Assembly (NCBI GenBank): GCA_964016885.1
Contig: OZ024757.1
Span: 35,650,001-35,714,000, forward strand
Source: Eledone cirrhosa
Taxonomy: Eukaryota
Direction: 5' to 3'
Length of the DNA: 64,000 bases
Shown here: piece after piece, positions 1-64,000 of the stretch
How the letters are laid out: every line of letters begins with the position of its first letter
How positions within the stretch are numbered: position 1 is the stretch's first letter
Made by a program: the position numbers and the translations under genes
Notes under the pieces: generated by a model
Seen by the model: only the letters and a program-made list of their open reading frames with translations
Databases searched by the model: none
Told to the model about the DNA's origin: nothing

Positions 1-103
1 TATTGATATTATACGCAAGTATATATACATGTAGGTATGATACATGTGTAGTGTGTATATTGATATTATACGCAAGTATATATACATGGAGATATGATAC
101 ATC
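1..103. repeat. End of a 57-bp tandem repeat (about 1.8 copies visible)
   Basis: TATTGATATTATACGCAAGTATATATACATG occurs at 1 and at 58. Confidence 0.7.
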
Positions 104-539
104 AAATAAAATCGTAATTGACAATATCCATAGAAATGGAACGAAGACTGTGTTACACTGTCTTATGTAATCAGTAATGTAATCCATGATACATTAAAAA
201 AAGACGATATTATATATAAACTGCATTAGGAGAAAATTAGTGACAGAAATATATGTATGTTTATTTAAACGATCACTAACCGGAAGTGTTGACATTTGAA
301 AATGTTAAAGAATTGAATCTTTAAATAAGTAATAAAATATATTTAATCAACAGCCACGAAATTTAGTAGATAAATTATGTAATATTCATTCATTATTTAT
401 TCAAAGTAATCCAACTTATTTTACTAAGGGGATAACAAAAATTATAAACCGTACGCAGTCCCGCGCTTCTTAGTTTATTATAGTTTAGATATTTTACGTT
501 ATATTTTGACGTTTATAATCAATTTTATGGACCACGTCC

Positions 540-612
540 AATATTCGCGGTGTTTCACTCTTCGCGAATGCTCTAGGAACGTAACCCCACGAACACCGAG
601 GGACAACTTTAT
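540..612 (+). mobile_element. Degenerate right terminus of a pogo/Tigger-like DNA transposon
   Basis: TTCGCG...GGAACGTAACCCCACGAACACCGAGGGACAACT followed by a TA run resembles Tigger/MER2-type ends (GAACGTAACCCCCGCGAATAACGAGGG..ACTG|TA). Recognised from memory. Confidence 0.4.
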
Positions 613-619
613 ATATATT

Positions 620-652
<33 letters not shown>

Positions 653-1095
653 ATATTTCCCACCCCGGAAAAAAAAAACCCCAATTGATGGATGTGAATC
701 CGAAATATATAGGGACTATTAAATCTCTCCCAAGGTAACTCTCTCTCTCTCTCTTGTGTTGTTATTATTATTTTTACCCTTTCACTATTCCCTTCATTCT
801 ACACATCTCACACATCTTATACACACCACGCATCTCAACGTACACCCACTTACATATCTCTCTCTCCTCCACCGGACCCTGTTACCCGGAGATTTACCCA
901 TTTGCATTGTCGAGGCTTCCAAACGACTTATAAATATATATATATATATATAAATCCCATATAATATTCAGTATTTATACTTTGAGCTTGTTAATTACAG
1001 GATTTCAGTATGAGTTATTAACTCTACCTTTCATTTATATATATATCCCATATATATATATATATATATATAGGGGTCCATATCATTCCACTGCA

Positions 1096-1260
1096 AAGTG
1101 GTCGTGAAGGTGCCACGGCAAAAAAGGACCCAGCACTCACTGTAAATGAGGTTGGTGTTAGGAAGGGCATCCAGCTGTAGAAATCAAGCCAGAATCAGTT
1201 CCCGTCCCACCCTTGCAGGCAGGGAAAAGTGGACGTAAGATGAAATGATGAATGATGATA
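1096..1260 (+). mobile_element. SINE-like or non-autonomous retroelement fragment with an RTE-type 3' tail
   Basis: Core GGTTGGTGTTAGGAAGGGCATCCAGCTGTAGAAA is shared with 3571-3775(-). The 3' end CCGTCCCACCCTTGCAGGCAGGGAAAAGTGGACGTAA+(ATG)n matches the LINE tail at 4741-4801. Confidence 0.75.
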
Positions 1261-1515
1261 TATATATGGGATAGAGACGGGGAGGGGGGCTAGCATATAG
1301 AGATAGACGGAGGCGCGGGCAGTATAGATAAGGGAATTTATGATCGTATAGAGACAGTGGGAGAGAAGTGAGAGGTAAGCAGTGTATCTATGAGAGAGGG
1401 GGGTATAAATAGGGAGAGAAGTGAGAGGTAATGTTTATATGGGTGTGTGTATGTATGTGTGTACGTACGATTCGATCGTCCTTTGCCCCCTTCATATAAC
1501 ATGTTGTGACCAGAT

Positions 1516-1670
1516 GTTGGTGGTGATGGGAGTGGTGGATGGTGGTGGTGGTGGTGGTGGTGATGGTGGTGACTGTGAGGGTGGTGGTGGTGGTGGTGGT
1601 GGCTGTGAGGGTTATGATGGTGGTGGTGGTGGTGGTGGTGGTGGTGGCCATGAGGGTTATGGTGGTGGGG
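1516..1670. repeat. Imperfect (GGT)n microsatellite
   Basis: Seen directly. It generates the poly-His, poly-Thr and poly-Gly ORFs. Confidence 0.95.
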
Positions 1671-1784
1671 GCTCTTTCCCTCCTCTCCATCTTGTATGCG
1701 ATGTGTTTGCATTAGTAACGAGCATCTGGGAGGCATATGGTGCTCCCGCTATCCCCTTATAAATACATATGTGCTAGTCTGTGT

Positions 1785-3570
<1,786 letters not shown>

Positions 3571-3775
3571 CATCATCATCATCATCATCGTTTAACGTCC
3601 ATGTTCCACGCTTGCATGGGTTTGGACGGGAGTTTTCCCACTTCAGGCAAGAGTGGTTGTCTTGCTCGCATAGGACTGTCTGGCGGGTTTTCTACAGTTG
3701 GATGCCCTTCCTAACACCAACCACATTTACAGTGTGGGACTGGGAGGTTTTTACCGTGTTGCCTACACGGCCACA
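3571..3775 (-). mobile_element. SINE-like element with an RTE-type 3' tail (same family as 1096-1260)
   Basis: (CAT)n-CGTTTAACGTCC...CTTGCATGGGTTTGGACGG and TTTCTACAGTTGGATGCCCTTCCTAACACCAACC are the reverse complement of the 1096-1260 motifs. Confidence 0.8.
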
Positions 3776-3828
3776 TTACAGCATGGACTGTGTGTTTTTT
3801 TGTTGTGACACCGACACGATCTCATTTG

Positions 3829-5347
<1,519 letters not shown>

Positions 5348-5354
5348 AATGCAG

Positions 5355-6863
5355 TTCTACATGGCCTGTGGATCATAAACTTTTAAACCTGCTCATGTAG
5401 TACTGGATCATCTTCCAATGCAGGTATTTCTGCTGACACGATTCTGTCAATGTCTTCTCTGTTTCTTATCTTGTCTTCATTTTTTAAGGCTCAGTGTTAT
5501 CATCTGTTTAGATAATTCATTAAACCATTATACTCATCCACTCACAATTGGGCTTGATTGTTCCCTCTACTTTCATATAGGCTTCCACTAAATACTGCTA
5601 AAATAATTTACCTGCCCTATATATCGCACTAAATCCTCCTCTATATGCTATACAGTATATGTAATACTCCTGCATTGTCAGTCTATTGCAAACACAGGTC
5701 CTGCATTCCTCTTCATGTCACTATGCCACCAAAATTCACCATTATGGGTCGGTCATGAGGTCCAAGTGGCATGAATTATGTGGTATTTTCTGAAGAGGAT
5801 GGTCTTTAGGAAAGATGATAATATCTCTTTGTACAGGTGGTGTGCCCTCAATCCCCCACAAAGCAACAGCTATCATTACTAGTTGGTAAATTATAGCAGC
5901 TCATATCTGATCCTCTTCTAAATCTTAATTCACAGTTCTGTACACGACAATTTTCTCTTCTTGCACTTTGCTGTTTGATGCCATGCATTGTATTCTACAC
6001 TTCGACATATGGATTACATTCATGCAACACCTCTCTTATCATAGCCAAATTTTGTGGTGAGCAGTCATTATTTTACTATGGCGCTGGATTGGCAGTATCG
6101 GTAGAGCGTCAGACACGATGCTTTGCAGCATAGGGTTATGGCCCTTTACGTTCTGGGTTCAAATCCCTCCAAGGTTGACTTTGTTTTCATCCTTATGAGG
6201 TCGATAGAATAAAGTACCAGTAATTGCTGGCCTTGTGCCAGAAACAATTATTTGGTTGTACTTCCAATCTGTGCTACACACCTTCGTTCCCATCAATAAT
6301 GTATAACTGGCCATATTGTGGTGTATTTTCTGCAGGTTACAGAGGTGGGGGTGTAGTGATATGTTTGACCCTGAATATGAAAGCTATACGGGCCTCTGCC
6401 GGGTGGTAACACCAAATGAAGTGAAATAAATGTAGTTTTAATTGCAGATGTTTCTGTGAAATCAACTGCTTCCTGGACTCTTTCAAAGAGATTTCTCAGT
6501 CTCTCAGGGTATATTTGCAATGGAGGCAATACAACCTTTCCTTTATTACAACAGGTACAATTTTCATTTCTAAATTTCAAAGCTCCACAGTGATCACACG
6601 AAACATTCATATCACTAATATGAAATCCTTCTACATTTCCATTAATATTAATTGTTGGCCAATTTCTCTTACGACGCTCATTATCCATTCTTCTCTGTCT
6701 GAATGTTTTCCATTCTGTTGTTTATTATGTAATTAAATAGCTCTGTACAATACATAGAGCACTCTTCTTTTCTTTACCTTTTCTATGGAAATACAAGAAC
6801 AAACATATATATATATATATATATATGTATATACATAAACAAGACTGTTATTGCTCCAACCAG
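5355..6863 (-). mobile_element. Degenerate Helitron RepHel fragment, copy 1 (N-terminal region to the HGPC motif)
   Basis: CDHCGALKFRNE..CCNKGKVVLPPL, PPGRGPYSFHIQGQTYH, LHECNPY, EDIDRIVSAEIP and MIH(R)PC. Closely similar to 27960-29527, with stops and frameshifts. Confidence 0.9.
6078..6246 (+). mobile_element. tRNA-derived SINE nested in Helitron copy 1
   Basis: A-box-like TGGCAGTATCGG, B-box GGTTCAAATCC, then GTTGACTTTGTTTTCATCCTT..GAGGTCGATAGAATAAAGTACCAG (Nin/Deu-domain-like, from memory) and tail TTGCTGGCCTTGTGCC. Confidence 0.85.
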
Positions 6864-6954
6864 TCTATTTACCTTTGATAACTATCCTAAATATAAATAC
6901 ACCTATACCATACATACATATATCATATATGTTTTTGATGCCGTGGTATAGCAG

Positions 6955-7220
6955 AGATAAGCAAGAAGAGAAAAAAAATGAAAAGGAGAAAAAAAAGGAA
7001 GTAAGAAGTCGGGGGAGGGACAGACACTTCACCCCAGTCTAAGTGGTCCCTCAGCCGCAACCTGTGGAAGAAACGTAAAAGCGTTACCTCGGAGCAAGGC
7101 CAGAGACACCTGCTACAATAGTCGCCCCTCCTCATGAGGCTCCTGCCGTCTTTCCTCCCGACTTTATGGAGGAAATCAGCAGTACGGGGACCAAGTATGT
7201 CAGAGGTCTCAATGGAGTGG
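6955..7220 (-). mobile_element. 3' fragment of a CRE-like non-LTR retrotransposon (restriction-like endonuclease C-terminus and pyrimidine-rich 3' UTR)
   Basis: The minus strand reads SIETSDILGPRTADFLHKVG / ..QVSLALLRGNAF across a frameshift, homologous to VETSEVLGPRTAELLRRI in the 20135-20760 copy. Confidence 0.7.
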
Positions 7221-7367
7221 AAGAGGTGAGTCAGGCCTTAGTACTATCTTACTCTCCTCTACGTTGCGGGGTGTGGAGCCTAGGTTTGTGGCTGTAGCTA
7301 TATTTGAACTTTTATATGAAATTTCAGTTTTATATTTTTCACATCTTAAAACTTAATCTTTGTCTTT

Positions 7368-7423
7368 TGCAGCTCATCTAGTTTCATCTCACAGCACATG
7401 ATTTGGGAACCACTGCTCTAGAG
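7368..7423 (+). mobile_element. Right terminus of a hAT/Charlie-type element with its target site
   Basis: TTTGGGAACCACTG (7402-7415) is followed immediately by CTCTAGAG, matching the Charlie-type NTCTAGAN 8-bp target consensus. Confidence 0.65.
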
Positions 7424-7444
7424 ATAGAAAAAGTATATTTTATG

Positions 7445-7512
7445 CAAGGCTTCCCTGAGACATAAAAACTATTTCAAGAAATCAACATGGGTAGAAAGGT
7501 TGAGAAATGCTG
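7445..7512 (+). mobile_element. Second degenerate hAT-type right terminus
   Basis: CAAGGCTTCCCTGAGAC..AAA.TATTTCAAG...AAAGGTTGAGAAATGCTG resembles hAT ends of the CAGCCTTTCTCAACC type. Recognised from memory. Confidence 0.45.
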
Positions 7513-7747
7513 CACAATGTTCTTTGGTTTTTGTTCACCTTTAAATAATCATGTATAAAATATCGGGTGTGCAAGATTTCATGAAAAGGTATAACATTAT
7601 TTATGCTGATCTTGCAGGGACTAGCTCCAATTGAGAGTTGTACCAATTCCCACTAAACTCGAAACTCCTGGACAATATATACATATCTTTATAAGTTCCT
7701 GTGTATAGTGTCGCTGTATAATGAAACATAAATATATACCATGCATG

Positions 7748-7995
7748 TCAGTCAGATTTGAACTCACTATATTTGGCGTTTTATAGATATAATTTGTTTG
7801 TTAAAACAATTGATTAAATAATAACTAAATAAAATTAATTCTACAATCCTGGATAGGGAATGAACTTATAACTTCATAATAGAAGCCATCTATTCGAGCA
7901 GTATTGCCATCTAAGCCACCAGGTTACTTACAGAACTTCATTCAAATATAAAGTATAAAATATATGCCAGACATAGTGAGTTCGAATCTGACTGA
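7748..7995. mobile_element. MITE-like element, 248 bp, with 30-bp terminal inverted repeats
   Basis: TCAGTCAGATTTGAACTCACTATATTTGGC (7748-7777) pairs with GCCAGACATAGTGAGTTCGAATCTGACTGA (7966-7995) at 27/30 positions. No clear TSD. Confidence 0.6.
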
Positions 7996-8112
7996 TTAGT
8001 TGGACATTGTCCCAGCCAACAGTTTAAATCGCCAACCAGTAGGTGACATCGACTAGGTTGGGAAAACTTGGTTAAGTAGCTCCAGTTATTGCTACGTTAG
8101 ACATATTCAAGA

Positions 8113-8220
8113 CTTATCGACACCGAATGGAAGAAAGGTAAAGTTGAACTCAGAGTAAAGAACTGGAAAAATACTGCAAAGAATTCTATCTGATGTTCTA
8201 ACAATTCTACCAAATTACCT
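8113..8220 (-). mobile_element. Old degenerate tRNA-derived SINE
   Basis: TTATCGACACCGAATGGAAGAAAGGTAAAGTTGA is a reverse-complement match to the SINE core. A paralogue lies at 19717-19825. Confidence 0.6.
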
Positions 8221-8710
8221 TATGTATATATATTTATATCTAGAGATAAGAAGAAAACTGAAGGGGGAAAAAAAAAGTATGAAACCTTATATGTAATCCA
8301 GACCAGGATTGAAGCCCAAACCAGGACCTCCACCATCTCTGGTATCACCAGAGATGGTGGATTTAATATTTATAAGCCTACTTTCAATATTAAAGTAATT
8401 AACATGTGGTGTTGTTCATGCCTTTCTCTATGTTATTGGTAAAAAATAAAGTATTTAAACCTCAAATTTTGTTATTCAAATATGCTTGCTTATGTAATTA
8501 TAAATGTCGCAGAATACACACACATATATAGATGTGAAAATATTCAGGACCCCAACGGCTGTGCTACTGCCGTTTCGACATCTATATATATATCTTTTAG
8601 TCCTAGGCTCTTTCAGCGCAGAAAGAATTCTCCAATGATCACAACCAGTGGAAGCACTTTAGTTTAATTAGATTAGCGGCGGCTTTTTCGAGTCTGAGGT
8701 TGACTGCCAG

Positions 8711-8742
<32 letters not shown>

Positions 8743-8832
8743 ATACTTTGCTAGAATCCCGGAGAACAACAGAAAAATGCTGAGTTCAGAGTTTAAAAAA
8801 CAACAGAAAGAACGGCATAAATAAATATATAT

Positions 8833-10579
<1,747 letters not shown>

Positions 10580-10584
10580 ATATA

Positions 10585-10621
<37 letters not shown>

Positions 10622-10859
10622 TACGCAAAGACACATACATATATATACATACACGCAGACATACACCTGTGTGTATGTGTGTGTGTGTGTCTTTGGCTGC
10701 TCTCTCTCTCTCTCTCTTTCTCTCTGTGTATATATATACAGACACACACTGTTGTTTCCTGCTTTTTAGCTGCTGTTTCTAAAGTGTCTATTAATATATG
10801 CTAGAAATAGCAGTCAAGGGAACATTTACGTATATATATGTAAGGGCAGTGACACCTGC

Positions 10860-11230
10860 TGCAACAGCCATCAAACCTCGTGGGACTCCATCCTCAGACG
10901 GGCCACAAACACTCCGATCTTGCGGAGGAGCTCGGCTGTAATGGGTCCAAGTAGGCCTGGGGTCTCGACGGTGTCTGGTGCGTAGAAGAAGCTCCAGGAC
11001 AAACACCGGAATTTGTTTATTTTATGTTCATCTGCGAGAGGGGCAGCGATGCTGGGGTTTGTGGATCTACCTCCTTCGAATGGGAAGAGGGTGATTCCCT
11101 CGGGGTGCTTGCCATCTCCGCGGCCTAGGCCTGCTGGCTCCAGTTGAGATGGAAATTCAGCTGCGTCCAGGCTTCTTCTCACTATGTCGTTGAGAGCATT
11201 TATGTGGCTCACACACGCGGAGGCCAAGGC
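10860..11230 (-). mobile_element. CRE-like non-LTR retrotransposon fragment (restriction-like endonuclease domain)
   Basis: H.NALNDIVRRSLDAAEFPSQLEPAGLGRGDGKHPEGITLFPFEGGRS, then VETPGLLGPITAELLRKIG. This matches the LEP.GL.R.DGKRPDG.T pattern of CRE-type RLE domains. Confidence 0.8.
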
Positions 11231-11510
11231 GTTGGGCTACTCCGATGCGAGTTCACTCATCATCAAGAATTTATTTGAATTGAAAGGTCACTAAACTAAT
11301 ATAGGAGTGTCATTTAAAAATAAGGTAAACAGAAATAGTTACACCGGTAACATAATTACTGTTACACCGGTAGTTCACTCACAAATCATTTCACGTTCGT
11401 CTCTAACAGGTAATGTTTTAATTTGCTCTCCATGTTGGGGAGTAACTGTAGTTTGGCTTGCTAGGGGGTCATACATCTTCATACACACACACACATAATA
11501 TATATACACA

Positions 11511-11578
11511 AAGGAAAAGAAGATAAACAAATATCAGAGGATTTGTCCGGCTTCTTCCTCTTGGCACCTGTAGCCACC
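11511..11578 (+). mobile_element. Tiny CRE-like endonuclease fragment
   Basis: AAGATAAACAAATATCAGAGGATTTGTCCGGC.TCTTCCTCTTGGCACCTGT aligns with 20295-20345 (KINKYRGLSGRFLSAPV). Confidence 0.6.
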
Positions 11579-11633
11579 ATGACATAAGTATAAATATATA
11601 TATATATATACATATCTATCTATCTATCTATAT

Positions 11634-11740
11634 ATCATCATTTTCATTTTACGTCTGCTTTTCCCTGTTTGCAAGGGTGGGAGATATATATATATATATA
11701 TATCATCATCATTATACATCCACTTTTCCCCGCTTGGCAG
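11634..11740 (-). mobile_element. Two extremely 5'-truncated RTE/SINE 3' tails inside (TA)n
   Basis: ATCATCATTTTCATTTTACGTCTGCTTTTCCCTGTTTGCAAGGGTGGGA and ATCATCATCATTATACATCCACTTTTCCCCGCTTG are reverse-complement matches to the tail at 1202-1260. Confidence 0.65.
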
Positions 11741-11920
11741 CACCTACGAGAAGTTTGTTTTGATCATCGCTGCATCGTAGCTTTGTTTAAATAAAGGGTT
11801 TTTTCTACTTTATATTACAGTAATAACACTTTCAGAAGACTCGGATTGTTTTTATATTAAAGGGGAACATAAACATATTTTAGAGGAGGGGTGTGGATCA
11901 GAAAAGTTTGGGGACCACTG
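11736..11920 (+). mobile_element. Solo outer arm of the foldback family, ending in a hAT-type TIR
   Basis: Matches 10340-10445 and the reverse complement of 8833-9035. Ends AAAAGTTTGGGGACCACTG. Confidence 0.75.
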
Positions 11921-12630
11921 ATACACACACATATTTATTTACTATATATATAATATATACATATATATATGTCTGTGTGTGTATACTATATATATATGTA
12001 CAGGGAGGTGGAAGCATTTCATAATTTTTCTTGGGGGAGGCGGGGGGGTCCGAATCCCCCTCTTTATATCAATTAGCACTAACTCTCTCCCTCTCTATAT
12101 CTACTACACGGCACTCTCTATATCAAGTAACACCAAACTCTCCCCTCTCTATATATTAAGCACTAAGTCAGGAATTTTTTTCGTCTTTCGTGCAGAGAGA
12201 AGAAAGTTGATTAAATCTATCCCGGTGAATTACTGGTATTTTATTTAATAAAAATTAAAATTTACTATTTGTCTTCGTTTAATTTTCGTTTTTCTTTACA
12301 AAGTTTCGTTTCGTTAAATGTCTCCGGAATTTGTTTTTACTTTTACCGGATATTGAAGGTGTAAACTTGGTGTTCTCTAGAAACGTGTTAGAAATAATTT
12401 TCTTTTAATTGTGAAGAATTTAACCGCAAAGTAAGTTTTTTTTACTGTTTATTTGTGGCTGGGACAACATATGGTATGTGTTAATGTAAATGGTGAAGGT
12501 TTAAAGATTCTTTTTACAACTGAAAATCAGTTTGTTGTTGCTGCTAATTACTTAACACATGGAATAGATTTAAAAAATACAGGATTGTTTCTCGGAAGAG
12601 AGAAAGAGGAAAGAAAACAAATCACAGAAG

Positions 12631-12932
12631 CGGGTAGCACACACATTTGGGACGACATACAACACATAAACAGGTAATCCACACATCTAGGACCACATAC
12701 AACACACAAGCGGGTATCACACACATCTGGGACTACATACAACACACCAACAGGTAATACATACATCTAGGACCACATAACCAGGTAATACACACATCTA
12801 GGACCACATACAACACATAAACAGGTAATACATACATCTAGAACCACATACAACACACAAGCAGGTAATATATACATCTAGGATCACATACAACACACAA
12901 GCAGGTAATACATCTAGGACCACATACAACCA
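12631..12932. repeat. 40-bp minisatellite, about 8 copies
   Basis: Unit CAGGTAATACACACATCTAGGACCACATACAACACACAAG at 12671, 12711, 12751, 12782, 12822, 12862 and 12902. Confidence 0.9.
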
Positions 12933-13025
12933 AAGGCAAGCGAAAGGGGTGGACAAACGAGCTGCTACTAGAGCAAAAGATAACAGTACCGCGAGGAGCA
13001 CTGGGAAACCTCTCTAATGATTTTT

Positions 13026-13230
13026 TACGCAAGCCAGCACGTCTGCAGCGTTACCTCGGGCGATGGCGAGGCTAAGGAGCTGGAACAACCAAGTGCCCTC
13101 ACGAGCTTCACCAGTCACCTTCGTCAGACTAGCCGCCAGTGAAGATAGGAATCTCGCAGTCAGTATCCCGACTCTCCCAAACGCCACAGGCTGGAAAATG
13201 TAGTTGGCCGACAGATCACAGTATTACTTA
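13026..13230 (-). mobile_element. CRE-like endonuclease C-terminal fragment
   Basis: The minus strand translates as YCDLSANYIFQPVAFGRVGILTARFLSSLAASLTKVTGEAREGTWLFQLLSLAIARGNAADVLAC. Confidence 0.75.
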
Positions 13231-13255
13231 ACAGTGATAGATATTCTGTCTAAAG

Positions 13256-13325
13256 GAGGGGCGTGCAACAGGCGGCCCACGGGCCACAATCGAGCCCACC
13301 TGACCAGTCAGAGTGGCCCGCAATG
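13256..13325 (+). mobile_element. Left terminus of a hAT/Charlie-like element
   Basis: GAGGGGCGTGCAACAGGCGGCCCACGGGCCACA resembles CAGGGGTG..CAAC..GCGGCCCGCGGGCCACA ends. It is preceded by GTCTAAAG, an NTCTARAN-like target. Confidence 0.6.
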
Positions 13326-13375
13326 ACTGTTGTAGGCATATTTAGATTTTTTTCCATACCCGTAATACTTCTGTT

Positions 13376-16300
13376 AGTTGACCTATACTAAAGGACTTCA
13401 CTGATAGGGTTATATGTGTTATAGTTTCCCAGTTGACCTATACTAAAGGACTTCACTGATAGGGTTATATGTGTTATAGTTTCCCAGTTGACCTATACTA
13501 AAGGACTTCACTGATAGGGTTATATGTGTTATAGTTTCCCAGTTGACCTATACTAAAGGACTTCATTGATAGGGTTATATGTGTTATAGTTTCCCAGTTG
13601 ACCTATACTAAAGGACTTCACTGATAGGGTTATATGTGTTATAGTTTCCCAGTTGACCTATACTAAAGGACTTCACTGATAGGGTTATATGTGTTATAGT
13701 TTCCCAGTTGACCTATACTAAAGGACTTCACTGATAGGGTTATATGTGTTATAGTTTCCCAGTTGACCTATACTAAAGGACTTCATTGATAGGGTTATAT
13801 GTGTTATAGTTTCCCAGTTGACCTATACTAAAGGACTTCACTGATAGGGTTATATGTGTTATAGTTTCCCAGTTGACCTATACTAAAGGACTTCACTGAT
13901 AGGGTTATATGTGTTATAGTTTCCCAGTTGACCTATACTAAAGGACTTCACTGATAGGGTTATATGTGTTATAGTTTCCCAGTTGACCTATACTAAAGGA
14001 CTTCACTGATAGGGTTATATGTGTTATAGTTTCCCAGTTGACCTATACTAAAGGACTTCACTGATAGGGTTATATGTGTTATAGTTTCCCAGTTGACCTA
14101 TACTAAAGGACTTCACTGATAGGGTTATATGTGTTATAGTTTCCCAGTTGACCTATACTAAAGGACTTCATTGATAGGGTTATATGTGTTATAGTTTCCC
14201 AGTTGACCTATACTAAAGGACTTCACTGATAGGGTTATATGTGTTATAGTTTCCCAGTTGACCTATACTAAAGGACTTCACTGATAGGGTTATATGTGTT
14301 ATAGTTTCCCAGTTGACCTATACTAAAGGACTTCACTGATAGGGTTATATGTGTTATAGTTTCCCAGTTGACCTATACTAAAGGACTTCATTGATAGGGT
14401 TATATGTGTTATAGTTTCCCAGTTGACCTATACTAAAGGACTTCACTGATAGGGTTATATGTGTTATAGTTTCCCAGTTGACCTATACTAAAGGACTTCA
14501 CTGATAGGGTTATATGTGTTATAGTTTCCCAGTTGACCTATACTAAAGGACTTCACTGATAGGGTTATATGTGTTATAGTTTCCCAGTTGACCTATACTA
14601 AAGGACTTCACTGATAGGGTTATATGTGTTATAGTTTCCCAGTTGACCTATACTAAAGGACTTCACTGATAGGGTTATATGTGTTATAGTTTCCCAGTTG
14701 ACCTATACTAAAGGACTTCACTGATAGGGTTATATGTGTTATAGTTTCCCAGTTGACCTATACTAAAGGACTTCACTGATAGGGTTATATGTGTTATAGT
14801 TTCCCAGTTGACCTATACTAAAGGACTTCACTGATAGGGTTATATGTGTTATAGTTTCCCAGTTGACCTATACTAAAGGACTTCATTGATAGGGTTATAT
14901 GTGTTATAGTTTCCCAGTTGACCTATACTAAAGGACTTCACTGATAGGGTTATATGTGTTATAGTTTCCCAGTTGACCTATACTAAAGGACTTCATTGAT
15001 AGGGTTATATGTGTTATAGTTTCCCAGTTGACCTATACTAAAGGACTTCACTGATAGGGTTATATGTGTTATAGTTTCCCAGTTGACCTATACTAAAGGA
15101 CTTCACTGATAGGGTTATATGTGTTATAGTTTCCCAGTTGACCTATACTAAAGAACTTCACTGATAGGGTTATATGTGTATAGTTTCCCAGTTGACCTAT
15201 ACTAAAGGACTTCACTGATAGGGTTATATGTGTTATAGTTTCCCAGTTGACCTATACTAAAGGACTTCACTGATAGGGTTATATGTGTTATAGTTTCCCA
15301 GTTGACCTATACTAAAGGATTTCACTGATAGGGTTATATGTGTTATAGTTTCCCAGTTGACCTATACTAAAGGACTTCACTGATAGGGTTATATGTGTTA
15401 TAGTTTCCCAGTTGACCTATACTAAAGGACTTCACTGATAGGGTTATATGTGTTATAGTTTCCCAGTTGACCTATACTAAAGGACTTCACTGATAGGGTT
15501 ATATGTGTTATAGTTTCCCAGTTGACCTATACTAAAGGACTTCACTGATAGGTGTATATGTGTTATAGTTTCCCAGTTGACCTATACTAAAGGACTTCAC
15601 TGATAGGGTTATATGTGTTATAGTTTCCCAGTTGACCTATACTAAAGGACTTCACTGATAGGGTTATATGTGTTATAGTTTCCCAGTTGACCTATACTAA
15701 AGGACTTCACTGATAGGGTTATATGTGTTATAGTTTCCCAGTTGACCTATACTAAAGGACTTCACTGATAGGGTTATATGTGTTATAGTTTCCCAGTTGA
15801 CCTATACTAAAGGACTTCACTGATAGGGTTATATATGTTATAGTTTCCCAGTTGACCTATACTAAAGGACTTCACTGATAGGGTTATATGTATTATAGTT
15901 TCCCAGTTGACCTATACTAAAGGACTTCACTGATAGGGTTATATGTGTTATAGTTTCCCAGTTGACCTATACTAAAGGACTTCACTGATAGGGTTATATG
16001 TGTTATAGTTTCCCAGTTGACCTATACTAAAGGACTTCACTGATAGGGTTATATATGTTATAGTTTCCCAGTTGACCTATACTAAAGGACTTCACTGATA
16101 GGGTTATATGTGTTATAGTTTCCCAGTTGACCTATACTAAAGGACTTCACTGATAGGGTTATATATGTTATAGTTTCCCAGTTGACCTATACTAAAGGAC
16201 TTCACTGATAGGGTTATATGTATTATAGTTTCCCAGTTGACCTATACTAAAGGACTTCACTGATAGGGTTATATGTGTTATAGTTTCCCAGTTGACCTAT

Positions 16301-16667
16301 ACTAAAGGACTTCACTGATAGGGTTATATGTGTTATAGTTTCCCAGTTGACCTATACTAAAGGACTTCACTGATAGGGTTATATGTGATATAGTTTCTCA
16401 GTTGACCTATACTAAAGGACTTCACTGATAGGGTTATATGTGTTATAGTTTCCCAGTTGACCTATACTAAAGGACTTCACTGATAGGGTTATATGTGTTA
16501 TAGTTTCCCAGTTGACCTATACTAAAGGACTTCACTGATAGGGTTATATGTGTTATAGTTTCCCAGTTGACCTATACTAAAGGACTTCACTGATAGGGTT
16601 ATATGTGTTATAATTTCCCAGTTTACCTATACTAAAGGGCTTCACTGACTGGGTTATATGTGTTATA
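13376..16667. repeat. 55-bp satellite array, about 60 highly homogeneous copies
   Basis: Unit AGTTGACCTATACTAAAGGACTTCACTGATAGGGTTATATGTGTTATAGTTTCCC, period 55 (13381 to 13436). Confidence 0.98.
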
Positions 16668-17010
16668 TACCAACACTCCACATCTATTCACCAAAATATC
16701 AAAATTCAGTTGCCTGTTATTTTCAATTTTTTTTACATATTTTTCATTTTTACATTCATTTTTTCAAAATTTTATTAAATTTTTATTAAATTTCTTTATT
16801 GTTGGTTGAGCTTGTACAATAAAAAAACTGTTTCTTGCCTCCATGGTATTTTTCTTAGTTTTTTTTATGTCAGAAAGAGAATATATCATTAAAACTGAGC
16901 ACCTTTTTGAATTTGAATGTCTAACACCCGTGGACATGCCTACAAAATCAGAAAGCAGCACAGCTCCCATGACTTTTGGAAACATTGTTTCACGTTCAGA
17001 GTTGCTGAAG

Positions 17011-18351
17011 CATGAAACAAACTACCTGCATCAGTTGTTAGCTGTTGAGACACTGCATCCTTTAAAACCTCCATGGAACAAACTACCTGCATCAATTGTT
17101 AGTTGCCGAGACACCACATCCTTTAAAACCTCCATGGAACAAACTCCCTGCATCAGTTGTTAGCTGTCGAGACACTGCATCCTTTAAAACCACCATGGAA
17201 CAAACTACTTGCATCAGTTGTTAGCTGTGGAGACACTGCATCCTTTAAAACTTCCATGGAACAAAGTACCTACATCAGTTGTTAGCTGTGGAGACACTGC
17301 ATCCTTTAAAACTTCCATGGAACAAACTACCTGCATCAGTTGTTAGCTGTCGAGACACTGCATCCTTTAAAACCTGCATGGAACAAACTATCTGCATCAG
17401 TTGTTAGCTGTCGAGACACTGCATCCTTTAAAACCTGCATGGAACAAACTACCTGCATTAGTTGTTAGATGTCGAGACACTGTATCCTTTAAAACCTCCA
17501 TGGAACAAACTACCTGCATCAGTTAGCTGTGGAGACACTGCATCCTTTAAAACCTCCATGGAACAAACTCCCTGCATCAGTTGTTATCTGTGGAGACACT
17601 GCATCCTTTAAAACCTCCACGGAACAAACTGCCTGCATCAGTTGTTAGCTGTGTAGACACTACATCCTTTAAAACCTCCATGAAACAAACTACCTGCATC
17701 AGTTGTTAGCTGTTGAGACACTGCATCCTTTAAAACCTCCATGGAACAAACGACGAGTGTGGCGATGATAATGATGATGCCAGCCACATAGGACACAGGC
17801 CTTAATAAGACACAGAGCCACCTAGGGTACAGATCTCAGTGAGATACTCGGCTACCCAGGGTAGAGACCTTAGAGAGACACAGAGTTACCTAGGGTACAG
17901 ATCTCAGAGAGACACAGTTGTTAGCTGTGGAGACACTGCATCCTTTAAAACCTCCATGGAACAAACTACCTGCATCAGTTGTTAGCTGTCGAGACACAGC
18001 ATCCTTTAAAACCTCCATGGAACAAACTACCTGCATCAGTTGTTAGATGTCGAGACACCGCATCCTTTAAAACCTCCATGGAACAAACTACCTGCTTCAG
18101 TTGTTAGCTGTCGAGACACTACATCCTTTAAAACCTCCATGGAACAAACTACCTGCATCAGTTGTTAGATGTCGAGACACCGCATCCTTTAAAACCTCCA
18201 TGGAACAAACTATCTGCATCAGTTGTTAGCTGTTGAGACACTGCATCCTTTAAAACCTCCATGGAACAAACTACCTGCGTCAATTGTTAGCTGTGGAGAC
18301 ACTATATCCTTTAAAACCTCCATGGAACAAACTACCTGCATCAGTTGTTAG
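17011..18351. repeat. 61-bp minisatellite (about 12 + 7 copies), interrupted at 17751-17915
   Basis: Unit CATGGAACAAACTACCTGCATCAGTTGTTAGCTGTCGAGACACTGCATCCTTTAAAACCTC, period 61 (17011, 17072, 17133). Confidence 0.96.
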
Positions 18352-18907
18352 GTAATATGCCCCCTCCTTACACACACACACACAGGTATATCATGACTCA
18401 TACACTGTTCACTTTCCTGACATGTGTACATTATTCTATATACCATACATGCACCTTTGATGAGTTGTAGTGCACCTTAGCACTGTACACAATAATTCAT
18501 TATTATTATTTTTTTATGACCACATTTCTAATGAAATACACTCTCTTTCAATTAATTAATGAAGAATTTTGAAGAATTTACTAAAATTATTAATTGTTTC
18601 ATTAGTAAGATAGTAACTTAACGTGGTGAACACAATCAATGTTTTCCTCTCTCTCTCTCTCACTGTCTGCGAGTCTCCCTCTCTCTCTCTCTCTCTCTCT
18701 CTACATCATCTAACTCTCTCTATTTCAGATCTGATATGTTTCAACAATTCCTTTCGTATGATCACATCCAAATATGTTCGCTACCGTTGTGAGGTAATCC
18801 AGCCCTGACGACGACTGTGGTGATGACAGCGATGATAATGATGATGACAGTGTCAATGACAGCGATGTTAATGATGATGACAGCCACATAGGACACAGGC
18901 CTTAATA

Positions 18908-19335
18908 AGACACAGAGCCACCTAGGGTACAGATCTCAGTGAGATACCCAGCTACCTAGGGTACAGACCTTAGAGAGACACAGAGCCACCTAGGGTACAG
19001 ACCTTAGAGAGACACAGAGCCACCTAGGGTACAGACCTTAGAGAGACACAGAGCCACCTAGGGTACAGACCTTAGAGAGACACAGAGCCACCTAGGGTAC
19101 AGACCTTAGAGAGACACAGAGCCACCTAGGGTACAAACCTTAGAGAGACACAGAGCCACCTAGGGTACAGACCTTAGAGAGACACAGAGCCACCGAGGGT
19201 ACAGATCTTAGAGAGATACAGAGCCACCTAGGGTACAGACCTTAGAGAGACACAGAGCCACCTAGGGTACAGACCTCAGTGAGACACAGAGACACCTAGG
19301 GTAGAGAGAGACAGACAACCAGCTAGGGTACAGAC
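18908..19335. repeat. 34-bp minisatellite, about 12 copies
   Basis: Unit GACACAGAGCCACCTAGGGTACAGACCTTAGAGA, period 34 (18961 to 18995). Confidence 0.96.
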
Positions 19336-19716
19336 ATCAGATAGGTACATTACTGAACCTTAAAGTATCACAGTTTTATACAGGGCTGGTGCTACCATTA
19401 GGGCCAACTAGGGTACATTACAGAACCTAAAGGACATACTTAGTTCCTCTATAACAATATAATATACACATTAGCTAGTCTGGTATTATGAAGGCCCTGA
19501 ACAAGGATATTAAAAGCTACACTTAATACACAGTGGTGTTAGGAAGGCCCAGAACAAGGATATAAAATGCTACACTCGGTACACAGTGATGTTGCAGGCA
19601 GGTATGACCCCATAACTCATTATAAAACCTGGCAGAGTACATCTCCTCTCCAGGTCTGAATAAAAGAGAGAGTGAGAAAGAGATATAGAGTAAGAGAGAA
19701 CCCCTAGTATTTGATT

Positions 19717-21135
19717 GGTACTTTATTATCAACCCCGAATGTAAGAAAAGTAAAGTTGAACTGAGAATAAAGAACTGGAAAAAATACTACAAAGTATTCT
19801 ATCTGATGTTCTAACAAATTACCTTATGTATATGTATTTATCTCTAGAGATAAGAAAAAAAACTGAATAAGTTTAATATGAACTCTTTCGAGTATCTCCT
19901 GACTACGATTGAACCCCAGACCAGAAGCTCCACTTGCTCTGGTATCTCCCACCAGCCCACCATGAAGGCTATAAGAATCTACTGAAATTTAATACTTATA
20001 AATCTACTTTCAAAATCGAAATAAAAATGATGTGGTGTTGTTTATACCTTTCTCAATGTATTTGGTTTAAAAGGTAGTTAAACCTAAAATTTCAATATTC
20101 AAATAATTATTGAATAGATACTCGCTGTTCTCAACAGGTCCCGGAGATGGCAAGCGCCCCGACGGAATCACTCTCTTCCCATTCGAAGGAGGTAGGTCCC
20201 TCATGTGGGACACCACCAGCAACGACACAATCTCCGCTTCCAAGTCGTTTCGGCCACAAACCCCAGCAACGCCGCCCGCTTCTCAGAAGAACGTAAAATA
20301 AACAAATACCGAGGATTGTCCGGCCGCTTCCTCTCTGCACCAGTCAATGTCGAGACCTCAGAGGTACTTGGACCCCGTACTGCCGAACTCCTCCGCAGGA
20401 TCAAAGCGTCGGCGGCCCGTCTGAGGAAGGAATCCCGCCAGGTTGAGTGGTTGTTACATTGGGTATAACTGGCATCGTCCGTGAGAATACTTTTGCCATC
20501 TTGTCTGTGGGGCGCAGCATTTCTGCCCTAGGCCCAAAGCTCAACCACCCTCCCCTATTTTCTGCGACACCGGAGTTCTTGCCATCCCCTCTCCTATTCG
20601 TTGTTTCTTCTTTCTTTCTCTCTTCGATTTAATCGACTTTACCCTCCCCCAAATTACTGTCCTTCCACCTTTACTAGAAATCATCATTATTATTGTTATT
20701 GTTACTGTAAATAATATCATGTTTATACAGTTTTGATAATAAATAAATTGTTCATTACAAACTTGTTTATATAATTATTAATTCGCAAAACACACACACA
20801 TACATATACATACACATACATATATATGAAAATATTCAGCACCCCGACGGCTGAGCTCCGGCCGTTTAAACAGCTATATATAAATATATCTTTTAATCTT
20901 AGGTTCAGCGCAGAAAACACTCTCCAACGATCATGATCAGCTTATCGTGCCCAGTGGAAGCATTTTAGTTTAATTATAACCTCAACGATCACGATTAGCG
21001 GCGGCTTTTTCGAGTCTGTGCCAAGTGAGGTTGACTGCCATATATATATACATGCTCGAACCCTAGAGAAGAACAGAAAAATGCTGAATTCAGAGTTTAG
21101 TAAACAACAGAGAGAAGGACATAAATAAATAAATA
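19717..21135 (+). repeat. Diverged direct duplicate of ~8110-8830, with a degenerate SINE at 19717-19825 and a CRE insertion
   Basis: Collinear blocks, e.g. AAATATTCAG.ACCCC.ACGGCTG (8519 and 20830) and GATTAGCGGCGGCTTTTTCGAGTCTG (8671 and 20993). Confidence 0.85.
20135..20760 (+). mobile_element. 5'-truncated CRE-like non-LTR retrotransposon (RLE domain and 3' UTR)
   Basis: GDGKRPDGITLFPFEGGRSLMWDTT, frameshift, then AARFSEERKINKYRGLSGRFLSAPVNVETSEVLGPRTAELLRRI. Absent from the paralogous site at ~8480. Confidence 0.82.
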
Positions 21136-21140
21136 TATTT

Positions 21141-22919
21141 AAACATTTAAAATATGTTTATGTCCCCCTTTAATATAAAAACAAACAGAGTCTTGTAAAA
21201 GTGTTATTACTGTAATATAAAGTAGAAATCCTTTAATTAAACAAAGCTACGATGCAGCGATGATAAAAACAAACTGCAAACAAACTTCTCGTAGGTGCTG
21301 CCAGATACACGATAACATGTGTAGACGAAGTGTAACTGGGTCGTATTTTTCAAATTGACCCCTATTATATGCAAATTATCCCCTGTGGGGCGTGCACCCC
21401 ACGTTGAGAATCCCTCATAAATAAATATATGTGAGTGTGTTGCTATGACTGCTATTTCTAGCAGGTTTACTGCAGTCCTGTAGACGCACAACAAAAACCG
21501 GAAGTGGCAGCCATTAAAAAACTTTGGCTTAAAATCAGCCAAAAGATTTTCAATAATAGTAAAATTTTATTTTTGACAAGGACGATAACTTTTGTCTTAC
21601 TTAATCGCAAAAATCGAGGCAAAAATTTTGAGGGTGTGCAGTTTACACGCTAAAAATAAACCTGCTAGAAATAGCAGTCATAGCAACTCACTTACATATA
21701 TTTATATATCATATATATATATATATGATATATATATGGACACTTTAGAAATAGCAGCGAATAACAGAAAGGACACACACACACACACATATATATACAC
21801 ACACACACATATATATATATGCCCCAGCACACACACATATATATATATGCCCCAGCATACACACACACACATATATATACATATATATATATATGCCCCA
21901 GCATGGTCTTGGACGATCGTCTAACTAAGGCCAATAATAAAATACTTCAAAATAAATTAAACACCCCTAAATCCGGGGTTACAACTTGGATTACTTAAAA
22001 GTCAGTAAAGCTGTAAAGATTCTATATTGTAAATAGGTGGTCGCATGTTCGAATCCGGGCAAATCCCGAGAAAAATAACGAAAAGAAGGACAATGTAAAA
22101 ATAGCAGCCATAGACGAGGGGAGGACACACACACAAACACACACACTCACACACACATATACACACACATGTGTATATATATATATGTGTGTCTGTGTAT
22201 GTGTTTGGCTGCTATATATATATATAGCGGTCAACACACACACACGTACATATATAAGTGTGTGTGTTTGGCTGATATATATATATATATATATATGATA
22301 TATAAATATATGTGAGTTGCTATGACTGCTATTTCTAGCAGGTTTATTTTAGCGTGTAAACTGCACACCCGCAAAATTTTTGCCTCGATTTTTGCGATTA
22401 AGTAAGACAAAAGTTATCGTCCTTGTCAAAAATAAAATTTTACTATTATTGAAAATCTTTTGGCTGATTTTAAGCCAAAGTTTTTTAATGGCTGCCACTT
22501 CCGGTTTTTGTTGTGCGTCTACAGGAGAGCCAGAAACCTACTAGAAATAGCAGTCATAACAACACACTTATGTATATTTATATATCAGGGATTCTCAACG
22601 AAGGGTACACGCCCCACAGGGGGCAATTTGAATTTAATAGGGGCCAATTAGAAAGTGATATAATACGACCAAACTTCCAGTTACACTTTGTTCACATGTT
22701 ATCGTGTATCTGGCAGCAGCTACGAGAAGTTTGTTTATATTTTGAAGTTTGTTTTGATCATCGCGGCATCGTAGCTTTGTTTAATTAAAGCATTTCTACT
22801 TTATATTACAGTAGTAACACTTTTACAAGACTCGGTTTATTTCTATATTAAAGGGGAACATAAACCTAATTTTTAAATGTTGAGGTGGGGCATGGAGCAA
22901 AAAAGGTTTGGAACTACTG
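21141..22919. mobile_element. Foldback-like element 2 (arms ~21141-21780 and ~22300-22919)
   Basis: The arms are reverse complements of each other. The right end GAGGTGGGGCATGGAGCAAAAAAGGTTTGGAACTACTG mirrors 8833-8870. Confidence 0.8.
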
Positions 22920-22944
22920 AAGACAACGAATCATCGTTTTTATT

Positions 22945-23980
22945 AATGTAAACAAACTTCTCGCAGGTGCTGCCAGATACACGATAACATGTCTATACGA
23001 AGTGTAACAGGGAGTTGGGTCGTATTATATGACTTTCAAATTGACCCCTATTATATTCAAATTATCCCCTGTGGGGCGTGCACCCCACGTTGAGAATCCC
23101 TCATAAATAAATATATGTGAGTGTGTTGCTATGACTGCTATTTCTAGCAGGTTTACTGCAGTCCTGTAGACGCACAACAAAAACCGGAAGTGGCAGCCAT
23201 TAAAAAACTTTGGCTTAAAATCAGGCAAAAGTTTTTTTTAACAATTTGCCAAGAAAGATAACTCTTGTCTTACTTAATCGCAAAAATCGAGGCAAAAATT
23301 TTGCGGGTGTGCAGTTTGTTTGGTGTATTTCACTGCTATTTCTAGCATATATGGACACTTTAGAAATAGCAGCGAAACACGGGAAACATAAGAAAGAAGG
23401 TCACACACGTATATATATATATATAATTATGTATCTGTATATATATATATATATACATATATACATATATATATGCACAGATATATACATTTAAATATAT
23501 ATATTTATATATATATACACGCGCGCACACACCCCTATACGTAGATATGGGTGTGTGTATAGCTGGTATATATATATATATGTATGGGTGAGTGTATAGC
23601 TGGTATATATATATATATATATATAGGTGTGTGTCCTTCTTTCTGCTGTTTTCCGTTTTTCGCTGCTATTTCTAAAGTGTCCATACATGCTAGAAATAGC
23701 AGTCAAATACACCAAACAAACTGCACACCCGCAAAATTTTTGCCTCGATTTTTGCGATTAAGTAAGACAAGAGTTATCTTTCTTGGCAAATTGTTAAAAA
23801 ACTTTTGCCTGATTTTAAGCCAAAGTTTTTTAATGGCTGCCACTTCCGGTTTTTGTTGTGCGTCTACAGTACTGCAGTAAACCTGCTAGAAATAGCAGTC
23901 ATAGAAACACACTCACATATATTTATTTATGAGGGATTCTCAACGTGGGGTGCACGCCCCACAGGGGATAATTTGAATAT
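22945..23980. mobile_element. Foldback-like element 3 (arms ~22945-23410 and ~23625-23980), outer ends truncated
   Basis: Near-perfect inverted arms around a TA/CA-rich spacer, same family as 8833-10579. Confidence 0.8.
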
Positions 23981-25196
23981 CCCCCTCTTTATATCAATTA
24001 GCACTAACTCTCTCCCTCTCTATATCTACTACACGGCACTCTCTTCCAATACCCCTCTCTATATGAAGTGACACCAAACTCTCCCCCTCTCTATATATTA
24101 AGCACTAAGTCAGGAATTTTTTTCTTCTTTCGTGCAGAGAGAGTAAAGTTGATTAAATCTACTGCAGTGAATTACTGGTATTTTATTTAATAAAAATTAA
24201 AATTTACTATTTGTCTTCGTTTAATTTTCGTTTTTCTTTACATAGTTTCGTTTCGTTAAATGTCTCCAGAATTTGTTTTTACTTTTACCGGATATTGAAG
24301 GTGTAAACTTGGTGTTGTCTAGAAACGTGTTAGAAATATTTTTCTTTTAATTGTGAAGAATTTAACCGCAAAGTAAGTTTTTTTTACTGTTTATTTGTGG
24401 CTGGGACAACGTATGGTATGTGTTAATGTAAATGGTGAAGGTTTAAAGATTCTTTTTACAACTGAAAATCAGTTTGTTGTTGCTGCTAATTACTTAACGC
24501 ATGGAATAGATTTAAAAAATACACGATTGTTTCTCGGAAGAGAGGAAGAAGAAACAAATCACAGAAGCGGGTAGCACACACATTTGGGACCACATACAAC
24601 ACAAAAACAGGTAATCCACACATCTGGGACCACATACAACACACCAGCAGGTAATACATACATCTAGGACCACATAAGCAGGTAATACACACATCTAGGA
24701 CCACATACAACACACAAGCAGGTAATACACACATCTAGGACGACATACAACCAAAGGCAGGCGAAAGGGGTGGACAAACGAGCTGCTACTAGATCAAAAG
24801 ATAACAGTATCGCGAGGAGCACTGGGAAACCTCTCTAATGATTTTTTAGGCAAGCCAGCACGTCTGCAGCGTTACCTCGGGCGATGGCGAGGCTGAGGAG
24901 CTGGAACAACCAAGTGCCCTCACGAGCTTCACCAGTCACCTTCGTCAGGCTAGCCGCCAGTGAAGATAGGAATCTCGCAGTCAGTATCCTGACTCCCCCA
25001 AACGCCACAGGCTGGAAAATGTAGTTGGCCGACAGATCACATTATTACTTAACAGTGATAGATATTCTGTCTAAAGGAGGGGCGTACAACAGGCGGCCCG
25101 CGGGCCACAATCGAGCCCACCTGACCAGTCAGAGTGGCCCGCAATGACTCTTGTAGGCTTATTTAGAATTTTTTCCATACCCGTAATACTTCTGTT
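23978..25196 (+). repeat. Close direct duplicate of 12054-13375, including the 40-bp minisatellite (24568-24752), CRE fragment (24848-25051, minus) and hAT left end (from 25077)
   Basis: Nearly base-for-base collinear from ATCCCCCTCTTTATATCAATTAGCAC to CGTAATACTTCTGTT. Confidence 0.95.
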
Positions 25197-26430
25197 AGTT
25201 GACCTATACTAAAGGACTTCACTGATAGGGTTATATGTGTTATAGTTTCCCAGTTGACCTATACTAAAGGACTTCACTGATAGGGTTATATGTGTTATAG
25301 TTTCCCAGTTGACCTATACTAAAGGACTTCACTGATAGGGTTATATGTGTTATAATTTCCCAGTTGACCTATACTAAAGGACTTCACTGATAGGGTTATA
25401 TGTGTTATAGTTTCCCAGTTGACCTATACTAAAGGACTTCACTGATAGGGTTATATGTGTTATAGTTTCCCAGTTGACCTATACTAAAGAGCTTCACTGA
25501 TAGAGTTATATGTGTTATAGTTTCCCAGAGGGCTTCACTGATAGGGTTATATGTGTTATAGTTTCCCAGTTGACCTATACTAAAGGACTTCACTGATAGG
25601 GTTATATGTGTTATAGTTTCCCAGTTGACCTATACTAAAGGACTTCACTGATAGGGTTATATGTGTTATAGTTTCCCAGTTGACCTATACTAAAGGACTT
25701 CACTGATAGGGTTATATGTGTTATAATTTCCCAGTTGACCTATACTAAAGGACTTCACTGATAGGGTTATATGTGTTATAGTTTCCCAGTTGACCTATAC
25801 TAAAGGACTTCACTGATAGGGTTATATGTGTTATAGTTTCCCAGTTGACCTATACTAAAGAGCTTCACTGATAGAGTTATATGTGTTATAGTTTCCCAGA
25901 GGGCTTCACTGATAGGGTTATATGTGTTATAGTTTCCCAGTTGACCTATACTAAAGGACTTCACTGATAGGGTTATATGTGTTATAGTTTCCCAGTTGAC
26001 CTATACTAAAGGACTTCACTGATAGGGTTATATGTGTTATAGTTTCCCAGTTGACCTATACTAAAGGACTTCACTGATAGGGTTATATGTGTTATAGTTT
26101 CCCAGTTGACCTATACTAAAGGACTTCACTGATAGGGTTATATGTGTTATAGTTTCCCAGTTGACCTATACTAAAGGACTTCACTGATAGGGTTATATGT
26201 GTTATAGTTTCCCAGTTGACCTATACTAAAGGACTTCACTGATAGGGTTATATGTGTTATAGTTTCCCAGTTGACCTATACTAAAGGACTTCACTGATAG
26301 GGTTATATGTGTTATAGTTTCCCAGTTGACCTATACTAAAGGACTTCACTGATAGGGTTATATGTGTTATAGTTTCCCAGTTGACCTATACTAAAGGGCT
26401 TCACTGATAGAGTTATATGTGTTATAGTTT
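25197..26430. repeat. Second 55-bp satellite array, about 23 units including two 41-bp deletion units
   Basis: Same unit as 13376-16667. Confidence 0.97.
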
Positions 26431-27002
26431 GAAACAAACTACCCGCATCAGTTATTATACTTTTATAACACCGCTATATTACCTACATGAAAGAGGTAAA
26501 TATTTATTTCTCTTGTCTTCTTAAATGTATAGAACATTTTTCTTATATATATTCTTAACATAGCTAGGACCGTTTATTATTTACTAGTCTCTACTCCTAG
26601 GACTTTGCTGGTCTCATGTCCCCTCCATCAACACACACTCGGTAGAAAGCTAGTCGTCAGAGGTAAAGTGGCCCTGATTACAGGTCTAGTATTGAAGCCT
26701 TTCGGCTTGAGCCTTGCTGATGCCGACAGAGTTCCTGTGGTAGTTTTGGTAGCGCAGGTGACATTTTATTGTGTTTAGGTACCGGCTAGTGCGGACACAG
26801 AGAGCACAACCAGGTGGTGAGCTGGCAACGACCAAGTGTAGAGGGCCAGCTTTGAAATTCGAGCGACGGAGTGAACTAGTAAAAGAGGCAGGGTAAGCAG
26901 CATTGGTTCTAACGGTGGGACTAGAACGGAGGTTGGGTGGTGCTGGGGGTGGGCTAACAGCTAACAGTTGTAGGAGTGGTGGGGCTTTGCTAGGATTAAT
27001 TT

Positions 27003-29527
27003 TTACATCTGTCTGTGAACTCTTGAAAAAGCAACATACAATTGTCCAGGGTTAAATACTTGCTCAGGGAGGAACAGACCCACTTTATCATGTATTTGAC
27101 CATGGTTCTTGTTGATTGTCATGGCATATGACAGTCTTAATGGAAACTGGGGTCTTTCCAAAGTAAAAAGGATGTTGGCACCACTGGGGGCTAACTTCAG
27201 TCTTGGGATCAAAACACACCTGCCCATCAAAGGACCATAGATATGAGAAGCTTTGATAAAATGTTTATGCAGTTCTACTACTTCTAATCTTGTGCCATTA
27301 CATAATCTGTTCTGGATTGAAATATTCCATAGAAGCATTATTATTGATCCTGCTTTTAATTGGAGTTTGTGAGGCGGCATCCCAGAAGGTGTAAGCAAGT
27401 TCATTTAGCTTGAACCAGGCAGCAAGGGTCCCTGCATTTCTACCACAACCTGAGCATTGCCTCTTTGAAAGTAAACTCTGTTTGTTCTCCAGGTGTGTGG
27501 CTAGGCTGTATACTGTATGTGATGTACCATGAAGCTTAAATTCGGAGAGACACGACACTGCTTCTGGCTGAGACACATACCTGCAACAAAGATAGGTTCT
27601 TATTTCATCATGGTTGTGTTGGTTCTGAGCCTCATTAGGTAATGCATTATTCGTTACTTCTATAGATGTACAATCATGCCCCATGTAACATATTTAAAGA
27701 GGTACTTGACACTTTTTACAGAAGCGCAAACTTCAACATTAATATGTGCACAATATTTCTTAAGCAAAAAGGCATTAAATGGCACAACATTCCTGTTATC
27801 TACTGAATGTCATCCAATTTACACTGCAGTTCCTGTCTTGCACCTCCTGTACTCTGGGTATCCATTTAGGTTCAATAATGTTTCCCTTCTGTAGGTTTTT
27901 GGATAGTTCTTTTGGAAAAATCCATTTTGTATAAATGGGGGAAAAGGGTTTCCAGAACCACATGGCCCATGGATCATAAACTTTTAAACCTGCTCATGTA
28001 GTACTTGATCATCTTCCAATGCAGGTATTTCTGCTGACACGATTCTGTCAATGTCTTCTCTGTTTCTTATCTTGTCTTCATTTCTTAAGGCTCAGTGTTA
28101 TCATCTGTTTAGATAATTCATTAAACCATTATACTCATCCACTCACAATTGGGCTTGATTGTTCCTCAAATATTGAAGCCTGCATCCCTCTACTTTCATA
28201 TAGGCTTCCACTAAATACTGCTAAAATAATTTACCTGCCCTATATATCGCACTAAATCCTCCTCTATATGCTATACTGTATATGTAATACTCCTGCATTG
28301 TCAGTCTATTGCAAACACAGGTCCTGCATTCCTCTCCATGTCACTATGCCACCAAAATTCACCATTATGGGTCGGTCATGAGGTCCAAGTGGCATGAATT
28401 ATGTGATATTTTCTGAGGAGGATGGTCTTTAGGAAAGATGATAATATCTCTTTGTACAGGTGGTCTGCCCTCAATCCCCCACAAAACAACAGCTATCATT
28501 ACTAGTTGGTAAATTATAGCAGCTCATATCTGATCCTCTTCTAAATCTTAATTCACAGTTCTGTACACGACAATTTTCTCTTCTTGCACTTTGCTGTTTG
28601 ATGCCATTCATTGTATTGTACAATTCGACATATGGATTACATTCATGCAACACCTCTCTTATCATAGCCATTTTTTGTGGTGAGCACTCATTATTTGTTG
28701 GTACTAGGGCGGTGGATTGGCAGTATCGGTAGAGCGTCAGACACCATGCTTTGCAGCATAGGGTTATGGCCCTTTACGTTCTGGGTTCAAATCCCTCCAA
28801 GGTTGACTTTGTTTTCATCCTTATGAGGTCGATAGAATAAAGTACCAGTAATTGCTGGCCTTGTGCCGGAAACAATTATTTGGTCGTACTTCCAATCTGT
28901 GCTACACACCTTCGTTCCCATCAATAATATATAACTGGCCATATTGTGGTGTATTTTCTGCAGGTTACAGAGGTGGGGGTGTAGTGATATGTTTGACCCT
29001 GAATATGAAAGCTATACGGGCCTCTGCCGGGTGGTAACACCAAATGAAGTGAAATAAATGTAGTTTTAATTGCAGATGTTTCTGTGAAATCAACTGCTTC
29101 CTGGCCTCTTTCAAAGAGATTTCTCAGTCTCTCGGGGTATATTTGCAATGGTGGCAACACTACCTTTCCTTTATTACAACAGTTACAATTTTCATTTCTA
29201 AATTTCAAAGCTCCACAGTGATCACACGAAACATTCATATCACTAATATGAAATTCTTCTACATTTCCATTAATATTAATTGTTGGCCAATTTCTCTTAC
29301 GACGCTCATTATCCATTCTTCTCTGTCTGAATGTTTTCCATTCTAAGTCTATTTGCATGGAATAATTATATTCTGTTGTTTATTATGTAATTAAATAGCT
29401 CTGTACAATACATAGAGCATTCTTCTTTTCTTTACCTTTTCTATGGAAATACAAGAACAAACATATATATATATATATGTATATATGTGTGTATATACAT
29501 AAACAAGACTGTTATTACTCCAACCAG
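27003..29527 (-). mobile_element. Internally deleted, non-autonomous Helitron (RepHel pseudogene), copy 2
   Basis: Motifs in order on the minus strand: CDHCGALKF..CCNKGKV; GPYSFHIQGQTYH; LHECNPY; KLF*QYLVEAYMKVEGCRLQYLRNNQ; EDIDRIVSAEIP; MIHGPCG; HINVEVCASVKSVKYLFKYV.GHD (Rep tyrosine motif, ~27675-27746); DEIRTY..RYVS.PEA; then the PIF1-type C-terminus PSGMPPHKLQLK..LCNGTRL..QFPLRLSYAMTINK..GQLYVAFSRV. Confidence 0.95.
28706..28874 (+). mobile_element. tRNA-derived SINE nested in Helitron copy 2, with a 16-bp TSD
   Basis: A and B boxes as at 6078. Flanked by ATTATTTGTTGGTACT (28690-28705) and ATTATTTGGTCGTACT (28875-28890). Confidence 0.9.
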
Positions 29528-32500
29528 ATGAAACTCTGTCATGTAATGTTATGGACATCTCTGCCCCTGTGGCTAATAATTCTGTCATGTAATGTTATGG
29601 ACATCTCTGCCCCTGTGGCTAATAATTCTGACATGTAATGTTATGGACATCGCTGCCCCTGTGGCTAATAATTCTGACATGTAATGTTATGGACATCTCT
29701 GCCCTGTGGCTAATAATTCTGAGAGAGATGAAACACGTGAGGGATTAGAGAGAGATAAAACAAGTGAGGGATTAGAGTGTTGAAACAAGAGAGAGAGAGG
29801 AAGAGAGAGAGAGAGAGAGATGAAATGAGACAGGGAGAGCGAGATGAAACGCGAGAGTGAGAGAAGCGAGATGAAACGAGAGAGTGAGAGCGAGATGAAA
29901 CGAGAGAGAGAGAGAGCGAGATGAAACGAGACAGAGAGAGCGAGATTTAATGAGAGATAGAGAGAGAGAGAGCGGGATGGAACGAGACAGAGAGGAAACG
30001 AGAGAGAGAGGAAACGAGAGAGAGGAAACGAGAGTAGAGAGCGAGATGAAACAGGAGAGAGAGAGCGAGATGAAACGAGAGGGAGAGAGAGATGAAACGA
30101 GGGAGATAGAGATGAAACGAGAGAGAGGAAGAGAGAGATGGAACGAGAGAGAGGAAGACAGAGATGAAACGAGAGAGAGAGAGAGATGAAACGAGAGAGA
30201 GAGAGAGCGCGAGATGAAACGAGAGAGAGAGAGCGCGAGATGAAACGACAGAGAGAGAGACAGATGAAAGGAGGGAGATAGAGATGAAACGAGAGAGAGG
30301 AAGAGAGAGATGGAACGAGCGAGAGGAAGAGAGAGAGGAAGACAGAGATGAAACGAGAGAGAGCGAGATGAAACGAGAGAGCGAGATGAAACGAGAGAGA
30401 GAGAGAGCGAGATGAAACGAGAGAGAGGAAGAGAGAGAGCGCGAGATGAAACTCTGTCATGTAACGTTATGGACATATCTGCCCTTGGGGCTATAATTGT
30501 CATGTAATGTTATGGACATCTCTGCCCCTGTGGCTAATAATTCTGTCATGTAATGTTATGGAGATCTCTGCCCCTGTGGCTAATAATTCTTTCATGTAAT
30601 GTTATGGACATCTCGGCCCCTGTGGCAAATAATTCTGACATGTAATGTTATGGACATCTCTGCCCCTGTGGCTAATAATTCTGACATGTAATGTTATGGA
30701 CATCTCTGCCCCTGTGGCTAATAATTCTGACATGTAATGTTATGGACATCTCTGCCCTGTGGCTAATAATTCTGAGAGAGATGAAACACGTGAGGGATTA
30801 GAGAGAGATAAAACAAGTGAGGGATTAGAGTGTTGAAACAAGAGAGAGAGAGGAAGAGAGAGAGAGCGAGATGAAATGAGACAGGGAGAGCGAGATGAAA
30901 CGCGAGAGTGAGAGAAGCGAGATGAAACGAGAGAGTGAGAGCGAGATGAAACGAGAGAGAGAGAGAGCGAGATGAAACGAGACAGAGATAGCGAGATTTA
31001 ATGAGAGAGAGAGAGAGCGGGATGGAACGAGACAGAGAGGAAACGAGAGAGAGAGGAAACGAGAGAGAGGAAACGAGAGTAGAGAGCGAGATGAAACAGG
31101 AGAGAGAGAGCGAGATGAAACGAGAGGGAGAGAGAGATGAAATGAGGGAGATAGAGATGAAACGAGAGAGAGGAAGAGAGAGATGGAACGAGAGAGAGGA
31201 AGACAGAGATGAAACGAGAGAGAGCGAGATGAAACGAGAGAGAGAGAGCGCGAGATGAAACTCTGTCATGTAACGTTATGGACATATCTGCCCTTGGGGC
31301 TATAATTGTCATGTAATGTTATGGACATCTCTGCCCCTGTGGCTAATAATTCTGTCATGTAATGTTATGGACATCTCTGCCCCTGTGGCTAATAATTCTT
31401 TCATGTAATGTTATGGACATCTCGGCCCCTGTGGCTAATAATTCTGACATGTAATGTTATGGACATCTCTGCCCCTGTGGCTAATAATTCTGACATGTAA
31501 TGTTATGGACATCTCTGCCCTGTGTCTAATAATTCTGACATGTAATGTTATGGACATCTCTGCCCCTGTGGCTAATAATTCTGTCATGTAATGTTATGGA
31601 CATCTCTGCCCCTATGGCTAATAATTCTGACATGTAATGTTATGGACATCTCTGCCCCTGTGGCTAATAATTCTGCCATGTAATGTTATGGACATCTCTG
31701 CCCCTGTGGCTAATAATTCTGAGAGAGATGAAACAAGTGAGGGATTAGAGATAGATAAAACAAGTGAGGGATTAGAGTGTTGAAACAAGAGAGAGAGAGA
31801 GCGAGATGAAATGAGACAGGGAGAGCGAGATGAAACGCGCGAGTGAGAGAAGCGAGATGAAACGAGAGAGTGAGAGCGAGAGGAAACGAGAGAGAGAGAG
31901 AGCGAGATGAAACGAGACAGAGAGAGCGAGATGTAATGAGAGAGAGAGAGAGCGGGATGGAACGAGACAGAGAGGAAACGAGAGAGAGGAAACGAGAGTA
32001 GAGAGCGAGATGAAACGAGAGGGAGAGAGAGATGAAACGAGAGAGCGAGATAGAGATGAAACGAGAGAGAGGAAGAGAGAGATGGAACGAGAGAGAGGAA
32101 GACAGAGATGAAACGAGAGAGAGAGAGAGAGAGCGAGATGAAACGAGAGAGAGAGAGCGCGAGATGAAACGAGAGAGAGAGAGAGCGCGAGATGAAACGA
32201 GAGAGAGAGAGCGCGAGATGAAACGACAGAGAGAGAGACAGATGAAAGGAGGGAGATAGAGATGAAACGAGAGAGAGGAAGATAGAGATGGAACGAGAGA
32301 GAGCAAGATAGAGATGGAACGAGAGAGAGCAAGAGAGAGATGGAACGAGAGAGAGGAAGACAGAGATGAAACGAGAGAGAGAGAGAGCGAGATGAAACTC
32401 TGTCATGTAATGTTATGCACATATCTGCCCTTGGGGTTAATAATTGTCATGTAATGTTATGGACATCTCTGCCCCTGTGGCTAATAATTCTGTCATGTAA

Positions 32501-35500
32501 TGTTATGGACATCTCTGCCCCTGTGGCTAATAATTCTGAGAGAGATGAAACAAGTGAGGGATTAGAGAGACATAAAACAAGTGAGGGATTAGAGTGTTGA
32601 AACAAGAGAGAGAGAGAGCGAGATGAAATGAGACAGGGAGAGCGAGATGAAACGCGAGAGTGAGAGAAGCGAGATGAAACGAGAGAGTGAGAGCGAGATG
32701 AAACGAGAGAGAGAGAGAGCGAGATGAAACGAGACAGAGAGAGCGAGATGTAATGAGAGAGAGAGAGAGCGGGATGGAACGAGACAGAGAGGAAACGAGA
32801 GAGAGAGGAAACGAGAGAGAGGAAACGAGAGTAGAGAGCGAGATGAAACAGGAGAGAGAGAGCGAGATGAAACGAGAGGCAGAGAGAGATGAAACGAGGG
32901 AGAGGAAGAGAGAGATGGAACGAGAGAGAGGAAGACAGAGATGAAACGAGAGAGAGAGAGCGAGATGAAACGAGAGAGAGAGAGCGCGAGATGAAACGAG
33001 AGAGAGAGAGCGCGAGATGAAACGACAGAGAGAGAGACAGATGAAAGGAGGGAGATAGAGATGAAACGAGAGAGAGGAAGAGAGTGATGGAACGAGCGAG
33101 AGGAAGAGAGAGATGGAACGAGAGAGAGGAAGACAGAGATGAAACGAGAGAAAGCGAGATGAAACGAGAGAGCGAGATGAAACGGGAGAGAGAGCGAGAT
33201 GAAACGAGAGAGAGGGAAAGAGAGAGCGCGAGATGAAACTCTGTCATGTAATGTTATGGACATATCTGCCCTTGGGGCTAATAATTGTCATGTAATGTTA
33301 TGGACATCTCTGCCCCTGTGGCTAATAATTATGTCATGTAATGTGATGGACATCTCTGCCCCTGTGGCTAATAATTCTGTCATGTAATGTTATGGACATC
33401 TCTGCCCCTGTGGCTAATAATTCTGACATGTAATGTTATGGACATCTCTGCCCTGTGGCTAATAATTCTGACATGTAATGTTATGGACATCTCTGCCCCT
33501 GTGGCTAATAATTCTGAGAGAGATGAAACAAGTGAGAGATTAGAGAGAGATAAAACAAGTGAGGGATTAGAGTGTTGAAACAAGAGAGAGAAAGAGCGAA
33601 ATGAAATGAGACAGGGAGAGCGAGATGAAACGCGAGAGTGAGAGAAGCGAGATGAAACGAGAGAGTGAGAGCGAGATCAAACGAGAGAGAGAGAGAGCGA
33701 GATGAAACGAGACAGAGAGGAAACGAGAGAGAGGAAACGAGAGTAGAGAGCGAGATGAAACAGGAGAGAGAGAGCGAGATGAAACGAGAGGGAGAGAGAG
33801 ATGAAACGAGAGAGCGACAGAGAGATGAAAGGAGGGAGATAGAGATGAAACGAGAGAGAGGAAGAGAGAGATGGAACGAGAGAGAGGAAGAGTGAGATGG
33901 AACGAGAGAGAGGAAGACAGAGATGAAACGAGAGAGAGAGAGAGCGAGATGAAATAAGGGAGAGAGAGCGCAAGATGAAACGAGAGAGAGAGAGCGCGAG
34001 ATGAAACGACAGAGAGAGAGACAGATGAAAGGAGTGAGATAGAGATGAAACGAGAGAGAGGATGAGAGAGATGGAACGAGAGAGAGGAAGAGAGAGATGG
34101 AACGAGAGAGAGGAAGACAGAGATGAAACGAGAGAGAGAGAGAGCGAGAGGAAACGAGAGAGAGAGAACGCAAGATGAAACGAGAGAGAGAGAGCGCGAG
34201 ATGAAACTGTCATGTAATGTTATTGCCATATCTGCCCCTGTGGCTAATAATTGTCATGTAATGTTATGGTCATCTCTGCCCCTGTGGCTAATAATTCTGT
34301 CATGTAATGTTATGGACATCTCTGCCACTGTGGCTAATAATTCTGAGAGAGATGAAACAAGTTAGAGATTAGAGAGAGATAAAACAAGTGAGGGATTAGA
34401 GTGTTGAAACAAGAGAGAGAGAGGAAGAGAGAGAAAGAGCGAAATGAAATGAGACAGGGAGAGCGAGATGAAACGCGAGAGTGAGAGAAGCGAGATGAAA
34501 CGAGAGAGTGAGAGCGAGATCAAACGAGAGAGAGAGAGAGCGAGATGAAACGAGACAGAGAGGAAACGAGAGAGAGGAAACGAGAGTAGAGAGCGAGATG
34601 AAACAGGAGAGAGAGAGCGAGATGAAACGAGAGGGAGAGAGAGATGAAACGAGAGAGCGACAGAGAGATGAAAGGAGGGAGATAGAGATGAAACGAGAGA
34701 GAGGAAGAGAGAGATGGAACGAGAGAGAGGAAGAGTGAGATGGAACGAGAGAGAGGAAGACAGAGATGAAACGAGAGAGAGAGAGAGCGAGATGAAATAA
34801 GGGAGAGAGAGCGCAAGATGAAACGAGAGAGAGAGAGCGCGAGATGAAACGACAGAGAGAGAGACAGATGAAAGGAGTGAGATAGAGATGAAACGAGAGA
34901 GAGGAAGAGAGAGATGGAACGAGAGAGAGGAAGAGAGAGATGGAACGAAAGAGAGGAAGACAGAGATGAAACGAGAGAGAGAGAGAGCGAGAGGAAACGA
35001 GAGAGAGAGAGCGCAAGATGAAACGAGAGAGAGAGAGCGCGAGATGAAACTGTCATGTAATGTTATTGCCATATCTGCCCCTGTGGCTAATAATTGTCAT
35101 GTAATGTTATGGTCATCTCTGCCCCTGTGGCTAATAATTCTGTCATGTAATGTTATGGACATCTCTGCCCCTGTGGCTAATAATTCTGACATGTAATGTT
35201 ATGGACATCTCTGCCCCTGCGGCTAATAATTCTGACATGTAATGTTATGGTCATCTCTGCCCCTGTGGCTAATAATTCTGAGAGAGATGAAACAAGTGAG
35301 GGATTAGAGTGTTGAAACAAGAGAGAGAGAGAGCGAGATGAAATGAGAGAGTGAGAGCGAGATGAAACGAGAGAGTGAGAGCGAGATGAAACGAGAGAGA
35401 GAGAGCGAGATGAAATGAGAGAGAGAGAGCGAGATGAAATGAGACAGAGAGAGAACGAGATGAAACGAGAGAGTGAGAGCGAGATGAAACGAGAGAGTGA

Positions 35501-36536
35501 GAGCGAGATGAAACGAGAGAGAGAGAGCGAGATGAAATGAGAGAGAGAGAGCGAGATGAAATGAGAGAGAGAGAGCGAGATGAAACGAGACATAGAGAGA
35601 ACGAGATGAAACGAGAGAGTGAGAGCGAGATGAAACGAGAGAGAGAGAGCGCGAGATGAAACGGGAGGGAGAGAGAGATGAAACGAGAGAGAGAGGAAAC
35701 GAGAGTAGAGAGCGAGATGAAACAGGAGAGAGAGAGAGCGAGATGAAACAGGAGAGAGAGAGCGAGATGAAACGAGAGGGAGAGAGAGATGAAACGAGAG
35801 AGCGAGAGAGAGATGAAACGAGGGAGATAGAGATGAAACGAGAGAGAGGAAGAGAGAGATGGAACGAGAGAGAGGAAGACAGAGATGGAACGAGAGAGAG
35901 GAAGACAGAGATGAAACGAGAGAGAGAGAGAGCGAGATGAAACAGGAGAGAGAGAGCGAGATGAAACGAGAGGGAGAGAGAGATGAAACGAGAGAGCGAG
36001 AGAGAGATGAAACAAGGGAGATAGAGATGAAACGAGAGAGAGGAAGAGAGAGATGGAACGAGAGAGTGGAAGAGAGAGATGGAACGAGAGAGAGGAAGAC
36101 AGAGAAGAAACGAGAGAGAGAGAGCGCAAGATGAAATGAGAGAGAGAGAGCGCGAGATGAAACGACAGAGAGAGAGACAGATGAAAGGGGGGAGATAGAG
36201 ATGAAACGAGAGAGAGGAAGAGAGAGATGGAACGAGAGAGAGGAAGAGAGAGATGGAACGAGAGAGAGGAAGACAGAGATGAAACGAGAGAGAGAGCGAG
36301 ATGAAACGGGAGAGAGAGAGCGCAAGATGAAACGAGAGAGAGCGCGAGATGAAACTCTGTCATGTAATGTTATTGACATATCTGCCCCTGTGGCTAATAA
36401 TTGTCACGTAATGTTATGGTCATCGCTGCCCCTGTGGCTAATAATTCTGTCATGTAATGTTATGGACATCTCTGCCCTTGTGGCTAATAATTCTGACATG
36501 TAATGTTATGGACATCTCTGCCCCTGTGGCTAATAA
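29527..36536 (+). repeat. Compound satellite, GA orientation: 46-bp minisatellite blocks alternating with GAGATGAAAC(GA)n blocks
   Basis: 46-mer CATGTAATGTTATGGACATCTCTGCCCCTGTGGCTAATAATTCTGW (period 29540 to 29586). GA blocks start GAGAGAGATGAAACA.GTGAG.GATTAGAG and mostly end GCGAGATGAAACTCTGT. Confidence 0.97.
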
Positions 36537-36543
36537 ATCAGAA

Positions 36544-39500
36544 TTATTAGCCACAGGGGCAGAGATGTCCATAACATTACATGTCAGAATTATTAGCCAC
36601 AGGGGCAGAGATGTCCATAACATTACATGTCAGAATTGTTAGCCACAGGGGCAGAGATGTCCATAACATTACATGTCAGAATTATTAGCCACAGGGGCAG
36701 AGATGTCCATAACATTACATGTCAGAATTATTAGCCAGAGGGGCAGAGATGTCCATAACATTACATGACAGAATTATTAGCCACAGGGGCAGATATGTCC
36801 ATAACATTACATGACAGACTTTCATCTCGCGCTCTCTCTCTCTCTCTCGTTTCATCTCGCGCTCTTTCTCTTCCTCTCTCTCGTTTCATCTCGGTCTCTC
36901 TATCGTTTCATCTCGCGTTCACTCTCTTCCTCTCTCTCGTTTCATCTCGCTCTCTCTCTCTCTCGTTTCATCTCTGTCTTCCTCTCTCTCGTTCCATCTC
37001 TCTCTCCCTCTCTCTCGTTCCACCTCTATCTTCCTCTCTCTCGTTTCCTCTCTCTCGTATCCTCTCTCTCGTTTCCTCTCTCTCTCGTTTCCTCTCTCTC
37101 TCGTTTCCTCTAGCTCTCTCTCTCTCGTTTCATCTCGCTCTCTCTCTCTCATTTCATCTCGCTCTCTCTCTCTCGTTTCATCTTGCTCTCTCTGTCTCGT
37201 TTCATTTCGCTCTCTCTCTCTCTCATTTCATCTCGCTCTCTCTATCTCGTTTCATCCCGCTCTCTCTGTCTCGTTTCATCTCGCTCTCTCTCTCTCATTT
37301 CATCTCGCTCTCTCTCTCTCATTTCATCTCGCTCTCACTCTCTCATTTCATCTCGCTCTCTCTCTCTCGTTTGATCTCGCTCTCACTCTCTCTTCCTCCC
37401 TCTCTCTTGTTTCAACACTCTAATCCCTCACTTGTTTCATCTCTCTCAGATTTATTAGCCACAGGGGCAGAGATGTCCATAACATTACATGACAGAATTA
37501 TTAGCCACAGGGGCAGAGATGTCCATAACACTACATGACATAATTATTAGCCACAGGGGCAGAGATGTCCATAACATTACATGACAGAATTATTAGCCAC
37601 AGGGGCAGAGATGTACATAACATTACATGACAATTATTAGCCCCAAGGGCAGATATGTCCATAACATTACATGACAATTATTAGCCCCAAGGGCAGATAT
37701 GTCCATAACATTACATGACAGACTTTCATCTCGCGCTCTCTCTCTCTCGTTTCATCTCGCCCTCTCTCTCTTCCTCTCTCTCGTTTCATCTCGCACTCTC
37801 TCTCTCTCGTTTCATCTCGCGCTCTCTCTCTTCCTCTCTCTCGTTTCATCTCGCTCTCTCTCTCTCTCGTTTCATCTTTGTCTTCCTCTCTCTCGTTCCA
37901 TTTCTCTCTTCCTCTCTCTCTCGTTCCATCTCTCTCTCGTTTCATCTAGCTCTCACTCTCTCGTTTCATCTCGCTCTCTCGTTTCATCTCTATCTCCCTC
38001 GTTTCATCTGTCTCTCTCTCTGTCGTTTCATCTCCCTCTATCTCTCTCTCGCTCTCTCGTTTTATCTCTCCCTCCCTCTCGTTTCATCTCGCTCTCTCAC
38101 TCCTGTTTCATCTCGCTCTCTCTCTCCTGTTTCATCTCGCTCTCTACTCTCGTTCCATCTCTCTCTCGTTTCATCTAGCTCACACTCTCTCGTTTCATCT
38201 CGCTCTCTCTGTCTCGTTCCATCTCACTCTTTCTGTCTCGTTTCATCTCGCTCTCTCTCTCTCATTTCATCTCGCTCTCTCTCTCTCTCTCGTTTCATCA
38301 CGCGCTCTCTCTCTTCCTCTCTCTCTTTTCATCTCTCTCTCTCTCTCTCCTTTCATCTCTGTCTTTCTCTCTCTCGTTCCATCTCTCTCTTCCTCTCTCT
38401 CGTTCCATCTCTCTCTTCCTCTCTCTCGTTTCATCTCTCTCTCTCGTTTCATCTCTATCTCCCTCGTTTCAGCTGTCTCTCTCTCTGTCGTTTCATCTCC
38501 CTCTATCTCTCTATCGCTCTCTCGTTTCATCTCTCTCTCCCTCTCGTTTCATCTCGCTCTCTCTCTCCTGTTTCATCTCGCTCTCTCTCTCTCCTGTTTC
38601 ATCTCGCTCTCTACTCTCGTTTCCTCTCTCTCGTTTCCTCTCTCTCTCGTTTCCTCTCTCTCTCGTTTTATGTAGCTCTCACTCTCTCGTTTCATCTCGC
38701 TCTCTCTCTCTCATTTCATCTCGCTCTCTCTCTCTCGTTTCATCTCGCTCTCTCTATCTCGTTTCATCTCGCTCTCTCTGTCTCTCATTTCATCTCGCTC
38801 TCTCTGTCTCGTTTCATCCCGCTCTCTCTGTCTCGTTTCATCTCGCTCTCTCTCTCTCATTTCATCTCACTCTCTCTCTCTCATCTCGCTCTCTCTCTCT
38901 CGTTTTATCTCGCTCTCACTCTCTCATTTCATCTCGCTCTCTCTCTCTCGTTTGATCTCGCTCTCACTCTCTCTTCCTCTTTCTCTCTTGTTTCAACACT
39001 TTAATCCCTCACTTGTTTCATCTCTCTCTAATCCCTCACTTGTTTCATCTCTCTCAGAATTATTAGCCACAGGGGCAGAGATGTCCATAACGTTACATGT
39101 CAGAAATTATTAGCCACAGGGGCAGAGATGTCCATAACATTACATGTCAGAATTATTAGCCACAGGGGCAGAGATGTCCATAACATTACATGACAGATTT
39201 ATTAGCCACAGGGGCAGAGATGTCCATAACATTACATGACGAATTTATTAGCCACAGGGGCAGAGATGTCCATAATATTACATTACAGAATTGTTAGCCA
39301 CAGGGGCAGAGATGGCCATAACATTACATGACAGAATTATTAGCCACAGGGGCAGAGATGTCCATAACATTACATGACAATTATTAGCCCCTAGGGCAGA
39401 TATGTCCATAACATTACTTGACAGACTTTCATCTGGCGCTCTCTCGTTTCATCTCGCGCTCTCTCTCTTCCTCTCTCTCGTTTCATCTCACTCTCTCTCT

Positions 39501-42500
39501 CTCTCGTTTCATCTCGCACTCTCTCTCTTCCTCTCTCTCGTTTTATCTTGCTCTCTCTCTCTCTCGTTTCATCTCTGTCTTCCTCTCTCTCGTTCCATCT
39601 CTCTCTTCCTCTCTCTCGTTTAATCTCTCTCTCTCGTTTCATCTCTATCTCCCTCGTTTCATCTGTCTCTCTTTCTGTCGTTTCATCTCCCTCTATCTCT
39701 CTCTCGCTCTCTCGTTTCATCTCTCTCTCCCTCTCGTTTCATCTCGCTCTCTCTCTCCTGTTTCATCTCGCTCTCTCTCTCCTGTTTCATCTCGCTCTCT
39801 ACTCTCGTTTCCTCTCTCTCGTATCCTCTCTCTCGTTTCCTCTCTCTCTCGTTTCCTCTCTCTCTCGTTTCCTCTAGCTCTCACTCTCTCGTTTCATCTC
39901 GCTCTCTCTCTCTCATTTCATCTCGCTCTCTCTCTCTCGTTTCATCTCGCTCTCTCTGTCTCGTTTCATTTCGCTCTCTCTCTCTCTCATTTCATCTCGC
40001 TCTCTCTGTCTCGTTTCATCCCGCTCTCTCTGTCTCCTTTCATCTCGCTCTCTCTCTCGCATTTCATCTCGCTCTCTCTCTCTCATTTCATCTCGCTCTC
40101 TCTCTCTCGTTTCATCTCGCTCTCACTCTCTCATTTCATCTCGCTCTCTCTCTCGTTTGATCTCGCTCTCACTCTCTCTTCCTCTCTCTCTCTTGTTTCA
40201 ACACTCTAATCCCTCACTTGTTTCATCTCTCTCTTATCCCTCACTTGTTTCATCTCTCTCAGAATTATTAGCCACAGGGGCAGAGATGTCCATAACATTA
40301 CATGTCAGAATTATTAGCCACAGGGGCAGAGATGTCCATAACATTACATGACAGATTTATTAGCCACAGGGGCAGAGATGTCCATAACATTACATGACGA
40401 ATTTATTAGCCACAGGGGCAGAGATGTCCATAACATTACATGACAGAATTATTAGCCACAGGGGCAGAGATGTCCATAACATTACATGACATAATTATTA
40501 GCCACAGGGGCAGAGATGTCCATAACATTACATGACAGAATTATTAGCCACAGGGGCAGATATGTCCATAACATTACATGACAATTATTAGCCCCAAGGG
40601 CAGATATGTCCATAACATTACATGAGAGACTTACATCTCACGCTCTCTCTCTCTCGTTTCATCTCGCTCTCTCTCTCTCTCGTTTCAACTTTGTCTTCCT
40701 CTCTCTCGTTCCATCTCTCTCTTCCTCTCTCTCTCGTTCCATCTCTCTCTCGTTTCATCTAGCTCTCACTCTCTCGTTTCATCTCGCTCTCTCTGTCTCG
40801 TTCCATCTCGCTCTCTCTCTCTCGTTTCATCTCTATCTCCCTCGTTTCATCTGTCTCTCTCTCTGTCGTTTCATCTCCCTCTATCTCTCTCTCGCTCTCT
40901 CGTTTCATCTCTGCCTCCCTCTCGTTTCATCTCGCTCTCTCACTCCTGTTTCATCTCGCTCTCTCTCTCCTGTTTAATCTCGCTCTCTACTCTCGTTCCA
41001 TCTCTCTCTCGTTTCATCTAGCTCTCACTCTCTCGTTTCATCTCGCTCTCTCTGTCTCTCATTTCATCTCGATCTCTCTGTCTCGTTTCATCCCGCTCTC
41101 TCTCTCTCGTTTCATCTCACTCTCACTCCATCTCGCTCTCTCTCTCTCGTTTCATCTCGCGCTCTCTCTCTTCCTCTCTCTCGTTTCATCTCGCTCTCTC
41201 TCTCTCTCTCGTTTCATCACGCGTTCTCTCTCTTCCTCTCTCTCGTTTCATCTCTCTCTCTCTCTCTCTCTCGTTTCATCTCTGTCTTCCTCTCTCTCGA
41301 TCCATCTCTCTCTTCCTGTCTCTCGTTCCATCTCTCTCTTCCTCTCTCTCGTTTCATCTCTATCTCCCTCGTTTCATCTGTCTCTCTCTCTGTCGTTTCA
41401 TCTCCCTCTATCTCTCTCTCGCTCTCTCGTTTCATCTCTCTCTCCCTCTCGTTTCATCTCGCTCTCTCTCTCCTGTTTCATCTCGCTCTCTACTCTCGTT
41501 TCCTCTCTCTCGTTTCCTCTCTCTCATTTCCTCTCTCTCTCGTTTCCTCTCTCTCTCGTTTCATCTGGCTCTCACTCTCTCGTTTCATCTCGCTCTCACT
41601 CTCTCATTTCATCTCGCTCTCTCTCTCTCATTTCATCTCGCTCTCTCTCTCTCGTTTCATCTCGCTCTCACTCTCTCATTTCATCTCGCTCTCTCTCTCT
41701 CGTTTGATCTCGCTCTCACTCTCTCTTCCTCTCTCTCTCTTGTTTCAACACTCTAATCCCTCACTTGTTTCATCTCTCTCAGAATTATTAGCCACAGGGG
41801 CAGAGATGTCCATAACATTACATGTCAGAATTATTAGCCACAGGGGCAGAGATGTCCATAACATTACATGACAGATTTATTAGCCACAGGGGCAGAGATG
41901 TCCATAACATTACATGACGAATTTATTAGCCACAGGGGCAGAGATGTCCATAATATTACATTACAGAATTATTAGCCACAGGGGCAGAGATGTCCATAAC
42001 ATTACATGACAATTATTAGCCCCTAGGGCAGATATGTCCATAACATTACTTGACAGACTTTCATCTGGCGCTCTTTCGTTTCATCTCGCGCTCTCTCTCT
42101 TCCTCTCTCTCGTTTCATCTCGCACTCTCTCTCTTCCTCTCTCTCGTTTTATCTTGCTCTCTCTCTCTCTCGTTTCATCTCTGTCTTCCTCTCTCTCGTT
42201 CCATCTCTCTCTTCCTCTCTCTCGTTTCATCTCTCTCTCTCGTTTCATCTCTATCTCCCTCGTTTCATCTGTCTCTCTCTCTGTCGTTTCATCTACCTCT
42301 ATCTCTCTCTCGCTCTCTCGTTTCATCTCTCTCTCCCTCTCGTTTCATCTCGCTCTCTCTCTCCTGTTTCATCTCGCTCTCTCTCTCCTGTTTCATCTCA
42401 CTCTCTACTCTCGTTTCCTCTCTCTCGTATCCTCTCTCTCGTTTCCTCTCTCTCTCGTTTCCTCTCTCTCTCGTTTCCTCTAGCTCTCACTCTCTCGTTT

Positions 42501-45500
42501 CATCTCGCTCTCTCTCTCTCATTTCATCTCGCTCTCTCTCTCTCGTTTCATCTCGCTCTCTCTGTCTCGTTTCATTTCGCTCTCTCTCTCTCTCATTTCA
42601 TCTCGCTCTCTCTGTCTCGTTTCATCCCGCTCTCTCTGTCTCCTTTCATCTCGCTCTCTCTCTCTCATTTCATCTCGCTCTCTCTCTCTCATTTCATCTC
42701 GCTCTCTCTCTCTCGTTTCATCTCGCTCTCACTCTCTCATTTCATCTCGCTCTCTCTCTCGTTTGATCTCGCTCTCACTCTCTCTTCCTCTCTCTCTCTT
42801 GTTTCAACACTCTAATCCCTCACTTGTTTCATCTCTCTCTTATCCCTCACTTGTTTCATCTCTCTCAGAATTATTAGCCACAGGGGCAGAGATGTCCATA
42901 ACATTACATGTCAGAATTATTAGCCACAGGGGCAGAGATGTCCATAACATTACATGACAGATTTATTAGCCACAGGGGCAGAGATGTCCATAACATTACA
43001 TGACGAATTTATTAGCCACAGGGGCAGAGATGTCCATAACATTACATGACAGAATTATTAGCCACAGGGGCAGAGATGTCCATAACATTACATGACATAA
43101 TTATTAGCCACAGGGGCAGAGATGTCCATAACATTACATGACAGAATTATTAGCCACAGGGGCAGATATGTCCATAACATTACATGACAATTATTAGCCC
43201 CAAGGGCAGATATGTCCATAACATTACATGACAGACTTACATCTCACGCTCTCTCTCTCTCGTTTCATCTCGCTCTCTCTCTCTCTCTCTCGTTTCATCA
43301 CGCGTTCTCTCTCTTCCTCTCTCTCGTTTCATCTCTCTCTCTCTCTCTTCCTCTCTCTCGTTTCATCTCTCTCTCTCTCTCTCTCTCGTTTCATCTCTGT
43401 CTTCCTCTCTCTCGTTCCATCTCTCTCTTCCTGTCTCTCGTTCCATCTCTCTCTTCCTCTCTCTCGTTTCATCTCTATCTCCCTCGTTTCATCTGTCTCT
43501 CTCTCTGTCGTTTCATCTCCCTCTATCTCTCTCTCGCTCTCTCGTTTCATCTCTCTCTCCCTCTCGTTTCATCTGGCTCTCTCTCTCCTGTTTCATCTCG
43601 CTCTCTACTCTCGTTTCCTCTCTCTCGTTTCCTCTCTCTCGTTTCCTCTCTCTCTCGTTTCCTCTCTCTCTCGTTTCATCTGGCTCTCACTCTCTCGTTT
43701 CATCTCGCTCTCACTCTCTCATTTCATCTCGCTCTCTCTCTCTCATTTCATCTCGCTCTCTCTCTCTCGTTTCATCTCGCTCTCACTCTCTCATTTCATC
43801 TCGCTCTCTCTCTCTCGTTTGATCTCGCTCTCACTCTCTCTTCCTCTCTCTCTCTTGTTTCAACACTCTAATCCCTCACTTGTTTCATCTCTCTCAGATT
43901 TATTAGCCACAGGGGCAGAGATGTCCATAACATTACATGACGAATTTATTAGCCACAGGGGCAGAGATGTCCATAACATTACATGACAGAATTATTAGCC
44001 ACAGGGGCAGAGATGTCCATAACATTACATGACATAATTATTAGCCACAGGGGCAGAGATGTCCATAACATTACATGACAGAATTATTAGCCACAGGGGC
44101 AGAGATGTACATAACATTACATGACAGTTATTAGCCCCAAGGGCAGATATGTCCATAATATTACATGACAATTATTAGCCCCAAGGGCAGATATGTCCAT
44201 AACATTACATGACAGACTTTCATCTCGCGCTCTCTCTCTCTCTCGTTTCATCTCGCCCTCTCTCTCTTCCTCTCTCTCGTTTCATCTCGCTCTCTCTCTC
44301 GTTTCATCTCGCGCTCTCTCTTTTCCTCTCTCTCGTTTCATCTCGCTCTCTCTCTCTCTCGTTTCATCTTTGTCTTCCTCTCTCTCGTTCCATTTCTCTC
44401 TTCCTCTCTCTCTCGTTCCATCTCTCTCTCGTTTCATCTCGCTCTCTCGTTTCATCTCTATCTCCCTCGTTTCATCTGTCTCTCTCTCTGTCATTTCATC
44501 TCCCTCTATCTCTCTCTCGCTCTCTCGTTTCATCTCTCCCTCCCTCTCGTTTCATCTCGCTCTCTCACTCCTGTTTCATCTCGCTCTCTCTCTCCTGTTT
44601 CATCTCGCTCTCTACTCTCGTTCCATCTCTCTCTCGTTTCATCTAGCTCACACTCTCTCGTTTCATCTCGCTCTCTCTGTCTCGTTCCATCTCGCTCTCA
44701 CTCTCTCGTTTCATCTCGCTCTCTCTGTCTCTCATTTCATCTCGATCTCTCTGTCTCGTTATATCCCGCTCTTTCTGTCTCTTTTCATCTCGCTCTCTCT
44801 CTCTTATTTCATCTCGCTCTCTCTCGTTTCATCTCACTCTCACTCTCTCATTTCATCTCGCGCTCTCTCTCTCTCGTTTCATCTCGCGCTCTCTCGTTTC
44901 ATCTCGCTCTCGCTCTCTCTCTCTCTCTTGTTTCATCTCGCGCTCTCTCTCTTCTTCTCTCTCGTTTCATCTCGCTCTCTCTCTCTCTCGTTTCAACTTT
45001 GTCTTCCTCTCTCTCGTTCCATCTCTCTCTTCCTCTCTCTCTCGTTCCATCTCTCTCTCGTTTCATCTAGCTCTCACTCTCTCGTTTCATCTCGCTCTCT
45101 CTGTCTCGTTCCATCTCGCTCTCTCTCTCTCGTTTCATCTCTATCTCCCTCGTTTCATCTGTCTCTCTCTCTGTCATTTCATCTCCCTCTATCTCTCTCT
45201 CACTCTCCCGTTTCATCTCTACCTCCCTCTCGTTTCATCTCGCTCTCTCACTCCTGTTTCATCTCGCTCTCTCTCTCCTGTTTAATCTCGCTCTCTACTC
45301 TCATTCCATCTCTCTCTCGTTTCATCTAGCTCTCACTCTCTCGTTTCATCTCGCTCTCTCTGTCTCTCATTTCATCTCGATCTCTCTGTCTCGTTTCATC
45401 CCGCTCTCTCTCTCTCGTTTCATCTCACTCTCACTCTCTCATTTCATCTCGCTCTCTCTCTCTCATTTCATCTCGCGCTCTCTCTCTTCCTCTCTCTCTT

Positions 45501-45874
45501 TTCATCTCGCTCTCTCTCTCTCTCTCGTTTCATCACGCGTTCTCTCTCTTCCTCTCTCTCGTTTCATCTCTCTCTCTCGTTTCATCTCTATCTCCCTCGT
45601 TTCATCTGTCTCTCTCTCTGTCGTTTCATCTCCCTCTATCTCTCTCTCGCTCTCTCGTTTCATCTCTCTCTCCCTCTCGTTTCAACTCGCTCTCTCTCTC
45701 CTGTTTCATCTCGCTCTCTCTCTCTCCTGTTTCATCTCGCTCTCTACTCTCGTTTCCTCTCTCTCGTTTCCTCTCTCTCTCGTTTCCTCTCTCTCTCGTT
45801 TCATTTAGCTCTCACTCTCTCGTTTCATCTCGCTCTCTCTCTCTCATTTCATCTCGCTCTCTCTCTCTCGTTTC
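36544..45874 (-). repeat. Compound satellite, inverted (CT) orientation
   Basis: Reverse complement of the 46-mer (TTATTAGCCACAGGGGCAGAGATGTCCATAACATTACATG) and GTTTCATCTC(TC)n blocks. Confidence 0.97.
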
Positions 45875-46722
45875 CATAGAAAAGGTAAAGAAAAGAAGAA
45901 TGCTCTATGTATTGTACAGAGCTATTTAATTACATAATAAACAACAGAATATAATTATTCCATGCAAATAGACTTAGAATGGAAAACATTCAGACAGAGA
46001 AGAATGGATAATGAGCGTCGTAAGAGAAATTGGCCAACAATTAATATTAATGGAAATGTAGAAGAATTTCATATTAGTGATATGAATGTTTCGTGTGATC
46101 ACTGTGGAGCTTTGAAATTTAGAAATGAAAATTGTAACTGTTGTAATAAAGGAAAGGTTGTGTTGCCACCATTGCAAATATACCCTGAGAGACTGAGAAA
46201 TCTCTTTGAAAGAGGCCAGGAAGCAGTTGATTTCACAGAAACATCTGCAATTAAAACTACATTTATTTCACTTCATTTGGTGTTACCACCCGGCAGAGGC
46301 CCGTATAGCTTTCATATTCAGAGTCAAACATATCACTACACCCCCATCTCTGTAACCTGCAGAAAATACACCACAATATGGCCAGTTATATATTATTGAT
46401 GGGAACGAAGGTATGTAGCACAGATTGGAAGTACAACCAAATAATTGTTTCTGGCACAAGGCCAGCAATTACTGGTACTTTATTCTATCGACCTCATAAG
46501 GATGAAAACAAAGTCAACCTTGGAGGGATTTGAACCCAGAACGTAAATGGCCATAACCCTATGCTGTAAAGCATGGTGTCTGGCGCTCTACCGATACTGC
46601 CAATCCACTGCCCTAGTACCAACAAATAATGACTGCTCACGACAAAAAATGGCTATGATAAGAGAAGTGTTGCATGAATGTAATCCATATGTCGAAGTGT
46701 ACAATACAATGCATGGCATCAC
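45871..46722 (+). mobile_element. Helitron RepHel 5' fragment, copy 3 (inverted relative to copy 2)
   Basis: ORF 45962-46399 is almost identical to 28921-29358(-). It continues to MAMIREVLHECNPYV and is truncated at a (TA)n run. Confidence 0.93.
46446..46614 (-). mobile_element. tRNA-derived SINE nested in Helitron copy 3
   Basis: Same insertion site as in copies 1 and 2. TSD AGTACAACCAAATAAT (46430-46445) and AGTACCAACAAATAAT (46615-46630), 14/16 identical. Confidence 0.9.
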
Positions 46723-47283
46723 AAATGAATATATATATATATATATATATATATACTACTAAAGTGTATGTAAAATTTTAAAATAAATACTTAAATTCAA
46801 TTTGTATAATTACACATACAATATGTTTTGTTGTAAAACCCTAAATAATGATTTAAGAAATGATGTCAATCTCTTTGTACAGAGAAAAACAATTTATATA
46901 TATGCATTGTGTGCGCGTGTATACTCCATTTAAGACAGTGAAAAACCTAGTACCTCCTTCAAAGAATGCCAAATAGTTTATGCCTAAGGTGTAACACTAA
47001 TTAAGTTACCGGTGTAGATATTTCAGTTGAACCCTGCTTCAAACATGCATATTACTATTATATATTTTCAAACACACTTACATACGTTATATTTATACAC
47101 ATAGAAATAATAAGTTAAAACTAAAGTATAATGATATAACAACAGTATATAATAGTTTTCTTCACTTTATTGAGATGCAATCGTTTTAAAGAAAAAACAT
47201 GACAGTATAAGAAATATTTAATATGAGAACATAATATTTCAGGTAGGATGGTGGTTTCTCTATGATGGTGGTTTCTCTTTGAA

Positions 47284-47457
47284 CTAATAATTGTTTCTAT
47301 TTTAGGCACAAGGTCAGTAATTAACCAGTACATTACTGGTACTTTATTTTATCGACCCCGTAAGGATGAAAGGCAAAGTTGACCTCGGATCGTAAAGGGA
47401 CGTAACTATGCTGGAAAGCATGGCGTCAGACCCTCTACCGATACTGCCAATTCACCA
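47284..47457 (-). mobile_element. Independent copy of the same tRNA-derived SINE family
   Basis: GGCACAAGG..CTGGTACTTTATTTTATCGACCCCGTAAGGATGAAAGGCAAAGTTGACCTCGG..CTCTACCGATACTGCCAATTCACC. Confidence 0.85.
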
Positions 47458-47649
47458 TACAGTATAATTATACAAATATGCATATAGATAGCAATATATA
47501 TACACTAATATGTATGTACATATTTACACATATGTACATATATATAGGGAGAGAGGGAGACACATGTATGTATATATATATACACATGCGTGTATGCATG
47601 TGTGTTTATGTACATTCTTCGGTATATATATCGGTATACACATTGGAGA

Positions 47650-47882
47650 CACAGAGAGAGAGAGTTGAAACGAGAGGTGAGAGAGAGAGTTGAAACGAGG
47701 AGAGAGTTGAAACGAGGAGAGAGTTTAAATAAGAGGGTGAGGGGAGAGAGGAAGAGAGAGAGAGGGGATGAGAGAGAGGAAGAGAGAGAGAGAGGGGAAG
47801 AGAGAGAGAGGGAGAGAAGGGGATGAAACAAGAGGGTGAGGGATGAAACAACAGAGAGAGGGGAGAGAAAGAGAGAGGGGAT

Positions 47883-47930
<48 letters not shown>

Positions 47931-50900
47931 ATTGAAACAAGAGAGAGATGAAACAAGTGAGGGATTAGAGAGAGATGAAACAAGTGAGGGATTGGAGTGT
48001 TGAAACAAGAGAGAGAGAGCGAGATGAAATGAGAGAAAGAGAGTGAGATGAAATGAGAGAGTGAGAGCGAGATGAAACGAGACAGGGAGAGCGAGATGAA
48101 ATGAGAGAGTGAGAGCGAGATGAAACGAGAGAGTGAGAGCGAGATGAAACGAGAGAGAGAGAGAGCGAGATGACACGAGACAGAGAGAGCGAGATGAAAT
48201 GAGAGAGAGAGAGAATGAGATGAAATGAGAGAGAGAGAGAGCGAGATGAAATGAGACATAGAGAGATGAAACGAGAGAGAGATGAAACGAGAAAGAGAGG
48301 AAACGAGAGAGTGGAAACAAGAGTAGAGAGCGAGATGAAACAGGAGTGAGAGAGCGAGATGAAACAGGAGAGAGAGAGCGAGATGAAACGAGAGGGAGAG
48401 AAAGATGAAACGAGAGAGCGAGAGAGAGATAGAGGGAAATGAAACGACAGAGAGAGAGACAGATGAAACGAGGGATATAGAGATGAAACGAGAGAGAGAG
48501 ATGAAACGAGAGAGAGGAAGAGAGAGATAGAACGAGAGAGAGGAAGAGAGAGATGAAACGAGAGAGAGGAAGACAGAGGTGAAACGAGAGAGAGAGCGAG
48601 ATGAAACGAGAGAGAGGAAGAGAGAGAGCGCGAGATGAAACTCTGTCATGGACATATCTGCCCCTGGGGCTAATAATTGTCATGTAATGTTATGGACATC
48701 TCTGCCCCTGTGGCTAATAATTCTGTCATGTAATGTTATGGACAACTCTGCTCCTGTGGCTAATAATTCTGTCATGTAATGTTATGGACATCTCTGCCCC
48801 TGTGGCTAATAATTCTGACATGTAATGTTATGGAATCTCTGCCCCTGTGGCTAATAAATCTGTCATGTAATGTTACGGACATCTCTGCCCCTGTGGCTAA
48901 TAATTCTGACATGTAATGTTATGGACATCTCTGCCCCTGTGGCTAATAATTCTGAGAGAGATGAAACAAGTGAGGGATTAGAGAGAGATGAAACAAGTGA
49001 GGGATTAGAGTGTTGAAACAAGAGAGAGAGAGGAAGAGAGAGTGAGAGCGAAATCAAACGAGAGAGAGCGAGATGAAATGAGAGAGTGAGAGCGAGATGA
49101 AACGAGAGAGAGAGAGAGAGCGAGATGAAATGAGAGAGAGAGAGCGAGATGAAATGAGAGAGAGAGAGCGAGATGAAACGAGACAGAATGAGCGGGATGA
49201 AACGAGACAGAGAGAGCGAGAGCGAGATGAAACGAGACAGAGAGAGTGAGATGAAACGAGAGAGAGAGAGCGAGATGAAATGAGAGAGAGAGAGCGAGAT
49301 GAAATGAGAGAGAGAGAGCGAGATGAAACGAGAGAGTGAGAGCGAGATGGAACGAGACAGAGAGAGCGAGATGAAACGAGAGTGGGAGAGCTAGATGAAA
49401 CGAGAGAGAGAGGAAACGAGAGAGAGAGAGGAAACGAGAGAGACGAAACGAGAGAGAGGAAACGAGAGTAGAGAGCGAGATGAAACAGGAGAGAGAGAGC
49501 GAGATGAAACAGGAGAGAGAGAGCGAGATGAAACAGGAGAGAGATAGCGAGATGAAACGAGAGGGAGAGAGAGATGAAACGAGAGAGCGAGAGAGAGATA
49601 GAGGGAGATGAAACGACAGACAGAGAGACAGATGAAACGAGGGAGATAGAGATGAAACGAGAGAGAGGAAGAGAGAGATGGAACGAGAGAGAGGAAGAGA
49701 GAGATGGAACGAGAGAGAGAGAGATCGAGATGAAACGAGAGAGAGGAAGAGAGAGAGCGCAAGATGAAACGAGAGAGAGAGAGAGAGAGCGAGATGAAAC
49801 GAGAGAGAGGAAGAGAGAGAGCGCGAGATGAAACGAGAGAGAGGAAGAGAGAGAGCGCGAGATGAAACGAGAGAGTGAGAGCGAGATGAAATGAGGGAGA
49901 GAGAGAACGAGATGAAATGAGAGAGAGAGAGAGCGAGATGAAATGAGACATAGAGAGATGAAACGAGAGAGAGATGAAACGAGAAAGAGAGGAAACGAGA
50001 GAGTGGAAACAAGAGTAGAGAGCGAGATGAAACAGGAGTGAGAGAGCGAGATGAAACAGGAGAGAGAGAGCGAGATGAAACGAGAGGGAGCGAGAGATGA
50101 AACGAGAGAGCGAGAGAGAGATAGAGGGAAATGAAACGACAGAGAGAGAGACAGATGAAACGAGGGATATAGAGATGAAACGAGAGAGAGATATGAAACG
50201 AGAGAGAGGAAGAGAGAGATAGAACGAGAGAGAGGAAGAGAGAGATGAAACGAGAGAGAGGAAGACAGAGGTGAAACGAGAGAGAGAGAGAGCGAGATGA
50301 AACGAGAGAGAGAGCGAGATGAAACGAGAGAGAGGAAGAGAGAGAGCGCGAGATGAAACTCTGTCATGGACATCTCTGCCCCTGTGGCTAATAATTCTGT
50401 CATGTAATGTTATGGACAACTCTGCCCCTGTGGCTAATAATTCTGTCATGTAATGTTATGGACATCTCTGCCCCTGTGGCTAATAATTCTGACATGTAAT
50501 GTTATGTAATCTCTGCCCCTGTGGCTAATAAATCTGTCATGTAATGTTTCGGACATCTCTGCCCCTGTGGCTAATAAATCTGTCATGTAATGTTATGGAC
50601 ATCTCTGTCCCTGTGGCTAATAATTCTGACATGTAATGTTATGGACATCTCTGCCCCTGTGGCTAATAATTCTGAGAGAGATGAAACAAGTGAGGGATTA
50701 GAGAGAGATGAAACAAGTGAGGGATTAGAGTGTTGAAACAAGAGAGAGAGAGGAAGAGTGAGTGAGAGCGAAATCAAACGAGAGAGAGCGAGATGAAATG
50801 AGAGAGTGAGAGCGAGATGAAACGAGAGAGAGAGAGCGAGATGAAATGAGAGAGAGAGAGCGAGATGAAACGAGACAGAGAGAGCGGGATGAAACGAGAC

Positions 50901-53766
50901 AGAGAGAGCGAGAGCGAGATGAAACGAGACAGAGAGAGCGAGATGAAACGAGAGAGAGAGAGCGAGATGAAATGAGAGAGAGAGAGCGAGATGAAATGAG
51001 AGAGAGAAAGCGAGATGAAACGAGAGAGTGAGAGCGAGATGGAACGAGACAGAGAGAGCGAGATGAAACGAGAGTGGGAGAGCTAGATGAAACGAGAGAG
51101 AGAGGAAACGAGAGAGAGAGGAAACGTGAGAGACGAAACGAGAGAGAGGAAACGAGAGTAGAGAGCGAGATGAAACAGGAGAGAGAGAGCGGGATGAAAC
51201 AGGAGAGAGAGAGCGAGATGAAACGAGAGGGAGAGAGAGATGAAACGAGAGAGCGAGAGAGAGATAGAGGGAGATGAAACGACAGAGAGAGAGACAGATG
51301 AAACAAGGGAGATAGAGATGAAACGAGAGAGAGAGATGAAACGAGAGAGAGGAAGAGAGAGATGGAACGAGAGAGAGGAAGAGAGAGATGGAACGAGAGA
51401 GAGGAAGACAGAGATGAAACGAGAGAGAGAGAGAGCAAGATGAAACGAGAGAGAGAGATGAAACGAGAGAGAGGAAGAGAGAGATGGAACGAGAGAGAGG
51501 AAGACAGAGATGAAACGAGAGAGAGAGAGATTGAGATGAAACGAGAGAGAGGAAGAGAGAGAGCGCAAGATGAAACGAGAGAGAGAGAGAGCGAGATGAA
51601 ACGAGAGAGAGGAAGAGAGAGAGCGCGAGATGAAACGAGAGAGAGGAAGAGAGAGAGCGCAAGATGAAACGAGAGAGAGAGAGAGCGAGATGAAACGAGA
51701 GAGGGGAAGAGAGAGAGCGCGAGATGAAACGAGAGAGAGGAAGAGAGAGAGCGCGAGATGAAACGAGAGAGAGAGAGCGAGATGAAATGAGAGAGTGAGA
51801 GTGAGATGAAACGAGAGAGAGAGAGAGAGCGAGATGAAATGAGAGAGTGAGAGCGAGATGAAATGAGAGAGAGAGAGCGAGATGAAACGAGACAGAGAGA
51901 GCGGGATGAAACGAGACAGAGAGATCGAGATGAAATGAGAGAGAGAGAGCAAGACGAAATGAGAGAGAGAGAGCGAGATGAAACGAGAGAGTGAGAGCGA
52001 GATGGAACGAGTCAGAGAGAGCGAGATGAAACGAGAGAGTGAGAGCTAGATGAAACGAGAGAGAGAGGAAACGAGAGAGAGAGGAAACGAGAGAGAGGAA
52101 ACGAGAGAGAGGAAACGAGAGTAGAGAGCAAGATGAAACAGGAGAGAGAGAGAGCGAGATGAAACCGGAGAGAGAGAGCGAGATGAAACGAGAGGGAGGG
52201 AGAGATGAAACGAGAGAGCGAGAGAGAGATAGAGGGAGATGAAACGAGAGAGTGATAGCTAGATGAAACGAGAGTGAGAGGAATAGAGAGATGGAACGAG
52301 AGAGAGGAAGACAGATATGAAACGAGAGAGAGAGAGAGCGAGATGAAACGAGAGAGAGGAAGAGAGAGAGCGCGAGATGAAATGAGAGAGAGAGAGAGCG
52401 AGATGAAACGAGAGAGAGGAAGAGAGAGAGCGCGAGATGAAAAGAGAGAGAGAGAGAGCGAGATGAAAAGAGAGAGAGGAAGAGAGAGAGCGCGAGATGA
52501 AACGAGAGAGAGAGAGCGAGATGAAATGAGAGAGTGAGGGTGAGATGAAACGAGAGAGAGAGAGATAGCGAGATGAAATGAGAGAGAGAGAGCGAGATGA
52601 AATGAGAGAGAGAGAGAGCGAGATGAAACGAGACAGAGAAAGCGGGATGAAACGAGACAGAGAGATCGAGAGGAAATGAGAGACAGAGAGAGCGAGATGA
52701 AACGAGAGAGTGAGAGCGAGATGGAACGAGACAGAGAGAGCAAGATGAAACGAGAGAGTGAGGAAACGAGAGAGAGAAGAAACGAGAGAGAGGAAACGAG
52801 AGAGAGGAAACGAGAGTAGAGAGCGAGATGAAACAGGAGAGAGAGAGAGCGAGATAAAACAGGAGAGAGAGAGCGAGATGAAACGAGAGGGAGGGAGAGA
52901 TGAAACGAGAGAGCGAGAGAGAGATAGAGGGAGATGAAACGACAGAGAGAGAGACAGATGAAACGAGGGAGATAGATATGAAACGAGAGAGCGAGATGAA
53001 ACGAGAGAGTGAGAGCGAGATGGAACGAGACAGAGAGAGGGAGATGAAACGAGACAGAGAGAGCGAGATGTAATGAGAGAGAGAGTGGGATGGAACGAGA
53101 CAGAGAGGAAACGAGAAAGAGAGGAAACGAGAGAGAGAGGAAACGAGAGAGAGGAAACGAGAGTAGAGAGCGAGATGAAACAGGAGAGAGAGAGCGAGAT
53201 GAAACAGGAGAGAGAGAGCGAGATGAAACGAGAGGGAGGGAGAGATGAAACGAGAGAGGGAGAGAGAGATAGAGGGAGATGAAACGACAGAGAGAGAGAC
53301 AGATGAAACGAGGGAGATAGAGATGAAACGAGAGAGGAAGAGAGAGATGGAACGAGAGAGAGGAAGAGAGAGATGAAACGAGAGAGAGGAAGACAGAGAT
53401 GAATAGAGAGAGAGAGAGAGAGCGAGATGAAACGAGAGAGAGGAAGAGAGAGAGCGCGAGATGAAACGAGAGAGAGAGAGCGCGAGATGAAACTCTGTCA
53501 TGTAATGTTATGGACATATCTGCCCTTGGGGCTAATAATTGTCATGTAATGTTATGGACGTCTCTGCCCCTGTGGCTAATAATTCTGTCATGTAATGTTA
53601 TGGACATCTCTGCCCCTATGGCTAATAATTATGTCATGTAATGTTATGGACATCTCCGCCCCTGTGGCTAATAATTCTGACATGTAATGTTATGGACATC
53701 TCTGCCCCTCTGGCTAATAATTCTGACATGTAATGTTATGGACATCTCTGCCCCTGTGGCTAATAA
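47650..53766 (+). repeat. Compound satellite, GA orientation (second palindrome, left arm)
   Basis: Same 46-mer and GA blocks. It begins with a degenerate GA-rich edge and a pure (GA)n run at ~47888-47926. Confidence 0.97.
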
Positions 53767-53773
53767 ATCAGAA

Positions 53774-56700
53774 TTATTAGCCACAGGGGCAGAGATGTCC
53801 ATAACATTACATGTCAGAATTATTAGCCACAGGGGCAGAGATGTCCATAACATTACATGTCAGAATTATTAGCCACAGGGACAGAGATGTCCATAACATT
53901 ACATGTCAGAATTATTAGCCAGAGGGGCAGAGATGTCCATAACATTACATGTCAGAATTATTAGCCACAGGGGCAGAGATGTCCATAACATTACATGACA
54001 GATTTATTAGCCACAGGGGCAGAGATGTCCATAACACTACATGTCAGAATTATTAGCCACAGGGGCAGAGATGTCCATAACATTACATTACATAATTATT
54101 AGCCACAGGGGCAGAGATGTCCATAACATTACATGACAGAATTATTAGCCACAGGGGCAGAGATGTCCATAACATTACATGACAATTATTAGCCCCAAGG
54201 GCAGATATGTCCATAACATTACTTGACAGACTTTCATCTCGCGCCCTCTCTCTCGTTTCATCTCGCGCTCTCTCTCTTCCTCGCTCTCGTTTCATCTCGC
54301 TCTCTCTCTCTCGTTTCATCTCGCGTTAACTCTCTTCCTCTCTCTCGTTTCATCTCGCTCTCTCTCTCTCGTTTCATCTCTGTCTTCCTCTCTCTCGTTC
54401 CATCTCTCTCTTCCTCTCTCTCGTTCCATCTCTCTCTTCCTCTCTCTCGTTTCATCTCTCTCTCTCGTTTCATCTCTATCTCCCTCGTTTCATCTGTCTC
54501 TCTCTCTGTCGTTTCATCTCCCTCTAACTCTCTCTCGCTCTCTCGTTTCATCTCTCTCTCCCTCTCGTTTCATCTCGCTCTCTCTCTCCTGTTTCATCTC
54601 GCTCTCTCTCTCCTGTTTCATCTCGCTTTCTCTCTCCTGTTTCATCTCGCTCTCTACTCTCGTTTCCTCTCTCTCATATCCTCTCTCTCGTTTCCTCTCT
54701 CTCTCGTTTCCTCTCTCTCTCGTTTCCTCTAGCTCTCACTCTCTCGTTTCATCTCGCTCTCTCTCTCTCATTTCATCTCGCTCTCTCTCTCTCTCGTTTC
54801 ATCTCGCTCTCTCTGTCTCGTTTCATTTCGCTCTCTCTCTCTCTCATTTCATCTCGCTATCTCTATCTCGTTTCATCCCGCTCTCTCTGTCTCGTTTCAT
54901 CTCGCTCTCTCTCTCTCATTTCATCTCGCTCTCTCTCTCTCATTTCATCTCGCTCTCTCTCTCTCTCTCGTTTCATCTCGCTCTCACTCTCTCATTTCAT
55001 CTCGCTCTCTCTCTCTCGTTTGATCTCGCTCTCACTCTATCTTCCTCTCTCTCTCTTGTTTCAACACTCTAATCCCTCACTTGTTTCATCTCTCTCAGAT
55101 TTATTAGCCACAGGGGCAGAGATGTCCATAACATTACATGACGAATTTATTAGCCACAGGGGCAGAGATGTCCATAACATTACATGACAGAATTATTAGC
55201 CACAGGGGCAGAGATGTCCATAACATTACATGACATAATTATTAGCCACAGGGGCAGAGATGTCCATAACATTACATGACAGAATTATTAGCCACAGGGT
55301 CAGATATGTCCATAACATTACATGACAATTATTAGCCCCAAGGGCAGATATGTCCATAACATTACATGACAGACTTTAATCTCGCGCTCTCTCACTCTCG
55401 TTTCATCTCGCCCTCTCTCTCTTCCTCTCTCTCGTTTCATCTCGATCTCTCTCTCTCTCGTTTCATCTCGCGCTCTCTCTCTTCCTCTCTCTCTTCCTCT
55501 CTCTCTTCCTCTCTCTCGTTTCATATCGCTCTCTCTCTCTCTCGTTTCATCTTTGTCTTCCTCTCTCTCGTTCCATCTCTCTCTCTTCCTCTCTCTCTCT
55601 TTCCATCTCTCTCTCGTTTCATCTAGCTCTCACTCTCTCGTTTCATCTCGCTCTCTCTGTCTCGTTCCATCTCGCTCTCACTCTCTCGTTTCATCTCGCT
55701 CTCTCGTTTCATCTCTATCTCCCTCGTTTCATCTGTCTCTCTCTCTGTCGTTTCATCTCCCTCTATCTCTCTCTCGCTCTCGCGTTTCATCTCTCCCTCC
55801 CTCTCGTTTCATCTAGCTCACACTCTCTCGTTTCATCTCGCTCTCTCTGTTTCGTTCCATCTCGCTCTCACTCTCTCGTTTCATCTCGCTCTCTCTGTCT
55901 CTCATTTCATCTCGATCTCTCTGTCTCGTTTCATCCCGCTCTCTCTGTCTCGTTTCATCTCGCTCTCTCTCTCTCTCATTTCATCTCGCTCTCTCTCTCA
56001 TTTCATCTCGCTCTCTCTCTCTCTCTCTCGTTTCATCTCACTCTCACTCTCTCATTTCATCTCGCTCTCTCTCTCTCGTTTCATCACGCGCTCTCTCTCT
56101 TCCTCTCTCTCGTTCCATCTCTCTCTTCCTCTCTCTCGTTCCATCTCTCTCTTCCTCTCTCTCGTTTCATCTCTCTCTCTCGTTTCATCTCTATCTCCCT
56201 CGTTTCATCTGTCTCTCTCTCTGTCGTTTCATCTCCCTCTATCTCTCTCTCGCTCTCTCGTTTCATCTCTCTCTCCCTCTCGTTTCATCTCGCTCTCTCT
56301 CTCCTGTTTCATCTCGCACTCTCTCTCTCTTGTTTCATCTCGCTCTCTACTCTCGTTTCCTCACTCTCGTTTCATGTAGCTCTCACTCTCTCGTTTCATC
56401 TCGCTCTCTCTCTCTCATTTCATCTCGCTCTCTCTCTCTCGTTTCATCTCGCTCTCTCTGTCTCGTTTCATCTCGCTCTCTCTGTCTCTCATTTCATCTC
56501 GCTCTCTCTGTCTCGTTTCATCCCACTCTCTCTGTCTCGTTTCATCTCGCTCTCTCTCTCTCATTTCATCTCGCTCTCCCTCTCTCATTTCATCTCGCTC
56601 TCTCTCTCTCGTTTCATCTCGTTCTCACTCTCTCATTTCATCTCGCTCTCTCTCTCTCTCATTTCATCTCGCTCTCTCTCTCTCGTTTGAACTCGCTCTC

Positions 56701-59700
56701 ACTCTCTCTTCCTCTCTCTCTCTTGTTTCAACACTTTAATCCCTCACTTGTTTCATCTCTCTCTAATCCCTCAATTGTTTCATCTCTCTCAGAATTATTA
56801 GCCACAGGGGCAGAGATGTCCATAACGTTACATGTCAGAATTATTAGCCACAGGGGCAGAGATGTCCATAACATTACATGACAGAATTATTAGCCACAGG
56901 GGCAGAGATGTCCATAACATTACATGACAGATTTATTAGCCACAGGGGCAGAGATGTCCATAACATTACATGACGAATTTATTAGCCACAGGGGCAGAGA
57001 TGTCCATAACATTACATGACAGAATTATTAGCCACAGGGGCAGAGATGGCCATAACATTACATGACAGAATTATTAGCCACAGGGGCAGAGATGTCCATA
57101 ACATTACATGACAATTATTAGCCCCCAGGGCAGATATGTCCATAACATTACATGACAGACTTTCATCTCGCGCTCTCTCGTTTCATCTCGCGCTCTCTCT
57201 CTTCCTCTCTCTCGTTTCATCTCACTCTCTCTCTCTCTCTCGTTTCATCTCGCACTCTCTCTCTTCCTCTCTCTCGTTTTATCTTGCTCTCTCTCTCTCT
57301 CGTTTCATCTCTGTCTTCCTCTCTCTCGTTCCATCTCTCTCTTCCTCTCTCTTGTTTCATCTCTCTCTCTCGTTTCATCTCTATCTCCCTCGTTTCATCT
57401 GTCTCTCTCTCTGTCGTTTCATCTCCATCTATCTCTCTCTCGCTCTCTCGTTTCATCTCTCTCTCCCTCTCGTTTCATCTCGCTCTCTCTCTCCTGTTTC
57501 ATCTCGCTCTCTCTCTCCTGTTTCATCTCGCTCTCTACTCTCGTTTCCTCTCTCTCGTATCCTCTCTCTCGTTTCCTCACTCTCTCGTTTCATCTCGCTC
57601 TCTCTCTCTCGTTTCATCTCGCTCTCTCTGTCTCTCATTTCATCTCGCTCTCTCTGTCTCGTTTCATCCCACTCTCTCTGTCTCGTTTCATCTCGCTCTC
57701 TCTCTCTCATTTCATCTCGCTCTCCCTCTCTCATTTCATCTCGCTCTCTCTCTCTCGTTTCATCTCGTTCTCACTCTCTCATTTCATCTCGCTCTCTCTC
57801 TCTCTCATTTCATCTCGCTCTCTCTCTCTCGTTTGAACTCGCTCTCACTCTCTCTTCCTCTCTCTCTCTTGTTTCAACACTTTAATCCCTCACTTGTTTC
57901 ATCTCTCTCTAATCCCTCAATTGTTTCATCTCTCTCAGAATTATTAGCCACAGGGGCAGAGATGTCCATAACGTTACATGTCAGAATTATTAGCCACAGG
58001 GGCAGAGATGTCCATAACATTACATGACAGAATTATTAGCCACAGGGGCAGAGATGTCCATAACATTACATGACAGATTTATTAGCCACAGGGGCAGAGA
58101 TGTCCATAACATTACATGACGAATTTATTAGCCACAGGGGCAGAGATGTCCATAACATTACATGACAGAATTATTAGCCACAGGGGCAGAGATGGCCATA
58201 ACATTACATGACAGAATTATTAGCCACAGGGGCAGAGATGTCCATAACATTACATGACAATTATTAGCCCCCAGGGCAGATATGTCCATAACATTACATG
58301 ACAGACTTTCATCTCGCGCTCTCTCGTTTCATCTCGCGCTCTCTCTCTTCCTCTCTCTCGTTTCATCTCACTCTCTCTCTCTCTCTCGTTTCATCTCGCA
58401 CTCTCTCTCTTCCTCTCTCTCGTTTTATCTTGCTCTCTCTCTCTCTCGTTTCATCTCTGTCTTCCTCTCTCTCGTTCCATCTCTCTCTTCCTCTCTCTTG
58501 TTTCATCTCTCTCTCTCGTTTCATCTCTATCTCCCTCGTTTCATCTGTCTCTCTCTCTGTCGTTTCATCTCCATCTATCTCTCTCTCGCTCTCTCGTTTC
58601 ATCTCTCTCTCCCTCTCGTTTCATCTCGCTCTCTCTCTCCTGTTTCATCTCGCTCTCTCTCTCCTGTTTCATCTCGCTCTCTACTCTCGTTTCCTCTCTC
58701 TCGTATCCTCTCTCTCGTTTCCTCACTCTCTCGTTTCATCTCGCTCTCTCTCTCTCATTTCATCTCGCTCTTTCTGTCTCGTTTCATTTCGCTCTCTCTC
58801 TCATTTCATCTCGCTCTCTCTGTCTCGTTTCATCCCGCTCTCTCTGTCTCGTTTCCTCTCGCTCTCTCTCTCTCATTTCATCTCGCTCCCTCTCTCTCAT
58901 TTCATCTCGCTCTCTCTCTCTCGTTTCATCTCGCTCTCACTCTCTCATTTCATCTCGCTCTCTCTCTCTCTCGTTTCATATCGCTCTCACTCTCTCTTCC
59001 TCTCTCTCTCTTGTTTCAACACTCTAATCCCTCACTTGTTTCATCTCTCTCTTATCCCTCACTTGTTTCATCTCTCTCAGAATTATTAGCCACAGGGGCA
59101 GAGATGTCCATAACATTACATGACATAATTATTAGCCACAGGGGCAGAGATGTCCATAACATTACATGACAGGATTATTAGCCACACCGGCAGATATGTC
59201 CATAACATTACATGACAATTATTAGCCCCAAGGGCAGATATGTCCATAACATTACATGACAGACTTTCATCTCGCGCTCTCTCTCTCTCGTTTCATCTCG
59301 CGCTCTCTCTCTTCTTCTCTCTCGTTTCATCTCGCTCTCTCTCGTTTCATCTCGCGCTCTCTCTCGTCTTCTCTCTCGTTTCATCTCGCCCTCTCTCTCT
59401 CTCGTTTCATCTTTGTCTTCCTCTCTCTCGTTCCATCTCTGTCTTCCTCTCTCTCTCGTTCCATCTCTCTCTCGTTTCATCTAGCTCTCACTCTCTCGTT
59501 TCATCTTGCTCTCTCTGTCTCGTTTCATCTCGCTCTCACACTCTCGTTTCACCTCTATCTCCCTCGTTTCATCTCTCTCTCTCTCTGTCGTTTCATCTCC
59601 CTCTATCTCTCTCTCGCTCTCTCGTTTCATCTCTACCTCCCTCTCGTTTCATCTCGCTCTCTCACTCCTGTTTCATCTCGCTCTCTCTCTCCTGTTTCAT

Positions 59701-62700
59701 CTCGCTCTCTACTCTCGTTCCATCTCTCTCTCGTTTCATCTAGCTCTCACTCTCTCGTTTCATCTCGCTCTCTCTGTCTCGTTCCATCTCGCTCTCACTC
59801 TCTCGTTTCATCTCGCTCTCTCTGTCTCTCATTTCATCTCGATCTCTCTGTCTCTCATTTCAGCTCGATCTCTCTGTCTCGTTTCTTCCCGCTCTCTCTC
59901 TCGTTTCATCTCACTCTCTCTCTCTCATTTCATCTCGCTCTCTCTCTCTCATTTCATCTCGCTCTCTCTCTCTCTCGTTTCATCTCACTCTCACTCTCTC
60001 ATTTCAACTCGCTCTCTCTCTCTCATTTCATCTCGCGCTCTCTCTCTTCCTCTCTCTCGTTTCATCTCGCTCTCTCTCTCTCTCTCGTTTCATCACGCGC
60101 TCTCTCTCTCTTCCTCTCTCTCTCTCTCTCTCGTTTCATCTCTGTCTTCCTCTCTCTCGTTCCATCTCTCTCTTCCTCTCTCTCGTTCCATCTCTCTCTT
60201 CCTCTCTCTCGTTTCATCTCTCTCACTCGTTTCATCTCTATCTCCCTCGTTTCATCTGTCTCTCTCTGTCGTTTCATCTCCCTCTATCTCTCTCTCGCTC
60301 TCTCGTTTCATCTCTCTCTCCCTCTCGTTTCATCTCGCTCTCTCTGTCCTGTTTCATCTCGCTCTCTCTCTCTCCTGTTTCATCTTGCTCTCTACTCTCG
60401 TTTCCTCTCTCTCGTTTCCTCTCTCTCGTTTCCTCTCTCTCTCGTTTCCTCTCTCTCTCGTTTCATCTCGCTCTCACTCTCTCGTTTCATCTCGCTCTCT
60501 CTCTCTTATTTCATCTCGCTCTCTCTCTCTCGTTTCATCTCGCTCTCTCTGTCTCGTTTCATCTCGCTCTCTCTCTCTCTCATTTCATCTCGCTCTCTCT
60601 GTCTCGTTTCATCCCGCTCTCTCTGTCTCGTTTCATCTCGCTCTCTCTCTCTCATTTCATCTCGCTCTCTCTCTCTCATTTCATCTCGCTCTCTCTCTCT
60701 CTCGTTTGATCTCGCTCTCACTCTCTCTTCCTCTCTCTCTTGTTTCAACACTCTAATCCCTCACTTGTTTCATCTCTCTCTTATCCCTCACTTGTTTCAT
60801 CTCTCTCAGAAATATTAGCCACAGGGGCAGAGATGTCCATAACATTACATGACATAATTATTAGCCACAGGGGCAGAGATGTCCATAACATTACATGACA
60901 GGATTATTAGCCACAGGGGCAGATATGTCCATAACATTACATGACAGACTTTCATCTCGCGCTCTCTCTCTCTCGTTTCATCTCGCGCTCTCTCTCTTCC
61001 TCTCGTTTCATCTCGCTCTCTCTCTCTCTCTCTCGTTTCATCTCGCTCTCTCTCTCTCTCTCGTTTCATCTCGCGCTCTCTCTCTTCCTCTCTCTCGGTC
61101 CATCTCTCTCTTCCTCTCTCTCTCGTTCCATCTCTCTCTCGTTTCATCTATCTCTCACTCTCTCGTTTCATCTTGCTCTCTCTGTCTCGTTTCATCTCGC
61201 TCTCACTCTCTCGTTTCATCTCTATCTCCCTCGTTTCATCTCTCTCTCTCTCTGTCGTTTCATCTCCCTCTATCTCTCCCTCGCTCTCTCGTTTCATCTC
61301 TACCTCCCTCTCGTTTCATCTCGCTCTCTCACTCCTGTTTCATCTCGCTCTCTCTCTCCTGTTTCATCTCGCTCTCTACTCTCGTTCCATCTCTCTCTCG
61401 TTTCATCTAGCTCTCACTCTCTCGTTTCATCTCACTCTCTCTGTCTCGTTCCATCTCGCTCTCACTCTCTCGTTTCATCTCGCTCTCTCTATCTCTCATT
61501 TCATCTCGATCTCTCTGTCTCTCATTTCATCTCGATCTCTCTGTCTCGTTTCGTCCCGCTCTCTCTCTCTCGTTTCATCTCGCTCTCTCTCTCTCATTTC
61601 ATCTCGCTCTCTCTCTCTCATTTCATCTCGCTCTCTCTCTCTCTCTCTCGTTTCATCTCACTCTCACTCTCTCATTTCAACTCGCTCTCTCTCTCTCGTT
61701 TCATCTCTCGCTCTCTCTCTTCCTCTCTCTCGCTTCATCTCGCTCTCTCTCTCTCTCTCGTTTCATCACGCGCGCTCTCTCTTCCTCTCTCTCGTTTCAT
61801 CTCTCTCTCTCTCCCTCGTTTCATCTATGTCTTCCTCTCTCTCGTTCCATCTCTCTCTTCCTCTCTCTCGTTCCATCTCTCTCTTCCTCTCTCTCGTTTC
61901 ATCTCTATCTCCCTCGTTTCATCTGTCTCTCTCTCTGTCGTTTCATCTCCCTCTATCTCTCTCTCGCTCTCTCGTTTCATCTCTCTCTCCCTCTCGTTTC
62001 ATCTCGCTCTCTCTCTGTCTTGTTTCATCTCGCTCTCTCTCTCTCTCCTGTTTCATCTCGCTCTCTACTCTCGTTTCCTCTCTCTCATTTCCTCTCTCTC
62101 GTTTCCACTCTCTCGTTTCCTCTCTCTCTCGTTTCCTCTCTCTCTCGTTTCATCTAGCTCTCACTCTCTCGTTTCATCTCGCTCTCTCTCTCTCATTTCA
62201 TCTCGCTCTCTCTCTCTCGTTTCATCTCGCTCTCTCTGTCTCGTTTCATCTCGCTCTCTCTCTCTCTCTCATTTCATCTCGCTCTCTCTGTCTCGTTTCA
62301 TCCCGCTCTCTCTGTCTCGTTTCATCTCGCTCTCTCTCTCTCTCATTTCATCTCGCTCTCTCTCTCTCATTTCATCTCGTTCTCTCTCTCTCGTTTCATC
62401 TCGCTCTCACTCTCTCATTTCATCTCGCTCTCTCTCTCTCGTTTGATCTCGCTCTCACTCTCTCTTCCTCTCTCTCACTTGTTTCAACACTTTAATCCCT
62501 CACTTGTTTCATCTCTCTCTAATCCCTCACTTGTTTCATCTCTCTTAGAATTATTAGCCACAGGGGCAGAGATGTCCATAACATTACATGACAGATTTAT
62601 TAGCCACAGGGGCAGAGATGTCCATAACATTACATGACGAATTTATTACCCACAGGGGCAGAGATGTCCATAACATTACATGACAGAATTATTAGCCACA

Positions 62701-64000
62701 GGGGCAGAGATGTCCATAACATTACATGACAGAATTATTAGCCACAGGGGCAGAGATGGCCATAACATTACATGACAGAATTATTAGCCACAGGGGCAGA
62801 GATGTCCATAACATTACATGACAATTATTAGCCCCTAGGGCAGATATGTCCATAACATTACATGACAGACTTTCATCTCGCGCTCTCTCTCGTTTCATCT
62901 CGCGCTCTCTCTTCCTCTCTCTCGTTTCATCTCACTCTCTCTCTCTCTCGTTTCATCTCGCACTCTCTCTCTTCCTCTCTCTCGTTTCATCTTGCTCTCT
63001 CTCTCTCTCGTTTCATCTCTGTCTTCCTCTCTCTCGTTCCATCTCTCTCTTCCTCTCTCTCGTTCCATCTCTCTATTCCTCTCTCTCGTTTCATCTCTCT
63101 CTCTCGTTTCATCTCTATGTCCCTCGTTTCATCTGTCTCTCTCTCTGTCGTTTCATCTCCCTCTATCTCTCTCTCGCTCTCTCGTTTCATCTCTCTCTCC
63201 CTCTCGTTTCATCTCGCTCTCTCTCTCTCCTGTTTCATCTCGCTCTCTCTCTCCTGTTTCATCTCTCTCTCTACTCTCGTTTCCTCTCTCTCGTTTCCTC
63301 TCTCTCTCCTTTCCTTTCTCTCTCGTTTCATCTAGCTCTCAATCTCTCGTTTCATCTCGCCCTCTCTGTCTCGTTCCATCTCGCTCTCACTCTCTCCTTT
63401 CATCTCGCTCTCTCTCTCTCTCATTTCATCTCGCTCTCTCTCTCTCGTTTCATCTCGTTCTCTCTGTCTCGTTTCATCTCGCTCTCGCTCTCTCTGTCTC
63501 GTTTCATCCCGCTCTCTCTGTCTCGTTTCATCTCGCTCTCTCTCTCTCTCGCTTGATCTCGCTCTCACTCTCTCTTCCTCTCTCTTGTTTCAACACTCTA
63601 ATCCCTCACTTGTTTCATCTCTCTCTAATCCCTCACTTGTTTCATTTCTCTCAGAATTATTAACCACAGGGGCAGAGATGTCCATAACATTACAGGTCAG
63701 AATTATTAGCCACAGGGGCAGAGATGTCCATAACATTACATGACAGATTTATTAGCCACAGGGGCAGAGATGTCCATAACATTACATGACAGATTTATTA
63801 GCCATAGGGGCAGATATGCCCATAACATTACATGTCAGAATTATTAGCCACAGGGGCAGAGATGTCCATAACATTACATGACAGAATTATTAGCCACAGG
63901 GGCAGAGATGTGCATAACATTACATGACAGAATTATTAGCCACAGGGGCAGAGATGTCCATAACATTACATGACAATTATTAGCCCCAGGGGCAGATATG
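53774..64000 (-). repeat. Compound satellite, CT orientation (second palindrome, right arm, running off the window)
   Basis: Same inverted 46-mer and CT blocks. Confidence 0.97.

Follow-up and report, generated by a model that had tools for sequence, protein, structure and literature searches.

A satellite cassette of probable single fold-back origin, bordered by Helitron fragments and repeated on three chromosomes of Eledone cirrhosa

The window analysed here, a 64,000-nucleotide stretch of Eledone cirrhosa DNA that is part of C18, contains an 18-kb structure in which two satellite arms of opposite orientation lie between Helitron fragments. We consider it probable that this structure belongs, as one cassette, to a multi-copy macro-repeat whose head-to-head satellite junction (J2) arose once by fold-back and was then amplified, with the Helitron pieces as passengers. 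Three chromosomes carry at least 66 copies of J2, and the event behind it is neither local nor recent. This reading corrects the attractive idea of a Helitron driving satellite inversion, which a first-pass annotation of the window had put forward as a Helitron-satellite unit folded into a dimer. A true head-to-head fold-back junction does lie within the satellite, but the unit is not a Helitron with a 5′ satellite. The cassette would document how a single fold-back inside a satellite can come to serve as repeat unit for a macro-satellite spread over several chromosomes.

Structure of the window

Helitron copies 2 and 3 flank the satellite, copy 2 on the minus and copy 3 on the plus strand, so that the 5′ side of each is turned toward the satellite, as self-BLAST and coding sense agree. 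The satellite changes orientation between them at 36537 (first annotated at ~36540), and GC skew reverses at the same point. Features of the window and its immediate edge are listed below.

5359..6863, minus strand: Helitron fragment copy 1 (self-BLAST)
6805-6930: R130, a short interspersed repeat at copy 1
From 6864: X1, the native continuation of copy 1 with no break (sequence alignment)
26431..29527, minus strand: Helitron copy 2 (HEL), RepHel pseudogene (Pif1_2B, tblastn)
29518..29538, plus strand: J1, breakpoint at which CCAACCAG abuts ATGAAAC and the 46-mer, AG common to both sides (35 exact genomic copies)
29528..36536, plus strand: satellite arm A(+), with 46-mer runs, two 27-mers and GA-rich 24/26-mers
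36528..36552, plus strand: J2, fixed head-to-head junction GGCTAATAA-ATCAGAA-TTATTAGCC (66 exact genomic copies)
36538..45870 (end approximate), minus strand: satellite arm A′(-)
45863..45883, minus strand: J3, from GA-rich satellite to the equivalent of Helitron position 29449 via GAAA/TTTC (10 exact copies, all on C18)
45871..46721, plus strand: Helitron fragment copy 3, U lineage (self-BLAST, tree)
~46440-46624: R150, a high-copy repeat inserted in copy 3
46722..47650, plus strand: U spacer, AT-rich, with (AT)n at 46729-46755
47325-47456: second, diverged R150 copy inside the U spacer
47638..47667, plus strand: J4, conserved transition from spacer to GA-rich repeat, GTTGAAAC variants (51 exact genomic copies)
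47653..53766, plus strand: next satellite arm A(+)
53758..53782, plus strand: second J2 copy of the window
53768..64000, minus strand: next satellite arm A′(-), extending to ~67218 and followed by an inverted U

A 132-bp piece of the spacer was considered as a Helitron remnant and ruled out, since it belongs to a short repeat of very high copy number.

The flip at 36537 is not the only one. A second, identical flip lies at 53767 in the 64-kb window, and further flips follow beyond it at 78929, 121625 and 148811 in the sampled neighbourhood, a 264-kb stretch of C18 whose positions are given in window coordinates. Alternating arms are thus chained through the whole 264 kb, with the same J2 junction at all five flips and its reverse complement at 78929. 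The unit from 53767 to 78929 is mirror-symmetric about U; the other units are not.

Distribution of the junctions

Junctions were counted as exact matches in a single assembly, so that all counts are lower bounds. The J2 25-mer has its 66 copies on C18, C20, C25 and the unplaced contig C644; J4 is found 51 times, J1 35 times, J5 26 times, the tail-to-tail junction J6 16 times and J3 10 times (10/10 on C18), and the reversed control of each junction gave no match. The recurrence of J2 is far above chance expectation. All exact junction matches are confined to C1, C18, C20, C25 and C644. A marker for the compound satellite has 562 matches, and the 100 listed among them come from C18, C20 and a single C1 locus. 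Public runs under four organism labels also contain the 46-mer and the Helitron piece.

Cassette maps cover the 264 kb of C18, 50 kb of C20 and 100 kb of C25, together with C644 and three outlying loci; for most cassettes the architecture is deduced from the coordinates of the junctions. The same junctions and neighbouring sequences are common to every sampled locus. Three sampled C20/C25 cassettes read HEL-J1-A(+)-J2-A′(-)-J4′-spacer-Helitron fragment (direct)-X1, and one further sampled C25 cassette has J5/J6 as its left border in place of J1. Two loci are free of the fold: at C1:212.6 Mb the sampled arrays run in one orientation, and in the two units sampled at C18:25.0 Mb there is one 0.76-kb compound unit. 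At both, J5 and a spacer border of J4 type enclose the satellite, the U fragment is present, and J1 and J2 are absent. The clusters extend over about 0.9 Mb (C18), 0.6 Mb (C20) and 2.6 Mb (C25), and the cassette forms part of a macro-repeat of 20-90 kb that also contains other satellites and remnants of dead transposons. Cassette copies differ by about 2% or less. On C25, a region with an 80-bp satellite (4/4 samples, 28.17-28.37 Mb) is flanked by two macro-repeat blocks in inverted orientation to each other; a contig end is close to this cluster.

Helitron fragments and the J1 breakpoint

Self-BLAST aligns copy 2 (27960-29527) with copy 1 (5359-6863) in the same orientation at 95-96% identity, and copy 3 (45871-46721) with positions 29449-28599 in inverted orientation over 851 bp at 98.1%. 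Copy 2 is 100% identical to its own counterpart 86.5 kb away. The flanking fragments show Rep/helicase homology: one of seven ORF pieces contains a Pif1_2B domain (Pfam, E 5.3e-14), the other six having no Pfam match at E <= 0.01, and the N-terminal piece of copy 2 is 55% identical to P0001, a relative of 1530 aa that carries Helitron_like_N and PIF1 domains. Residues 148-512, 633-867 and 1367-1498 of P0001 are retained in copy 2 (tblastn), and stops and frameshifts mark its gene as a pseudogene.

The junction of copy 2 with the satellite, described in the first-pass annotation as CCAACCAG joined to ATGAAAC, is placed by alignment at 29527/29528. CCAACCAG is contained in R130, an interspersed repeat of ~100-130 bp that is collinear across it in copy 1 and in 10/10 dispersed loci fetched (the R130 alignment comprises eight of these ten loci plus copies 1 and 2). 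Copy 2 departs from R130 exactly at CCAACCAG, and only its last ~58 bp are R130, in truncated form. Because CCAACCAG lies inside a collinear repeat, the satellite junction is a breakpoint and not a Helitron end. The sequence past 6863, previously thought to be unrelated to copy 1, is instead its native continuation, with R130 collinear across CCAACCAG. Helitron termini are 5′ TC and 3′ CTRR with a hairpin; no terminus was found at the proposed 5′ end, where CCAACCAG reads CTGG... on the sense strand within the ongoing interspersed repeat. R130 is unlikely to be part of the Helitron family's leader. Of 40 scored places, 37 span J1, and in the sampled arrangements that lack it X1 (901 bp) separates the array from the Helitron at one side, and the spacer does so at the other.

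Copy 3 joins the satellite elsewhere. The first description, ~75 bp further in through TTTC, is close to the 78 bp given by alignment, in which ...CTATGGAAA meets CGAGAG with a shared GAAA (TTTC on the plus strand). The peptide variants are as first described, with QKQLFGC in copies 1 and 3 and RKQLFGR in copy 2. In a tree of the Helitron copies, copy 3 falls with the U fragment lineage and away from copy 2: J3-type copies and the U copies of C18, C20 and C25 cluster at 96/92, and the J1-bearing copies form the other, weakly supported group (75/94) with one X1-retaining full-length C25 copy. The truncation point, the spacer and the transition from spacer to satellite are likewise common to copy 3 and U. 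Copy 3 belongs to the U lineage, and on the tree grouping and these common borders it was rejected as a mirror of copy 2. Members of this lineage are direct and meet the satellite via the opposite side in the sampled C20/C25 cassettes, at window position 90924 on C18 and at the fold-free C1 locus.

The fold and its arms

J2 is palindromic to within 1 nt of its centre, with one monomer-variant mismatch, and is consistent with a putative TC/GA overlap at TCTGA. It thus has the marks of a fold-back inverted duplication, namely a head-to-head arrangement, little or no spacer and microhomology. Folded J2 DNA has a predicted energy of -189 kcal/mol (z -36.7). The A(+) and A′(-) arms are mirrored over the first ~180 bp, and farther out their periods and lengths diverge, as would be expected if each had long turned over independently; with mirroring limited in this way, the case for a fold-back is based on the symmetry of the junction. 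A fold-back is the likeliest origin of J2, and a two-break inversion is a formal alternative. Left arms measure 2.8-15.8 kb and right arms 5.5-15.3 kb, and the same two variants are enriched among (-)-arm monomers on both C20 and C25. J6 is found 232 bp from the array edge. J2 is seen also after left borders that are not Helitron-derived, namely J6 and U.

Proposed origin and alternative explanations

The arrangement may have started from an array in a single orientation, between X1 (J5) and the spacer (J4). Two template switches within the array would have generated the tail-to-tail J6 and the head-to-head J2, the latter via TC/GA microhomology at the TCTGA quasi-palindrome of the 46-mer, and a deletion at AG microhomology would have produced J1. 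For J2, a single fold-back template switch or a hairpin-capped break is the likely source, and its spread was likely by unequal crossing-over and segmental duplication; the Helitron fragments at the edges are likely passengers, not the cause. On C18, a further junction at GAAA microhomology would have given J3 and the sub-unit [U-A-J2-A′], followed by tandem amplification, and recombination between inverted arms may have flipped U and J2 in some copies. The arms would later have changed in length and internal period independently, because unequal exchange acts between direct repeats only. One-step histories of the C18 sub-unit, by deletion or by a fold-back with U as the loop, were set aside, as each matches some units and not all; nine of the ten J3 units are in inverted orientation, so that the deletion model needs an additional early flip.

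The dimer idea, in which a Helitron with a 5′ satellite folded head-to-head and copy 3 is the diverged mirror of copy 2, accounts for the local layout: both 5′ sides point inward, the orientation of the satellite relative to each is equal, a single flip lies between, the two copies are 98.1% alike, and the inverted J1...J3 pair occurs four times on C18. We nevertheless consider it very unlikely. CCAACCAG lies within another repeat and not at a Helitron end, and copy 3 carries U-lineage variants along with the truncation point, spacer and J4 of U. U is moreover direct both in the sampled C20/C25 cassettes and where the fold is lacking, at the locus sampled on C1, J3 is limited to C18, and J2 also stands behind the left borders J6 and U. 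That every flip was an independent fold-back in repeated breakage-fusion-bridge cycles is highly improbable. Fold-back inversion is the first step of such cycles, arms do alternate between head-to-head and tail-to-tail, and the C25 cluster is close to a contig end, but independent cycles predict differing breakpoints. One J2 and one J6 sequence were found, in many copies each; with a single head-to-head and a single tail-to-tail junction sequence, the ladder is the amplification of one event. We give least credence of all to inversions made by palindromic chimeric long reads or mis-joins in the assembly. In favour of an artefact, repeats crowd the region, the assembly has a 200-N gap 1.6 kb to the left of the window, copy 2 has its identical copy 86.5 kb off, and among the public Logan contigs, which are short, none of the pieces listed crossed J2 or J3 by 31 bases per side. 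Chimeric reads, however, predict random breaks and perfectly mirrored arms. Neither is observed, and one 25-mer junction recurs 66 times on three chromosomes and an unplaced contig, with differing arm lengths and arm-specific variants.

Amplification of a single fold-back, the reading we prefer, is compatible with a further proposal, that selection has kept the dyad layout for a role in chromatin or centromere architecture, of the kind put forward for Tribolium and cichlids. Repeat number varies around a conserved inversion point and between conserved borders, as in the accessible text of PMC13081366, and the C25 macro-repeat blocks are inverted around the 80-bp satellite region; yet the clusters lie on three chromosomes only, and recent amplification alone would yield conserved junctions, given a divergence among copies of about 2% or less. 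On this analysis selection may have contributed, but we find it doubtful. Somewhat more doubtful still is that an octopus-like genome, independently of flour beetles and cichlids, has evolved dyad cassettes whose inversion point and transposon-derived borders are fixed, and that the megabase-scale C25 blocks around the 80-bp satellite have the layout of a regional centromere. Were this reading true, selection in animal (peri)centromeric DNA would repeatedly have favoured dyad symmetry, and not sequence.

Comparison with known systems

The closest parallel is with Tribolium madens, T. castaneum and T. freemani, in which the accessible text describes macro-dyad satellite cassettes with a conserved inversion site and predicted long hairpins, and states such satellite symmetries to be documented in Tribolium only (PMC13081366, 2026). 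As far as that text goes, the likeness extends to subarrays, several to tens of kb long, in inverted orientation, an inversion-site sequence common to many copies, conserved transition zones at the cassette borders, a varying internal repeat number and long predicted hairpins. The corresponding features here are opposite arms of 2.8-15.8 kb, the inversion site J2 (66 copies) with J6 as a second type (16), and the borders J1 (35), J4 (51) and J5 (26) around variable repeat numbers. Multi-megabase (peri)centromeric blocks on all chromosomes were not found, the clusters lying on C18, C20 and C25 only: the cassettes here number dozens and occupy three chromosomes, whereas thousands on all chromosomes are described for Tribolium. 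The cassette also differs in lying within a 20-90-kb macro-repeat, in its compound satellite (46-mer, 27-mer, GA-rich) and in its mollusc host. With a second, unrelated animal lineage beside Tribolium, it becomes testable whether dyad symmetry simply follows from amplification or is selected for as a feature of chromatin, and the six diagnostic junction sequences could order the events across related species. Among the titles listed from the literature on cephalopod Helitron and satellite DNA and on octopus tandem repeats, none describes this compound satellite.

Cichlid "centroid" centromeres consist of alternating satellite blocks parted by an inverted transposon-derived pair, according to the accessible part of the account (PMC13652916). 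There, as here, elements with degraded transposases border alternating arrays, and diverged satellite copies at the element edge recall J4. The centroid elements are described as 15-kb PiggyBac elements, whereas those here are Helitron-derived and ~1.8-3 kb long. An inverted element pair on several chromosomes was not found, J1...J3 being present in the C18 derivative only and the pairs in sampled C20/C25 cassettes being direct. Centroids are described as centromeres; the present layout is at most a candidate for one.

Drosophila DINE-TR1 is reportedly a tandem array borne by a Helitron or Helentron. A Helitron- or Helentron-borne tandem array is also described in the accessible text on oyster Cg_HINE (PMC7492417). 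Both, as far as described, resemble the present case in having a tandem array beside the 5′ part of a rolling-circle transposon. No array between Helitron termini was found here: the array lies outside the element, J1 is a breakpoint inside another repeat (R130), and the arrays are 3-16 kb and not short. Dispersed, independent array-bearing insertions were absent among the marker matches listed and the exact junction matches.

Human DUP-TRP/INV-DUP rearrangements are fold-back inversions and inverted duplications or triplications formed by microhomology template switching. They resemble the present structure in the near-spacerless head-to-head junction with 2-nt microhomology, in further junctions with 2-4-nt microhomology and in the companion tail-to-tail junction, here J6. 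They differ in that the event here took place in a satellite, is old and is itself now the unit of a tandem macro-repeat.

Anatomy of the window and its surroundings

The compound satellite of the window begins at 29532 and comprises 46-mer runs, two 27-mers and GA-rich 24/26-mers (Tandem Repeats Finder and composition profile), and self-BLAST recovers three copies of one non-satellite sequence.

5359-6863: copy 1
27960-29527: copy 2, orientation as copy 1, 95-96% identity to copy 1
29532-36536, (+): satellite arm
36538 to about 45870, (-): satellite arm
45871-46721: copy 3, inverted, 98.1% identity to copy 2 over 851 bp
About 47650-53766, (+): satellite arm
53768 to window end, (-): satellite arm

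Together with alignment A1, these searches bear out the inverted Helitron/satellite/Helitron structure of the first-pass annotation and both of its joins: copy 2 meets the satellite at CCAACCAG/ATGAAAC, leading into the 46-mer, and copy 3 meets the GA-rich repeats 78 bp further in than copy 2, via a common GAAA (TTTC on the + strand). The peptide variants it quoted (QKQLFGC vs RKQLFGR) are also correct.

The copies are dead Helitron gene fragments. A Pif1 2B domain match was found in one of seven ORF pieces, and the N-terminal piece has one relative among 84 candidates, P0001, a 1530-aa protein with Helitron_like_N and PIF1 domains. By tblastn with P0001, copy 2, read on the minus strand and broken by stops and frame changes, retains residues 148-512, 633-867 and 1367-1498, and copy 3 retains only about residues 148-340. 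A very high-copy repeat of ~150 bp, R150, lies inside the Helitron ORF at 46440-46624 (also 28706-28858), with a second, diverged copy in the spacer at 47325-47456; its contig word depth reaches about 1.4 million in one public sequencing run.

The window also holds a 55-bp satellite that is very homogeneous (60 copies, 98% matches) and has another array, a shorter one (13376-16667 and 25197-26430), as well as 40-bp (12639-12930), 61-bp (17011-18351) and 34-bp (18882-19307) satellites, all four of which recur within macro-repeat units on contigs C18 (that of the window), C20 and C25. Very long AT microsatellites (1786-4342 and 4800-5346; (TATA)n for about 2.6 kb and (AT)n for 0.55 kb) adjoin the truncated end of copy 1.

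We mapped 264 kb around the window (C18:35650001-35714000; assembly size 3.0 Gb). With HEL for a copy-2-type piece, A(+) and A'(-) for satellite arms of opposite orientation, U for a copy-3-lineage fragment plus spacer, and X1 for the sequence following copy 1, the chain reads, in window coordinates:

First part: HEL, A(+), flip 36537, A'(-), U 45871-47650
Second part: A(+), flip 53767, A'(-), inverted U about 67218-69018
Third part: A(+), flip 78929, A'(-), inverted U about 89976-91814, with X1 and further satellites behind it
86.5-kb repeat of the entire pattern: HEL 113422-116049, flips 121625 and 148811, U at 131121

One junction, GGCTAATAA-ATCAGAA-TTATTAGCC, is found at each of the five (+)/(-) flips of this map, as its reverse complement at 78929. 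This head-to-head fold-back point, J2, reads as a palindrome up to one base from its centre, save for one known monomer variant, and fits a presumed TC/GA overlap at TCTGA, a quasi-palindrome in the 46-mer; folded as DNA, the surrounding 364 bases give -189 kcal/mol (z -36.7). Coordinates of J2, J3 and J4 place the C18 sub-unit U-A-J2-A' in tandem with a period of about 22-26 kb. The minority orientation on C18 accounts for 2/16 J2 and 1/10 J3, and nine of the ten J3 units are inverted relative to U in the sampled C20 and C25 cassettes. Mirror symmetry about U is confined to the unit between 53767 and 78929. An assembly gap of 200 N (C18:35648194-35648393; window coordinates -1806 to -1607) lies just left of the window and calls for caution over local copy number.

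Conserved junctions across the assembly

Junctions were counted by exact-pattern searches of the assembly, with a reversed control that returned 0 for every junction.

Exact copies of each junction, in total and by contig
J1, copy-2 type, CCAACCAG to satellite: 35 (C18 4, C20 10, C25 21)
J2, 46-mer(+) to 46-mer(-), head-to-head: 66 (C18 16, C20 13, C25 35, C644 2)
J3, copy-3 type, GA repeats to Helitron fragment: 10 (C18 10)
J4, spacer to GA-rich repeats: 51 (C18 19, C20 8, C25 24)
J5, X1 position 7763 to 46-mer(-): 26 (C1 2, C18 5, C20 2, C25 15, C644 2)
J6, 46-mer(-) to 46-mer(+), tail-to-tail: 16 (C25 14, C18 1, C20 1)

From these counts, with J2 recurring 66 times over four contigs, the flip is likely one ancestral event carried by the repeat unit and not a local accident. 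An assembly artefact is very improbable: although the public runs offer short contigs only, none of which was seen bridging J2 or J3, that recurrence speaks against it, as do arms that are unequal in length, are not mirror images and each have their own variants. A DNA search across J1 found it spanned by 37 of 40 scored places. Outside the main clusters, J4 occurs at C18:25.0 Mb and C25:14.7 Mb, and J5 loci include C1:212.6 Mb and C18:25.0 Mb; on C25 the J6-J5 distance is 232 bp in every case.

Origin of the two Helitron borders

A genome-wide search with a pattern made of the 17 bases up to and including CCAACCAG and 15 free positions gives 318 matches. Among the first 100 matches listed, 46, on 13 contigs, lie outside the known loci, and nearly all of these continue into variants of TCTATTCACCATCGA, the start of X1. 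In all ten dispersed loci fetched, the resemblance to the window is limited to about 72-130 bp spanning 6863; R150 (28706-28858) is present in five of them as well. In alignment A2, eight dispersed copies stay collinear with copy 1 through CCAACCAG/TCTATT, and copy 2 departs exactly there. J1 is therefore a breakpoint within R130, a short interspersed repeat, and AG is common to both sides of the break. What the first-pass annotation took for unrelated sequence after copy 1 is its native continuation. We considered CCAACCAG as a Helitron end and rejected it, since R130 continues past it in copy 1 and the dispersed copies. R130 lies at 6805-6930, and (TA)n or (CA)n often stands just before it.

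Copy 3 has a different history. In a maximum-likelihood tree of 17 copies and 745 columns, the J3-type copies, copy 3 included, cluster with U copies (support 96/92) and not with copy 2; the other group, J1-bearing copies including copy 2 plus one C25 full-length copy keeping X1, is weak (75/94). On C18, C20 and C25, U copies carry the diagnostic variants of the J3-type copies, which also have the truncation of U at 28599, its (AT)n, spacer and J4; a 30-bp indel is polymorphic inside the U lineage. J3 is thus secondary and specific to C18, joining a U element to GA-rich satellite, and copy 3 as a mirror image of copy 2 is rejected on the tree and the borders common to U. Of the proposed head-to-head dimer of a Helitron-satellite unit, the fold-back holds as the likeliest origin, given the palindromic J2, and the Helitron-driven dimer fails, J1 being a breakpoint in R130 and copy 3 of U lineage.

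The cassette and its proposed history

We mapped four cassettes, macro-repeat units whose array turns back at J2, in stretches of C20 (50 kb) and C25 (100 kb). Three read X1-X2-40-mer-55-mer-HEL-J1-A(+)-J2-A'(-)-J4'-spacer-Helitron fragment (28599-29527, direct orientation)-X1; in the fourth, which is on C25, the left border is X1(901 bp)-J5-A'(234 bp)-J6 in place of J1. The distal fragment is non-inverted in all four and meets the satellite via its truncated 3' side and spacer, not its 5' side. Behind U in the C20 and C25 units, Helitron positions 29106-29527 and the first 1.4 kb of X1 form a short tandem duplication (C20:27110033-27117375, C20 map 25033-32375; C25 map 32313-38395).

At the loci sampled outside the clusters, C1:212.6 Mb and C18:25.0 Mb, U, J5 and the J4-type spacer border are present, and J1 and J2 are absent. 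Between J5 and spacer, the former has single-orientation 9-kb arrays, and two sampled units of the latter have one compound unit of 0.76 kb, which at C18:25.00-25.11 Mb consists of 4.5 46-mers, two 27-mers and GA-rich repeats over 0.55 kb; this single-unit state is either a seed state or collapsed arrays. As U and the spacer-satellite border occur where the fold-back does not, we infer that they predate it.

By parsimony, from which junctions each locus carries, events would have started with a single-orientation array between J5 and J4, within which two template switches would have produced J6 and J2, with J1 then formed by deletion. On C18, in whichever order, J3 would have arisen and the sub-unit U-A-J2-A' been amplified. 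Recombination between inverted arms may occasionally have flipped U and J2.

The arms have diverged since the fold-back in length (2.8-7.8 kb vs 5.5-7.4 kb on C20; 9.8-10.7 kb vs 13.0-15.3 kb on C25), internal period and variants. Two variants are more frequent in the (-)-arm monomers of both C20 and C25: position 46 T>A (0.29-0.30 vs 0.04-0.06) and position 2 C>T (0.15-0.18 vs 0-0.02); C18 monomers show no arm difference in either.

Comparison with known satellite systems

Drosophila DINE-TR1, cited in the first-pass annotation, and Cg_HINE are reportedly Helitron-borne tandem arrays; they do not fit the present locus, because here the array lies outside the element and has not spread with it. 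A report on Tribolium madens presents satellite "cassettes" of macro-dyad symmetry, in which inversion sites are highly conserved, transition zones are conserved as well and the number of repeats varies (PMC13081366), an anatomy equal to that of the present locus, which is smaller in scale; the paper states that macro-dyad symmetries are documented only in Tribolium. In a cichlid study, satellite blocks that alternate in orientation have between them an inverted element pair with degraded transposase (PMC13652916), a layout like that of the C18 derivative and unlike that of the sampled C20 and C25 cassettes. The dyad-symmetric satellite cassette is a known type, now found in a new animal lineage.

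The macro-repeat cluster of C25 (26.48-29.09 Mb) consists in its entirety of two inverted blocks: as far as 27.97 Mb every junction is on the minus strand, and from 28.64 Mb every one is on the plus strand. Between them, at 28.17-28.37 Mb, four of four sampled 10-kb pieces are pure 80-bp satellite in one orientation, with 90% matches within the single array analysed by Tandem Repeats Finder, and the sequence layout of the two blocks around this satellite appears centromere-like.

Follow-up and report, generated by a model that had tools for sequence, protein, structure and literature searches.

Satellite arrays built of long inverted subarrays, termed macro-dyads, are described in Tribolium (TfSat01/03, TmSat1/2; PMC12581902, PMC13081366). 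According to the available parts of these two papers, the subarrays are kilobases long, have arms of unequal length and alternate with intercalary segments; there are few conserved inversion types, each joining two monomers truncated at different points without foreign DNA, and identical junctions occur on non-homologous chromosomes. The excerpted text of PMC12581902 reports inversion types that are identical across chromosomes and cites low-frequency direction changes in mouse satellites, and that of PMC13081366 (2026) restricts the documented satellite macro-dyads to Tribolium and interprets the conservation of their inversion sites as a possible sign of function. No macro-dyad report outside Tribolium was found in the open-access literature. 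PMC13427858 and PMC13277930 name macro-dyads solely in their reference lists, and the accessible portion of a 325-genome centromere atlas (10.64898/2026.09.17.752431) has 0 occurrences of 'palindrom' and describes satellites as tending to one strand.

The window analysed here (64,000 nucleotides, C18:35,650,001-35,714,000 of a 2,996-Mb genome, in which C18, C20 and C25 are chromosomes and C644 is an unplaced contig) displays a known macro-dyad-like architecture in a new, unrelated 3-Gb genome. It resembles the Tribolium arrays in each of the respects given above, its identical junctions being found on C18, C20 and C25. Unlike in the published excerpts on Tribolium, where copies run to thousands on nearly all chromosomes, there are tens of copies on three chromosomes; 46-mers, a 27-mer and GA tracts make up the satellite, which is itself embedded in a macrosatellite composed of Helitron remnants, and the junction loop measures 7 nt, as compared to 9-27 bp in T. 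freemani. The satellite does not dominate on most chromosomes, as evident from the first 100 listed of its 5,456 exact core matches, none of which is on C2-C6 or C8-C17; the locus is therefore classed as working like the Tribolium macro-dyads and not as a member of them.

The compound satellite begins at 29.5 kb, occupies the rest of the window and consists of blocks of two to ten 46-mers, a 27-mer and GA-rich tracts, with a module size of about 1-2 kb. It runs forward from 29.5 to 36.5 kb, in reverse to 45.9 kb and, after a 1.8-kb non-satellite spacer, forward from 47.7 to 53.8 kb and in reverse to the window end. The features are listed below, J1 and J2 denoting the two copies of a 25-nt junction (J).

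26431..29449, minus strand: dead Helitron remnant of the surrounding macrosatellite, with a Pif1 2B fragment at 27003-27404, frameshifts, stops and an internal deletion
29535..36536, plus strand: left arm of J1, compound satellite, 8 blocks
36519..36536, plus strand: 18-nt motif of the 46-mer, equal to a LINE 3' terminus, ending at the junction
36528..36552, plus strand: J1, head-to-head inversion junction with a left arm of type B and a right arm of type R
36538..45874, minus strand: right arm of J1, inverted satellite, 7 blocks
45871..46721, plus strand: presumed Helitron N-terminal remnant with inserted SINE, an inverted copy of 28599-29449 (98.1%), within the tail-to-tail spacer
46756..47650, plus strand: non-satellite spacer before the next satellite arm, 99.3-99.6% identity among C18 tandem units
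47653..53766, plus strand: left arm of J2, 3 blocks
53705..53927, no strand assigned: apex variant CCCCTCTGGC of C18, carried by each arm of J2 and by the right arm only of J1 (36734)
53758..53782, plus strand: J2, junction identical to J1, with a left arm of type A and a right arm of type R
53768..64000, minus strand: right arm of J2, continuing beyond the window, where an inverted spacer/Helitron piece and, at C18:35728917, a J on the minus strand follow

The piece at 45871-46721 is taken to be Helitron plus SINE on the basis of its motifs; it has no Pfam match. SINE motifs and zinc-finger clusters occur nearby and are suggestive of an octopod. Pfam matched one of seven window frames (Pif1_2B), and an Rfam scan of the window gave 0 matches at gathering scores, so there is no sign of an RNA gene array in it.

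The original prediction held that the satellite flips strand at two identical 25-nt junctions, and exact matching within the window bears this out: J starts at 36528 and at 53758, both on the plus strand, with a spacing of 17,230 bp. J is a real, well-defined structure and forms the apex of a satellite cassette laid out as a mirror image. This apex is rich in A+T, and its predicted fold is a 57-bp stem with a 7-nt loop formed by the spacer (−68.5 kcal/mol). The spacer, described as asymmetric, has two pairable bases on each side of the central base plus one mismatch. The arms had been regarded as long inverted stretches of 46-mers; they are instead composed of alternating 46-mer blocks, 27-mer and GA tracts, and pairing at the apex is perfect over 58 bp in J1 and 56 bp in J2. 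Within 5-kb arms, the longest exact inverted match is 119 bp for J1 and 128 bp for J2.

All four diagnostic markers said to follow both junctions in the same order are present (36734/53918, 38994/56729, 39087/56822 and 39310/57044), and the CCCCTCTGGC variant does lie on both arms of J2, at 53705 and 53918. The markers are not unique to these places, as three of the four recur at 57875-58190 and two of those again at 62485-62754 of the window. J1 and J2 have a common right arm type and different left arm types: the GA-tract 31-mer Jaccard index is 0.11 between the left arms of J1 and J2, as against 0.44 between the left arm of J1 and that of the J at C18:35771616. This dissimilarity of the left arms identifies the 17.2-kb stretch as one unit within a larger array, as opposed to a single duplicated palindrome. 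A nested fold-back centred on J2 was also considered and rejected, because the left arm of the J on the minus strand at C18:35728917 is of type A, whereas that of J1 is of type B; this J is therefore an inverted sister unit and not the mirror of J1.

Genome-wide, J is present in 66 exact copies (35 on the plus and 31 on the minus strand), far beyond chance, and in one point variant, making 67 in the 3.0-Gb genome, while a backwards control of the 25-mer gave 0 matches. The original observation is correct but understated, since 16 copies are on C18, 13 on C20, 36 on C25 (35 exact) and 2 on the unplaced C644, although copy number and order may be off as there are assembly gaps within or beside the C18 arrays. 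The copies are mostly 17-60 kb apart in same-strand tandem runs, and the strand changes in 5 of 62 pairs of neighbours, about 31 being expected if strands were random. When the centre was left free and only the 13-nt arms were kept fixed, the search returned 60 sites; 50 of these were listed, comprising 48 exact J, one J with one substitution (C25:27169843) and, on C2, one different joint. The 10 unlisted sites are presumably the remaining 10 J copies, as the numbers agree; 8 of the C20 copies carry an arm variant and hence fall beyond the search pattern.

The array context was mapped in 1.58 Mb plus 0.11 Mb of the genome, covering a minority of the C25 arrays. In these stretches the macrosatellite around the cassette consists of Helitron remnants together with 40-, 55- and 61-mer minisatellites. 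The order on C20 and C25 is remnant, forward arm, J, reverse arm and spacer, followed by 13-25 kb or more of macrosatellite; C18 has a shorter unit of arm, J, arm, inverted remnant and spacer, with a period of 17-29 kb. Arms of about 2-17 kb surround most J copies in the mapped stretches and are shorter at a few array edges. All four combinations of two left and two right outer border types are found, as is expected if recombination between arms inverts segments between cassettes. J is missing from related arrays at C1:212.6 Mb and C18:25.0-25.1 Mb.

The copy number of J is low enough for every junction to be typed, and all 67 sites were typed for flanking variants and marker side. The strings of monomer variants beside J are common within each of C18, C20 and C25 and different between them. 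With J read on the plus strand, 61 of the 65 chromosomal copies have the right-hand GA-tract marker to the right; it is point-mutated in two and unscorable in two, where the arm is cut short, and lies to the left in none. The spacer is flipped relative to the arms in 0 of the 65 chromosomal copies and in both copies on C644, one flip being clear and the other judged from the right side only. A single orientation with shared flanking variants had been put forward as the sign of plain duplication, and the outcome favours duplication. The same-side arms of sister copies reach a 31-mer Jaccard index of 0.82 and share exact direct matches of 204-589 bp in 11 of 12 comparisons, the left arms of J1 and J2 sharing 100 bp. 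The two arms of one J, by comparison, have an index of 0.09-0.22 and a longest exact inverted match of 96-137 bp (nine junctions). The survival of such a palindrome, presented earlier as a puzzle in view of the usual instability of palindromes, is less puzzling than stated because the arms are imperfect and match exactly only for about 100-140 bp at a stretch.

The apex itself has one variant in 67 × 7 nt (469), against 27 in 65 × 90 nt (5,850) of the adjacent monomers, a count in which copies with damaged arms could be missed; there is therefore no excess conservation of the apex. The CCCCTCTGGC variant is found at 8 sites to the left and 9 to the right of J on C18, at one distant site on C18 and at one on C20, so that 17 of the 18 C18 matches are at most 600 bp from J, and it is absent to the left of J in the two type-B C18 copies. 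Its presence on both arms speaks against purely passive descent and suggests that the variant was copied once through the apex in that C18 lineage. Exchange across the apex does happen, as evident from CCCCTCTGGC on both C18 arms and from the flip in both C644 copies. J looks inherited and not remade. Identical inversion sites on several chromosomes can thus arise by descent alone and without excess conservation, which provides a null model for the claim made for the beetles.

The proposal that the inversion is site-specific is not supported, given further inversion points in the satellite, namely T1, T2, H4 and the spacer cassette; at least five inversion joints other than J exist, several of them where the monomer has short inverted repeats. 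J accounts for 27 of the 30 head-to-head switches of less than 3 kb in 1.50 Mb, and the tail-to-tail switches of less than 3 kb comprise the spacer cassette (7), T1 (3) and T2 (3, one a variant). T1 has 18 and T2 has 4 copies genome-wide, the spacer cassette was seen 7 times, and H4, a further head-to-head joint at C18:35315868, has a single match, counted only because it is inside an array, as its backwards control also gave one. Searches for fold-backs within the GA tract and for a tail-to-tail arrangement on the GCCACAGGGGCAG arm gave 0 matches each. T1, T2 and the spacer cassette, like J, were copied identically; the monomer has thus been inverted at several points, each joint then being copied.

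T2 and H4 are placed exactly at native interrupted inverted repeats of the monomer, of 4 bp and 3 bp respectively, which is the junction type of the ODIRA model as given in the available part of PMC4689423. J differs from that type in having only 2 nt of homology, in joining two different monomers and in its long and diverged arms. The 2-nt microhomology is weak, the monomer having 23-26 inverted repeats of at least 2 bp, and the site of J is therefore not predictive. J can be composed from the common AATAAATC monomer variant (328 of 2,650 monomers) and a normal monomer in inverted orientation, the two overlapping by TC; because the left side of J matches this variant, no foreign bases are needed. 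Long inverted arms of tandem repeats are also reported for foldback transposons (Tetris; PMC4079207), and identical junctions in tandem arrays for tandem TE junctions (McGurk and Barbash; PMC5932611). Unlike foldback transposons, the cassettes have at least four different outer arm borders, at different monomer positions and with no common end, and no isolated element was observed whose two arms both terminate at the J sequence.

J most probably goes back to a single old inversion by template switch, multiplied afterwards with the macrosatellite by ordinary repeat turnover. The original prediction of one fold-back that was then duplicated is supported in essence, and what it missed is the scale of 67 copies. 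The replication template would have switched between two oppositely oriented monomers at a TC-T-GA micro-inverted repeat at the monomer boundary. Units of 17-60 kb may have been amplified through unequal exchange or the reintegration of circles, with a putative spread to three chromosomes and subsequent homogenisation within each. Occasional recombination between arms would invert the segment between cassettes, and exchange of sequence across the apex would be rare, with perhaps two events. The structure may persist since divergence and differences in block number would split the palindrome into short perfect stretches.

That J is an artefact of assembly or of chimeric reads is extremely unlikely. 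The Logan contigs of X1, X4 (with another organism label) and X5 contain the monomer, none of them (0 of 3) crosses the apex, and the gaps in or beside the C18 arrays could be read in the same way; however, Logan contigs lose rare variants, and copy- and chromosome-specific variants beside 67 junctions, together with unequal arms, are unlike a fold-back chimera. Reads of X13, a RAD run of another study with the same species label, were aligned to the 84-nt apex: 474 of 1,132 end at AATT within J, taken to be the restriction cut, 44 of 1,132 are counted at apex base 36539, far below the depth on either side, and 17 reach 36545 and then depart from the sequence. By our reading of the tables, the reads at 36539 cross the apex, which is indirect support from one run; no RNA with the sequence is listed. 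The original prediction also offered J as a site-specific nick or turnaround point for rolling-hairpin replication by the neighbouring Helitron Rep. The dominance of one junction and the two flipped copies on C644 agree with this, and an asymmetric apex within an inverted repeat resembles parvovirus termini. Parvovirus rolling-hairpin resolution yields flip and flop equally, whereas 0 of the 65 chromosomal copies are flipped; J is moreover internal to chromosomes, other inversion joints exist, and the Rep is dead in all copies examined, which makes the proposal scarcely credible. The neighbouring Rep/helicase is frameshifted, stop-filled, SINE-interrupted and internally deleted, only the Pif1 2B fragment scoring, and the 150 scored out of 1,586 candidates for the N-terminal Helitron piece all have the same 142-152-aa frame. 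In 1.58 Mb there is no intact HUH Rep/helicase, only broken fragments, the longest Helitron-like frame being 324 aa. The same limit of 324 aa weighs against the cassette as cargo of a non-autonomous Helitron, amplified by rolling circle into head-to-tail arrays, although Helitron remnants form the basis of the macro-unit, tandem copies of which occur on several chromosomes, and tandem Helitron arrays have reportedly been published (PMC11934779). Unit length and content vary, with nested sub-duplications, and in window positions 1-30000 no 3' end of hairpin plus CTRR was found at a unit border, one weak match (8324, minus strand) being present; cargo amplification is very unlikely.

Maintenance of the dyads by selection, as cruciform or loop structural elements in centromeric or heterochromatic domains, is compatible with an old inversion multiplied by repeat turnover, and is unlikely though less so than the other alternatives. 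It accords with the presence of one apex per macro-unit in every J array examined, with the A+T-rich apex and its predicted 57-bp stem and 7-nt loop, and with the structural role proposed for Tribolium in the excerpted text of PMC13081366; the dominance of J fits a founder effect, but selection would explain it too. Against it, J is on only three chromosomes, the related arrays on C1 and at C18:25.0-25.1 Mb are without it, and its apex is no more conserved than the flanks. It is improbable that J was made by LINE machinery, two LINE-tail ends having been joined 3'-to-3' in reverse transcription or second-strand synthesis. Over 18 nt (19 with a common variant) the end of the 46-mer is identical to the end of a LINE before its tail; this LINE family carries (ATCT)n tails and has 5,982 copies of its terminal 24-mer. 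In J, the left arm ends directly after AATAAA, and at C2:350083089 a LINE end folds back on itself at the 18-nt motif, with a 4-nt spacer that is 3 nt different from J. This C2 site is a LINE 3' end with RVT_1 and zf-RVT, which we take to be L1/Tx1-like, but it is the only LINE-type site among the 50 listed of 60, and the LINE end is also the boundary of the monomer and of the block, so that its coincidence with J is partly built in. Retroposition of the satellite was rejected, as no tailed dispersed copies were seen among the first 100 listed of 5,456 matches (C1-C17), one dispersed piece without a tail lying on C7; this makes LINE-made junctions less likely. Equally doubtful is the wider idea that a LINE-tail satellite forms LINE-made 3'-to-3' junctions, extruded as A+T-rich cruciforms every 17-60 kb and kept as a structural mark of specialised chromatin; were it true, macro-dyad architecture would have arisen independently of the beetles and be a general design of centromeric or heterochromatic DNA. 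Literature searches gave nothing specific on a LINE-tail-derived satellite in this group. Whatever the origin of J, chance identity of the motif with a family terminus has a probability of about 1e-5 by rough estimate, which suggests that the 46-mer monomer likely captured a LINE 3' tail, a concrete candidate origin for the monomer.

The left half of the window, together with J1 (the copy at window 36528 of the 25-nt head-to-head inversion junction J of the 46-mer satellite), is found again 96-99.8% identical roughly 85-86 kb further downstream. Chromosome C18 thus has a higher-order repeat of 86 kb here, seen by comparing window 5359-29449 with C18:35.74-35.77 Mb. Immediately past the array end, C18:35.82-35.84 Mb displays putative C2H2 zinc-finger open frames of 384-612 aa, named by motif. 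Outside the 46-mer arrays, the window carries the following repeats:

8925-10453, diverged palindrome (85-92%) of the macrosatellite, centred on a TA-rich tract
13376-16667, 55-mer minisatellite, first array, very homogeneous (98% matches)
21142-22881, diverged palindrome (85-92%) of the macrosatellite, centred on a TA-rich tract
23053-23980, diverged palindrome (85-92%) of the macrosatellite, centred on a TA-rich tract
25197-26430, 55-mer minisatellite, second array, very homogeneous

The three macrosatellite palindromes are older. The copy number of the 55-mer varies widely from one macro-unit to another.

The arrays on chromosome C25 form two oppositely oriented blocks, 26.5-27.96 Mb and 28.6-29.1 Mb, which are separated by ∼0.6 Mb, the latter stopping ∼0.3 Mb short of the contig end. 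The only junctions flipped relative to their own arms are C644:4334 and C644:17407, on an unplaced contig which also exhibits greater divergence and additional inversion joints.

At C7:42172767-42172890, a SINE-like element is interrupted mid-length by three tailless monomers of the 46-mer, which were probably inserted by templated repair of a break. At C2:350083087-350083124, where several LINE copies are stacked, a LINE 3′ end adjoining a (GATA)n tract folds back on itself with a 4-nt spacer, at the motif that J has too.
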